Origin: Octopus sinensis
Taxonomy: Eukaryota
DNA length: 64,000 nucleotides
Assembly (NCBI RefSeq): GCF_006345805.1
Contig: NC_043002.1
Location: 83,886,001 to 83,950,000 of the forward strand
Reading direction: 5' to 3'
The notes under the pieces were generated by a model. That model ran no database searches. It saw only the letters and a list, made by a program, of their open reading frames with translations, and was not told the origin of the DNA. Of the stretch, positions 1 through 64,000 are shown in pieces; positions within the stretch are counted from its first letter, which is position 1, and each line of letters opens with the position of its first letter. The position numbers and the translations under genes are program-made.

Positions 1-109
1 AAGGACTGACGGCAAACAAGCCTGCAATTCTTTACTGATGAGCTTCAAAGTAAAGAAAATAAGTCCTGTTTTTAAAATTTTCTGTTCTTTTTACTTTCTT
101 CTGTTTTAG

Positions 110-484
110 CTTTTCCGTATCCAGTTGTTTGCCTTCGGGAGAAGCAGCAGAGTGATTTTTGTGCAAAAAGACACCTGTAGAATCAAAGGACAGAACGAAG
201 CAAAAATGTTCAAAGCCAGTAAAACGGTTTTGAGCAAACTGAGGGAAACTGTACGACAGAAGACTAGAAATGCAGCAGAGGGAACGTTCGAGACTGAACC
301 TTGGAATTTGTGGCGGATTATATTTGTATGTTGCTTAAAGCCGAATACTGATAGAAATAAATTGACTAGAAACCACATTTTGAGTACCTATTATTATTTT
401 ATTTTCCTGAATAAAGTCGAAACGATATACTTTCTAGTGGTGGGTAAGATTAGCTTTCTGAAAACGACCCCACCGAAAATATAA
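110..484 (+). CDS. Terminal coding exon of paralogue A of the secreted Cyt-like gene family (upstream exons lie before the window)
   Basis: Polypyrimidine tract + TTTTAG acceptor (AG 108-109). Phase-0 translation LFRIQLFAFGRSSRVIFVQKDTCRIKGQNEAKMFKASKTVLSKLRETVRQKTRNAAEGTFET is colinear with exon 5 of gene B (29450-29644). The ORF runs on to TAA 482-484, but the homologous end is near 300. Confidence 0.8.
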   Translation, partial: LFRIQLFAFGRSSRVIFVQKDTCRIKGQNEAKMFKASKTVLSKLRETVRQKTRNAAEGTFETEPWNLWRIIFVCCLKPNTDRNKLTRNHILSTYYYFIFLNKVETIYFLVVGKISFLKTTPPKI

Positions 485-889
485 TTAGATATATCGGACA
501 AATTCTGTTTCCAGCCTACAGTTTCATTAAGCCGAAATTTATTCTGATTCCCATGATATTTAACTCTTTGAACCGTATATATATATATACATATATTTGT
601 AGTAGATCACTAATAATATAATGGTAGGTCTCTCACAGAAATACATTTATCTTTCTCACTAAGCTCAGTTAACTGCTAACACTTGCCTATCTATCTATCT
701 ATCGTGTTGTCCGCAGCCGAACACTATCAACCATTTGTCACCAAAATTGCCTCTCCTGCATTGCTTTTGGTTGGTAGCTCTTCATTAGACCAGAGTCTTC
801 AGCCATGAATGGCAAAGTCAGCCTCGGCGAAATTTGAGCAAAGAATATAAAGACCCGAAAAAACACACATACACACACACGTGTGTGTG

Positions 890-1100
890 TGTGAATGTAA
901 AGGCACACCAACGATTTTTTGAACAAAACAAGCAATTTGATTCCAACTCAAAACGATTGTACCAAGAACTGATTAAATTAAAATACAGATCAATGCAGTA
1001 CCAACAGCAAGAGATGTAGAAGAATGTTAGGAAGGGTCATGGGCTGCGAAAGAATCGCCCTGGAAAAGATTGAACAAATAGCAAAAACAGCACCTGAACA
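890..1100 (+). mobile_element. Decayed non-LTR retrotransposon fragment (R4/Dong-like, pre-RT region)
   Basis: HQRFFEQNKQFDSNSKRLYQEL resembles the QNxLFxxNxKRFY motif recalled from RLE-clade elements; short and frameshifted. Confidence 0.4.
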
Positions 1101-1479
1101 ACTTTGGACATCTGCAACAATAGAAGTAACTTAGGTATTTACTCTATGGTGAGTAAAATGTCACTGGAAGTCATTGGTTATAAGTCCCTTTCAGGTCCTA
1201 GAGATACCATTTGGTGGAATGAGGCTTATTCTGTAGACTACTGCATTGAAAAGTTAGAATCCTCTCAATGTGCAAATGGTATGATCCAGAAATCGCATAT
1301 AAATACTTAAGATAAAGCTTGCGTGGATGTAGGTGTGTTAGTGTGTGTGAGTGTATGTGTGGGTGTGCGCGCGCATATACACATACATATACATATATAT
1401 ATTGGTGTGATGTGAGATGCTGAAGGCAGTACTGTTTATGCAAGACTGTCTCACCTTGATAACATGCACATTAAAAACT

Positions 1480-2314
1480 TGCAGTATTTATATGTGCTTG
1501 GCTGATCAACGCCTCTAAAAGTGAACTACGCATACTAAGAATCCTCAGGACCATCAATTCTGATGTCAAAAGAGCGACTGGATTAGTACAATAGAAGCGA
1601 AGCTTATCTGTTATCAACTAGTTCCGCGGTATCTACGACAAACCAACCTGAAGATTAACCCAGTGTAATATCGTGTGGATTTTTATTTTTTCACATTGAA
1701 ACCTCTCTTCATTAAAGCCCTGGATCTCCGGAGACAATTCACTAAGATAAACGACCTTGATATTTGAATAGTCTTGGACGGTAGGAAATCACTTTTATAT
1801 TAGAATGACTTTTACTAGACCAAAATGGAAAGTGATCTGCTGTTCGACGCCTTCATGGGGAGTTACAACGGAACTAAGGTCGCAGACTTCGTTGAACTGT
1901 TCTTGATACTTTCAAAAAGGTACATCTACTACCAACTCAAATGTGAACGGAGACGATGGTCTAACAATTTTAAGTCAAGTTATAGATAGATACAAGAACT
2001 TAATAAGAATCTTCTACAAGTATGACTTAAATATAACTATCACCGCCAATTTAATCACAATCAGCTTCTTGGACGGACATTTCTTTAGACCTCGCCACAA
2101 GACAAACAAATAATGCTCCTAAAAATAGTTCAACGGGAAAACTATAGATATTCATATGAATTCTAATCAATACCATTCTAATGTACATTATTTACTTTAT
2201 TTACATTTGACGGATATTTGTCTTCATCTTGTTTGTTGTTAACACAACGTTTCGGCTGATATACCCTCCAGCCTGGGTTCTCATTCCTAACGTGTTTTTC
2301 GATGTTGTTGTTTG

Positions 2315-2358
<44 letters not shown>

Positions 2359-2720
2359 TTCACTGCCTGGAATCGAACTCGGAATCTTGGGGTTTGTAGC
2401 CCGCGCTCTTAATCACTACGCCATATGTCCGTTGCTGGTAACAGTAAAAGAATCTCCGATATATCCGCATATAGAGTTATCCTCGACAGATTTGTACATT
2501 ATTATCAAGAGGTGTTAGCGACGAGCGGTTTTAATAAGTTAATGTACATAAAGGACTCCATACTTCCACCTCCGAAGAGCGTTAAGAAGGAGAAAATAAT
2601 CTAGATGAATCTTCCTTTAAATGTAAATATCTCCGCAAACATAGCTAGGAATTTCTCCCTAGTTAGGGGACACTTCCGAAGTACTCATAAATACTTCAAA
2701 ACTGCGTATAGAGAAATATT
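1480..2720 (+). mobile_element. Decayed Penelope-like element RT region, interrupted
   Basis: LLFDAFMGSYNGTKVADFVELF (cf. FDVTMGSYDGAEVCELVGL), GDDGL (cf. YRDDGL), and at ~2600 IIxMNLPLNVNISANIARNF..HFRSTHKYFK. Many stops and frameshifts. Confidence 0.65.
2363..2428 (-). mobile_element. tRNA-derived SINE head with (AAT)n-type tail repeat
   Basis: Reverse complement carries A-box TGGCGTAGTGA and B-box GAGTTCGATTCC; adjoining (TTA)n array at 2320-2355. Confidence 0.55.
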
Positions 2721-3314
2721 CATTTTGTGAAATGAAAAGCACAAAAGAGAACTCAGTAATTTACTAGCTTTGTACCTCGAGTCTTCAGACTGCCTCACTC
2801 ATTCACTCTCTCTATCTCTCCCCTCTCTCTCTCTCTCTCTCTCAATAGGCATAATTTAAACCATTCCTCTCTATCTCTCTCTCTCTCACTTCCTCTCTCT
2901 TTCACTCACTCTCCCTTTCTTCTCTCATGTGTGTGCGAACGTATCTTCTGTTCTTTGTATCTAACTGGTCTTGCATCTCCTCTGCTTGGGCACTTTCATC
3001 CCACTTCTCTTCCCATCGCTCCATCACACTTGCTGCGTCCAATACTTCAAGCCCTGCAAGATCCAATATGCACGGTCCTTTTTTTTTTTTTTTCACCAGG
3101 ACATCACTCCCCCACCCCCCACCCCCCACCCCGCTGAAATATTGTCCCCTCTCATGTTTTACCTGCAGGTGTTGTCTTGTAATAGTTCAAACTGAATATT
3201 AACGACATCGATCACACCGGTCTCGGTGGATCTGCAAATGTAATGCGCACTGTCCCTTCTTGTAGATTCAGCAAGTTGTGTGTGGGGAGGTTGCTTGTGT
3301 GTGTGTGTGTGTGT

Positions 3315-3356
<42 letters not shown>

Positions 3357-3776
3357 ATACTACATATCATACATACATCTTGAAGTTTGTTTCACAATTG
3401 GTATCAGCTAAAAAAAAAAAAAAAAGCCAACCAGTTTCTTAACTGATTTTTTTTTCCTTTTATATGAAACGGGACAAAAAAATATACTTCAATACAGAAT
3501 ATATTGTAAAACATCGTAAACAACGATTGATACATATTTTAAAGTATCACAGCTGCTTCTTCTGAATATATAAGACAAAGAATGCGAATTGACGATGTAG
3601 ACTTATCTACGGTTTATAAAAAGAGAAGACATTGTTATACGGTTAAGAAGTTTGCTTAGTAACCAAATTTGTTCATGTGTTCAATCCCATTAAAGGGCAC
3701 TTTTTGCGAGTTTTAACCTCGGATCGTCTAATACGCCGCGAGTGGAACTGAATAGACGGAAACTCTGCAAAAGCCT

Positions 3777-3778
<2 letters not shown>

Positions 3779-3863
<85 letters not shown>

Positions 3864-3875
3864 GTGTGTGTGTGG
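3779..3875. repeat. (TG)n microsatellite (one of dozens of TA, TG, TACA, GATA arrays in the window)
   Basis: Direct reading. Confidence 0.95.
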
Positions 3876-3892
3876 AGGTGCGTGACTTAGTG

Positions 3893-4125
3893 GAAGGCGG
3901 CGAGCTGGCAGAAGCGTTAGCACGGCGGGTGAAATGCGTAGCCGTATTTCGTCTGTCGTTACGTTCTGAGTTCAAATTCCGCCGTGGTCGACTTTGCCTT
4001 TCATCCTTTCAGGGTCGATGAATTAAGTACCAGTTACGCACTGGGGTCGATATAATCGACTTAATCCGTTGGTCTGTCCTTGTCTGTCCTTGTCTGTCCC
4101 CTCTATGGAGTAGTAAAGAAATAGG
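3893..4125 (+). mobile_element. SINE family S1 (GAAGGCGGCGAGCTGGCAGAA...), Octopus-type
   Basis: Near-identical copies at 26803, 28018, 54410 and on the minus strand at 24575, 29755, 40365. Confidence 0.85.
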
Positions 4126-4328
4126 TTAGGGTATTGTTCTTATGGTCGTTATCTAGTGGTTTCAATTCCTGGACCAGGCGATACTTTATGTTCTTAAGCA
4201 AAGCACTTCATTTCACTTTGCTCCAGTCCCCTCAGCCGGCAAAACTGAGTAATCCTGCGACAGACAGGCCTTATGAGCCTATGGCAGGGGAAGTACCTTT
4301 GTTCACGCTCTATATGTGTATATGGATA

Positions 4329-7300
4329 CAGCGCGGGGCGTAAGTCCGTTAATCCGTTAATCGGTAATTAACGAAGTTAACATTTTTGTTAACGATTTAA
4401 CTTTTAAGTTAACTTTGAAAATCATTATCGGACTAATTAACTTCCGTTACATTTAGCTTCCGTTAACACAACTCCGCTAGCTCAAAACTCGTCTACTGCA
4501 TCCCTTTGGTCAATGCAGTTTTGGAAGGCATCGACAAAAGATTTGCGACCCTCCTGGACGATGAGGAATGCCAACTGGCTGCTGTCTTCTTGGGTGAGCA
4601 AGTGTTGGTGGTCTTGTTCAAGTTCAACATCTTTCCCAGTGCTGCAGCTGAGCGTTTATTTTCCCTGGGCAAGGACATCTTGAGTGCCATGAGATCGTCC
4701 TTGTCTGATGAAAATTTTAGTATGTTAATTTTCGTGAAGGTCAACATGAATCTCATCAACAAAATGGATGAGAAGAAGAGGAAAAATTAAATTATGTATA
4801 TATAGGCGTAGGAGTGGCTGTGTGGTAAGTAGCTTGCTTACGAACCCCATGCTTCCGGGTTCAGTCCCACTGCGTGGCACCTTGGGCAAGTGTCTTGTAC
4901 AAAGCCTCGGGCCGACCAAAGCCTTGTGAGTGGATTTGGTAGACGGAAACTGAAAGAAGCCAGTCGTATATATGTATATATATATGTACTTGTGTGTCTG
5001 TGTTTGTCCGCCCCCCCCCTTCCAACATCGCTTGACAACCGATGCTGGTGTGTTTATGTCCCCGTAACTTACCGGTTCGGCAAAAGAGACCGATAGAATA
5101 AGTACTAGGCTTACAAAGAATAAGTCCTGGGGCTAAAGGCAGTGCTCTAGCATGGCCACAATCAAATGACTGAAACATGTAAAAGGGTAAAAAGAGTAAA
5201 AGAATATCATTTAAAAAATTTTTTTTTTTTTTACGGCCACTTTATCAATAATACAATATTGTATTTCATTTGAGTTTTTTTTACCCTTTTCTGGCTCTAA
5301 AAGCGTTTAAAAATCTTTTAAAAATGCCAAAACTATGAAATCAGCATTTTATAGCCCCTTTGAAATTTAAAACTATAAAGTCAGCATTTTTTTACGCTAA
5401 TAAAAAAAACTATAGTTTTGGGGTTCTAAGGCCCTCAAAAAGGCTAAAAAAGCTGACTTTATAGTTATGGCACTTTTTAACCCTATAATGTTTAAACCGG
5501 CCAAAACCCGTTGTATCTAATTCCTCTACGAAATCTTTTAGAAAATAAACAAATCACGTTAGTAAAATTTCGTAGCTTTGAGATAATGTGAAGGCTTTTC
5601 TTCCAGAAAGCTCAGAACCGGGAGAAACGCAAAATTAAATGAGATGGATGTCAACAGAGAAAATATTGACTTCCACAAAGTGGAAAAAGTAAATGGAAGG
5701 AAAAAAGTTGGTAAATATTTCGGTGTGAACGCAAATAGCTGTTACGTGGTAGCAGGGTACGCTAGAAATAGCAGCTAAATCTTTCTTTTTCTGGAAAAAG
5801 GAGCCGTTTACGCTTGGTATCACATTCGTTGAAAGCATGCAAAATAACCTGGAAAAGAAAAAGACCCGCGAAACAATACTCCCTCGGTGGGAAACTTAGA
5901 GGTCCCCACCACCCTTCCTACCTTTCTTTTCTGGAAAAAAGTGGCTTGCGGCAGATTTGGAGGTCAGATACGTTGAATGCACCCGAAAAAAACTATGAAA
6001 AAAATTATTCCACACCGAGGTACGAAATATTTACCGAAAGAATAAAATCTTGTACCGATTATAACTGCTTTTTTTTTTTAAATAATTCAAATTAATGTAC
6101 CTCATCTTGAAAAGTGGCAACATTTTTGTCAGTTGAATTTTAGTAACAAATCAAACAGGTAAGATGCATTTAGAATTTCAATTTTAGTGTTTATCCATAA
6201 TGTTATTGCTGTTACACCTGTTAATTAAATTTACCTGCCCATAAAAGTCAAATTTACTCAGCAGGGTCAGCTAAATTTACATAACAATAAACCAGTGGTA
6301 TATAAAGCACCCACTGACAAAATTTCAAATCTGTATGTAAAAAATTTACAAAGTTACAAGCAAATATTGTGGACACCTCTCTTTAACCTGAATAATTCAA
6401 AATAATACGAATAAATAAGCATTACATTTGACAGATTAATATGAACACTAAAGATGTGTTTAGGTGTGTGTTTTTTTCTTACACATACACACATAACACG
6501 GCCTCGATCGGTTGGGACTACACGTGTGTCAATTTGACATCATCATTCCATAAAATTTGTTTATGGTGAGAAAAATATTGAAAAATATCAATAGATATGT
6601 GAGTGAGAAAGAAACAAGGAGGGAGGTTTTGAGATGTGCTAGAAATAACAGCCAGATATCCCTTAAATCACACATTTTCCTCTGAAATTATTGGCAATTT
6701 TTTAAAACTGAAAATGTTTCACCGGTTTTAAGTGCATAGTGAAAAATAAATGGCCAAACTCGTTTCGAACTGGGATAGTGAAGGGGCGGCGGGAGTGAAA
6801 AAAATTTTTTTTTCTGTTTTTCGTGAAAAGGTGTCTCCCATCATTCTGAAGACTTTGGTGAAAAACATTGGAAAAATTCCCCTTCAAAACGGAGACATTT
6901 CAACTTATGTAGGCCGTCTGGTCCGAAAATCTGTTTTCCAGAAACTCCTCCATCTCTCCCCCTTCCAAAGAATTTTCCTATAAATTTCTTTATAATAGTA
7001 ATCTACATCGTTTAAAAGGTATTTGTATAGAATTTCATATACAAATTCCTATTTTCCAGAAAATATGAGGTGGGAAATGTCGAGTCATGTGAATTTTCTG
7101 AAACTCGTCTCCCTAACCCCTCGGAAAAAAAATTTCCAACAAATTTTTACTTACACTCAATCTACAGGATATAAGCGATTATTTGGTAAAAGTTTGTTAA
7201 ACGGTGTCAATTTTTCTGGAAGTTATAAGGCAACGAAGTTGGTGGGGTATTAGTTATGCCTTTTTCACTACATGTTAACGTTAACGGATTAGCATTAACT

Positions 7301-7403
7301 TCCGTTACACTTTCAAAGAATTAAGGGCTTAACGAAGTTAACCTTTTGGATAACAAGTTAATCCTTAACGAAGTTAGCTTTCGATTAACGGTGCCCACCT
7401 CTG
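4329..7403 (+). mobile_element. Decayed hAT DNA transposon with nested insertions
   Basis: Related CAG(A/C)G..GGGC termini with subterminal GTTAAC/CCGTTAAT repeats at both ends. hAT dimerisation-domain remnant PSAAAERLFSLGKDILSAMRSSLSDENFSMLIFVK at ~4640-4745. Flanks TATGGATA/TGTATATA match 5/8 as a possible decayed TSD. Confidence 0.65.
4805..5204 (+). mobile_element. SINE family S2 (GGCGCAGGAGTGGCTGTGTGGTAAG...), tRNA-like head, internal microsatellite, (AAAGAGT)n tail
   Basis: Multiple near-identical copies (19951, 31915, 45875, 48085, 51800, 53156). Confidence 0.85.
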
Positions 7404-7413
7404 TGTATATATA

Positions 7414-7482
<69 letters not shown>

Positions 7483-7979
7483 GGTCCCGGGTTGAGTCGG
7501 GGTAAACCACAGTAAATAAGGTACTCAGTACATAGCAGAGTAAATTAATTTATTTTATAGAAGGAGCTTCTACAGGACTAGAACTGTTTCATTCAGATGA
7601 AATCTTCAGGAAGCTGGCTATCAAAATAAGTTCTGGTATTTATTCATTTAGGCAGATTTAATGGAGTGGTGGTGGCAGGGGGGACGTTTTTTGGGTAGGT
7701 TGGTATTTAGGAGATAAACAGGTCACAGGCTATTGCTCTTAGGGGAGTGGTCAAAAGGCCAGAGCATTTTTGGAATGAGAAGAATCAGTAAGAAAATAAA
7801 TAAATGAATAAATAGAATAAATGAATAGAAATTCAACAGATATATGGGATGGGGTTTTTTGGTAAATTAGAAGACAATTGCTTTTTGGTGGTCAAGAAGA
7901 GGTAGGCGGTTTGTTAGGTGGAGGGAATAAATAGATAAATAGATAAATAGATAAATAGATAAATGGCCATTTATATATG

Positions 7980-8024
<45 letters not shown>

Positions 8025-8028
<4 letters not shown>

Positions 8029-9045
8029 CTGAGAATGTGTCTGTCTGTGTGTTTCCCTAAAACTTGAGAACTACACAACCAATTTCATTCAAATTTTACA
8101 CATGCCTTACTTAGGGTCCATGTAGTTTCATGGGCAAAAAAATGTTCAACTTCTTGCCTAGAGCGAGCCCGTAGCAATATCATATATTCTCCACTATTTC
8201 AGTATTACGTGTTAAAAGTGAAAAAAAAAACATTTCTCTATTTTATGTCAGATACTTTCACTTTAAAAATAAATATAATAATAACAATTGAATTATATGT
8301 GGTAAGTAATAATTAAAATCAAACTAAAGTATAATATAATCGTAACATAACAAAAGTAAAAATAGCAATTGGTATAAAATTGCATCAATGACTTGAACTT
8401 GAATAAGTGGTTTCACATGAATGGGAATAAATTAAAAATAAAATTAGCGTGCAGAAATGGAATAGTCCAGATGGATAATAAAAAATTAAATTAAAGAAAA
8501 GACTATTGTCTATAAAGTATACAATGTAGAGAAAAAAATTTGAACACCTGGAGGAAAGCACCATCGAAAAGTGTCTTGGTGCGACTATGAAAGATAGCTA
8601 ACCAGAGGCGGTAAATTCGCCACAATAGAAGCAAGGTTCGAGTCAACGGAGCATGCAAGGGAGTACTCGACTCGAACTTGCAAAGTGGAAATATTTTATT
8701 TTTACCTTTATATCTGGGACGTAGGACGTCCCGGATAAAAATTTAAAATGTCACCCCCACCCAATAGCAGTAGAGGTAGGCTGGATTGTAGCCACATTTC
8801 TATACTAGAGGGAGGACAAGATACAATTGATCGAAAGTGCAAGAGACGGGCTTGCAATTCCAGTCTGTTATATATTTTGAGTATTGTTATCACTAGCGAT
8901 ATCAAGATATAACTTTGTATTTTGTATTTTATGTGTAGATGTTTATATATATATATATATGTACATGTAATATGTACACATATATATACACATATATACA
9001 TGCACTAGCACTATGACCCGTCGTTGCCGGGTCATAATGCTACTA
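8025..9045. mobile_element. Helitron/Helentron-like non-autonomous element
   Basis: Starts after a (TA)n array with GTCTGTCTGTGTG...AACCAATTTCATTCAAATTTT. Ends in the palindrome TAGCACTATGACCCG-N7-CGGGTCATAATGCTA (9006-9042). Confidence 0.4.
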
Positions 9046-9047
9046 TA

Positions 9048-9117
<70 letters not shown>

Positions 9118-10109
9118 CATATATGTGTGTGTGTATGTGTGTGTCTGTATATATATATACAGACACACACATACACACACAAATGTCTGCTATATCAGAT
9201 ATATATGATCCTTTCTACTCTAAGCACAAGGTCTGAATTTTGGAGGAGAGCAGATATTCGATGTAATCGACCCCGAAAGTCAACCCAGATGGAATTTGAA
9301 CTCAAAACGTAAAGACGGACGAAAAGCTGCGAAGCATTTAACCCGACGTGCTAACAATTCAGCCAGCTCGCCGCCTCTTATTCAATATGCATCATACCAT
9401 AAATTAATATTCAGCACCTGTTAATAGGTCGCTTGTAGACGGTTGTTTGTTAAGTTACATTGCGACTTCTTATATCGACTGTTGTTATGCCCGCAATGTC
9501 ATACTGATGTAGTGGTTGACTCGACTACAGGGTTTACAGGAAGCAAAAGTTTCAATTCCCGAAGGTGGTGTTATATTTATTTTTATCTATGTGTGTGTTT
9601 GTATATATTCATATATACAAACACACATGCCAATAGAGGAAGAACTAGTTTCTAAACTAGATCCAAGGTACCGTCATTGGAATTTCAACAACATCAACAG
9701 GATATTTTCGTATGTATATGTGTAGACATGTATGTTTTGTTTTATGTGTGTACTCTCATGCATATAGCTGCATATCTAGACATGCTCATGTAAGTATGTA
9801 TGTATGTCATTATTCAGTTTATTTCAAAATTTCTTGCCAATAAAGAACCGATTCTAACCTAGATCCAAGGCTCCTTCATTGGAATTTCAACATCAACAAC
9901 AGGGTATGTATGTATGTATGTATGTATGTATGTATGTATGTATGTATGTATGTATGTATGTATGTATGTATGTATGTGCAGACTTGTATGTTTTATGTAT
10001 GTATTCCCATGCATATATATGCATATCTAGACATGCTTATATATATTTAAATCATAAACTTCTGGAAAGTCTTACAGATTTTTACAGTTCCAGTGATGGA
10101 TTGGATCTA

Positions 10110-11000
10110 TAGTCTTCGAATTAGCTTTCTTCTTTCTGGTTTTGAGAAGCCTTATTTCTCAGGATTGGTATTTAGGCAGTGTGTTACATATCCCAGGGCC
10201 CCAATAATTACAGTTATAAACTTGAACTTGTAATCTGGATAGAGTAACTGCAGATTTCTCAATAGCTCAGTATTAGTGTTCTCTTTTTCACTGATCTTCA
10301 GCTTTATGTTAACATCTGCTGTGCAGCTAATTTCCACAACTGTGCACAGTTTCTCTTCTCAATCCCAAATCATTATATTGGGTTTGTTGTGCTCACATTT
10401 TATTAAGGTCTTCACTGCGACATTCCACCAGTACTCCTTTTTATTATGAGTGGCTATGACTTCTACCATATTGTGGATTCTTATTTCTTTGTCCTCGGGA
10501 TCATCCTTCCGACGGATTTCATTATAGAGTGTCCTAGTTACAACATCATGTCTCATCAGTAGATAATACCATGATGACATTTTCGGACAACTGCTTATGA
10601 TGTGGGTGATACCATCAGTGTAAACTCCACAAAGTCTGCATTAGTTGTCACATTGTGCGGCTTTTATTGCATCTTTATCCCTTTTGTGAATCAGGTACTT
10701 GGTTGATATTTCCTTTCCTAGTTTGCAAACGAATACCCTTCAAAGTAGGAGGTAGTAATCCTGCTATTGGTCCATGATAAATTGCTTTGATGATCGATGT
10801 TACTATCATCACGGAGCTTTCTACTAACGTATCCATGCATAGTCTTCTCTTCATATAGACTCATCCTTTCATCTGATGATACTTTGCAGTAGAGTCGTGC
10901 TGCTTCTTTGGACATGTATTCTAGGTTATCAGACAAAGAGTGTTGTTCAAGGAGCTACCTTCCAAGTCTTATGATGTTATCAGCCTCATGTAGGCAAACA
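10110..11000 (-). mobile_element. Decayed RLE-type non-LTR retrotransposon 3' end (CCHC knuckle + restriction-like endonuclease)
   Basis: CRLCGVYTDGITHIISSCPKMSS..RHD, YWWNVAVKT..CEHNKPNIMIWD, EISCTADVNIKLKISEKE, FITVIIGALG; stops between segments. Confidence 0.8.
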
Positions 11001-11011
11001 TGCGACATGTG

Positions 11012-11043
<32 letters not shown>

Positions 11044-12508
11044 TGTATGTATGTATGTATGTATGTATGTATGTATGTATGTATGCGTGCATGGGTGCAT
11101 GCATGCATGTATGTATATATGTGTGTATGTATATATGATTTTTCTTTGAGTTTAATTTAATTCTTCTTGGGAAAGTTCAAGACAGTCGCTAACAAAGCGA
11201 CAAGACTTCTTGAGTTAAGAGAGTTCCTGGTGTTTCTAAATATATGTTTGAAATGATGTGTTGTTTGAAATATTGAAGCATACATCCAAGTGTGTGCATC
11301 TATTCACATAAGAATCTCAGATGGAGTATTTTTGGAATGTCATACAGATCTTCACTGTGCCACCTGTGTCAATCTCGCGGTTAGAAATGCAGCGAACCAG
11401 TGGATGGCCTATCAGGCACCTGTAACCATTCTTAAAATTTAAATACACAAGTAGAAGAAATATAGCAAATATAGTTTAGGTAGACATCTATTCTTTTTAC
11501 TGTTATACGCCACGTTGACTCTAGATTAAAATTTATGATAAAGAAGAATAATTTTTGTCAATATTGATTAATATAAAGACATAATAATATTCTTTTACCA
11601 GCGACAAGCTGGCAGTGTCGTTAGCGTTCCGAGCAAAATACTTAGCGACATTTCGTCCGTCTTTACATTCTGAGTTCATATTCTACCGGAGTCGACTTTG
11701 TCTTTCATCCTTTCGGGGTCGATAAAATAAGTACTAGGGTCGGTGTAATCGAAATTACTGGCCTTGTGCAAAAATTAGAAACCAGTATTCTTTTGCAGCA
11801 TTGCAATCCTTTATTTTGAAACAGATCTCTAGTATGAAAATGTGTTTCTGTTTTAGTTAAAAGTTTAACATTTTGCTTGAAAATATATTTAACTATATCG
11901 AACAGACGGATTTGCTATGAACTGCATTAAAATGTCCCTTCATAAATTAGATGTGCTGAACAAATCTTTGGTTTCTTTTAATAATTGGTTAACCAATAAA
12001 TATATCTTATTTAACTAGAGAGATAGTCTGGGGGTTTTTTTCTTTTTTCTTTTTTCTTCTTTTTTTTTTTTGTTCTTTCTTTTTCTTTTTTTACATTCAG
12101 TATATTTCCCGGATATCCGTTTAATTCTTTTCAAATGTTATGCAGAAGCAGGCCTTTCAATGTCTCTCAAAAATGTTAGTTTAAAGACACCACTTCCAGT
12201 CCCCAAAAAATGTAGCAGAAAAAGAAGATCTCTCGATCAAAAATATACTATTACACTTTTGCTATATGAGTAAAATACACGATAGATGAAATACGTTTAA
12301 ACATGATCTTCTAATGTCAAAATGGTAACCTGCAATTCGTGTAGCTGACATTGCTTTTGTTTCACCCTTTATGTTCTATAGCATCAAGAAATTAGAAACA
12401 ATATAACACAGAAATTAAAATTAAAAATGAACAGTTTTAAGGAATGGATTTAATTTTATATGATACTTAACATAATTTTGCAAGCACATGTTATTTTATA
12501 CACATATA

Positions 12509-12558
<50 letters not shown>

Positions 12559-13170
12559 AAAACTTCAAAGAGTTAAGATGTAAAGCAATTCTATTCATAT
12601 TTTCGATTTTGCGCTGCATACAAAAGTAAACACTCCGAAGCAACAATAATGCGAGGGTGATTTCTTTTTCTAAATAAAAGCTAGTTATACAGGGCTAACA
12701 ATTGGGCCATTTGTAGTGCTAGGTTTAAATTGTCCAATGAGCAATGGCGCTTTTGTAGTTTTTTAAGTCTCTGCATTGATTCTCACATAACTGGAAGAAT
12801 AGTTTATTGAGGTGAAAGTGTATCAGAACTAAAGGCATAATCTAATAAACAGAAAACACCTGTTGACTATCAGCATTACCGCTCAATTCTTTATTCTCTT
12901 TCCTTTAGTTCAATTCTTTACAGTATATCACTTACTACACTGAAGAAATTAACGAAGATGAGAATAGATTTTAACTAAAATTTAAAATCATATATATATA
13001 TATATATATATAATATATATATATATAGACATAGATATAAATATAAATATAGATATAGATATAGATATAGATATAGCTGTAGATATGGATATATATATAT
13101 AAGTGGGCGTGACCTTTTCACTTTCAATGAACAATTGTCTTGAGAATGAACCATCTGCTAGAATAACTAA

Positions 13171-13176
13171 TATAAA
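13171..13176 (+). promoter_or_regulatory. Candidate TATA box of gene B
   Basis: TATAAA starts 66 nt before the ATG at 13237, which fits a TSS near 13200 and a short 5' UTR. Confidence 0.5.
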
Positions 13177-13236
13177 CTAAGCTCAAAGTGAAAGGCCTCT
13201 GTAAGTTGGAAACGAATCAGGCGACCAAAACAAACC

Positions 13237-13288
13237 ATGAAGTTTTCAGCTCCAGTCCTTTTCCTTTTTGCGGTTGTGTACGCAAGTG
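13237..13288 (+). CDS. Gene B exon 1: signal peptide MKFSAPVLFLFAVVYAS-G
   Basis: AAACC-ATG context. K + hydrophobic core + small residues. Phase-1 donor G|GTACGT matches the phase-1 acceptor at 14375. Confidence 0.8.
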
Positions 13289-13554
13289 GTACGTACCGAA
13301 TATTCCAACAGAGATATTTTAATAGAAATTCAAACCAAACCTTAACGTATCTTGTACTACATTTATTATTACTAATGCCTTTAGGGTGAGTAGAGTATTT
13401 ATTCAAAAAAAAAAACAAACAAAATTAGCTGTTTTCCATCAGTTAAAAAGCTGTCTGTAAAACAAAAAATAGCTTATTTTGTTGCTACTTAGAATAGTTG
13501 GAAACTTAACCATCATAAAACTTGTGTGTGTGTGCGTGTGTGTGTGTGCGTGTG

Positions 13555-13614
<60 letters not shown>

Positions 13615-14374
13615 TGTGTGTTTGTGTGTGCGTGTGTGATTCAGTAATTAAAAGTAAGTTACACAATATTTGGATTTAGGCATCATTATTGACCCAAACT
13701 GAGGTAAATATGGTGGCTAATTATTTTTCTCTTCTTTTTTCTTCTTTTTCACTGAATTATCTACAAAAACGAATGCTTATCTTTAAAAAAAATTAATGCA
13801 TTCACAGTAAAACATTGGACATAGTTTTAAGGGAATGTTTTACGGAAGAAAGCTAGAAATAGCATAGTGCAAATTAAAAACTAAATATTTGCTTTCTTTG
13901 TATGACTTGAAGTAGGGCCTAGGAGTGTAGATTTTACAATCAGTTTGCAAAATAAAACAAGATATATGATAAATACAGAAACTATTGTAGTTATAAAAGG
14001 TAATATGAAAAGGATTATAGATTTTCAGGTAACCAATCTGGAGTTTGCTTTCTCATTTTACGAATCTAGTTCACTGAGTTATTAACTAATTGTTGATTGT
14101 TTCGTGTTTGTGTGTGGCGCAAAAATCTAAGTGTCCGAAAGTTAAACATTCAGTCAGTTACAAATAAATATTTAAGCACATTTTTTTGTAGCTAAAAATA
14201 AAACTGCAGTGATAGACATAACGAGAACAATTCACAGTCACTTTTTTTTTTTTTTTTTATAATTAATTTGTTTTCATATCAATTCTCAAAATAATCCTGT
14301 ATAAAATGCTACGGTTACACTTTCTCATTTTACTAAATTTCTTTTTATGTCATTCATCTTACCAACAATTTTAG

Positions 14375-14556
14375 GTGCTGATATTCTTGACTTGGATAAA
14401 ATATCCGATGTTGTAATTAATGCCCGAAAGTTATGGAGAGGCAACTCTGTTGATGACCTCATGAATTCAGACCGTGTTCCTTATTACTGTAAAATGGCTG
14501 TCAACTATGGTGACCTCAACAACGCTACTATTAGAACACTGAACGAAAATTTACAA
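14375..14556 (+). CDS. Gene B exon 2 (GADILDLDKISDVVINARKLWRGNSVDDLMNSDRVPYYCKMAVNYGDLNNATIRTLNENLQ)
   Basis: TTTTAG acceptor, open frame, CAA|GTAAGC donor, phase 1 to 0. Confidence 0.85.
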
Positions 14557-14719
14557 GTAAGCAATATATTATATTTTCTTTTCTTCGTTTGTAGTTTAAT
14601 GGTTGGGGCATTCGCGACATATGATCCTAAGATATGTAGATATAATAAAATATCCAACTTAAGAGTTGCATTCAGCTGTGCACTTAGTGTCAAAAAATAT
14701 TAGTACTGCTGAACTATGG

Positions 14720-15100
14720 GTAGAAGCAGGATGCTCGCGTATAGTTTAAAGTACAAGCCCAGTGAAAGGTTAACGCAGACGCCGTGGTCAACGAAGCAGA
14801 AATATCGAACAACACCAAAGGAACGACACCTTTACAGAAATGTGTCGGAACTACAGAGCGTTTCTTTAAGACCAGGTTAAATAATCATAGATCCTCTTTT
14901 GAAATCCAGGAGAGTATTACAGAGTTAACTTTCCATATATGGAGAGTAAAAGGGGGAGCAATATCATATGACATGAACTGGAGACTGCTGGAACGTTCTG
15001 GACTGTATCTTTAGTTGGAAGACGCAGACTGTGCTTCGCTGAGAGTGCTTTCCTAAAATCGAAAAGTGAAATTCTTGGAGGCTACCTACATAAAGGTAAT
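14720..15100 (+). mobile_element. Penelope-like GIY-YIG endonuclease remnant in intron 2
   Basis: CVGTTERFFKTRLNNHRSSF...TELTFHIWRVKGGAISYDMNWRLLERS matches the recalled PLE pattern YIGxTxxxFKxRYNNHxxSF/TELSxxIWxLK. Confidence 0.75.
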
Positions 15101-15166
15101 ATGATAATCTTAATTGGCGATATGATCATCTCAATTTATGAGCAATCTCTTTCTTCCTCTCTCTCT

Positions 15167-15223
<57 letters not shown>

Positions 15224-15506
15224 GCACGCATAGTTTACACGCTCCACCACCCATGGCTATCACCAAATTATGGAGAAGAACTCTTCTCCCAAAATGTATT
15301 TTTCACTATGCTTCGTTCCAGTTTTGTCACAACGTACAGTGTATATACCGCTAGCATAAAAGAGGACATGCACTTCCGGCCAGAAAGTCTGAAAAGTCGT
15401 CAACATTATCTAGTGGCAATATTCGATGTGAAACTGGCGGTAACATTCTGGCCAGTTATATGCTATCACATGCATTGCTTGACGATAGATAGATAGACAG
15501 ACAGAC

Positions 15507-15578
<72 letters not shown>

Positions 15579-15631
15579 TATATAATATATGCATATCTAT
15601 GTGTATATATATATTCATATGTGTATACGTA

Positions 15632-15708
<77 letters not shown>

Positions 15709-16199
15709 CATATGCATATACATATACATACATACAAATATATATCTATATCACGTGACCGACCAGGCTACACATCGCTGGTCACAATGGGCTTCACATT
15801 GTTTTAGCCTTGAAATGACGCCACCCCGCTGGCTAAGCGAGCAGGCCAATATATATATCTATATATAAACATATATGTACACATATACACACACACGCGT
15901 GCACACAAATGCGTGTGTGTGTGTAGTAAATATATGTATAGTGTTCCCCCTCATCTCCTCTCTCTACACTACACCATACGACTTTACACATCACATCATA
16001 TATACATACACACGTCCAGACCTCTCATACGCACTACATACTCTCTCATACATACTCTCTCATACACACACACACTCTTATGTTGGGGCGAGGTCATTTA
16101 ACCCTATTATCTCCCCTAATTTTGCTCTTGTGTCTCACGTTTGATCTTTGACTTCTGGCCGAAATCAGATCGCCATGTTGATTCGCTAGCCTCTGCACG

Positions 16200-16372
16200 C
16201 ATTTTTTTTCTTTCTGTGTTTCCTTTCTGTGTATCTTTCTGTTGAAGAGGCGTAGGCTCGAAACGTAAAAGACTTGTTTTATTTATATTCCTGAGCGCCA
16301 TACTAATACAATTGTTTGTTTGTACTCCACCTGCCTTCGTCTTTTGTTTATTTTCATAAAGCTTCCCGTTAT
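16200..16372 (+). mobile_element. Short repeat (PLE-terminus-like) carrying a hammerhead-like motif
   Basis: Same family at 34530-34670 (-) and 61870-62020 (+); motif TCTTT-CTGTTGA-stem-GAAAC-GTA-AAAGA. Confidence 0.6.
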
Positions 16373-16381
16373 ATATATATA

Positions 16382-16441
<60 letters not shown>

Positions 16442-17317
16442 GCTGTTATACAAAAGTGTCGTAAGTCCAAAACGTTGCTTTTTCAGAAAACGAAAAAACT
16501 ATTTCGTCATTCCGTAGCAAAACCGTTTTACTACACTTTGATAATTTTTGCTATCTTGGCATCTGAAGCAGCATGAGATACAATAGTTTGACTAAAAGAA
16601 CCGGCTATAGAAAAAAAAAACACATTTGGCCAAATTTGGACATACGACAGTTTAACATAATAGCAACAATATATAGAGAGAGCGTGGGGGAGAAAAGAAG
16701 AGAAAGAAATAAAGACAAACAGAGAAAGAGACAGAGAGAGCAGAAGGAATGACGGACAAACAATTATAGATGTTAGGAATCTATTTGTATGGAAAATTGT
16801 AAGTAAAATTTATATGATGTAAGCTGGCTTTGTTTAAAATGATTAGTAAATCTATATATATATAAAGTTGAATTTGTCTGTGCGTGGCAGGTTTGGTAGC
16901 CTTCAACTAACACTATCTCCCCCGAGACCCTGCAGCGCAAGTTGACCAAAATTGAGAGTATGATAGAAGAAGGCATGCTCTTCCTTCCGTAGAAGATAAA
17001 ATTCAAATCGAACCATGTTAAGACCGAAAATTATTTACATCAATAAGGTGCTTTTTTTCTATAAAAATCCCCATTTTTTACGATGTTTTGACTGCTGTGT
17101 CGCCATTTTTCGGTGTATTTCAACCAGAAAAATGTCCACTTAAAGAGAATAACAAGCTACGTAATGCAAAATTTTTACTTTTCAAAAATTCCAATTCTAA
17201 TGGGTCGAAACAAACCCGAGCAATGCCGGGCGATACTGGTAGTAATTGATATAATAATGCATATTCTGTGGACAGATGTAATACTGGGGCAATATTAATC
17301 ATAAATGCTGGTATTTC

Positions 17318-17476
17318 GCCTGTCTCTACGTTCTGAGTTCAAATTCCACCGAGATCGACTTTGCCTTTCATTCTTTCGAGGTCGATGAATTAAGAACCAG
17401 TTGCGTACTGGGGTCGATCTAATCGACTGGCCCCTTCCCCAAAATTTTCGGGTCTTGTGCCTAGAGCAATAAAGAA
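17318..17476 (+). mobile_element. SINE S1, 5'-truncated
   Basis: GTATTTCG...GTTCTGAGTTCAAATTCC...GGGGTCGAT core. Confidence 0.75.
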
Positions 17477-18021
17477 TATTAATCATAAACATCTAAGCAT
17501 GTATCTTCTTTTCTTATGTGTTTAAGATTAATTAATATTACCTAACTATTACACTTATCAACATAATATGCAGTGTTAATATCAACTATTGATTGATCAC
17601 TTGAAACAACTATAAAAACAAGGCCTGCTAACATCCTGTAAAATGTATACACATACAAATACATTCCTGAAACCTATAATGTGTTTGTTCGTCTCTCCTC
17701 ATTGATATACGTTCATTTAGGTCATTCTGCTAACCGACTGTTCTACATCTGAATGACCTCGTCCTGATTAAAAAGCTGGAGTTTAAGAATTTGCTTTCTC
17801 TGAACACTACTTTGATGACTTCTGCACTTGCACTAACATATTTTTCACACACTGTATATTCATACATTCATACGTACGTACGTACGTAGTACGTAACGTA
17901 CGTAGTAAGTATGTATATATGTATGTATGCATGTATGTATAGTATCTATGTAGGACGTGTGTGTGTGTATATTATATATGTGTGTGTGTGTATGTATATA
18001 TATATATGTGTGTGTGTGTGT

Positions 18022-18083
<62 letters not shown>

Positions 18084-18104
18084 ATATATATGTGTGTGTG
18101 TGAA

Positions 18105-18456
18105 GGCGCATGGCTCAGTGGTTAGAGCGTCGAGCTTACGATCGTGAGGTTGTGAGCTCGAATCCCGGAACGGGCTGCGTGTTGTGTTCATGAGCAAAGC
18201 ACTTTATTTCACGTTGCTCCAGTTCACTCAACTGTAGAAATGAGTTGCGACGTCACAGGTGCCAAGCTGTATCGGCCCTTGCCTTTCCCTTGGACAACAT
18301 CGGTGACGTGGAGAGGGGAGGCCGCTATGCATGGGCGACTGCTGGTCTTCATTAAAAAAAAAAAAAAAAAAAACAACCTTGCCCAGACTTGTGCCTCAGA
18401 GGGTATCTCTCTAGGTGCAAACCCATGGTCAGTGCCTGACCGAAGGGGGTCTTTCT
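18105..18456 (+). mobile_element. tRNA-derived SINE family S3
   Basis: A-box TGGCTCAGTGG, B-box-like GCTCGAATCC, then a long non-tRNA body. Confidence 0.75.
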
Positions 18457-18457
18457 T

Positions 18458-18564
<107 letters not shown>

Positions 18565-19578
18565 TAATATATATATATAATATATGTATGTATGATGTAT
18601 GTATGTATGTATAGAAAAGCTTTTAATGCTTTTGTTGCAATTACAGGCTGATCTTTTTAATAGAGTATGAATGGTCTGTTCACACGGGCCGCCAGAACAA
18701 AGCAAAAAGAGTTGGGTTTTTATATACACCACATCAGAGAAAAACATTGGTGCCCCTAGATCCGTGAGGGCCCTGGGTAGTGAAATTTTTTTCCCACGAG
18801 AGTTCCGGACCCCAATAATGAACTCATTTGCATACACCTAATCAGAGCTCACCTTGATCTTGTTGTCAAGTTAACAAACACACTCTACCAAGTAAACTCG
18901 AGACGAAGAACGGAATTGTAAGTCGACCGATCGCCAAGTTATGACTGATTTTAGGAGACATCTATACCTATTATCGGATTTTGTTAGGGCCCCATATGGT
19001 AAAGATGTGGATGGGGAAAATGTGGATAGAGGGTAATGTGCTAGCAACCTTCTCCCTTTACTGTTTTACAAAGTAAACAACAACACAAATAACTACGCAG
19101 AGGCAGCCACGGTTGAAACAAGAACAAGAACAACAAGCATTATTAAAAGTGAAAAGAAGCATGGTCATTCCTTACCCAAGTGACCTTATCTTATTGTCTG
19201 TCAATTCTTATGCGCTAATAAATTAGTTTGATAGTTGAGATCTGATTGGTTGTATGCAAATGAGTTCATAACTGGGGTTCGGAATTCTCGCGGGAAAAAG
19301 ATTTCGCCCCCGGGCCACCGTTCAATATGTCCATGCCTTAAGATGGCACTACCTGAAACTGCAGTTTCTGTTTCTGAACCCTTTTACTGCGGAAAGTAGA
19401 TATATTCACTCAAAATTTCCTTACTCCCTTAACTGATGAAAGCAGTTTTATATACCAATCCAACTTTTGTCAAGGAATATCGTATTTGAAGCTCCTTTAT
19501 GTCAAGTTTGTTGAGGTGATATAACTTGCATTCAAATTTCATTTCTATTTTTCTTTTTAATAACATAAGTACAACGTT

Positions 19579-19905
19579 GGAGGCGCAATGGCCCAGTGGT
19601 TAGGCAGTGGACTCGCAGTCGGAGGATAGCGGTATCGATTCCCAGACCGGGCGTTGCGTGTGTTTATTGAGCGAAAACACCTAAAGTTCCACGAGGCTCC
19701 GGCAGGGGGTGGTGGCGACCCCTGTTGTTCTCTTTCATCCCAACTTTCTTTCATTCTTTCATTCTTTCTTCTTGTTTCTTGAGTAACACTGCGATGGACT
19801 GGCCTCCCGTTCAGCTGGTGGGGGGAACACATACGCCACAGAAACCGGGAAACCGGGCCCATGAGCCTGGCTAGGCTTGAAAAGGGCACATAAATAATAA
19901 AAAAA
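19579..19905 (+). mobile_element. tRNA-derived SINE family S4
   Basis: A-box TGGCCCAGTGG, B-box-like TATCGATTCC, A-rich tail. Confidence 0.7.
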
Positions 19906-19950
19906 TTAAATTACAACATTATCAATAGAATCAATTATAAATATATATTT

Positions 19951-20122
19951 GAGTGGCTGTGTGGTAAGTAGCTTGTTTACCAACTACATGGTTCCGGGTT
20001 CAGTCCCACTGCGTGGCATCTTGGGCAAGTGTCTTCTACTATAGCCTCGGGCCGACCAAAGCCTTGTGAGTGGATTTGATAGACGGAAACTGAAAGAAGC
20101 CCGTCGTATATATATATGTATG

Positions 20123-20154
<32 letters not shown>

Positions 20155-20390
20155 ATATATATGCGTGTGTGTGTTTGTGTGTCTGTGTTTGTCCCCCTAG
20201 CATTGCTTGACATCCGATGTTGGTGTGTTTATGTCCCCGTTACTTAGCGGTTCGGCAAAAGACACCGATAGAATTAGTACTGGGCTTACAAAAGAATGAG
20301 TCCTGGGGTCGAGTTGCTCGACTAAAGGCGGTGCTCCAGCATGGCCGCAGTCAAATGACTGAAACAAGTAAAAGAGTAAAGAGTAAAGAG
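19951..20390 (+). mobile_element. SINE S2
   Basis: Same sequence family as 4805-5204. Confidence 0.85.
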
Positions 20391-20609
20391 ATATAATCTG
20401 CAAGGAGAAATTGATAGTTTTGAAGTAGTTGACTGTAAATATTTTCTTTCCCACTGATTTTTATTGAAATATTCCCAATCGCAATGCAACTAGCTTCTAT
20501 AACAGTACTTTTTTGTGGGTTATTGTTCCCAAAAACTCTGTGTGTGTGCTTATGCATGTGTGTGTGGTTGTCTGTTTATCTGTGTGTCAGTGCGAGTCTG
20601 TACCTCTGT

Positions 20610-20662
<53 letters not shown>

Positions 20663-20952
20663 TGAGTGAGCACGTGCGCGCGTGTATGTAATATATACCG
20701 TACATATTAAATACAAGTATGTTTTGGGAACGGTGAAACTCGAAGTAGAAAAAGCTATAAACAATAACGTGTAAATATTCGGTTAAAAAGAAACTTTAAA
20801 ATAGAAGCCTTCGACTTTTTCTAACCCAATATTTATGCGCTGTTATTTACAGCTTTATTTGCATCGAGTTTCACTGTTCCTAAACAAATTATTTCACGTT
20901 CTCTTGAAGTTTTGTAAATTCTTATGACGTTAACAAATATTTTAATTTTCAG

Positions 20953-21147
20953 GTGATTATTGCGGCTACAATTAATCACTTCAAGAAAAAGTACAATGAT
21001 AGCGGCCGGATGGAGTTTGTAGACTATGTACACGCATTGAAGAGCAACCCGTTTTTAAAAACAGAAATTACCGATAACATTTATCGAGGGGAATTCAAAG
21101 ATTTTCACGCGTATGATTCCAGGCGACAACAACTGGTGACAGATGGG
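20953..21147 (+). CDS. Gene B exon 3 (VIIAATINHFKKKYNDSGRMEFVDYVHALKSNPFLKTEITDNIYRGEFKDFHAYDSRRQQLVTDG)
   Basis: TTTTCAG acceptor, GGG|GTAAGT donor, 195 nt, phase 0-0, open. Confidence 0.9.
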
Positions 21148-22905
21148 GTAAGTTATAGAATCGCCTCTTCCCTAAAATATACTTTTCGAAATTAAGAGTT
21201 TAACATATTTGTGCGCTTATGTGATCTGATGGATGTCTAATATATCATAAATGCGATCAAACTTCATTAAACGGGATAAGATCGTATGCAGTGAAAAGAG
21301 GTGACTTCTGACGTTTCGGGGGCAAGGATCTTCTTCAGAGAAATATACACACAAACGCACGCGTGCGCACACACGCACTCACACACACATACATACACAC
21401 ACACGCACACAAACATAAATATACATGCATACTTTAGTCTCTAGTTGGTGCATACACGCATAGAGACAAATTTTCTATATATGTAAATATGTGTGTGCGA
21501 ACACATATAAATTAAAATATGTAAATCCGCATGTGCAATGACTTCTGCTCATGTGTACGTACGTACATACATACATGCATACATACATACATACATACAT
21601 ACATACATACATACATACATACATACATACATACATACATACATGCTTACATAAAGCAGATACATTGCATCACAGTTTAAAATGTGTGGACCTCTGTAAA
21701 GACAGGCAGATCTGCAGCTTCTCCAGGGTACATGGGTCACATAACAAGAAAACACCGAAACTAGTTTGACGTGAATGCCCAAATCAATGAATTAATAACA
21801 AAGTGGTTTTTCATATCTAGCAAAATGTCAAGAGTAATAAACGCGAGAAAGCGAAAGCAACAGTCTAGAGACAATGAGAGCAATGACGAACTTGGTGGTT
21901 GACCAAAACACTTGAATCCCAGTATCCGGGTACTTGGCGGTATTTCTTCCGACTCAGTACATTTTAAGTTTAAATTAGACCCTCCAGCCTTCTTCAGGCT
22001 GGAGGGTATATCAGCCAAAACGTGTTAACAACAAACAAAATGAGGACAAATATCCGTCAAATGTAAATAATGTACATAATTCTCATCTCTTAAATATAGA
22101 ATTGAACTAAGGTCATCTCTTAAAAGAGAAGCTTAGTTTAATACTATACACCTAGAAGTAAATGAAGGGATATAAGTACAAGATGCATAGGAATTAGAAA
22201 TGAAATTGTTAGAATCAAGTCGAAATAGTCCTGCTCTGCTTTACATTTCAAATATGGCTCAAAGACCGCAGACTGGCAGAATCTTTAGTCTTTTCACATT
22301 CAGATTGCTCTATCAGATGTGATGCTTAATTATTTATATTGTTGTTGTTATAGATTTTTAATTAATCATGCACTATCTCGTAGCTTCGAGATTTCTCTGA
22401 TGTGATTGTTTATTTTTAGAATAACATTGTAGGGTAGGTGTGACAGGCCGGATCTGACTGGTTTGAACATAAAACAGATGGAATATTTGGTTCAGATACG
22501 GCTCCTTTAAATAGTTAAAACGCATTGCAGTATTCCTTCCGACTTTTTGCATTCTAAATTCAAATCATGAATGGGTTCGTCTTCAGTAATCGACTATTCG
22601 ATGGTGTAATCAGAGAAAGAAAATTTAAGGCTTACTGGAGATTGGAATTAATACTTAGCTGACGAATTCCTCCCCGGTCGATTTTGCATTTCATCCATTC
22701 GGGGTCGATTAAGTAAGTACCATTTGAGCCCTGGGGTTGATGTAAGCGACTTACTCCCTTCTCCGATATTGCTGGCCTTGTGCCAAAACTTGAAAGCAAT
22801 ATGTAGTTGACTAATGACTGGTAATTTCTACTATTCAGAATTTGCCATATGATTTATAAGTAGCAACCGTTTGGAAAACATAAACATATATCTCAATTAT
22901 TCTAG

Positions 22906-22940
22906 CTAGCAGAAAGACCGCCCGCCGGGCGGTTTCCTGC
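22906..22940 (-). mobile_element. Possible Helitron 3' terminus
   Basis: GC hairpin ACCGCCC-GCC-GGGCGGT followed on the minus strand by CTAG ~8 nt later. Confidence 0.35.
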
Positions 22941-23359
22941 TTGTCCCTTGATATTTTCACATTTGATCCCCAGTTCTAATAATTTTTATATTTTACGTCT
23001 AATTATTTCTTTGTATAATGGTGCTCAATTGCTTAGTAAGTATTGCTTTCATTATTTTATCACAGTCATAATTTCTCTTTTTTAAACAAACATCACGGTA
23101 GTCCAACAACAGAGGGGAAAGCAGTTTGTCAAGTTTTACCTTCCCCTCAAAGCAACATAGAGATTGCAATTCAGCAGCCCATCTGTAAGCTTTACAATAC
23201 GTGTGAGAGAGAAGGGGAGAGAGAAAATTGCAAACAATGAATGAAATAATGAATGAAAATTTATACAAAAACCCTCTCAAACGGCATAGATTACGATTAT
23301 AAAGAAATTTGTTGTGAAAATTTTTTTCAGGGCTTAAAAATTTTTTTTTTTAAACCACA

Positions 23360-23520
23360 GCCTTCGAAATGATGTGGTGATGGAGGGGCATCTTTGTATG
23401 AGAACTGAGAAAAACACTGCAGATGTGCATGCATCTGTGAGGAGAAATCGTCGAATCACCATCCGTGAATTATCAGAGGATGTGCACATTAGTTGCGGAT
23501 CATTTCAGTCTGTTATCGCA
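23360..23520 (+). mobile_element. Mariner transposase HTH remnant
   Basis: RTEKNTADVHASVRRNRRITIRELSEDVHISCGSFQSVI. Confidence 0.65.
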
Positions 23521-23559
23521 AAAACAAAAAAAAAACAATGCTATCTAAAAAAAGACCAT

Positions 23560-23990
23560 CCTTGGATAGATATAGAGAAACCCCTGTTATTGAATGCCTC
23601 TATAAACATCAACACCAGAAATATTGGTGGAACATCCCCATCACAACTTCTACCAGGTGCAAACATAGCAGGCCTGGATAAAGTTGTTTGGGATGTACAT
23701 GAAAAGTGCGTAGCATCAAAGAGGTCAGCTGCCTAGCTGATGTGAATATCTCTTTAAAAATCAAAGAAAAAACAGATAACTACGGACAACTGCTTCGAAA
23801 CCTAAAGCTGCTAAACCTAAATTGTAAATTCACATTTATACCAATAATAGTTGGTGCACTTAGTTTTGTTAGTAAATGCCAATGTGACAATCTAGTAAAG
23901 CTAGAGTTTAAAAAAAAAAAGGTAGACAGAAGTCAACCAGTTAACACGTATATTACAGATACAATATATAAGCAGAACAGCGAGAATATC
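23560..23990 (+). mobile_element. RLE-type non-LTR endonuclease remnant
   Basis: KYWWNIPITTSTRCKHSRP, EVSCLADVNISLKIKEKTDNYGQLLRNL, FIPIIVGAL; same family as 10110-11000. Confidence 0.75.
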
Positions 23991-24574
23991 CAAAACGTTT
24001 CTTAAGTTCAAAACGTGACGTTGTTTTTATCAACATTCCAACGTCGTTGGAATGTAGATAAAAACCTTACAGGAAAACTTCAAATAATTAAAAATAAAAC
24101 AGAACATACGCACTACATACACACATACATACATACATGCATACATACATACATACATACATACATACATACATACATACATACATGCATACATACATAC
24201 ATACATACATACATACATACATACATACATACATACATACATACATACATACATACATACATACATACATGCATACATACGGAGCGCTTAAAATCACCTT
24301 TTAAGCTATCGGCAGCATACTTGCACACACAGGCGCGCGCACACACACACACAAATGTAAACACACATTCACATATGTACACGCTAAATAGAAGTGAACA
24401 AGAAAGTAGCCGTCGATACGTTATTTAACTTTGTAGACGGCCTTGGTGAAATCAAGTTGTACACGGTCAAACCTTGGTCCACCTTTCAGAATCCATGTGT
24501 GTGTGCGTACATACACGTATGTATAAATGTATGTATACGTAAACACACACACACATACATGAATTCTGAAAGGG

Positions 24575-25095
24575 TGTTCCATCGACCTTGAAAGGATAAA
24601 AGGCAAAGTCAAACTCAGACCAAATTGAATCAGAGCATGAAGGCAGACGAAAGGTATTTTGCTCGACGTGTTAACGATTCTTACTTCTTTACTGCCCACA
24701 ATGGGCTAAACACAGAGAGGGCAAACAAGGACAGACAAAAGGGTTAAGTCGATTACATCGTCCCCAGTACGTAACTGGTACTTATCGACCCCGAAAGGAT
24801 GAAAGTCAAAGTCAACCTCGGCGGAATTTGAACTCAGAACGTAACGACAGACGAAATACCTATTTCTTTACTACCTACAAGGGGCTAAACACAGAGAGGA
24901 CAAAGAAGGACAAACAAACGGAAATAGTCGATTGTATCGACCCCAGTGCGTAACTGGTACTTATTTAATCGACCCCGAAAGGATGAAAGGGCAAAGTCGA
25001 CCTCGGCGGAATTTGAACTCAGAACGTAGCGACAGACGAAATATCGCTAAGCATTTTGCTCAGCGTGCTAATGTTTTTGCCAGCTCGCCGCCTTA
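24575..25095 (-). mobile_element. Cluster of 2-3 tandem partial SINE S1 copies
   Basis: Reverse complement of S1 repeated (ACCCCGAAAGGATGAAAG..CGGAATTTGAACTCAGAACGT). Confidence 0.8.
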
Positions 25096-25576
25096 CACAC
25101 AGATCAAATATTCTACTATCGTTCGCACAAAGCAACTAAGCAGACGATATTAAAGTGATACACACAAAGCAGCTAAGCAAATGATATTGAAGTGATATTA
25201 AATAACCTGACAAACAACGATGCATACACGATCTAACAAAACCTTGGACATAAGATAAAACTCTGAATATGTAAAACGTAAAATTCAAAAATGAATCTCA
25301 ACAAAGATAGTCACATATTAAATGTCTTTGATCAGAAGTAGAGAGCCCAAACATTCCGATTTTCGGACAATAGTCCCTGCATTCTAGTGAATGTGCATGG
25401 CCTAGAGGCTATAATTTTGCTCTCGCGAACACCGGACCAGACAGTGTTTTGAGTTCTTGAGCAAAATACTTCATTTCACGTTGCTGTAGTTCACTCTTGT
25501 GACGGACTGGCGCCCCGTTCAAAGAGAATGTTCTTTTCTTGGCTATATATACGCCATGGAAACCAGGTAACCGACT

Positions 25577-26002
25577 GCGAAATTGTTTTTTCCCACGAGT
25601 TTCCGGATCTCATTTGCTTACAGTCAATCAGGGCTCAACTATCAAACTAGTGTCCACCTAGTCACTAAAATACTCTGGCTGAGTTCAATGGAAAATGTGC
25701 ATTATAGCAAAAACTAACTATTCTAAACGGGTTAATAGGGGTGTCAAATGTGATATTTAGTGTATAAAGTGAATGGAGAGCTGCTCACCGATGATGTCAT
25801 AAGTGTTTCCAATATAGAGGAATGTGGTGCTTATGTGAGACCTGCTATGCTGTATTCACAGAATGGCATACACCATTCTATGCCTGACTGGCCGTACTGT
25901 CGTAGTACACAGTATGTGGATTTTCAAGGTGAGCTCTGATTGGCTGAATGGAAATGAGTTCATTATTGGAGTCCGGAACTCACGTGGGAAAAAAAATTTC
26001 GC
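25577..26002. mobile_element. MITE-like element with imperfect ~60-80 bp terminal inverted repeats
   Basis: Left GCGAAATTGTTTTTTCCCACGAGTTTCCGGA... pairs with right ...TCCGGAACTCACGTGGGAAAAAAAATTTCGC. Another arm copy at 18781-18856. Confidence 0.55.
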
Positions 26003-26330
26003 TTTCAAATTTTGGCTCAAGGCCAACAAGTTCGGATTGGGGATAGTCGATTTCATCGACCCCAGAGCTTCACTGGCACTAATTTTATCGTCCCCAGAAG
26101 AATGAAAGCCAAAGTCGACGTAAGCAGAAGTTGAACGTAAAGATGGACGAAATGCGACAAAGCATTTTGCCCGAAGTGCTAACGTGTCAGTTCCACTCCT
26201 TCAACTGGTACTTATAAGCATTTTACACGGTACAATAGTGATGATATCATTAATCGTAACATTAACATCCAGTGTAAATTGAAATAAAGTTACTGATTAT
26301 AAATCTTTTCCTTTCTTTTTTTTTTTCCAG

Positions 26331-26561
26331 TATGAGTTAATTACAAAATGGATTAAGGACACACTTATCAAAGACGATGAAGCCTTAAAAGATACAACTT
26401 TTAACCAAGTTGACTTCAGGAATATTGTCAGGGCAACCAATGCAGCTTTCGACCACTTTGAACGATATGAAGGCGTGTTGGTCAATAAACCTTACGTCCA
26501 AAGCTCAATCGTTGATATAAGTGTCATCCGTTACCCAGATTCAAAACAGGCTTACTTTAAG
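26331..26561 (+). CDS. Gene B exon 4 (YELITKWIKDTLIKDDEALKDTTFNQVDFRNIVRATNAAFDHFERYEGVLVNKPYVQSSIVDISVIRYPDSKQAYFK); missing from the ORF track
   Basis: Long polypyrimidine tract + CCAG acceptor, AAG|GTAAAA donor, 231 nt, phase 0-0, open. Confidence 0.9.
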
Positions 26562-26802
26562 GTAAAAGGTTTTAAAAGTTTATTAATGTAATGTACTATT
26601 GTTTCTGTCTTGTTTCTGTTCTGTTCTGTTTTCGTTTTTGTTGGTAATTTTTAAGGTTTGGTGATGAGGACAGGGTTGTGTTCCTAAACATTGCCAAACC
26701 ACCAAGATGTGAGATCGTCATGTTAAACAGCTGCAAGTTGATGGAGGATGAGTGGTAAACATAGACAGAGGAGGAATTCCAGAAGGTTGATGAGCTGGCT
26801 AA

Positions 26803-27030
26803 GGCGGCGAGCTGGCAGAAACGTTAGCACGTCGGGCGAAATGCTTAGCGGTATTTCGTCTGTCGTTACGTTCTGAGTTCAAATTCCACCGAGGTTGACT
26901 TTGCTTTTCATCCTTTCGGGGTCGATAAATTAAGTACCAGTTACGCACTGGGGTCGATGTAATCGACTTAATCCGTTTGTCTGTCCTTGTTTGTCCCTCT
27001 GTGTTTAGCCCCTTGTGGGTAGTAAAGAAA
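26803..27030 (+). mobile_element. SINE S1, full length
   Basis: Same family as 3893. Confidence 0.85.
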
Positions 27031-27207
27031 TTGGTTTAAGTCGTGAGTTGGAAAGGCTAGGTGAAGTGGTTTGTGAGGGAGGGGCTGAGCAATAGAGAGG
27101 GTAAACGTAATATGAATGACGAGTGGGTGGGAAATACCATTACTTATTGTTGTTGCTATTTAGGGCATTTCCTATTTCATTTGGAAGGTGATAGTTATTA
27201 GGCAGGC

Positions 27208-27598
27208 ATGTCATGTTAATATAGAAAAGTGTTTCTCTTGTGCTTTAATATTCTCATTCTTGCTCACAACATCATAAGCGGAAAGTGTAACCTCTCGAAA
27301 GAGCTGTTCTTCACTCCTGCTCCAGAGCGTCGGCTGCGGGGTCACTCCGAAAAGCTCTATCTGCGACGATTTCATCTCAATCGAAGGAGAGGGGCTTTCT
27401 CCGGCCGGCTTGCGGATCCGTGGAATAAGCTGCCGGACGAGATAGTGAAGATGCCGGCGACCGCTCGGTTCAAAGTCTCCCTTGACCACAAGTGGCCTGA
27501 ACTCTTTACATGAACACCACCCTGTACATAACTCCATGTCCCCCTACATGGCCTTGCTTTTTGCTTTTTGAGCCAAAAAATTAACTAACTAACTAACA
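27208..27598 (+). mobile_element. CR1-like LINE 3' end
   Basis: ELFFTPAPERRLRGHSEKLYLRRFHLNRRRGAFSGRLADPWNKLPDEIV..FKVSLD, then short 3' UTR and (AACT)n tail. Confidence 0.85.
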
Positions 27599-28017
27599 AA
27601 AGGATTTGGTTAGATGAAGAGGTTGTTGATTTGAATGTTTCACTCAAGATGTTCATTATTCCATAAGCAATTTGTTTGGTATATAGAGATTTTAATCCTT
27701 ATGTTTTATGGAGGCTGAGTTTGTAGGCTGTGTATTTATAATTATTTCCTCAATTCTGTTTCAAACGTGGGTATTTCATAATGTTTTATTTTAGGTCTAT
27801 GTGAAAGTGGTTGGGTGAGAGTATTTTTGTAGTATTTTGAAAAATAATTTAGTTGTCGGTGTGGAGGCTTGTGTGCTAAAAGGGGTAAAGTGTAGAAAAT
27901 ATTTATGGTATAGGTAATTTGCATAAATTAAACGAAAACAAAGACAAATAGCTCAGAGTGACCAAAACGTGTCCATACACGTATGATTATATGTATGTGT
28001 GTGGTATATGCATGTGT

Positions 28018-28250
28018 GAAGGTGGCAAGCTGGCAGAAACGTTAGGACGCCGGGCGAAATGCTTAGCGGTATTTCGTCTGCCGTTACGTTCTGAGTTCAA
28101 ATTCCGCCGAGGTCGACTTTGCCTTTCATCCTTTCGGGGTCGATAAATTAAGTACCAGTTACGCACTGGGGTCGATGTAATCGACTTAATCCGTTTGTCT
28201 GTCCTTGTTTGTCCCCTCTATGTTTAGCCCCTTGTGGGCAGTAAAGAAAT
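28018..28250 (+). mobile_element. SINE S1, full length
   Basis: Same family as 3893. Confidence 0.85.
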
Positions 28251-28755
28251 ATATGCATGTGTGCATGTATGTGTCTATACACACACTCACACACAAATAT
28301 GTATATAAATATGGGATCTATTCCATCTCCAATGACAAGTTCGTTCGCTGGTTGCTAGCTGATAGTGTAGAAAGAGTAAGGAATGCACAGTGATGACTAG
28401 AGAGGAAGAAAGGACAAAGGTGACATCGTCTTCGCACAACATACGAATAGAACAGAGTGGTGACATTTAGTAGAGATGACCCAGAAGTTGTTTCTACCTC
28501 AAACAGTAGTCACTTTCTTCAACGAATACACGTTGTTGATTGGTTGAAATTACCCAAATACGACAACTTTAACACGAAATAACTTCTAAAATACGAAATT
28601 TGGTTAAAAACGTTCAGAGTAAACCGTGTTCTACGTGAGAAATTCTACCAGTATTCCAAGTTTCAAACTGTTTAGTTAAAAAAAGAAATTATTAAAAACT
28701 CTGTGATTGAGATGGAATAAATCCTAAATATGTGTGTGTATGTATGTATTTATGC

Positions 28756-28815
<60 letters not shown>

Positions 28816-29449
28816 TCTTGTGTGTAGTTGAGTGCCTATGTGTGCGTGTTTATTATATAATATCTTGTATTGCTGGTTTTATTTTGAATGTTTGCTTTCC
28901 TGGAGTGGTATCATCAGTTATTAACTTATCAAATAACGATCACATGATTTTTTTTAGTATGTTATGAGGCTTCATTTATAGCGACAGGGTCTGTTAAACC
29001 TCATATGAGATTAATTAAGGATATTAGATTTTCTATATTGTGTAAAAATATTTCCTGAATTATATCCACGTGGATATTGCGAGAGATAGAATAACTTTAT
29101 TCGGCAATTTATTCTATGAATGTAACGTGATATTTAATGGTTGAAATTTTTGTGTTAATAACGTTGTTGTTGGGGATAATGATGATAATGGTGGTGACGA
29201 TTACGACGACGAAGATCACGATGAAGAGGAGACGCGGCAGCAGCAGGAAGTGGAACAGGTGCAAGAGGAGGACGACGGTGATGGCGACGACGACAACGAG
29301 GATGGTGGTGGTGGTGATGATGAGGGTGGGGATGGTGAGGGTGGTGGTGGCAGCGTGTTTCGTTTTAAGGTAATTTTTCGGTGCTACTACACTTTGCTTT
29401 GACTATATATTGATATTAAATTTTCTTACATAATTTATTATTTTTCTAG

Positions 29450-29644
29450 CTTTTCCGTATCCAGATCTTTGCTACAAAAACAAGTTCGTCAGATCCATTA
29501 AGAGATGATCAAGCGACAAGTGGAATTAGAGGTTCGTTCCAATCAATAGTTTTCAGACCACAGAATCTCGTAATAGACGGTTTAAATAAAAATGTAAAAG
29601 CGAAAGCATTACACACAGCCCAAAGTATGTTCAATGAGTCTTAG
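29450..29644 (+). CDS. Gene B exon 5, terminal (LFRIQIFATKTSSSDPLRDDQATSGIRGSFQSIVFRPQNLVIDGLNKNVKAKALHTAQSMFNES*); missing from the ORF track
   Basis: TTTTTCTAG acceptor, phase 0, TAG at 29642-29644; colinear with the exon at 110. Confidence 0.85.
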   Translation, partial: LFRIQIFATKTSSSDPLRDDQATSGIRGSFQSIVFRPQNLVIDGLNKNVKAKALHTAQSMFNES

Positions 29645-29689
29645 AGCAGTGTTTTTAGGAGATGAATCTTATGTTTATTTAATAGCTTA

Positions 29690-29695
29690 AATAAA
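29690..29695 (+). terminator. Candidate poly(A) signal of gene B
   Basis: AATAAA 45 nt after the stop, followed by T-rich sequence. Confidence 0.55.
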
Positions 29696-29754
29696 ACGGA
29701 TTTTTAAAAACCATTATTAAATTGTTATTTTCTTTTAAGTATTCTTTTCTACTC

Positions 29755-30140
29755 TAGACACAAGGCCCGAAATTTGGGGGGAGGGAGCCAGTCGATGAGA
29801 TCGGCCCCAGAACGCAACTGGTACTTAATTTATCGACCCCGAAAGGATGAAAGACAAAGTCAATCTCGGCGAGATTTGAACTCAGAACATAAAGATAGAC
29901 GAAATACCTATTTCTTTATTGCCCACAAGGGGCTAAACACAGAGAGGACAAACAAGGACAGACAAACGGATTAAGTCGATTATATCGACCCCAGTGCGTA
30001 ACTGGTACTTATTTAATCGACATCGAAAGGATGAAAGGCGAAGTCGACCTCGGCGGAATTTGAACTCAGAACGTAACGGCAGACGAAATTGCGCTAAGCA
30101 TTTCGTCCGGCGTGTTAACGTTTCTGTCAGCTCGCCGCCT
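29755..30140 (-). mobile_element. Two tandem SINE S1 copies
   Basis: Reverse complement of S1. Confidence 0.8.
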
Positions 30141-30559
30141 TTTGCTTTTAATTATTCATTTCAAATAAGTTCTTCACGAATATCATGAAGGCATGAAGCC
30201 TAGTTATTAGGAATGTTGGCCTCAAGGTTATAACTTTGACTCCTGAACCGGATGGTGCATTTAGTCCCGTACCTTGGCACTTCATTTCACGTTACACCAG
30301 TCTAGTCAGCTGAAAATATATAGCAGCCATGTGTTAATGCATATCTCTCTCTCCCCCTCTCTCCTTCTCTCTCCCCCTCTCTCTCTCTCTCTCTCTCTTC
30401 CCTCTCTTTCTTCTCTCTCTCTCCTTCTCTCTCTCTCTCTCTCTCTTCATCCAGCCGTCACATCCTCGATATTCGGCCAGGTAAAGAATGGAAAGAGCTA
30501 TGAGGGTACTAAAAACAACTAGCAAAGACATGGTACATGAGAGCAAATCAGATTCCCCG

Positions 30560-30830
30560 GCGAGTGAATGACTATGGGAGTTAGTCCACATTACTCCGTA
30601 AACAGCATAGGACCGGTTTCTCGTTTCTCAGTTTCTCTGGTGTATAATATTACTCCCTGGATGTGACGCTAGTCCGTTACAGGATTACTCATTATTACCA
30701 GCTGAGTGGACAGGAGCAAAGTGAAATGAAGCATTTTGCTTAAGAACAGAACGCATCGCCCAGGAATCGAAACTACCATCTTACGACCCAGTGTCCAACA
30801 CTCTAACCACTAAGCCATGCGCCTTCACAG
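30560..30830 (-). mobile_element. tRNA-headed SINE
   Basis: Reverse complement begins GTGAAGGCGCATGGCTTAGTGGTTAGAGTG with a B-box-like GTTTCGATTCC. Confidence 0.6.
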
Positions 30831-31914
30831 TGATGGCTATATTTTACACCAAAAGTTCTCAAGGGGACGTTTTGGAGCAAAGGGGCACTAGAGGGGCGTT
30901 AAGAGACTTGGGGGCACTAGGGGTCGCTGGAAGACCCACGTCTTTGGTAAGTTCAATTTGAAATTAACAAGTAGTAGCCATATTTTCACATCTCAGTGAA
31001 AATATCTCTGCCTTTTTGTTTCAAATTTTCGAAAACTTAAAAACACTTTTTCCACTTTGATGATACCAAAGCAAATTCCTGGTACCATGTGTAACTGGTG
31101 TCGCTAAAATGAAACTTCAAAAACAAAAACTGAAAACAGATGAATAGTGACAGGCGATTAAAAGAAAAAGTAATGAATAAAAGCGAAAAGCTAAATGTGT
31201 ATGTGCAAGTGTGTGTTTGTGTGCAAATATATAAAGAATGGCAGCCAAAATTTTGGATCAATCTGGCTTTGGGAAGTGGCTGATAGATATGTATTTGTGT
31301 ATGTGTGTATGTATGGGTATCTGTGTATGTATATGATAGCGTGTGTTGCTGTTTTGAATTCCTTTCTGCGTTTGAACTTAAATTGACCCCTGACTATTAA
31401 AGACCCAACCACACACACACACACTCACACACACACACACACATACATACACATACACATTTGTTTTAGGTTTTGTACTCATTTGAACTGCGGCTATACA
31501 CCAAATAACGTGGTAAGTCTTATGTTCTGAAATTTAAATTTTGAATTTTTTTTAATTATAAAATTACACCCCAGCTAAAAACCCTTTGTTTTTTTTTTTT
31601 TGGTGGGGGGGATTTGGAAAACGGAACTTTTTCTTTTCTCTTTCTATATTTTTTGTTAAGCTAAAATTTCTCTGATTTGCTCAGAATCTTCTAATTTCCT
31701 GTATCAAGCAATGGACAGAAGAATTTTAAAAACATTTAATTCATAGGGCCGAACAAAATCAAAAACACTAATTTTAATCGTAATGGTGGAGAGGAGTAAA
31801 CATTTTCGCTTTCTTAAATACTAACAAGAGCATAGTATGATGGAGATTTGGGTGTTATTTCAAGCAAATTGAACAACCACGCAGAGAGTACCTCATTGGA
31901 TCATTTGTTGATAC

Positions 31915-32295
31915 TCTTTTACTTGTTTCAGTCATTTGACTGCGGCCATGCTGGAGCACCGCCTTTTAATCGAGCAACTCGACCCCGGAACTTATTCTTT
32001 ATAAGCCCAGTACTTATTCTATCGGTCTCTTTTGCCGAACCGCTAAGTTACGGGGACGTAAACACACCAACACCGGATGTCAAGCGATGTTGGGGGACAA
32101 ACACAGACACACAAACACATACACACATATATATATACGACGGGCTTCTTTCAGTTTCCGTCTATCAAATCCACACACCAGGCTTTGGTCGGCCCGAGGC
32201 TATAGTAGAAGACACTTGCCCCAGGTGCCACGCAATGGGACTGAACCAGGAACCATGTGGTTGGTAAGCAAGTTTCTTACCACACAGCCACTCCT
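31915..32295 (-). mobile_element. SINE S2
   Basis: Reverse complement of 4805-5204. Confidence 0.85.
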
Positions 32296-32360
32296 GATGT
32301 GTATAAGTAAACAAAAACTAACAGAAAAACAGACACTAGCAAACACACAGACACACACAC

Positions 32361-32409
<49 letters not shown>

Positions 32410-32477
32410 GGGGGTGTATACATACATATGCACATGCACATATATATATATACATATATATATACATACATATATAT

Positions 32478-32578
<101 letters not shown>

Positions 32579-32720
32579 TATATATATATTATATATATAT
32601 ATATAAAAGCAATTAAGATTCAAGTCAATTCTAATGAATTTACTTGAATGCGGTACTTAACTTAGATGCACCAGAAAACTATATGGTGTTAACCATACAG
32701 TAATGTGGGGTGATTATAAA

Positions 32721-33564
32721 CGAGAAAGAAGCAACAAGAATGGATTAGTTTTTAGTACAATTGTTTCATACAAAGACAGGCTTTATTAAAAGTTGCAAAT
32801 ATTGCAGCAGATATTGTGTCAGATAAAGTGTCCCGTACTCATCAGCTAAAACACATATGAGTTCTCCAAACATCTTAGTGGGTGAGGCTATACTCATGAA
32901 GTAAATTTCATTAAAAGCAGATTTAGGTTGTAAACCGACTTCCGAAGTTCTTTAATGATGATGCACAGTCTTATCACAGGTTTTTAAAAAAAAAGCTTAT
33001 TAGCTTCACAGAGAAGGTGAATTAATCCGTAGTGTAGATGTAAATTTCCAGAGATATGAGGAGGAATTTCATACTCACAGACGATGAATTTATCCATGGT
33101 TAATCCACAATGAGGTGGGTATAATTTCATGCTATATGATAAGGTATTTGTCACATTACTGTTCTCTTCACAAGACTGCTATGTTATGACTTCTAAAGGC
33201 TGAAGGAATTTTTTTTGCTCCACAAAAAATTCCTCCTCATATCTCTGGAAATTTACATCTACACTACGGATTAATTCACCTTCTCTGTGAAGCTAATAAG
33301 CTTTTTTTTTTTAAAAATGTGATAAGACTGTGCATCATCATTAAAGAACTTCGGAAGTCGGTTTACAACCTAAATCTGCTTTTAATGAAATTTACTTCAT
33401 GAGTATAGCCTCACCCACTAAGATGTTTGGAGAACTCATATGTGTTTTAGCTGATGAGTACGGGACACTTTTATCTGCTGCAATATTTGCAACTTTTAAT
33501 AAAGCCTGTCTTTGTATGAAACAATTGTACTAAAAACTAATCCATTCTTGTTGCTTCTTTCTCG
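32721..33564. repeat. Long near-perfect inverted repeat (arms 32721-33069 and 33227-33564, ~157-bp spacer); foldback/MITE-like
   Basis: The arms are reverse complements except for a ~11-12 bp indel and small homopolymer-level differences; A/T-rich flanks. Confidence 0.95.
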
Positions 33565-34241
33565 TATATATATATATATATATAATATATATATATATAT
33601 ATACGACTGGTGGAATTATGTATTTTTATGAATTTTCACAAAAGTTTTTCGATTGTGTCTTCTGCATAATGGAATTGATATGCAAAAAAAAAATCTCAAC
33701 GATTTTTCACGTAATCCTGGACTTCACATATGTGAAATGCCAGTGACATGCTGCATGTCCATCAGCAATATTAGCAGACATAGTTCAAGGTAGACAAAAG
33801 CCTTCTTTTTAAGAGGAAAAATGAAGTTGGAAGACTGGTGAAGAAGTTTTGGATACTTGTAATTGTCGTAACCGACGGTGTGCCTGTTTTTTATGTGTGT
33901 ATGTGCGTGTATAAAGATATAATTAAAACAATACGTATACACCCACGTATATATACATATATATATTTACAACAAAGCCTAATGGTGCGAATTTTCTAAA
34001 ACTCCTTTAAGAACAAACGGTTTTCACAATGAATTCCAACTTAATCGGAATCTACTTGATCTGAAGTATATTTGTAGAAAAGAAATATTTAATTTTCTCA
34101 AGGTTATGAAGAAGCAAATCTTTGGGGCACAATTGTATAGATATGCCGAAATATTTGTATATATATTATATATATATATTATATATATATATATATATAT
34201 GAGTAAATAAATGGAACGAAGATGTTATTAAAATTCTTTTA

Positions 34242-34323
34242 CTTTCGACATATGTTTCGAAGACAACATGGTTTTATTCCAAAGGAATAAACGGTGTAAA
34301 ATGCAATCTTCTCATCAGGAAAG
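34242..34323 (-). ncRNA. Canonical type I hammerhead ribozyme motif
   Basis: Minus strand: CTTTC-CTGATGA-GAAGA[loop]TCTTC-GAAAC-ATAT-GTC-GAAAG. Stem I CUUUC/GAAAG, stem II GAAGA/UCUUC, palindromic stem III ACAUAUGU, GUC cleavage triplet. Confidence 0.75.
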
Positions 34324-34408
34324 AAAGAGAGCCTATCTCAACAACAAGACATTATAACAATTACGATGACTGCTAACGGTAAATAAAGGATAATTCATTC
34401 ATCCATTT

Positions 34409-34511
<103 letters not shown>

Positions 34512-34529
34512 AGGATATATATATATATA

Positions 34530-34670
34530 TAACGGGAAGCTTTATGAAAATAGACAAAAGACGAAGGCAGGTGGAATACAAACAAACATTATTAGTATTG
34601 TATGGCGCTCAGGAAATATATAAAACAAGTCTTTAACGTTTCGAGCCTACGCTCTTCAACAGAAAGATAC
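34530..34670 (-). mobile_element. Short repeat with hammerhead-like motif (family of 16200)
   Basis: Minus strand TCTTT-CTGTTGA-AGAGCGTAGGCTC-GAAAC-GTT-AAAGA at 34630-34667. Confidence 0.6.
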
Positions 34671-34681
34671 ACACACACACA

Positions 34682-34778
<97 letters not shown>

Positions 34779-35232
34779 AAAAAATGAAGTTCGAAAATGC
34801 TGCTGTATTATACAATTTTAATTTTTATATATACATTATAACATGTTTCAGTTCCTGAAATGAACCTTATCAAAAAAAGTTATATATAAAAAGAGACAGC
34901 TCATGCCGTCAAACACAAGAAATTCATTTATAATACACAACGGAGTCAGACATCTTAGAGTTCATGTATAGTTGATATATAGTTTGAAATATATGTTCAA
35001 AGTGTTCGATGCAGTGGCCCACGGTGGCGATACGTATTCAATACAAAAAACATATCAAAGTGGTGGAAAGCGGTCAATACAGAAGATTGATGTTTCCGAA
35101 AGAGCGAGGAATTCATTTTTACCTTAAGCAATTGTGATGACCCATGGTGGAAGTTCGCTGGGTGGTTCTAGTGAGTTTTTGTGAAATGCTCGGTTTTATA
35201 ATGCCTGTTAAGTGGTCAATCTAGCGTAGCGT

Positions 35233-35563
35233 GACGTCATCAATGTTTTGACCAATCGTTTCGTTAGGTGGCTTTAATCAAGTGGAACGGGACGTCATCA
35301 TTATTTTGACCAATCGCTGCATTATAACTCCCTCTTGTTTGTTTCCTGTTGACCAGTCGCTTCGTTAGTCAAGCATAGCGGGACGTCATCCAGATTCTGC
35401 CCAATCACGACTTATAGCTACATTAGATCTGCCCCCTGTCTGTACTTGTTAGGTGACTATTCAAGCAGAAAAGGACGTCATCAATATTCTGACTAATGAC
35501 TGTCCCCTGTTTGTATCCTGTCCATTCTAGCAGAGCTAGACGTCATCAACTTGTTGACCAATC
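35233..35563. promoter_or_regulatory. Five-copy array of GACGTCATC-N7-TG(A/C)C(C/T)AAT(C/G) (CRE-like + CCAAT box)
   Basis: Modules start at 35233, 35291, 35382, 35474 and 35539. Spacing is invariant while spacer and inter-module sequences differ. Confidence 0.55.
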
Positions 35564-36869
35564 AGAATCGGGGCTGACCCTTAGCTGTATCGTATGTATC
35601 AGGGTCAGATTTGCACGAAAGAATTTTTTTCCTTTTTATATATATATATACAAGGATGTATATAAAACTAACTCTGTAAAAATGTATGTATGTGTATATA
35701 TATTTGTATGTGTCTGTATGCATTTATACATGTATAAGTTTCAGAAGACAGAATAATGGAATAAAAGTCGGTCGCAATAAGAGATCTCCCAAAAATCTTT
35801 TGCTTTAATTTTTATCTACTGCTTCTGGCACACATATTTACGTCATCTGATTTTGAAGTATTTAACAAATTATTTGGAAATTATAAAGAGAAACAAATGG
35901 TAGATTCGGACTGTCCGTATTTTAAAACCACAAATTAAAAAAATAATTTTGTGTGTGTCAAATTTTTTCTCCAGAAGTTCATGGCTTCACATGAATAAGC
36001 GAGGAAAACAGCGTCAAGATAACCAATTTTCAGATTTCTTTACTTCCTTTTAAAAAATTCAGATTTTATGAATGAAACAAACAAAATCCCGAATAAGAAA
36101 TGAATGTTTGATATGAGAAATTTTCAGATTTTTTTACATCATTTTAAAAAATGGCTGATTTTGTGACTTAAACTAACTAGATCCAAGTACAATGAATACC
36201 ATCCTCCACAATTTGTTATTCATATGAAGTACATATGTATTTCAACAATTTCTGTCAAATACGCTCGCTTTCTTGAGCATAAAAAAATCCTCTTCCTGGG
36301 TGAAAATAGCTTATATGTCAGATTGTTACACAAGTTCTAGCTGTTTTGATAAGGGAAATCAAAAGGGTTTGAAATGATTTCATCGGCATTTACTTGTACC
36401 AAAGAGCACTCTTTTGATAGACAACACGTTGATCACATAAGTGTCACGTGGTGGAAATAAACGCAATTACCAAACTTTCAAGTCATTATTTCGGTTTTTT
36501 TTTGGTTTTTTTTATTGCATTTCAATTTGTACATTTGTACTCCCGATTGCGTACAAGTGCATGTGTAAAACGACGTTCTTTATTTTTTAATCATTATCTT
36601 CTGACATCAAAATAAGTAGTATAAGTAGTATTTTCTAGGGGGCGGGGGGGTACATTTGTGACTCCAAGGGCCAAAAAGGAGACTTTGGCCAAAATGGGTT
36701 GAGAACCTTTGCTTTACACCATTTCACTCAAAATTTGTTTTCATTCTCCGTTTCTGGAAACACAATTACTTTATGAATCTGTCAAGGTTTCAAAAGATCC
36801 AAATTTTTTTCTTTCGCTAATTTTTTAGAAAAGAATTCGGTTCACCTAGCTCAGAAATGGTATCATAGT

Positions 36870-37320
36870 GCCGTTTTTGATAACCGGTTATATGTGTCTA
36901 TTCACGAGTGATGGGAAACGAAAAGCTGAATTGGATACTAAAATTGCAGGTTCTGGCACTGTAATGCATTCGATCCCCAGAAGAGGAGAGGTTGGCGAAA
37001 AAGTCAAACTTGTTTTCATCAAATCGGTTTTCGTGCCTATTCTCATGATCATGGGTATTGGGTGATGACTGAAAGAGTACAATGAGTAAATACAAATGAC
37101 CGAAATGGTCCCTGGAGTAACGATACTTGATAGAGAAATCAGAGAGTTCTCTCCATGTTGAGCCGCTATTTCTCGGTATTAGCGGGTCACACCTCCGGTA
37201 CTACGGTCATATGATTAGAATGTCACAGAAAGAATCTTCAAGCCGAGCCAACCGGCAAGAGACCTAGAGGTAAACTAAGAATGAGATGGTTGGTTAACAT
37301 CCATAGTCTCAGCTAAGCAT
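36870..37320 (+). mobile_element. RTE-like LINE remnant
   Basis: LFTSDGKRKAELDTKIAGSGTVMHS..KVKLVFIKSVFVPILM, then IRESLHVEPL..HLRYYGHMIRM. Confidence 0.65.
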
Positions 37321-37434
37321 GCTTGAGAATCCAACTGAAAAGTTTAATGATAGTTGCTTCTGATAGGACCCTATGAAAGAGATTCCTGAGGGCTCTACCC
37401 CCAACTGCCCCCCAAGAAACAATGGACAGAGATG

Positions 37435-37555
37435 AAGGACGGACGGACGAACGGACAGACGGACGGACGGACGGACGGACGACGGACGGACGGACGGACG
37501 GACGGATGGATGGATGAATGGATGGATGGATGGATGGATGGATGGGTGAATGGAT
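37435..37555. repeat. Compound (GACG)n to (GATG)n microsatellite
   Basis: Direct reading. Confidence 0.9.
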
Positions 37556-37760
37556 GGCTAAGTGTGAAATTTGTGTCCAGGGTTTAATACTGAGTGAAAC
37601 ATCGCATAAAGGTTTTTATAATATCATTATTTTCGACTCCTGGTAGACAACCTAGAACACTCGTGTAGTAGAAACAAGTGACATTCCTCTCTACAGCTAG
37701 ATTTTACTGTTTTTGCCTTTTATATTAAACTTGTCTACCTCTTTATAATGGAGTTATTTA

Positions 37761-38020
37761 CCTCTTTATGAGGACCGTGGCCTCTTTATGAGGACCGTGG
37801 CCTCTTTATGAGGACGCGTGGCCTCTTTATGAGGACCGTGGCCTCTTTATGGGGACCGTGGCCTCTTTATGAGGACCGTGGCCTCTTTATGGGGACCGTG
37901 GCCTCTTTATGAGGACGCGTGGCCTCTTTATGAGGACCGTGGCCTCTTTATGGGGACGTGGCCTCTTTATGAGGACCGTGACCTCTTTATGGGGACGTGG
38001 CCTCTTTATGAGGACGCGTG
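37761..38020. repeat. GC-rich minisatellite, 13 units of 19-21 bp (CCTCTTTATG(A/G)GGACCGTGG)
   Basis: Units counted directly; variants GACCG/GACGCG/GACG. Confidence 0.95.
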
Positions 38021-38649
38021 ATTTGGATTTGCGTCGTTTTCTTGAGCAAAAGATCTCATCTCACGTTAATCTGCTTGTGGTACACCGTGAACGTGTACGG
38101 GCAATGTCGATTTGATGAGGGACTAAACCACATTTGATCAGTATAAACAAATCATCTGGACAGTTCACGATATTTACCTCCTTATAATAATGGTTTTGAT
38201 TTAAACACAAGGCCAGCAATTTTGAGTGAAGGTGATTGATTACTCAGTACCATCGGTGCTAGTACTAAAGTGCATGGAGGGCGTGTACTGGCAGAGTGCA
38301 CACAAAAAGGCACCAAATTAATTAAAATCCAACAACACACAAACTCGCAGGTAACATGGAGCTGAATATTTACAGTTTAAAATTACTAGAAGATGGTTAG
38401 AGATAGTTTACATGTTATGTGAGCAGAAATGGCTTTTTAGCCTAGCAAGCGGTTTACAAATTTTTCCACACAGACGACATGAAAATGTTTGTTTTCCCTC
38501 TGAAGACTACTGGAAATCTTTTTATTGTGACAATTCACGTTCCTTGTCAACTCAGATTTACTTCAACAGATCATATTGTAGACAAGGCAAGATAATTCAT
38601 CAGATTGAGACTATAGCAAGTCAGTAGGGGGCCGATATACGTGCTTCCG

Positions 38650-39650
38650 CTTATGACTAACTAATCCCCCCTTGAGAGAGATAAATGCTGTTACAGCCAT
38701 TATAAGTTAAGAGAGAAGAGTCATTGACCACAGACAATTCCTTTCTTGCCTTTCTTTTCAATAGAGCATGCTTCTGCTTATCCTCAAACAAGGCATTTTG
38801 AGTGGGCATTGCATCCATTCTCCCAGTTTGCATGCGTCACTTTGAAATTCTTTAGAGAGCTACTTATTAAGTCTTTGAAACACATTTTTGGTTTACATTG
38901 AGGCCTCTTTACTCCTTTTATCTGACATTATAACATTTGTTTGGGCACGCGTTGATCAGATTCCCTTATCAAAGGCCAGTCCAGCGAAGTCAGTGTCGAT
39001 GAATTTTAATTTCAATTCCACTCACATCAGCACACTCAAGTACTTCAGCATCCGGTACTTTATGCACCCATTTGACCTTCAGTATAGCGCGCAAACATCG
39101 TTAATGAAATCGTTCCAGTAATCTGAGGTGCTTCCTATTTACTGCCCATGTCTAACACGAGAAAGAAAATGGATGAAAGTACATAAACCTTGTACATTGC
39201 ATCTTTTATGCGTTTGATAGCATCTCTGTTTGACCAAATTTGGCCTTCAAGATTCTTAGAAGCCTGAGATGCGTTTTGAAGGCGATTCGCTAGTTCATCA
39301 CCTAAAGAACAAACACGGTTCAGCACACTCCCAAGATATGTAAATTTATCTACAACATTCAATTTTGTACTTTGAAAAAAAATTCAGAGTCATAATATGA
39401 GATGGAAGCTGGTTGAAACGTAACAGCTGTATCTAAACTTTTTGTTAGCCCAAAGGCCATACAGAATTCATCAAGTTTAAGCATTAGGTGCTGCGTGTCA
39501 TTGCTTGAATGGGTTACCAAGTCACAGTTATCTACATACAATAACTCTCTTATTAGAAAGACAAGCGTTCTTGTTTTTGTTGACAACCTTCCCAAATTTA
39601 AAAATTTAACAGTATTTCTATAATATATACACCTTTTCAGCATTTGCAAG
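38650..39650 (-). mobile_element. RTE LINE RT remnant
   Basis: LIRELLYVDNCDLVTHS (cf. LYADD), NVVDKFTYLGSVL, ELANRLQNASQA. Confidence 0.8.
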
Positions 39651-40364
39651 CACAGCCGAAAAGTATAGAGAAAATAACGTTAATCCGAAAATATCTCCCT
39701 GCCTCTATCTTCCATTTTAAAAGCTTCTGAAAGAATTCCAGCATAAAATAATTTGTAATGTATGGAAGACAGGAACAATGCCAAAGCTAGGCGTGATGGT
39801 GTTATAATCCCCATTTATAAGAGAAAAGGAACACGAAATAAATGTGGACATTCAAGATGAATCACACTCTTTTCCTTAGACAGCAAAGTATTTGCTGGGG
39901 GGTTCTCCTTGTGCGATTAAACGATAAGATTTCACCGAAAGTTCTCCTAGAATCTTAAAGACCAAAATAGGGGCCCTTGAAAATGATCTTTTCTGCACGT
40001 CAGATATAAGAAAAATATCGAGAACAAAATCAAGATTTAGTGTAGGTTTTATTGATTTAACGAAGGTCATTGATATAGTGAACAGGCATGCGAAAAGGCG
40101 GCGAGCTGGCGGAAACGTTAGCACGCCGGGCGAAATGCTTAGTAGCTCCACCCGGAGCTATAGTTGAAGACACTTGCCCAAAATTCCACGGAATGGAACT
40201 GAACCCGGGATGATGTAGTTGAGAAGCAACCTTCTTGGCACAAAGTCACGCCTGGTCGCAATATACCCTCGATAAAGCTGTCGACAATCAGATCTACATA
40301 TGCTAAATAATTCTTCGAAATCTATCGTTTTTTAGAACCGCCTGGCGTTCTAACGTTTCTTATT

Positions 40365-40545
40365 TCTTTATTGCCCACAAGGGGCTAAACATAGAGGAGA
40401 CAAACAAGGACAGACAAACGGATTAAGTCGATTATATCGACGCCAGTACGTAACTGGTACTTAATTTATCGACCCCGAAAGGATGAATGGCAAAGTCGAC
40501 CTCGGCGGATTTTGAACTCAGAACGTAATGGCAGATGAAATAACT
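40365..40545 (-). mobile_element. SINE S1 partial
   Basis: Reverse complement of the S1 core. Confidence 0.75.
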
Positions 40546-41179
40546 GTAGAAATGAGTATTAATTGCATTAATTGCCTCTGGACAAATCAGTGCATTTGGG
40601 CCTGTAGTGTTTATATACTGGTTTTACATTTTGGCACAAGGCCAGCAATTTCGGCGGAGGGCTAAGTGTTTAGTTACGTGGAAACTATTTTTAAAAACTG
40701 CCGGTCAAACCGAAAAGATCCTAATATTGTTTTTAAAATCTTTGTTGAGATTTGAATTTGAGAACATTTTGTAATCATTGGGCAGAAACACAACACGGCT
40801 AAGGTACGTAAGCTCCAATATAAATTCGTTGTATAAGCTTCGCTTTGTTAAGTAATTTCCATAAAAATTTAGCATAATCGGGAGTATTAGTCCACGCAAA
40901 CATCCAAGAAAGGTACATGCTAGTTGTGAAAGGGTAGGAAAATGTGGAAAATAAAACTGCATAAAACTAGCTTCTCTTTTATTGTTGCAATTGCTGAGAT
41001 GTTTCATGTTTTTCTTTTTTACTATTTATTTTTATTTTTGCCCAAAAACATGCGAAGAGGCATTTGTAAAATGCCATGCCATGAAAGTTGCGTAAGCTGA
41101 GCTAAAAAAGGTTGAGAACATCTGTTTTTACATATGTTAAGTGATAAGTGTCCTTTTGCTTCTTAGGTGCGGTTTTGGA

Positions 41180-41720
41180 TATGTTCAGTGTATGTTAGAG
41201 AAGTTTCTGTTGTCTGTGTTGGATTTGAGAAAATCTTGTGGAGTCTAATTGAATAAAAGGCATAACACAACTGAACCGTTTGTACTGTACGGGAATTCGT
41301 GTGAGAGATAGTGATGTTGTGTTTAGTCGTATTGTAGACATGCCAGTGTATTTCGGAGCTAACTTTTTATTTGTAGTGGCTATGACAAATTTGCAACAAG
41401 CTGTACCCATCGCACATCCCTGTATTCTTTAATTTTTAATATTTTTGTTTTATTGTGTGTATAGATCTAAACGGAGTGAAACCTATGATGATGCGAAGTG
41501 TTCTTGCGATTAGTTGCAAGATGAATAGGGGCCCAAGGATGGCTGGAGTAATCTTTGTTAGTTCTAATGTATCGCCTGTATACCACTGTAGTTATTTCTT
41601 TTTGTTGTGAACAAATGTGCTGTGAGAGTTATAATACCTACTATTCCTTTAAATATTGCATTTGTTTTCTTTGGCGGTATAATGTTTGGTGTTTTTGAAG
41701 GTTGTATAGAAAAGAAAAGG
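41180..41720 (-). mobile_element. Penelope-like RT remnant
   Basis: IQGCAMGTACCKF resembles the PLE RT motif QxxGxAMGTxxAP; degraded. Confidence 0.45.
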
Positions 41721-43009
41721 AAAAGGTTGCAGCGAAATTCATAGTTAATAGTTTATCCGATACTCTTTGAAAAATAATGAACATTGGAAGTGCAGAAAAA
41801 AATAACATTAATAAATAAATGGATTCAAGTTGTTATTTTATATATTCTCGGTGGAAGAATTAATAAACGAAATAAAGCGTAGAACGGTAACGTAATGGAA
41901 AATGTATTACAGGTAACTACATTCGTATGACACCGATTCCTGATCTATTTCGTATCAGCTGTCGGTAATGTGAGCTAGCTATGCATTTACAAAATTTACA
42001 TTTGTGCACTTTTGTAGAAAGAAGAAAATACTCGAGAAACCCCATAGTACTAGCCTATAAAAGGACTCATGCGAAGGATATGAATATTTAATATAACTTA
42101 TTTTATTGTCGGGGGAATTTTTTTTTTTTAGATTTTTCAATTGGAAACTATTATATATTGTTCACAGTTCGTTGTTTATGAAAATGAAAATGCAAATAAG
42201 AATGACACTGAGGATGAACATTATTAAACGATTAAAAAACGAAAGCGCGTGAAATGGGGACAGACAGATAGAAAGTGTGGAGGTTATTTTTATTTTGAGG
42301 GTTGAATACTGTGTAAGTTATCTGCCCGTCTAGTAGTTTGAAATGATTGAATAACCTCCTTGACATTCGAAGATGGCAGCAACCACAACAACAGCTGTGA
42401 TAGGACAGCATTTAAGCACGAGACGAGGCACCAGTATAAAAAGCAAAATACACAACAATAACAACCAGTAGAGTGAAACTACAAGTGAACTAAGGCGATA
42501 TCCTTTAAGTAAACAGAGAAACAGGATCAGTTATAGAGAAATATCATCTGGAAGTTTTCACTATAAGAAAACATTCCTATATATTTTTTTAATTTGGAAC
42601 CGCTTGGATTGCTTTGCTATTTACTATTCCACTTCAATATTTAACGAAGTATTCCTATGAATTTATTTGTGAAATATTTTGGCTGGGTATAATCAACGAT
42701 TTCTGTTATTATTATCACATGATATTAACATAAACAAGTTCTCGGGTACATCCTATTGCGGTCTGTAAGGAGTAAATAGTCGCTAACTAATTACAAGTAA
42801 AATGAATATCAATTTCAAAAATATATATAAATATATTTAAGAATTATGTAAAATACTTATGATAAATTATCCAATAATTGTCGTGTAAAAAAAAACGATT
42901 CAGTTGTTGATTAAAGAACGTCGTTCCAGACAACGCTGTTTAAAGTGATTTTCTTGTTGGCTCTCATAACTGTAAGCAACAGTTTATTGGTAATAATACA
43001 GTTGTCAAT

Positions 43010-43371
43010 ATGAAACCCTTTAAACTCGTCCAACCCACTCTACGGAAACTACGTTACGCTTGTTTAAAAAGGAAAACATGTTACTCCTCATTGATTTTCA
43101 CCGGCAATATTACTGGAGCTCAGAGCAGACGCTGTGTTCATGGACTCACTCGATGTTTTTCGTCTTCATCCTTGTTATTTCCATCATCGTCATCGTCATT
43201 ATCCCCATCATCAGCACAGTCATCAACATCAACGGCGTCCAGTTCATCTACAGTACAGGTTCCCGATCAAGCCAGGGTGGTCATCTGCGGCGGCGGTGTT
43301 GTCGGCTTGTCTGTTGCCTACCATCTCAGTCAACGAGGATGGAGTGATGTGGTTGTACTCGAGCAAGGAAG
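43010..43371 (+). CDS. PDPR: PDPR-like mitochondrial flavoprotein (PDPR/SARDH/DMGDH family), first coding exon
   Basis: Basic, acid-free N-terminus like a transit peptide, then [37 protein letters not shown] (GxGxxG FAD motif; VVICGGG and LEQG are PDPR-like). Donor AG|GTATTT, phase 2. Confidence 0.8.
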
Positions 43372-43403
43372 GTATTTTAAGAATATTTATTCTCTCTCTC
43401 TCT

Positions 43404-43435
<32 letters not shown>

Positions 43436-44971
43436 CACACACTAACACGCGGAGCTGTTTGTGCAACACGAGGAATCCAATATTTTTTCTATCATTACGA
43501 CCCCCTTCAACATCAGTTTTTCACCTTTATTTCACCTCTAATTACATCTTTGAATGTGTACGTGTAATTTTATAATATATTAGCTAAAGACAGTTACAAG
43601 AGTAGGGGTCCTAGACTACATGGCAAAAGCACATATCAAATAATTTGGAACGAAACTGTCAGCCCTTGAGGAACTCCTATGGATTTCCTCAGCTAATAAA
43701 ACAAAATACTATCGATTTTACATTTTCTTTTCTCTTTCTTCTGATTTTATGTTTGTAAATATATGAAATAATTCTTGGAAGTAAACTTTAGATTTACTAA
43801 TTGAACAAGAATACAACTGTAACTGTATGCACTGTAAGGTTCCCTGTGTTTTTCTACTGATCAATATAATTAGCTAAGTTTGGATTACAACAGAGTGCCT
43901 ATAAAGTATCTGTCTGGATTTTAAACCCCCTGTTTATTGCTGTATATGTGTACATATGTATGTATTTACCATCATCATCATATTTGCCTGTTTTTTTATG
44001 TTGACTTAAATAGGGTGAATTGCCACAGTCCAAGTTCTTATTTGGAATTACTACCCTCATAGACAAGTTGGGGGACAACATATCACTTGTACATTCCATT
44101 TTAAACAGGATTCCTATGGCCAGATGCCCTTCTTAATGTCAACCATTTTACAAAATATACTGAGGGTATTTTCTTGTGGCACCAGCACTTGAGAGGTTGC
44201 CATGTCCTTGACACAACTAAAGAATACTCATTTTCCTACATAATCTCAGGTCAAATGCCAACTGCCATTTTACAGAGTGTACTGGGTACATTCTATCATG
44301 AGACCTACATAAGGGAGGTTGTTTTGTTCCTTGTGAAACTTAGGAGTCCTTCCTATTATACATTGTCTCAGTTCTTTTAAAACCTGAGAAAGAAAGTGAT
44401 GACCAACACAGTGATAGAGGAGAGAGTAAGCATGCAATGAGATGGTCAGAGATGGGGTAATGGAAGAGACACAGGGATAACTATATATTGGTTGTTGGTA
44501 GTTGATAAAAGATTGAATAGAAAAACAGGATAAGCAGTTGAAAATAGCATAGTAAATATAAAAAACAACTTTCAGGGACAATAGTGGTTTACTGAGCCGG
44601 AAGGTTGTGGATTTTTTATGTATTGAAGTATGATAAACTGAAAGAAGTACTTTTTATATTTCACAGTAGGCGACCAGGGTTGCTGGGTATGCAAGTAAGA
44701 ATACAAGAGTTAAGGAATGGAGTAGATAAGATCCGGACTACATATGTTTCATAGCAAGTGGAACCTCAGAAGTGGTATCCAAGGATATCTTGATTAAATG
44801 AAAGTTTACATTGTCACAAGGAGGTACATATTAACACGCGGAAGATTCAATCAGAGCACTGTCGGAGAGGAGAAAATAAATGTAGAGAGAGATAAGGATT
44901 AAAAGGAAAAAATATAAGGGAGTTGGGGGAGGGAATTTAGGGAATATAAGGTAATGAGGAATTTAACAAAT

Positions 44972-45280
44972 TCATTTGACCAGTAGTATTCAATGGGGCT
45001 GTTTTGGCCACATTACAGAAATTAGCAAGGGGAGTGGTATTTGAGAAAAAGATGGTGTGGAGGGAAGAAGGTGGGGAAATATTTTTGATCAAGGTGGAGA
45101 TAAAAAGTGTGCAGGAAGAAAGCAAGAGAGAATGAGAAATTTGAGCATGATCATTTGACCACTAGTATTCAATAGGGCTGTTTTGGCCACATTACAGAAA
45201 TTAGCAAGGGGAGTGGTTGTAGAAAAATAAAATAATGTGGAGGGAAGAGGATGGAGAGATGTTTTTGGTCAAGGGGGAGA
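44972..45280. repeat. Local ~130-bp direct duplication (44972-45100 and 45151-45280)
   Basis: TCATTTGACCA.TAGTATTCAAT.GGGCTGTTTTGGCCACATTACAGAAATTAGCAAGGGGAGTGG occurs twice. Confidence 0.85.
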
Positions 45281-45874
45281 ATGGGGAAGAATTGTGGTTT
45301 TCGATTGAGGAGTGTATATGTGTGCAGTAAGCATGCTTACGGTATGAAATAGTAGTATGTTGGCATATGTACTTGTAAGTTTATGAAGGGAGGGGGATAG
45401 GAAAGGGGAGGTAGGTGAAATAAAAGAAAAAAAATTTTTAAATGGTAAGAAAAAATACAGAGGGAGGTATGTAAATGACAATAAGGAATTGAAGGGAAAA
45501 TATATTGTTGGTTTAATACAGTGCTTTTCAAACTTTTTGCTGGAGCGGAACCCCAAGGAAACATTCCACTGGCTCAAGGAACCCCTGTGCAATAATTTAA
45601 TAGTCTTATGCACACATATCTGGACAGGAGAATTAAAAATTACTGCCGATTTTAGCAGTTTTGTAACTTCTTGCAGAACCCCTGGACTGTACTGGCGGAA
45701 CCCTGGTTTAATACATAGTGGTAGTGAGGGTAAATAAGAGGGAAAATTTATGAAGGTTGGGGAAAAGGCAGGGTGGAGTTGTTATTTGTATTTTGAGAAT
45801 AGATTTAGTGACTGACTAGCAGAGGTGCCCACTGTTGCTCGGGATTACAATGGCATAGTTTCTTCTTCTTTTAC

Positions 45875-46160
45875 TTTTTTCAGTCATGCGACTGCAGCCA
45901 TGCTGGAGCACTGCCTTTAGTCAAACAAATCAATCCCAGGACTTATTCTTTGTAAGCCTAGTACTTATTCTATTGGTGGCTTTTGCCAAACTGCTTGGTT
46001 ACAGGGACGTAAACACAGCAACATCGGTTGTCAAGTGATGGTTGGGGTACAAACACAGACACACACACGCACACAAATATACACATATATATGACAGACT
46101 TCTTTCAGTTTCCATGTATGAAATCCACTCACAAGGCTTTGGTTGGCCTGACATAAAAGT
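45875..46160 (-). mobile_element. SINE S2 (diverged)
   Basis: Reverse complement of S2. Confidence 0.75.
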
Positions 46161-46279
46161 ATATACATATACATATATATATACACACACATATACAAAC
46201 ACACACACACACATATGTACATATATATCAATATATACATATATGGACATATATATATGCACATATATAGACATATATA

Positions 46280-46321
<42 letters not shown>

Positions 46322-46329
46322 TATGTACA

Positions 46330-47424
46330 AATATATCATCATCATCATCATCGTTTAATGTCCGTTTTCCATGCTAGCATGGGTTGGATGGTTCGACCGG
46401 GATCAAGGAAGCCAGGAGGCTGTACCAGGCTCCAGTCTGATCTGGCAGTGTTTCTACAGCTAGATGCCCTTCCTAGCGCCAACCACTCTGTGAGTGTAGT
46501 GGGTGCTTTTTATGTGCCACCGGCACAGGTGCCAACGGAGGCTGGCAACAGCCATGATCGATTGGTGCTTTTTACGTGCCACCAGCATGGAAGCCAGTCA
46601 AGGCGGTACTGGCATCGGCCAGGTACGGGTAGTGCTTTTTATGTGCCACCAGCACAGGTATCACAACTACAATTTCCATTTGATCTTTTGATGTTGATGT
46701 ACTTGACTCAGTAGGTCTCCTCAAGCACAGCAGGTCATCCTATGATCCAAGGTAAGCACAGCAGGCCATCCTGCGATCCAAGGCATTTTGGATGGGCTGG
46801 GGCTTCTATGTGAAGCTGGTGCAGGAAACAGCCATGAACTCATGTTATTTGTTGGGTCTTCGCAGTCACAGCATATCTCCAGAGGTTTTGGTCTTTCATC
46901 ATTGCTTCTGTGAGACCCAACATTCGAAGGTCATGCTTGACCACCTCATCTCATGTCTTCCTGGGTCTACCTCTACCCCGGATTCCTTCAACTGTTTGGG
47001 AGTGGCATTTCTTCACACATCTCTCCTCATCTATCCGTAGTACATGACCATACCAGAGCAGACGTCTCTCTTGCATGCCACATCCAATGCTTCTTATGTC
47101 CAGCATTTCTCTCAGGGCACTTACACTCTGTCGTGTATGCACACTGACATTACACATCCAGCGGATCATGCTAGCTTCATTTCTTTCAAGCCTACGCAAG
47201 TCCTCTGCAGTCACAGCCCATGTTTCACTGCCGTGAAGTAAGGCAGTTTGCACACATGCGTCGTACAATCCACCTTTCACTCTGAGCAAGAGACTCTTTG
47301 TCACCAGTAGGGGTAGGAGCTTTCTAAATTTTGCCCAGGCCATTCTTATTCTAGTGGTAGCACTCTCTGAGCATCCACCCCCACTACTAACTTGGTCACC
47401 TAGGTAGCGGAAAGAAACAGACAT
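46330..47424 (-). mobile_element. RTE LINE 3' portion (ORF end + 3' UTR + (GAT)n tail)
   Basis: FRYLGDQVSSGGGCSES..AWAKFRKLLPLL..LLHGSETWA..LWYGHVLR..GRGRPRKT, followed by the family S5 3' sequence ending in GATGATGAT. Confidence 0.85.
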
Positions 47425-48084
47425 TCACAGACCACATACATATATGTACATACATATAGATATAAGACAAGCTTCTTTCAGTTTCCATCTATTTAGTTCA
47501 AAAGCCAACTTCTTACCACGCTACCATACCTGCACCTGATATAAACAATCTAATTTTGGTGGTTGGATATGATACAACTGACCTTCATAAAATGACTTAC
47601 AGGGCAATATTTGTTTAATTTATAGACACAAATCATTTATTTTTCGTTGAGCTGTCATTCAAGTCGAAAATTTTCAGACTACTGCCACCCTGACATAATG
47701 TGGTCACAGAGAAGTCATGCCTTCAAAATTGCTTATCATTTACAAGCAATAACATATGATCAACATTGAAGTGAAAGTTTCAATTTCTGAATGTGTAAAC
47801 AGTGAGACACTGGCAGGGAGAGGGATGATTTCTAGAAATAAAAAGGTCGGAATGAAAGCTTTTAAAATATTTATCTTTCAAACTTTTCAGAATCAGGATC
47901 CAGTCAGTTATTCTCATGATTCAGACTTATTTGACTATTTACTTTTGTTTATTCCAATTCATGTGCTTCGTGTAATAAGAGCAGAGAGACATCACACAGC
48001 AAAATATAAACAAAAGAAAAAGAGAGCAAACTGCTTGAAAATAGGACAGTTTTCTCATAAATATAATTATGAAGTTATCTACTT

Positions 48085-48390
48085 AGGCACAGGAGTGGCT
48101 ATGTGGTAAGTAGCTTGCTTACCAACCACATAGTTGGGCAAGTGTCTTCTACTATAGCCTCGGGCCAACCAAAGCCTTGTGAGTGGATTTGGTAGATGGA
48201 AACTGAAAGAAGCCCGTCGTATATATATATATATGTATATATGCATGTGTGTGTGTTGACAACCGATGCTGGTGTGTTTACATCCCCGTAACTTAGCAGT
48301 TTGGCAAAAGAGACCGATAGAATAAGTACTAGGCTTACAAAGAATAGGTCCTGGGGTCGATTTGCTCGACTAAAGGCAGTGCTCCAGCAT
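48085..48390 (+). mobile_element. SINE S2 with internal deletions
   Basis: Same family as 4805. Confidence 0.8.
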
Positions 48391-49223
48391 GAAGTAAAAA
48401 CGTACTATAATATATTATAACCTATATTGGCTAATAATTCATTTAGTACACTAGTATTTAAACAAAATATAAATAACTTATGTAAAAAAAAAAAAAAAGG
48501 CATAGTTGTGTGGTTTAGATGCTTGCTTTGCAATCATGTGGCTCTTTGTAATTTATAAGAGTTTTGGCTCTGACAGTGATATATTGTTATTGTTGTTGAT
48601 CAATCAGACTAATTAGATCATTCAAGCCAGTGCTATCATATTGCTAGAGTTAAATAGGATTACATTATCAAACAGAATCTAACCATAGTTAAGATGGTTG
48701 TGTGTGATTGAAGGAGTAATTGATTACTTGTTCTAACATCCTACCACACACAGACGTCCTTATTAACTCATTACAATGTTATTTAAAGAGTACAGGTGTT
48801 GTGATAGCAACTATATTTTTTTTACAAAGTAATAAAATAATTCAAAGAAGAAAGGGAAGAAAAACACCTAATCTCTTCAATACATTGTTTAAATATGAAC
48901 ATTGATATGTTTTTACTTTTACTGCGCATACACACTTTGTATCGTCTTATTAGTATCAGCTTTACCACAACTTTATATAAATAAACAAAACAGTGTACAC
49001 ATAGAGTTCAAAATATTAGTGCTACATAAAAGTTTAAATGTTTAAAGTTCAAAATCTCATTTCAGTTTCTTAATAGTAACTTTCCTTTGGTTGAGACTTC
49101 TCTACAAGCTTTTGTCAAATTTACAGTGGTATGTGAAGTATTCTGAATGAAGCTTTGTTGTTATTGGAGTATCTCTAGACTTTTTTTGATTTTCCTGTCT
49201 TTCAGTGATGCAGGCTTTATATA

Positions 49224-49256
<33 letters not shown>

Positions 49257-49261
49257 GTATG

Positions 49262-49527
49262 TATGACTGGCTCCTGTGCAGATGTCACATAAAACGCACC
49301 ATTTGAGCATGGCTATTGCCAGTACCACCTGACTCGCCATCGTGCCGGTGGCACGTAAAAGCACCCACTACACTCTCAGAATGGTTGACATTAGGAAGAG
49401 CATCCAGCTGTAGAAACTCTGCCAGATCAGACTGGAGCCTGGTGCAACCATCTGGTTCGCCAGACCTCAGTCAAGTCGTCCAACCTATGCTAGCATGGAA
49501 AGCAGATGTTAAACGATGATGATGATG
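49262..49527 (+). mobile_element. RTE-3'UTR-derived short repeat (family S5)
   Basis: ...GCATCCAGCTGTAGAAAC...GCATGGAAAGCAGATGTTAAACGATGATGATG; also at 56270, 58010, 63105. Confidence 0.8.
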
Positions 49528-49556
49528 TATGTGTGTGTGTGTGTATATATATATAT

Positions 49557-50121
49557 ACTAGCAGTATCGCCCGGCGTTGCTCGGGTTTGTAAGGGAAATA
49601 ACTATATAAGCATTTTTAGAGAGTTATAGCCAAAAAATAGCAAAAAAAATTCATTAAAAATGGAAAAAAAATTATGGTAAATTTTTTTTTAAATCGTTGA
49701 CTCATCGTAGACATTTTCTGTTTTGGTGTCTTCAAGCCATGAAGTCGTTGTTCTAAAAGAACGCTGGTCTCCTTGACAACGCTTTACGACGTTGATTTCC
49801 TTACACTCCCTTCCCCACAGCTTCACGAGTGAGGGAAGAAGGGGGAGAAGCAACACAGGTGCAGGCGTGAGCGTGGACGCCAACTCCGCCGCCATCGACA
49901 CACGAAAAAATATGCATTAAAATGGAATAAAAAATTATGCTAAATTATTTTTAAAATCGTAGACTCATCGTAGACGCGCGCTAATACCCAGACGGGCTCG
50001 ATATGAATCACAACTATAAGATACCCGGTTTTGGTTAAACTGCACCGCAAAATGTGGGAGTAGTTAGGAATCTAAATCGAAGGGGACAGACACTCACACA
50101 ACTACAGTTTTATATATAGAT
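49557..50121 (+). mobile_element. Helentron-associated (HINE/DINE-1-like) element
   Basis: Starts ACTAGCAGTATCGCCCGGCGTTGCTCGGG and ends GACAGACACTCACACAACTACAGTTTTATATATAGAT, the architecture recalled for DINE-1/HINEs. Confidence 0.55.
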
Positions 50122-50153
50122 ATATATAGATATATATATATATAGATATATAT

Positions 50154-50209
<56 letters not shown>

Positions 50210-50551
50210 TATAAATTAATAAATAAATAAAACATATGCATATATACATACATATATGTACGTACCTACCTGTACATGTATATATACATGCATATATGGG
50301 TACAGGACACCAAAAAAACGGTGAACACAATGAGAAACGAAAACATAAACACAAAACCAAGGAAATGGACATTTTTTTAAAACAACGAAAAAATAGAGTA
50401 CAGGACATACAAAACAAGGAAAATTCCCCTTCTTCAGTCGCCTTAATTTCATCTACTCCACGTTATGTATATATATATGTATATGTATGTATGTATATAT
50501 ATATACATACATACATATATGTATATGTATATATATACATATATATATACA

Positions 50552-50790
50552 CGAGGGGAAGTCAAAATTATCTGCACTTTTGTCATAACATATCTTTGTT
50601 ATTGTCACACTGCCTTCTGCACATGCGTGCTTATAGTTGGTATTATTGTGGTCACGTGATCGAAGTTTGAGCCTGATCAGGACATTTTTCTTTCTGGCTG
50701 TACAGTGTAAGCATGGCAGTTCCACTAGCAATGTGTACCAAAGAAGAACTAAGAGCAGTAATCTGATTTCTCTGGTCAGAAGGCGTCAAG
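50552..50790 (+). mobile_element. Mariner-like 5' end
   Basis: CGAGGGGAAGTCAAAATTATC TIR-like start; ELRAVIxFLWSEGVK. Confidence 0.55.
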
Positions 50791-50799
50791 TTCTGGAAT

Positions 50800-51625
50800 T
50801 CTGAGAAAGAGGGAAAAACCTCCTCATTGAAACAAAACTCCGGAAGGAAACCAAAACATTCAGATGGACCATCAGACTCTTACGCGAATTGTTAGAAAGG
50901 ATCACAAAAGTACAGCTCCCAAAATTGCTGCAGAGCTTAATGACTTCCTTGAGAACCCAGTTTCCACAAAAACGGTTCACTAGGAGCTGCACAAAGCCAG
51001 ATTTCACAGGAGGGCTGCAATCAGGAAACCACTACTTTCAAAAAGAAACGTTGCAAAGCATTTAGAGTGGAGTAAAAACCTACAGAATTGGTCCCTATAG
51101 CAGTGGAAGAATGTTATTTTCTCAGACGAGTCATCCTTTACCTTATTTCTGACCACCAGCTGAGTATACGCGTGGAGACAGTCAAAAGAACCATTTGACC
51201 CAGACTGCTTTCTTCCAACTGTTAAACATAGAGGAGAATCTGTGATGATCTGGGGGAGATATATCTTGGAAATCTGCCAGCCCATTGGTTTCCCTTTATG
51301 GCAGAATTAATAGTCAAGATTATTTAAGCATTTTATCTGATCAAATTCATCCTATGATTGCAAAACTGTTTCCGGAGGGAAACGCAATCTTTCAGGATGA
51401 TAATGCACCCATTTCCCACAGCTAAAGTTGTTACTGAATGGCACGACAAACATTCTAATGAAGTTGAACATTTTATCTAGCCACCACAGTCCCCAGATCT
51501 CAATATTATTGAACATTTATGGTGCATTTTAGAAAAACAAGTAAGAAGTTGATATCTTCCACCATCATCACTACAAGAACTAGAGACTGTTTTAGCTGAA
51601 GAATGGACAAAAATTCAAACTTTGT
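50800..51625 (+). pseudogene. Tc1-family transposase pseudogene
   Basis: QWKNVIFSDESSFTLF, TVKHRGESVMIWG, IFQDDNAP, PPQSPDLNIIEHLW; several stops and frameshifts. Confidence 0.85.
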
Positions 51626-51670
51626 ATATGTGTGTGTGTGTGTGTATATATATGTATATGTATATATGTG

Positions 51671-51821
<151 letters not shown>

Positions 51822-53155
51822 GGCAGGCTGCTTTCAGTTTACATCTACCAAATCCACTCACAAGGCTTTGGTCAGCCCAAGGCTATAGTAGAAGACACTT
51901 GCCAAAGATGTCATGCAGTGGGACTGAACCTGGAACCATGTGATTGGGAAGCAAGCTTCTTACTACACTGCCGTGAGGATTTTTAGTTGGTTGTTTTACT
52001 TAATTCTAACCTCCCAATTGTTAAACAGAACTTTGTATTTTTTTTCTGTTACCTAAAATAAGCAATATACATTGCCCAGGCCTACAAGAGGTAGTCCATT
52101 CAGTATATCAATCCAGAGCCCTGAAAGTTATGGAAGGGCCCAAAAATATTTGACAAGCTCTTCCCTGAAAAATCCTCACAGATCTCCTGTATTTGGAGAG
52201 TATCACTCTGTATCCAAAAGCAATCTTGTTTTACCTTACAAAATTTTCCTCTGAGGTTTTTTACATTACGTCAAGAAGATATTGTTAATGTTTAGCCCTA
52301 GGTAACCATTGATCAAACAGCCCTATGGCATAAATTATTATAGCTATAACCATCTTGCTTGTCTTTTTTATGGTTATGTAGTACTATATTGTCTAGTATA
52401 TCCTGTCTTATATAAAAATTACAGGGTAAGATTTATGAGAGACTTGACTGTTTCTTTTACTAGGTCAAACAGCTAGACCCTCTTTAAATCACTACAACAA
52501 TGTATTGAGAGTAAACTTGTTGTGATAACAACTATATTTATAAGTAACAACATTACATTTGAAAAGACCATTCAAAGAGAAAAAAATACTGTTTAAATAT
52601 GAACCTTGATATCTTTTTACTACTACAAGACAAACACACATTTTATCTTTCCTCTCTTTCTCCAGTACCTTAACTTATTTGTATCAGGCATGATTTGAAT
52701 TCTATGATAATCTTATGGGTTTTTCTATTCTTTAATATTTTGTTTCATTTTTGTTCTTACCATCATAGTTGTTTTCAATATCCACTTTTCTTTGTTGGTA
52801 TGAATTGGATGTTGAAAACTTTGATATTTGCATGAATGGTTGAACCAGATGTCATTTTACAGCTAAAATGTTTTTGATAATTTTAACGACCATTTAACCA
52901 TGACGTAAGAACATTATATGGACATCCTGGAGTTTAAGCTCTGAAACAGAAAATTTTCAAGATGGAAAATAATTTGGTCAATTCCTTTGCTCATACAAAA
53001 ATATGTATTATATAAAAACTTAAGTTTGTTAAAGATTAGAGTTAGGGGGTTAGGATGATGACTATGATGAAATTATAGGGGGGTTTTTTTCTGTTTCAAA
53101 CAGAAAGTCAGTTGCAGTTTTAAAACATTGAATGTTTTAAACATTTGACAATATA

Positions 53156-53575
53156 GGCGCAGGAGTGGCTGTTTGGTAAGTAGCTTGCTAACCAACCACA
53201 TGGTTCCGGGTTCAGTCCCACTGCGTGGCATCTTGGGCAAGTGTCTTCTGCTATAGCCCCGGGCCGACCAATGCCTTGTGAGTGGATTTGGTAGACGGAA
53301 ACTGAAAGAAGCCTGTCGTATATATGTATATATATATATATATATATAAGTGTGTGTGAATATGTTTGTGTGTCTGTGTTTGTTCCCCTAGCATTTGCTT
53401 GACAACCGATGCTGGTGTGTTTACGTCCCCGTAACTTAGCGGTTCGGCAAAAGAGACCGATAGAATAAGTACTGGGCTTACAAAGAATAAGTCCCGGGGT
53501 CGATTTGCTCGACTAAAGGCGGTGCTCCAGCATGGCCGCAGTCAAATGACTGAAACAAGTAAAAAGAGTAAAAAA
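53156..53575 (+). mobile_element. SINE S2, full length
   Basis: Same family as 4805. Confidence 0.88.
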
Positions 53576-54409
53576 AAAAGAGGAAGAGTATACTGTCTGT
53601 GTTTGCAAATGCCTGTCTTTTTTAAAAGTATTCCAGCCATGAACATTCTGTCCATTTTTTTAACATAAGTACAGTAAACTGTACTTATGCCAAAAGCTCC
53701 TCCCCTCTTATGACTCACTTTCATCGTACTTTCTTTTTAATTAGGGATATATCTTGCATTCATAAAGAAATCACTTAATCTATATTACATTTTGAAAATT
53801 TTCTGTTTGGAAGTTTTAATATGAAAATATCCCATTAGTAAAGTAATTCTTGTAACCCAAGACCATAATAATACTTAATTGGTTTTATGTGGATTAAAGT
53901 ATTATAGAACTGTTGTCTCTCAAATTCTATCTTTTCTATAACGATGCTTACTTTCTTAAACCTTTAACATGCAGATTACTCTGTCAAATGTAATGCTTGT
54001 TTATTCACATAGTTTTTTAATTAATCATGCATTATCTTGTAACTCAAATATTTCAAACATGTGAATGTATATTTTTAGAATGAAAATTGTAGGGTCGGTG
54101 TGAGAGCCAGTTTTAACATAAAACAAGTAAAATATTGGAACAGATATCACTGGTTCATGTATCCACTTTGATATAATGGGTGGGTTGTGTTAATTTTTTC
54201 CTTTTTTTGTTTGGAGGTGGAGTCCATAGAATTTTGGTAACAGAAAGAATACAGCAAAAAAAATTCAGTGACATAGCTACTGCAACGTGATTTGGAAGTT
54301 TACTTCACAATCACATAATTCTAGGTTCAATCCCAATGCTTGACACTTTGAGGAAATGTCTTCTTTCATAACCTCAGATTGACTAATGCTTTTCATTGAC
54401 AGAAACGTT

Positions 54410-54620
54410 AGCACACCGGGTGGAATGCTTAGCAGTATTTTGTCTGCCGTTATGTTCTGAGTTCAAATTCCGCCAAGGTCGACTTTGCCTTTCATCCTTT
54501 CAGGGTTGATAAATTAAATACCAGTTACGCACTTGGGTCGATGTAATCAACTTAATCCCTTTGTCTGTCCTTGTTTGTCCACTCTATGTTTAGCCCCTTG
54601 TGGGCAATAAAGAAATAAGA
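54410..54620 (+). mobile_element. SINE S1
   Basis: Same family as 3893. Confidence 0.8.
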
Positions 54621-55199
54621 AACTCTATTTACCTACATTTGCACACAAATACAAATAGCACAGGTGTGGCTGTGTGGTTTAGAAGCTTGCTTCCCAACCA
54701 TTTGGTTTCAGGTTCAACCCTACTGTAAGTGTCTAGACATCATGTGTTGGTTGTGAAAGAGCATCACCATCATACAAATGTTGTTACTCGTTTCCTGAAA
54801 AACATGTCTAGCTATGGGAAAATATTGGAAACATGAGAGTTGGCAACAGGAAAGGCATCCAGCCATAGAAAATCTGCTTTAATAAATTACTTCTAATCCA
54901 CACAAGCATAGAAAAGTGGATATTAAACGATGATGATGATGATTTTGTGTGTATGTATGTTTTTGTACTTCGTACTACAACCATCATGTGTGCCTTTATC
55001 GGCAGTATGACCCTTGGCCCTCCTAAAGTACAGAAATATCAGTTTCACCACAGTTTCAGATTAAAATTCTTGTAATATATATTAAAAAATGTAATTTTAT
55101 ATATATTACAAGGTTCTTCAGGGTTTTGGTGGGGGGAAGGGGGTTCTAGGACACTTCTCTCAAGATCTCTAACTTTCTTCAACCTTATCTTTTTCCACT

Positions 55200-56220
55200 T
55201 TTCAGATAAATAATGTCAGATATCAGGCTAACTCAGCAATTGAAAAGGCAATGTTGTAATTGTTGCCTTAAAAGTACAGTATAGTGATACAGAGATAGCT
55301 CACTTCCTGAAAGTTGCTTGATTTATCAAAGTTTGAAAGAAGATAGAAGCTGCTGACAGGGATCCACCAGCAGCTAAACACAAAACACATGCACAGAGTC
55401 CTAATACCATCAGAACTCATAACTTTGTACAAAACAGTTCAAAAGCTAATCGCTAAAATCCCCGGAATGCAGTCGGAGCCTTGGCAAAAGACCTCAAGCT
55501 TTCAGACTGCGCTATCAAGAGTTCTGTATGAGAATGTCCTCTACAAGTCATATGTGATACAAAGGGCAGGGGCAGTTTATGTTGGATGTGACAAGAGAAT
55601 CATCCAATCCATGCAAAGTGCTTGCTGAACAAGTTAAACTACTAAGAGACTAGAATGCTTTGGTTTTTCTCCAATGAGAAAAACATCAAACAAGCCTAAA
55701 GGGTAAACTGAGGGAAGGACAGATGGTTATGCAGAGACCCAAATGAGGTTCCAACGGTCATGCATACTAAGTTTCCAGCAACTGTTATGGTTTTGGAAGT
55801 CTTCAGCAACAGGGCTTAAGAGTCAATACTACTATCTACGCAAAGGTGTTGGAGAAAGTTGTGAAGCCCTGGGTAGATAGAGTTTGCAATGGAAGACCAT
55901 ACATCTTCCAACAAGACCCTATGCCACCTCATAAGGCTAGTAGAAACCAAGTATGGATGTGTGGCAATCCTCATGATCATATTCCCCCAGACACGTGATC
56001 TCCTAGTTCACCAGACTGCAATCCACTAGACTATTATGTATGGGGCATAGTCGAGAGGAAGGTCAATCAACTCCCCAGTAACACCATACAATCCCTCAAG
56101 TTCACCATGTCCAAAATTGATAAAGATCATCTGATTCAAGCATGTCAATGCTTCTGACCCCATATTAAAGCAGCCATTGATGGTAATGGTGGAGTCATTG
56201 AACAGGTGTAATAAAAGGAT
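55200..56220 (+). pseudogene. IS630-Tc1-mariner (maT/rosa-like) transposase remnant
   Basis: FQQD..PPHKA, SPSSPDCNPLDYYVWGIVERKVN, DHLIQAC, AAIDGNGGVIE; disrupted. Confidence 0.75.
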
Positions 56221-56849
56221 TCTCAAGATTATTTCTACTAATTTATTTCAAATACAGCTTTGGTGTCTGTGTTGGTGACACATAAAAAGCACCAACCGAT
56301 CGTGGCCATTTGCCAGCCTGCTCTGGCCCCTGTGCTGGTAGCACGCAAAAAGCACCCACTACACTCACGGAGTGGTTGGTGTTAGGAAAGGCATCCAGCT
56401 GTAGAAACACTGCCAGATCAGACTGGAGCCTGGCGCAGCCTCCTGGCTTCCCAGACCATAGAAAACCATGCCACAACAGACAATTGGAGCCTGGGTAGCT
56501 CCCAACTGGTCAGCTCCATGTCAAACCATCCCACCTGTGCCAGCATGGAAAACGGATGTTAAATGATGATGATGATTAATATAATTGATAAAAATTTTTG
56601 AAGGTTGAGTCCCAGCGCAGCCACAGGCTAAAACTAGTAAAAGAATAATATTAACTGAATTTGTTATATACAACAGCTAAATCTCCTCCAGTTTTGGGAA
56701 AAATATCTAGTGATATACTATGAATGTGTTAGTATTGAGTATGTTAGGGGACTAAGGTAATAACGCTTCTATATTCTCACTATCTCGAACACACGCATGT
56801 GCACATGCACACACACACACACACAACACACACACAAGAAAATTAGTGG

Positions 56850-58762
56850 GGTGCTGCTTCAGAAAATTTTTAGCCATTGTTTTAATATTGTGTACAAGGA
56901 AACAAACATATAAAAAGAAAATTTATACATAAACTTCATTGGTTTGCATTTTAGCCACTGCTGGGTAGTGTGTTTAATTTGTTCACTGTACACTGCCACA
57001 AACTCCCCCATCTTTTTCAAAAATACCCCCTAAATCACAAAAATAAGTGGGGAGAAATGTGCCCTATTTTTCAAATCCTGGCAGCAACACTGAAGCTGAA
57101 AGTAGGATAATAATCTAATTCTACACTTTATCACCTTCAAGAATATAAACATGTTTTTAAGCACAACACATGCGGAGACAAAAAGAAACACCACTTTTCA
57201 CCTAGCACTGTTGTCCATGCAGTGCTCTCTCTCCCTAGTGTGAAGCTTCCTATCTCGGACATGTGAACATGTGCACAACAGCCAAACGCCGCATCACTGG
57301 AACTGTGAAGCACGCGGTCCTATACAAGGATTTTTGTATTGTTTTCACAAACTAGGAGATGGCTACTGACATTAAGCTTAAGGATTATATAATGTACAAG
57401 TATAAAGAAAGAATTAAAGAAAACAGGACTCATTATATTGAATTTTATTGATAATATTGAGTGGAAATAGGGGATGCTGCAGTTCCGCAGTTCCTATACA
57501 TGAGCTGCCACTGGTGGGAAGTATAGTGAAGAGATAAGTATACATACAGTGTTTGGGTCAAACTGTTTACTTATCTCACTTTCTAAATAAATATTGTCAT
57601 AAATGACACATTTTTACTATAAAAACAACTTTCTGTTATTTACTCTTGGGTAGGGCACCTGTTTTCACTGATATGTTGAGTTGAATTTAAATAGAAAAAT
57701 CATTAGGCTGCATATTTAAAATCCCAAGTAATTGGTAAATGCTATGAAAGTAACTTACGTTATCGATCCTAACATTCAAATTCAGAAAGGTAGTGTTTCT
57801 TTTTGATTCTGCATGTGTTGTGCTTAAAAACATGTTTATATTCTTGAATAGGATAAAGTGTAGAATTAGATTATTATCCTGCTTCTAGCTTCAGTGTTGC
57901 TGCTAGGATTTAAAAAATAGGGCACATTTTCCCCACTTATTTTGTGATTTAGTGGGGGTTTTTGAAAAACAAGGGGGAATTTGCTATGGTGTTCAGTGAA
58001 TTTATATTCTTGATGGCATCTGTGCTAGTGGAGTGCTAAGAGTACCATACGAGCGTAATTGTTGCCAGAGCAACAAGCTGGCCTCCGTGCCGACGGCACA
58101 TAAAAAGCACCATTCAAGTGTTATCGTTACCTGCGTCACCTTACTAGCACTTGTGCTGGTGGCATGTGAAAAACATTCGAGGAAGGTCATTGCCAGTGCC
58201 ACTGGACTGGCTCCTGTGCAGGTGGCACATAAAAAACACCATTTGAGCGTGGCCATTGCCAGTACCACCTGACTGGCCCTCGTGCCAGTGGCATGTAAAA
58301 GCACCCACTGCACTCTTGGAGTGGTTGGCATTAGGAAGGGCATCCAGCTGTAGAAACTCTGCCAGATCAAATTGGAGTCTGGTGCAGCCATCTGGTTCGC
58401 TAGACCTCAGTCAAATCATCCAAACCATGCTAGCATGGAAAGCAGACGTTAAACAATGATGATGATGATGATGAATGGGGTAAAGTGTAGAATTAGATTA
58501 TTGTCATGCTTCCAGCTTCAAAGTTGCTGCTAGGATTTAAAAAATAGGACACATTTCCTCCACTTATTTTGTGATTTAGGGGGGATTTTTGAAAAACAAG
58601 GGGGAATTCATGACAGTGTTCAGGGAACAAATTAAACACACTACCCAGCAGTGGCTAAAATGCAAACCAATGAAGTTTATGTATAAATTTTCTTTTTATA
58701 TGTTTGTTTCCTTTTACACAATATTAAATATTAAACAGCTAAAAATTTTCTGAAGCTGCACC
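56850..58762. repeat. ~280-bp inverted repeat (56850-57130 / 58481-58762) with an extra partial arm (57852-58000) and an S5 insertion (58010-58475)
   Basis: The arms read as reverse complements with scattered substitutions. Confidence 0.85.
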
Positions 58763-59766
58763 TCAACTAATTTCGAACTAGATCAAAAAATATTGGTTTC
58801 AAATTTTGGTACAATGTCAGCAATTTGAGGGGAGGTGCTAAGTCGATTGCATTGACCTTAATGCTTGTTTGATGTGAGAGAGTGCTGAAAAGTTCTTGGT
58901 TTTAAGGGTACTGCAAAAGGCCTGGCTGGGGACCCAACTTTCCTCAATGCTTGTTTGGTACAAGGGAATATTAAAAAGTTCCAAGTTTTAAGGGTATCAC
59001 AAAAGGCCTGGTTGCAGGCCCAACTTTCCGAGTTCTTTTACAGGGCTCAGAAAACTGAAGGATCACTGCAATAAATATGTGAATCTGAGAGGGAATGTGT
59101 TGAATAAAATCATAATTAACTGATCCTCCTGTATTTTCTTTTACCCAAATCCAGAAACTTTTCATCACCCCCTTATACTTGACTCCAAAAAGATTAAAGG
59201 CAAAGTCAACCTCGGTAGAATTTGAACTCTAAACGTGAAGATGGACGAAATGCTGCTAAGCATTTTGAATGGCATGCTAACCATTCTGCTAACCTTGCCA
59301 TCTTAAAATTTCAAAAAATATTGCAGATATTTATCTAGAACAGCAATCTGTTTTTTCAATTGTATCTTTTCTGGTGAATGTATTGATTACATATGAAGTT
59401 AAAAGTATTCTCGTGTTATGTTAACTGCTGCTATTTATAAAGTGACTTCTGCATGTTTTGCTGTGTGAAAAATACTGTTTGTCAACCTGGAAATATTATG
59501 TTGAGCATAAAATCAGATCAAAGTGCTGTAATATGTTTCCTACCATGAAAAGTAAATAGATTTATATCCAAAATAAATGGGAGAGCATTGCTTTAGAATA
59601 AGTAGCTTAATTTCCAGATTCAGAAAGCATTAGATTTCTCAACATCCCAACATCAAAGTTTTTCTGTCTGCCCAGTTTAAAAAGAACAAAATGATAAATA
59701 TCCATGCTTTATTTTTTCTTGTTTTCTTCATAAAAATATGTGTTTATTTCTTTTGAATTTTAACAG

Positions 59767-59897
59767 GATTGGCTGTGGCACAAGTTGGCATGCTGCAGGA
59801 CTGGTTGGACAAATAAGAAGTCGCAAAGTTCAAACTGACATTTGTACATATAGCAGGAATCTCTACAAAAGCTTTGAAGACCAAGGCCACAGTGTTG
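59767..59897 (+). CDS. PDPR: PDPR-like gene, second coding exon (RIGCGTSWHAAGLVGQIRSRKVQTDICTYSRNLYKSFEDQGHSV-G)
   Basis: AACAG acceptor, phase matches exon 1 (AG+G=Arg), G|GTTAGT donor. Continues the family motif GxTWHAAG. The gene continues beyond the window. Confidence 0.9.
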
Positions 59898-60739
59898 GTT
59901 AGTATCTTATTTTAAACATTGATGGCTTGTTATAGCTGTTGTTGTTGCTGTTTGATTGATTTAAGACAGAAGTAATGACAAAACAAATTTTGTTAATATT
60001 TTATATTGTCTTCAAACTTAACATTCACTTTCAATGAATGTTATGCATGAAGACGATGGGTCCATTCTTTAGTGAATCATTATCCATCTTGGTCCTGCTT
60101 TATGTCTTTTGTAATGTCTAACATTGTGAGATCTAACTTCAATATTTCTTCCTCTGCTTTAGGTATCTTCCATTGTGTTGTAAAGCAGTCTTTTACCCCT
60201 TTTGTATATCACTCTGACAGATGTTGTTATATTCCCAAAACATCAATAGAATGGTTCTATCTGGCACTGTATAACCCCCCAGTCATACAATGTTATTATC
60301 CTCAAAGGGTTGGATCATTATAACATCCAATCAGTATCACAGTGTAATTTCTATATCAGCACTATCTACTCAGTCTACTCATACTCTTGACCTTCCTGAC
60401 CTTCTCCTGTTGACCAGCTACTGGCCTATTTATAATGGCTGGCTATCACTTTTTAGGGGTATAGAGTTTCACTATACAGCACACTACCAGCCCATGATGT
60501 TTCTTTACCCAGCTCTCATCAGCTAATCGTAGCATGTAGCTATAGCAGTGTCATGATCATTCCTGCACATGATAATCTTCAGTAACCATTAATAACCACT
60601 GTATTTTTTTACCTTCTGGTTCTACACAATAATTATGAAACTACATGAATAATCTATACAACAACAATAGCAATGAAATAACTGCTTCTACCATAAGGAA
60701 TATCAAATGCAGAGGAAACAGGTTGGCATGTAGTTCCTC

Positions 60740-61080
60740 TCAATGACAAAAAGCAAATGTGTTCAGCAACTATAATTACTGATACAAATTATGCAGATGA
60801 TATAATTGTTACTTCTAAAACTACCAAGGAAGCACAGCTCCTGCTTCAACTAGACAAGGAAGCTGAAAAACAGATAGGACAGCATAAGACTGAGTTTGTG
60901 GTTTCCAGTCAACCAGAAGAACACATTATATCATCAAAGAGTGCAAACTTAAACATGTAAATGACTTCAAATATCTGGGATCATGGATGGAAAGCTTGAA
61001 GACGGACTGTGAAATGGGAATCAAATTGGCATGGTCAGTAATGAATAAGATGTCTGTAATATGGAAAACAAATATCAGAT
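60740..61080 (+). mobile_element. RTE-like RT remnant
   Basis: ITDTNYADDIIVTS..EAQLLL, FKYLGSW. Confidence 0.65.
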
Positions 61081-62259
61081 CTTTTCAGTTTGAACGGCAG
61101 TTTTTAACATAATTTCTAGGTAACTAAAAAATTTTAAACTTCGCATACTGGTAGAATGTGTTTATAAAACATCTTTTTTCTTTTGGCTTTATTGAGAAAA
61201 TTCTATAGTTTGTAAGATATTTGATGTTTTTTTTCTTCAATTTCTGCAATTTCAACCAATCAATGACGTCCATTGAGGTAAAAAACATTCCGTGCCGTAT
61301 GAATATGTCCCTTGTTTAAGAAACAGATTGGGTTTATTTACATTTCTGAAGAAAAAAAGATACCCTTCCCCCCCACCCCTAACCCTAAAACAGATTGAAA
61401 TACAATAGATCGATACTAGGGTCATAATTATGGGTGACAATTTCATAGGACACCACTAGAAAAAACTGCCGGTCAAACCGAAAAGATCCCAAATATCTAT
61501 CTCGTGACCTCAAATTACAGTTTTCTTGAGTCGTTGTAGAAAGCATATTGATGTGTGGATCTGAATGTTGGACACTTATAACAGCAATATGAAACAAGAC
61601 AAAAGGAACACAAATCAAAATGTTGAGGAGAGTGAAATATGTTTCCTGGAGGTTACATTTACTGAACAGCATATAATTTGGAAATATAGCATTGTTAACA
61701 GAAACCCTCAAACAACATAGGCTTATTTTTATAAGACTCTGTTGACAAAGGAAGGATTAAGTTTTACATCAGTTTTTACTATAGCACCAGTCACCATGAT
61801 AGATCGTTAGCCACTACACACACGTTTTTTCTTTTCTTGTTTCTCTCCTTTTTTTTCTCTCCTTGTTTCTCTCCTTTTTTTTTCTGTGTCCCTTTCTGTA
61901 GAAGAGTGTCGGCTCGAAACGTAAAAGACTTTTTCTATTCCTGAGCATTATACTAATACATCTGTTTGTTTTGTACACCACCTGTCTTCGTCTTTTGCTT
62001 TTTTCGTAAACTCTCCCTATTACTATAGAAACCAGTACATTGTAAAAGAAGAGACAGATGTTGTCAACCAAATGTGCAGTTGTAGGAAGACACAAGCCTT
62101 GAAAAAGGAAACTGTGTTGCAGAAATGTTGGAGAACAGGGAAGCACGTAAGGGACTGAACAATGGAATATGACATGAACAATCAATATGACATGATGCAA
62201 AAATACAAACACAAAACTATGGATTTAAGGGGAATGGTTCATTGCATCAGCTTCAGTAA

Positions 62260-62750
62260 TTGGTTGATACTTCATCAACAATGAGGGTGGAAGATATTAA
62301 GCGACTAGAATCCTTCGATCACCTCTGTCTATGCCGGATCCTTCATGTCCGATGGCATCATTTTGTCTCCAACAATTCGGTGCGACACCAGTGCAGAATC
62401 ACCTCCTTCCGACAAGTCATCCTAACGAGACGTCCGCGTTGATTGGGTCATGCCCTCCGTCATCAACCAGGAGAATTCATCTACAAAGCAATTGCCCCAG
62501 CTCCCCTTCAGGGTTGGCGAAAGTGATATGGTGGACAACGAAAAACCTGGCTGATGACAGTCAAGGCTGATCTGGAACCCAACCTAGGCCCCCAAATCTA
62601 CGGTATTCGCCGCTGGAATAGGGAGTGGTTGGAGATCATGCGGTCATTAGCCTCAAATCGCCAGGTCTGGTCAGCGTTTGTGAGAGATGCAGCATTGAGG
62701 ATGAATGATGCCAGCTCAACCCACCCCGGGTAAATGCTGTAAGAAGAAGA
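62260..62750 (+). mobile_element. RTE-like LINE 3' end
   Basis: RVEDIKRLESFDHLCLCRILHVRW..LGHALR; (AAG)n tail. Confidence 0.7.
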
Positions 62751-63104
62751 ATACTTCATCAACAAGGAAGGATGAAAGGCTTCAACAAGATTTGAACTGA
62801 TAAGGCAAAGAGCCTGAATAAATACTGAGTCATTTGTCATAATGTCATTTTGACACTAATTCTCCTAATCTACTGCCCTAATGATACTGATAATAAATTA
62901 TTTTGTTGTTAGAGAAGCAATGAAGGAGAGTGAACATTATGTGTACACAATATGAAACCATGGAGTGGAGAGGTTATGTCATGTGTAATAGAATACAACA
63001 GATGAAAACAACCAAAATATGTCATCAAAAGTAAACAGGCACCTAAAAACCAGTCAGAAAGCTCACAGATCCTGGATTTTAATTATAATTTCTTTATCAT
63101 ATCA

Positions 63105-63500
63105 TCATCATCATCATCGTTTAATGTCCGCTTTCCATGCTGGCATGGGTTGGACTGTTTGACTGGGGACTGGTGAGTCAGATGGCTGCACCAGGCTCCA
63201 ATCTGATCTGGCAGAGTTTCTACAGCTGAATGCCCTTCCTAATGTCAACCATTCCGAGAGTGCAGTGAGTGCTTTTACGTGCCACCGGTACGAGGGCCAG
63301 TCAGGCGGTATTGGCAACAGCTACATTCAAATGGTGTTTTTACATGTCACCTGCACAGGAGCCAGTCCAGCGGCACTGGCAACACCCTCGCTTGAATGTT
63401 GTTTTTCACATACTACAGGCACAAGTACCAGTAAGCAGCCCTAGCAATGATCATGCTCGGCTGGTGCTCTTAGCACTCCAGTAGCACGGGTGCCAGACAT
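63105..63500 (-). mobile_element. Family S5 repeat
   Basis: Reverse complement of 58010-58475. Confidence 0.8.
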
Positions 63501-63513
63501 GCGGTGCTGTCAC

Positions 63514-63579
<66 letters not shown>

Positions 63580-63673
63580 GTCACATATATATATATATAC
63601 ATGACCGCGTGTGTACCGTTGGCAATTTTTTTTTTCCTCCGTCTTCCCTTCTCTGGATCTTTCCATTTCCTAT

Positions 63674-63708
63674 GTTTCTGATGAAGAGCTCCGCTCGAAA
63701 TGTAAAAC
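63674..63708 (+). ncRNA. Minimal type I hammerhead ribozyme motif (PLE-type)
   Basis: GTTT-CTGATGA-A-GAGC-TCC-GCTC-GAAAT-GTA-AAAC. Intact CUGAUGA, 4-bp stems I and II, GUA triplet. Confidence 0.6.
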
Positions 63709-64000
63709 CCTCCTTCCCTTCCTTCCTGAGCATCCAATAATACTATATTTGTTCCACATCCTCGCGTTGTTGTTTTCTCTTTGTGTTTTCATGTTTGGAT
63801 TAACTTTATATATATATACACACACACACATACATACATGCATACATACATGCATACATACATACATACATACATACATACATACATACATACATACATA
63901 CATACATACATACATACATGCATGCATACCACCACCAGGAATGTGGATGAACAATTCTATTTAATAGAATATATGTTACCTTTCTGGAATTCACAGTTAC

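Follow-up and report, generated by a model that had tools for sequence, protein, structure and literature searches.

The open reading frame at positions 110-484 of the window (the whole stretch of 64,000 nucleotides of Octopus sinensis DNA that we analysed) is most probably the last exon of an inactivated, unannotated third copy in a head-to-tail gene cluster, and this copy is found in both O. sinensis and O. vulgaris. We put the probability of this reading at about 0.77. The exon belongs to a cluster member, called gene A below, that is missing from the annotation and lies between LOC115213512 and LOC115213384 (gene B). The evidence comes from the exon itself, from its alignment with intact relatives, and from the remains of gene A further upstream, which could be read in O. 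vulgaris.

The exon and its reading frame

The exon at 110-484 (+ strand) is confirmed as real, and it is placed where an earlier note on this DNA had put it. Direct reading of the sequence, together with DNA alignments, locates the 3' part of the final intron of gene A at 80-109 (+), with a polypyrimidine tract and an AG acceptor (108-109) in phase 0. The segment 92-132 is 83% identical to 29431-29472, which spans the same junction in gene B. From the acceptor onward the frame is open from 110 to 481, with the stop codon at 482-484 (124 codons), and its translation begins LFRIQLFAFGRSS (LFRIQLFA). In the six frames of the window, which has a GC content of 0.30-0.41 and plentiful microsatellites, LFRIQ occurs only once more, at 29450 on the same strand.

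The homologous coding part of the terminal exon, as delimited by a last-exon profile of the family and by paralogue alignments, comprises 62 codons at 110-295 (+), which read LFRIQLFAFGRSS...GTFET without a stop or a frameshift. The rest of the frame, at 296-484 (+), aligns at the DNA level with the 3' UTR of the paralogues. This tail includes an AATAAA at 356-361 (+), aligned with the AATAAA region of gene B, and a second AATAAA at 410-415 (+), upstream of the stop at 482-484. The codon of gene A that aligns with the LOC115213512 stop is a sense codon; the frame therefore continues for another 62 codons, past both of these AATAAA signals. As judged from these alignments, coding homology is limited to the first 62 codons and the remaining frame is read-through. 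A protein containing the exon was not found among the 5.8 billion clusters searched, a collection that holds the two NCBI isoforms of gene B and in which a cluster look-up shows the O. vulgaris model of gene B. Likewise, neither the NCBI annotation of O. sinensis nor the annotation of O. vulgaris contains a protein with this exon.

Relationship to gene B and LOC115213512

Gene B is the intact downstream member of the cluster. Its five-exon model spans 13237-29644 (+), with exons at 13237-13288, 14375-14556, 20953-21147, 26331-26561 and 29450-29644 (stop included), all placed by exact peptide matches. Every intron is bounded by GT-AG and an AATAAA follows at 29690. The 284-residue product agrees at every position (100% identity, full length) with XP_029638191.1 ('uncharacterized protein LOC115213384 isoform X2'); its orthologue in O. 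bimaculoides is LOC106875292 (83% identity). In its isoform X1 (287 aa), gene B carries an additional VAS after the signal-like sequence, at a point where the O. bimaculoides protein has VAN, which points to an alternative donor located a few bases past that of exon 1, at about 13288-13300 of the window.

The last exon of gene B begins LFRIQIFATKTSS at 29450, and its first eight residues match those of the exon at 110 in seven positions. The phase-0 acceptor and the strand are also shared, which bears out the statement in the earlier note that the two exons have the same acceptor phase and a common LFRIQ(L/I)FA start. In tblastn searches within the window each exon retrieved the other (E = 2.8e-4 and 1.1e-4) with 28-31% identity and one indel; the description of the pair as colinear with a single indel and divergent after the first eight residues was thus accurate. 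When these eight residues were removed, the local score of 47 against gene B was equalled in one of 5000 shuffles, and with the gene B orthologue of O. bimaculoides as the partner the observed score was not equalled in any of 5000 shuffles. The family last-exon profile matched the exon end to end over residues 1-62 (E = 2.7e-16) with 52 bits, the lowest of the 70 last-exon scores, the other 69 sequences being those on which the profile was trained; gene B itself scores slightly higher, at 64 bits. The tblastn E-values, the shuffles and the profile match rule out chance similarity between the two exons. At the DNA level the alignment with gene B extends through the end of the intron and the coding part into the 3' UTR, including the AATAAA.

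When all family members were compared with the exon, the best match was LOC115213512 together with its O. vulgaris orthologue (50% identity over 62 residues), followed by a Sepia protein (44%), with gene B much lower in the list (31%). The alignment with the LOC115213512 protein stops exactly at the last residue of that protein, and the codon alignment with its exon 5 is gapless (64.5% DNA identity over 62 codons). By this comparison, the exon is related most closely to LOC115213512 rather than to gene B. Along the stretch RVIFVQKD, gene B departs further from the family consensus than gene A does, and the strong divergence between gene A and gene B would reflect an older split rather than fast change of gene A.

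LOC115213512 (XP_029638381.1 in O. sinensis, CAI9724080.1 in O. vulgaris, both named 'uncharacterized protein') resembles gene A in its strand, its chromosome and its phase-0 junction FFK/LFRIQLFA. Unlike gene A, it is intact and annotated, and its stop codon directly follows ...ETFES. It has the same five-exon structure as gene B, with an intron 1 of 16 kb; intron 2 in the paralogues is 4-6.4 kb long. Gene B shares with gene A the family, the strand and the junction, but is only 31% identical to the exon.

The window is identical to the corresponding part of chromosome record CM016864.1, its position 1 being 83,886,001 there. On CM016864.1 the three loci follow one another on one strand: LOC115213512 (83,805,156-83,829,680, 56 kb upstream of the window), the exon (about 83,886,110) and gene B (83,899,237-83,915,644). 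Because LOC115213512 lies on the same strand, with five exons and the same FFK/LFRIQ junction, the arrangement is a head-to-tail cluster with gene A as its third member, and the same-strand tandem order proposed in the earlier note is thereby upheld. That note had taken the exon for the edge of a gene cluster. The cluster stands, but the exon does not mark the border of a functioning paralogue; it is most probably the tail of an inactivated copy that lies between two annotated genes. Similarly, the distance of 13 kb given there is correct when counted to the start codon of gene B at 13237 (12.75 kb from 484), whereas the two exons compared are 29.3 kb apart.

Degeneration of gene A

The part of gene A upstream of the window was read from the O. 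vulgaris locus L006 (OX597819.1), which was reached via a fused gene model described below and extends 11,044 bp further upstream. The two species are identical over positions 1-600 of the window and 99.7% identical over 2.36 kb, and O. vulgaris has the same 124-codon frame with all 124 residues. Exon 4 of gene A lies at L006 8667-8888, 2.3 kb upstream of exon 5, with its AG and GT both intact. It aligns without gaps over 74 codons with exon 4 of LOC115213512 (55% identity, E = 5e-24) and contains an in-frame stop at codon 14, which is assumed to be present in O. sinensis as well.

A remnant of exon 3 was found 1.4 kb above exon 4 in O. vulgaris. Only its last ~15 codons can be recognised, together with the donor (tblastn E = 0.01, blastn E = 5e-4). 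The reading frame that leads to this donor is interrupted 32 codons upstream of it, whereas exon 3 of the paralogue has 70 codons. The whole-family profile did not detect exon 3 at about L006 7000-7300, even with stops masked as X; since this exon is poorly conserved across the family, the remnant was identified only through its tblastn and blastn matches to the nearest paralogue. Exons 1 and 2 were not found in the remaining 7.2 kb of L006 upstream of the remnant, either with the family profile or with the N-terminal halves of the paralogues. One candidate for exon 2, a blastn match between intron 2 of LOC115213512 and L006 87-141, was rejected as a copy of a common octopus interspersed repeat (cagtcattggactgcggc...). 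From the region examined to LOC115213512 there is a further ~39 kb in O. vulgaris or 46 kb in O. sinensis, which leaves room for exons 1 and 2.

Conserved positions have changed in both exons 4 and 5 of gene A. Six residues are near-invariant in the family, defined as the same residue in at least 90% of 70 members: W150, D158, R210, P212, G245 and P257. Gene A retains W150 and P212, and the other four are replaced, D158 and R210 in exon 4 as read in O. vulgaris and G245 and P257 in the exon of the window. In the family, position 245 is glycine in 96% of the members, and position 257 is proline in 93% and alanine in 4%. The earlier note had set its tandem paralogue against an orphan exon or pseudogene fragment without matching exons 1-4 upstream. 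With O. vulgaris as a proxy, it is the degenerate state that we observed, with a stop in exon 4, a decayed exon 3 and exons 1 and 2 not found in 11 kb, and the idea of a working paralogue is not supported.

Other features of the locus

The O. vulgaris gene model that covers this region, CAI9724077.1 (P0124, 406 aa; L006 10001-87942 on OX597819.1, corresponding to about -1044 to beyond 64000 of the window), looks like a mis-fusion. It is composed of a 17-nt first exon, exons 2-5 of gene B (exon 5 shortened) and exons of PDPR; it is named PDPR, yet it clusters with gene B at 90% identity. The next gene downstream of gene B encodes an FAD-dependent oxidoreductase, whose first exons lie at 42944-43564 and 59681-59899 (+) and which runs past the end of the window. 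The O. bimaculoides neighbour corresponding to this oxidoreductase locus has DAO, FAO_M, GCV_T and GCV_T_C domains, and the O. vulgaris name is pyruvate dehydrogenase phosphatase regulatory subunit.

A short interspersed repeat (...cagtcattggactgcggccatgctgg..., translated ...SFDCGHAG...) occurs on both strands and also in the introns of the paralogues, and was the source of the false lead to exon 2. Examples of its copies are found at 3890-4123, 4864-5241, 20200-20460, 48082-48404 and 53123-53541 of the window, at about 26460-26520 of locus L003 and at L006 87-141. By reading of their translations, the open frames at 46954-47424 (-), 39138-39679 (-), 10362-10640 (-) and 60697-61109 (+) resemble fragments of retrotransposon reverse transcriptase/endonuclease, e.g. 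...LLHGSETWAVTAEDLRRLERNEASMIRWMCNV....

Evolutionary history of gene A

Over 135 codons, gene A and LOC115213512 differ with pN = 0.24 and pS = 0.66, the latter near saturation, which gives a pN/pS of 0.37 (bootstrap 0.28-0.50). This value is below the level that we would expect under neutral drift since the duplication, and it suggests that gene A remained functional over a long period and was inactivated afterwards. The divergence between gene A and LOC115213512 (50% identity) is much greater than the divergence between species (83% for gene B); the duplication would therefore predate the split of the species, and O. bimaculoides would have lost the relic. In the latter species no trace of exons 3-5 was found in the 3.9 kb between the syntenic anchors (L006 3828-4279, 5155-5210 and then from 14782 onward), nor a copy of the exon in the 10 kb upstream of the gene B orthologue.

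A plausible order of events is that the gene B lineage branched off first and that a later tandem duplication gave rise to gene A and LOC115213512. Purifying selection would then have acted on gene A over a large part of its existence, until its function was lost. Its decay would comprise the in-frame stop in exon 4, the erosion of exon 3, the loss of the terminal stop and the replacement of four of the six near-invariant residues. Gene A would now yield no functional protein, and O. bimaculoides appears to have lost the exons altogether.

Alternative explanations for the exon

The inactivated copy was weighed against three other readings. That only the 3' part (exons 3-5) was ever duplicated, leaving an orphan fragment that never was a complete gene, is unlikely, although it would account for the failure to find exons 1 and 2 within 7.2 kb above the exon 3 remnant, a distance that exceeds the 4-6.4 kb of intron 2 in the paralogues. 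The 16-kb intron 1 of LOC115213512 and the further 39-46 kb upstream beyond the region examined weigh against this argument. A fragment of this kind would also sit poorly with the retention of both splice sites of exon 4 and of the acceptor of exon 5, and with the pN/pS of 0.37 (0.28-0.50) over 135 codons, lower than the presumed neutral value. The same ratio, being below 1, is in turn compatible with an intact gene A that is strongly divergent and has merely escaped annotation, its last exon working with a new C-terminal extension of ~60 residues. The open frame of 124 codons, the intact acceptor and polypyrimidine tract and the full-length profile match agree with such a gene. So does the identity of 124 of 124 residues in O. 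vulgaris; the flanking non-coding DNA is, however, equally similar, and the identity is thus uninformative on constraint.

Against an intact gene stand the in-frame stop in exon 4 and the decayed exon 3 of O. vulgaris, the two AATAAA signals that precede the new stop and the four replaced near-invariant residues, together with the absence of an annotated protein with the exon in O. sinensis and O. vulgaris and of the exon itself in O. bimaculoides; we consider it improbable that gene A still works in this form. We give least credence, and very little, to the exon serving a neighbouring gene, either as an alternative 3' exon or within a non-coding or read-through transcript. The 17-nt first coding exon of CAI9724077.1, at L006 10001, lies between exons 4 and 5 of gene A and is spliced into gene B, which hints at transcription through the region. 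This model, however, skips the exon and fuses gene B to PDPR, and hence looks like an annotation artefact, and the exon occurs in no protein. The reading of the exon as the tail of a once complete, now inactivated copy is the one that we retain.

A protein family with a patchy distribution

A profile search of 1.84 billion representative sequences retrieved 102 relatives at E <= 1e-3, mostly of 240-310 residues, and all named members of the family are 'uncharacterized' or 'hypothetical'. A third homologue search, with the 70-sequence alignment, returned five proteins and added nothing. Searches of Pfam gave nothing relevant for the exon peptides, and none of 70 family members matched a common Pfam family, even at E <= 10. 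In the literature, we found nothing relevant on these LOC names or on volvatoxin- or Cyt-like proteins in octopus, cephalopods or chloroviruses.

O. sinensis has at least four intact family loci. LOC115213512 and LOC115212730 share a chromosome with gene B, and LOC115210937 lies on a different one. Further cephalopod members come from O. vulgaris, O. bimaculoides, Argonauta hians and Acanthosepion (Sepia) pharaonis. A second O. bimaculoides locus, LOC106883830 (L004, CM046606.1 25,800,622-25,832,385), is on the same chromosome as the gene B orthologue, 23 Mb away. The LOC number of LOC106883829 is adjacent and its chromosome record the same, which suggests that the two genes form a second tandem pair; at a distance of 23 Mb, they were excluded from the gene B cluster.

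Outside animals, members were found in the fungi Trametes, Agrocybe, Schizopora and Ceratocystis, in the fern Ceratopteris, in a brown alga, in Chromulina and Acetabularia, and in a chlorovirus. The family is thus spread patchily over cephalopods, basidiomycete and ascomycete fungi, Ceratopteris (with several loci), algae and chloroviruses (P0015, P0016, P0020, P0043, P0084, P0018, P0040), and horizontal transfer is a possible cause of this pattern. The fungal, fern and algal 'hypothetical proteins' and the 275R protein of chlorovirus ATCV NE-JV-2 (AGE56576.1) belong to the same family by sequence profile, and the chlorovirus BFVD models M1I283 and M1HBT0 by fold (TM 0.71 and 0.59 to the gene B model described below). 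By reading of their sequences, the cephalopod members have hydrophobic, signal-like N-termini, whereas several fungal and algal members start without one. Extra domains occur in some members, such as the LDL-receptor class A repeats that form a fusion with one metagenomic member.

Predicted fold of the intact members

An AlphaFold2 model of gene B built from the 70-sequence alignment reached a pLDDT of 86 and a pTM of 0.84; an earlier model from three sequences was unusable (pLDDT 43). Helices are interspersed among the six strands of the predicted structure, the end of which is formed by three long strands (198-210, 219-231 and 243-257) and a C-terminal helix. In this model, exon 5 encodes the last two long strands and the C-terminal helix and, by homology, the exon at 110-295 would encode the same elements.

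A Foldseek search of the PDB with the gene B model returned Cyt1Aa, Cyt2Ba, CytB, Evf, volvatoxin A2 or Dickeya CytC as each of the top 13 matches, with E-values from 1.4e-4 to 8e-3, probabilities of 0.77-1.0 and 210-295 aligned columns; the next matches had probabilities of at most 0.15. The TM-scores of these Cyt-type matches are just 0.22-0.34, with an rmsd above 10 Å. None of the 70 family members matched the Pfam model of Cyt toxins and volvatoxin, even at E <= 10, the scanned set being one that we take to include PF01338 (Bac_thur_toxin), the Cyt model. A sequence profile search of the PDB gave only spurious matches, to a designed repeat protein and to ribosomal L4.

The Cyt fold is a single alpha/beta domain in which a six-stranded antiparallel sheet lies between two helical layers, and volvatoxin A2 has this fold at less than 17% identity (PMC4179158). 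Credible matches to the gene B structure were limited to the Cyt delta-endotoxins of Bacillus thuringiensis (Cyt1Aa, Cyt2Ba and CytB), volvatoxin A2, Erwinia Evf and Dickeya CytC. The predicted gene B structure likewise contains six strands with helices between them. The octopus proteins differ from the Cyt-type proteins in their length (~285 residues, as compared with 188-267 in the matched chains) and in their signal-like N-termini. The proteins of the intact cluster members, of ~285 residues, have a predicted alpha/beta-sandwich fold, which may resemble that of the Cyt/volvatoxin pore-forming toxins. The earlier note had guessed at a toxin or immune effector family from the tandem duplication and strong divergence. 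The guess gains some backing from these structural matches; against it stand the low TM-scores and the lack of a sequence link to Pfam or the PDB. We infer that the intact members belong to the Cyt/volvatoxin type of membrane-active protein and are secreted.

Implications

As a tentative and rather less probable extension of our reading, gene B and LOC115213512 could represent an undescribed branch of Cyt/volvatoxin pore-formers that is scattered over cephalopods, fungi, a fern, brown, green and golden algae and chloroviruses. In cephalopods, this branch would have gained signal peptides and formed tandem clusters with gene birth and death, of which the exon would be a turnover fossil.

Taken by itself, the exon is an ordinary result, an unannotated pseudogene from a tandem duplication, and is useful for annotation. 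The relic is kept in O. sinensis and O. vulgaris and gone in O. bimaculoides, so the cluster gains and loses copies. If the fold assignment holds, cephalopods would carry a secreted family of predicted Cyt-like proteins, and a tandem expansion with birth and death would, if true, fit secreted venom components or immune effectors. The wider value lies in the family itself, which has no Pfam model and a patchy spread that includes giant viruses, and for which a confident structural model finds its matches among the Cyt-type cytolysins.
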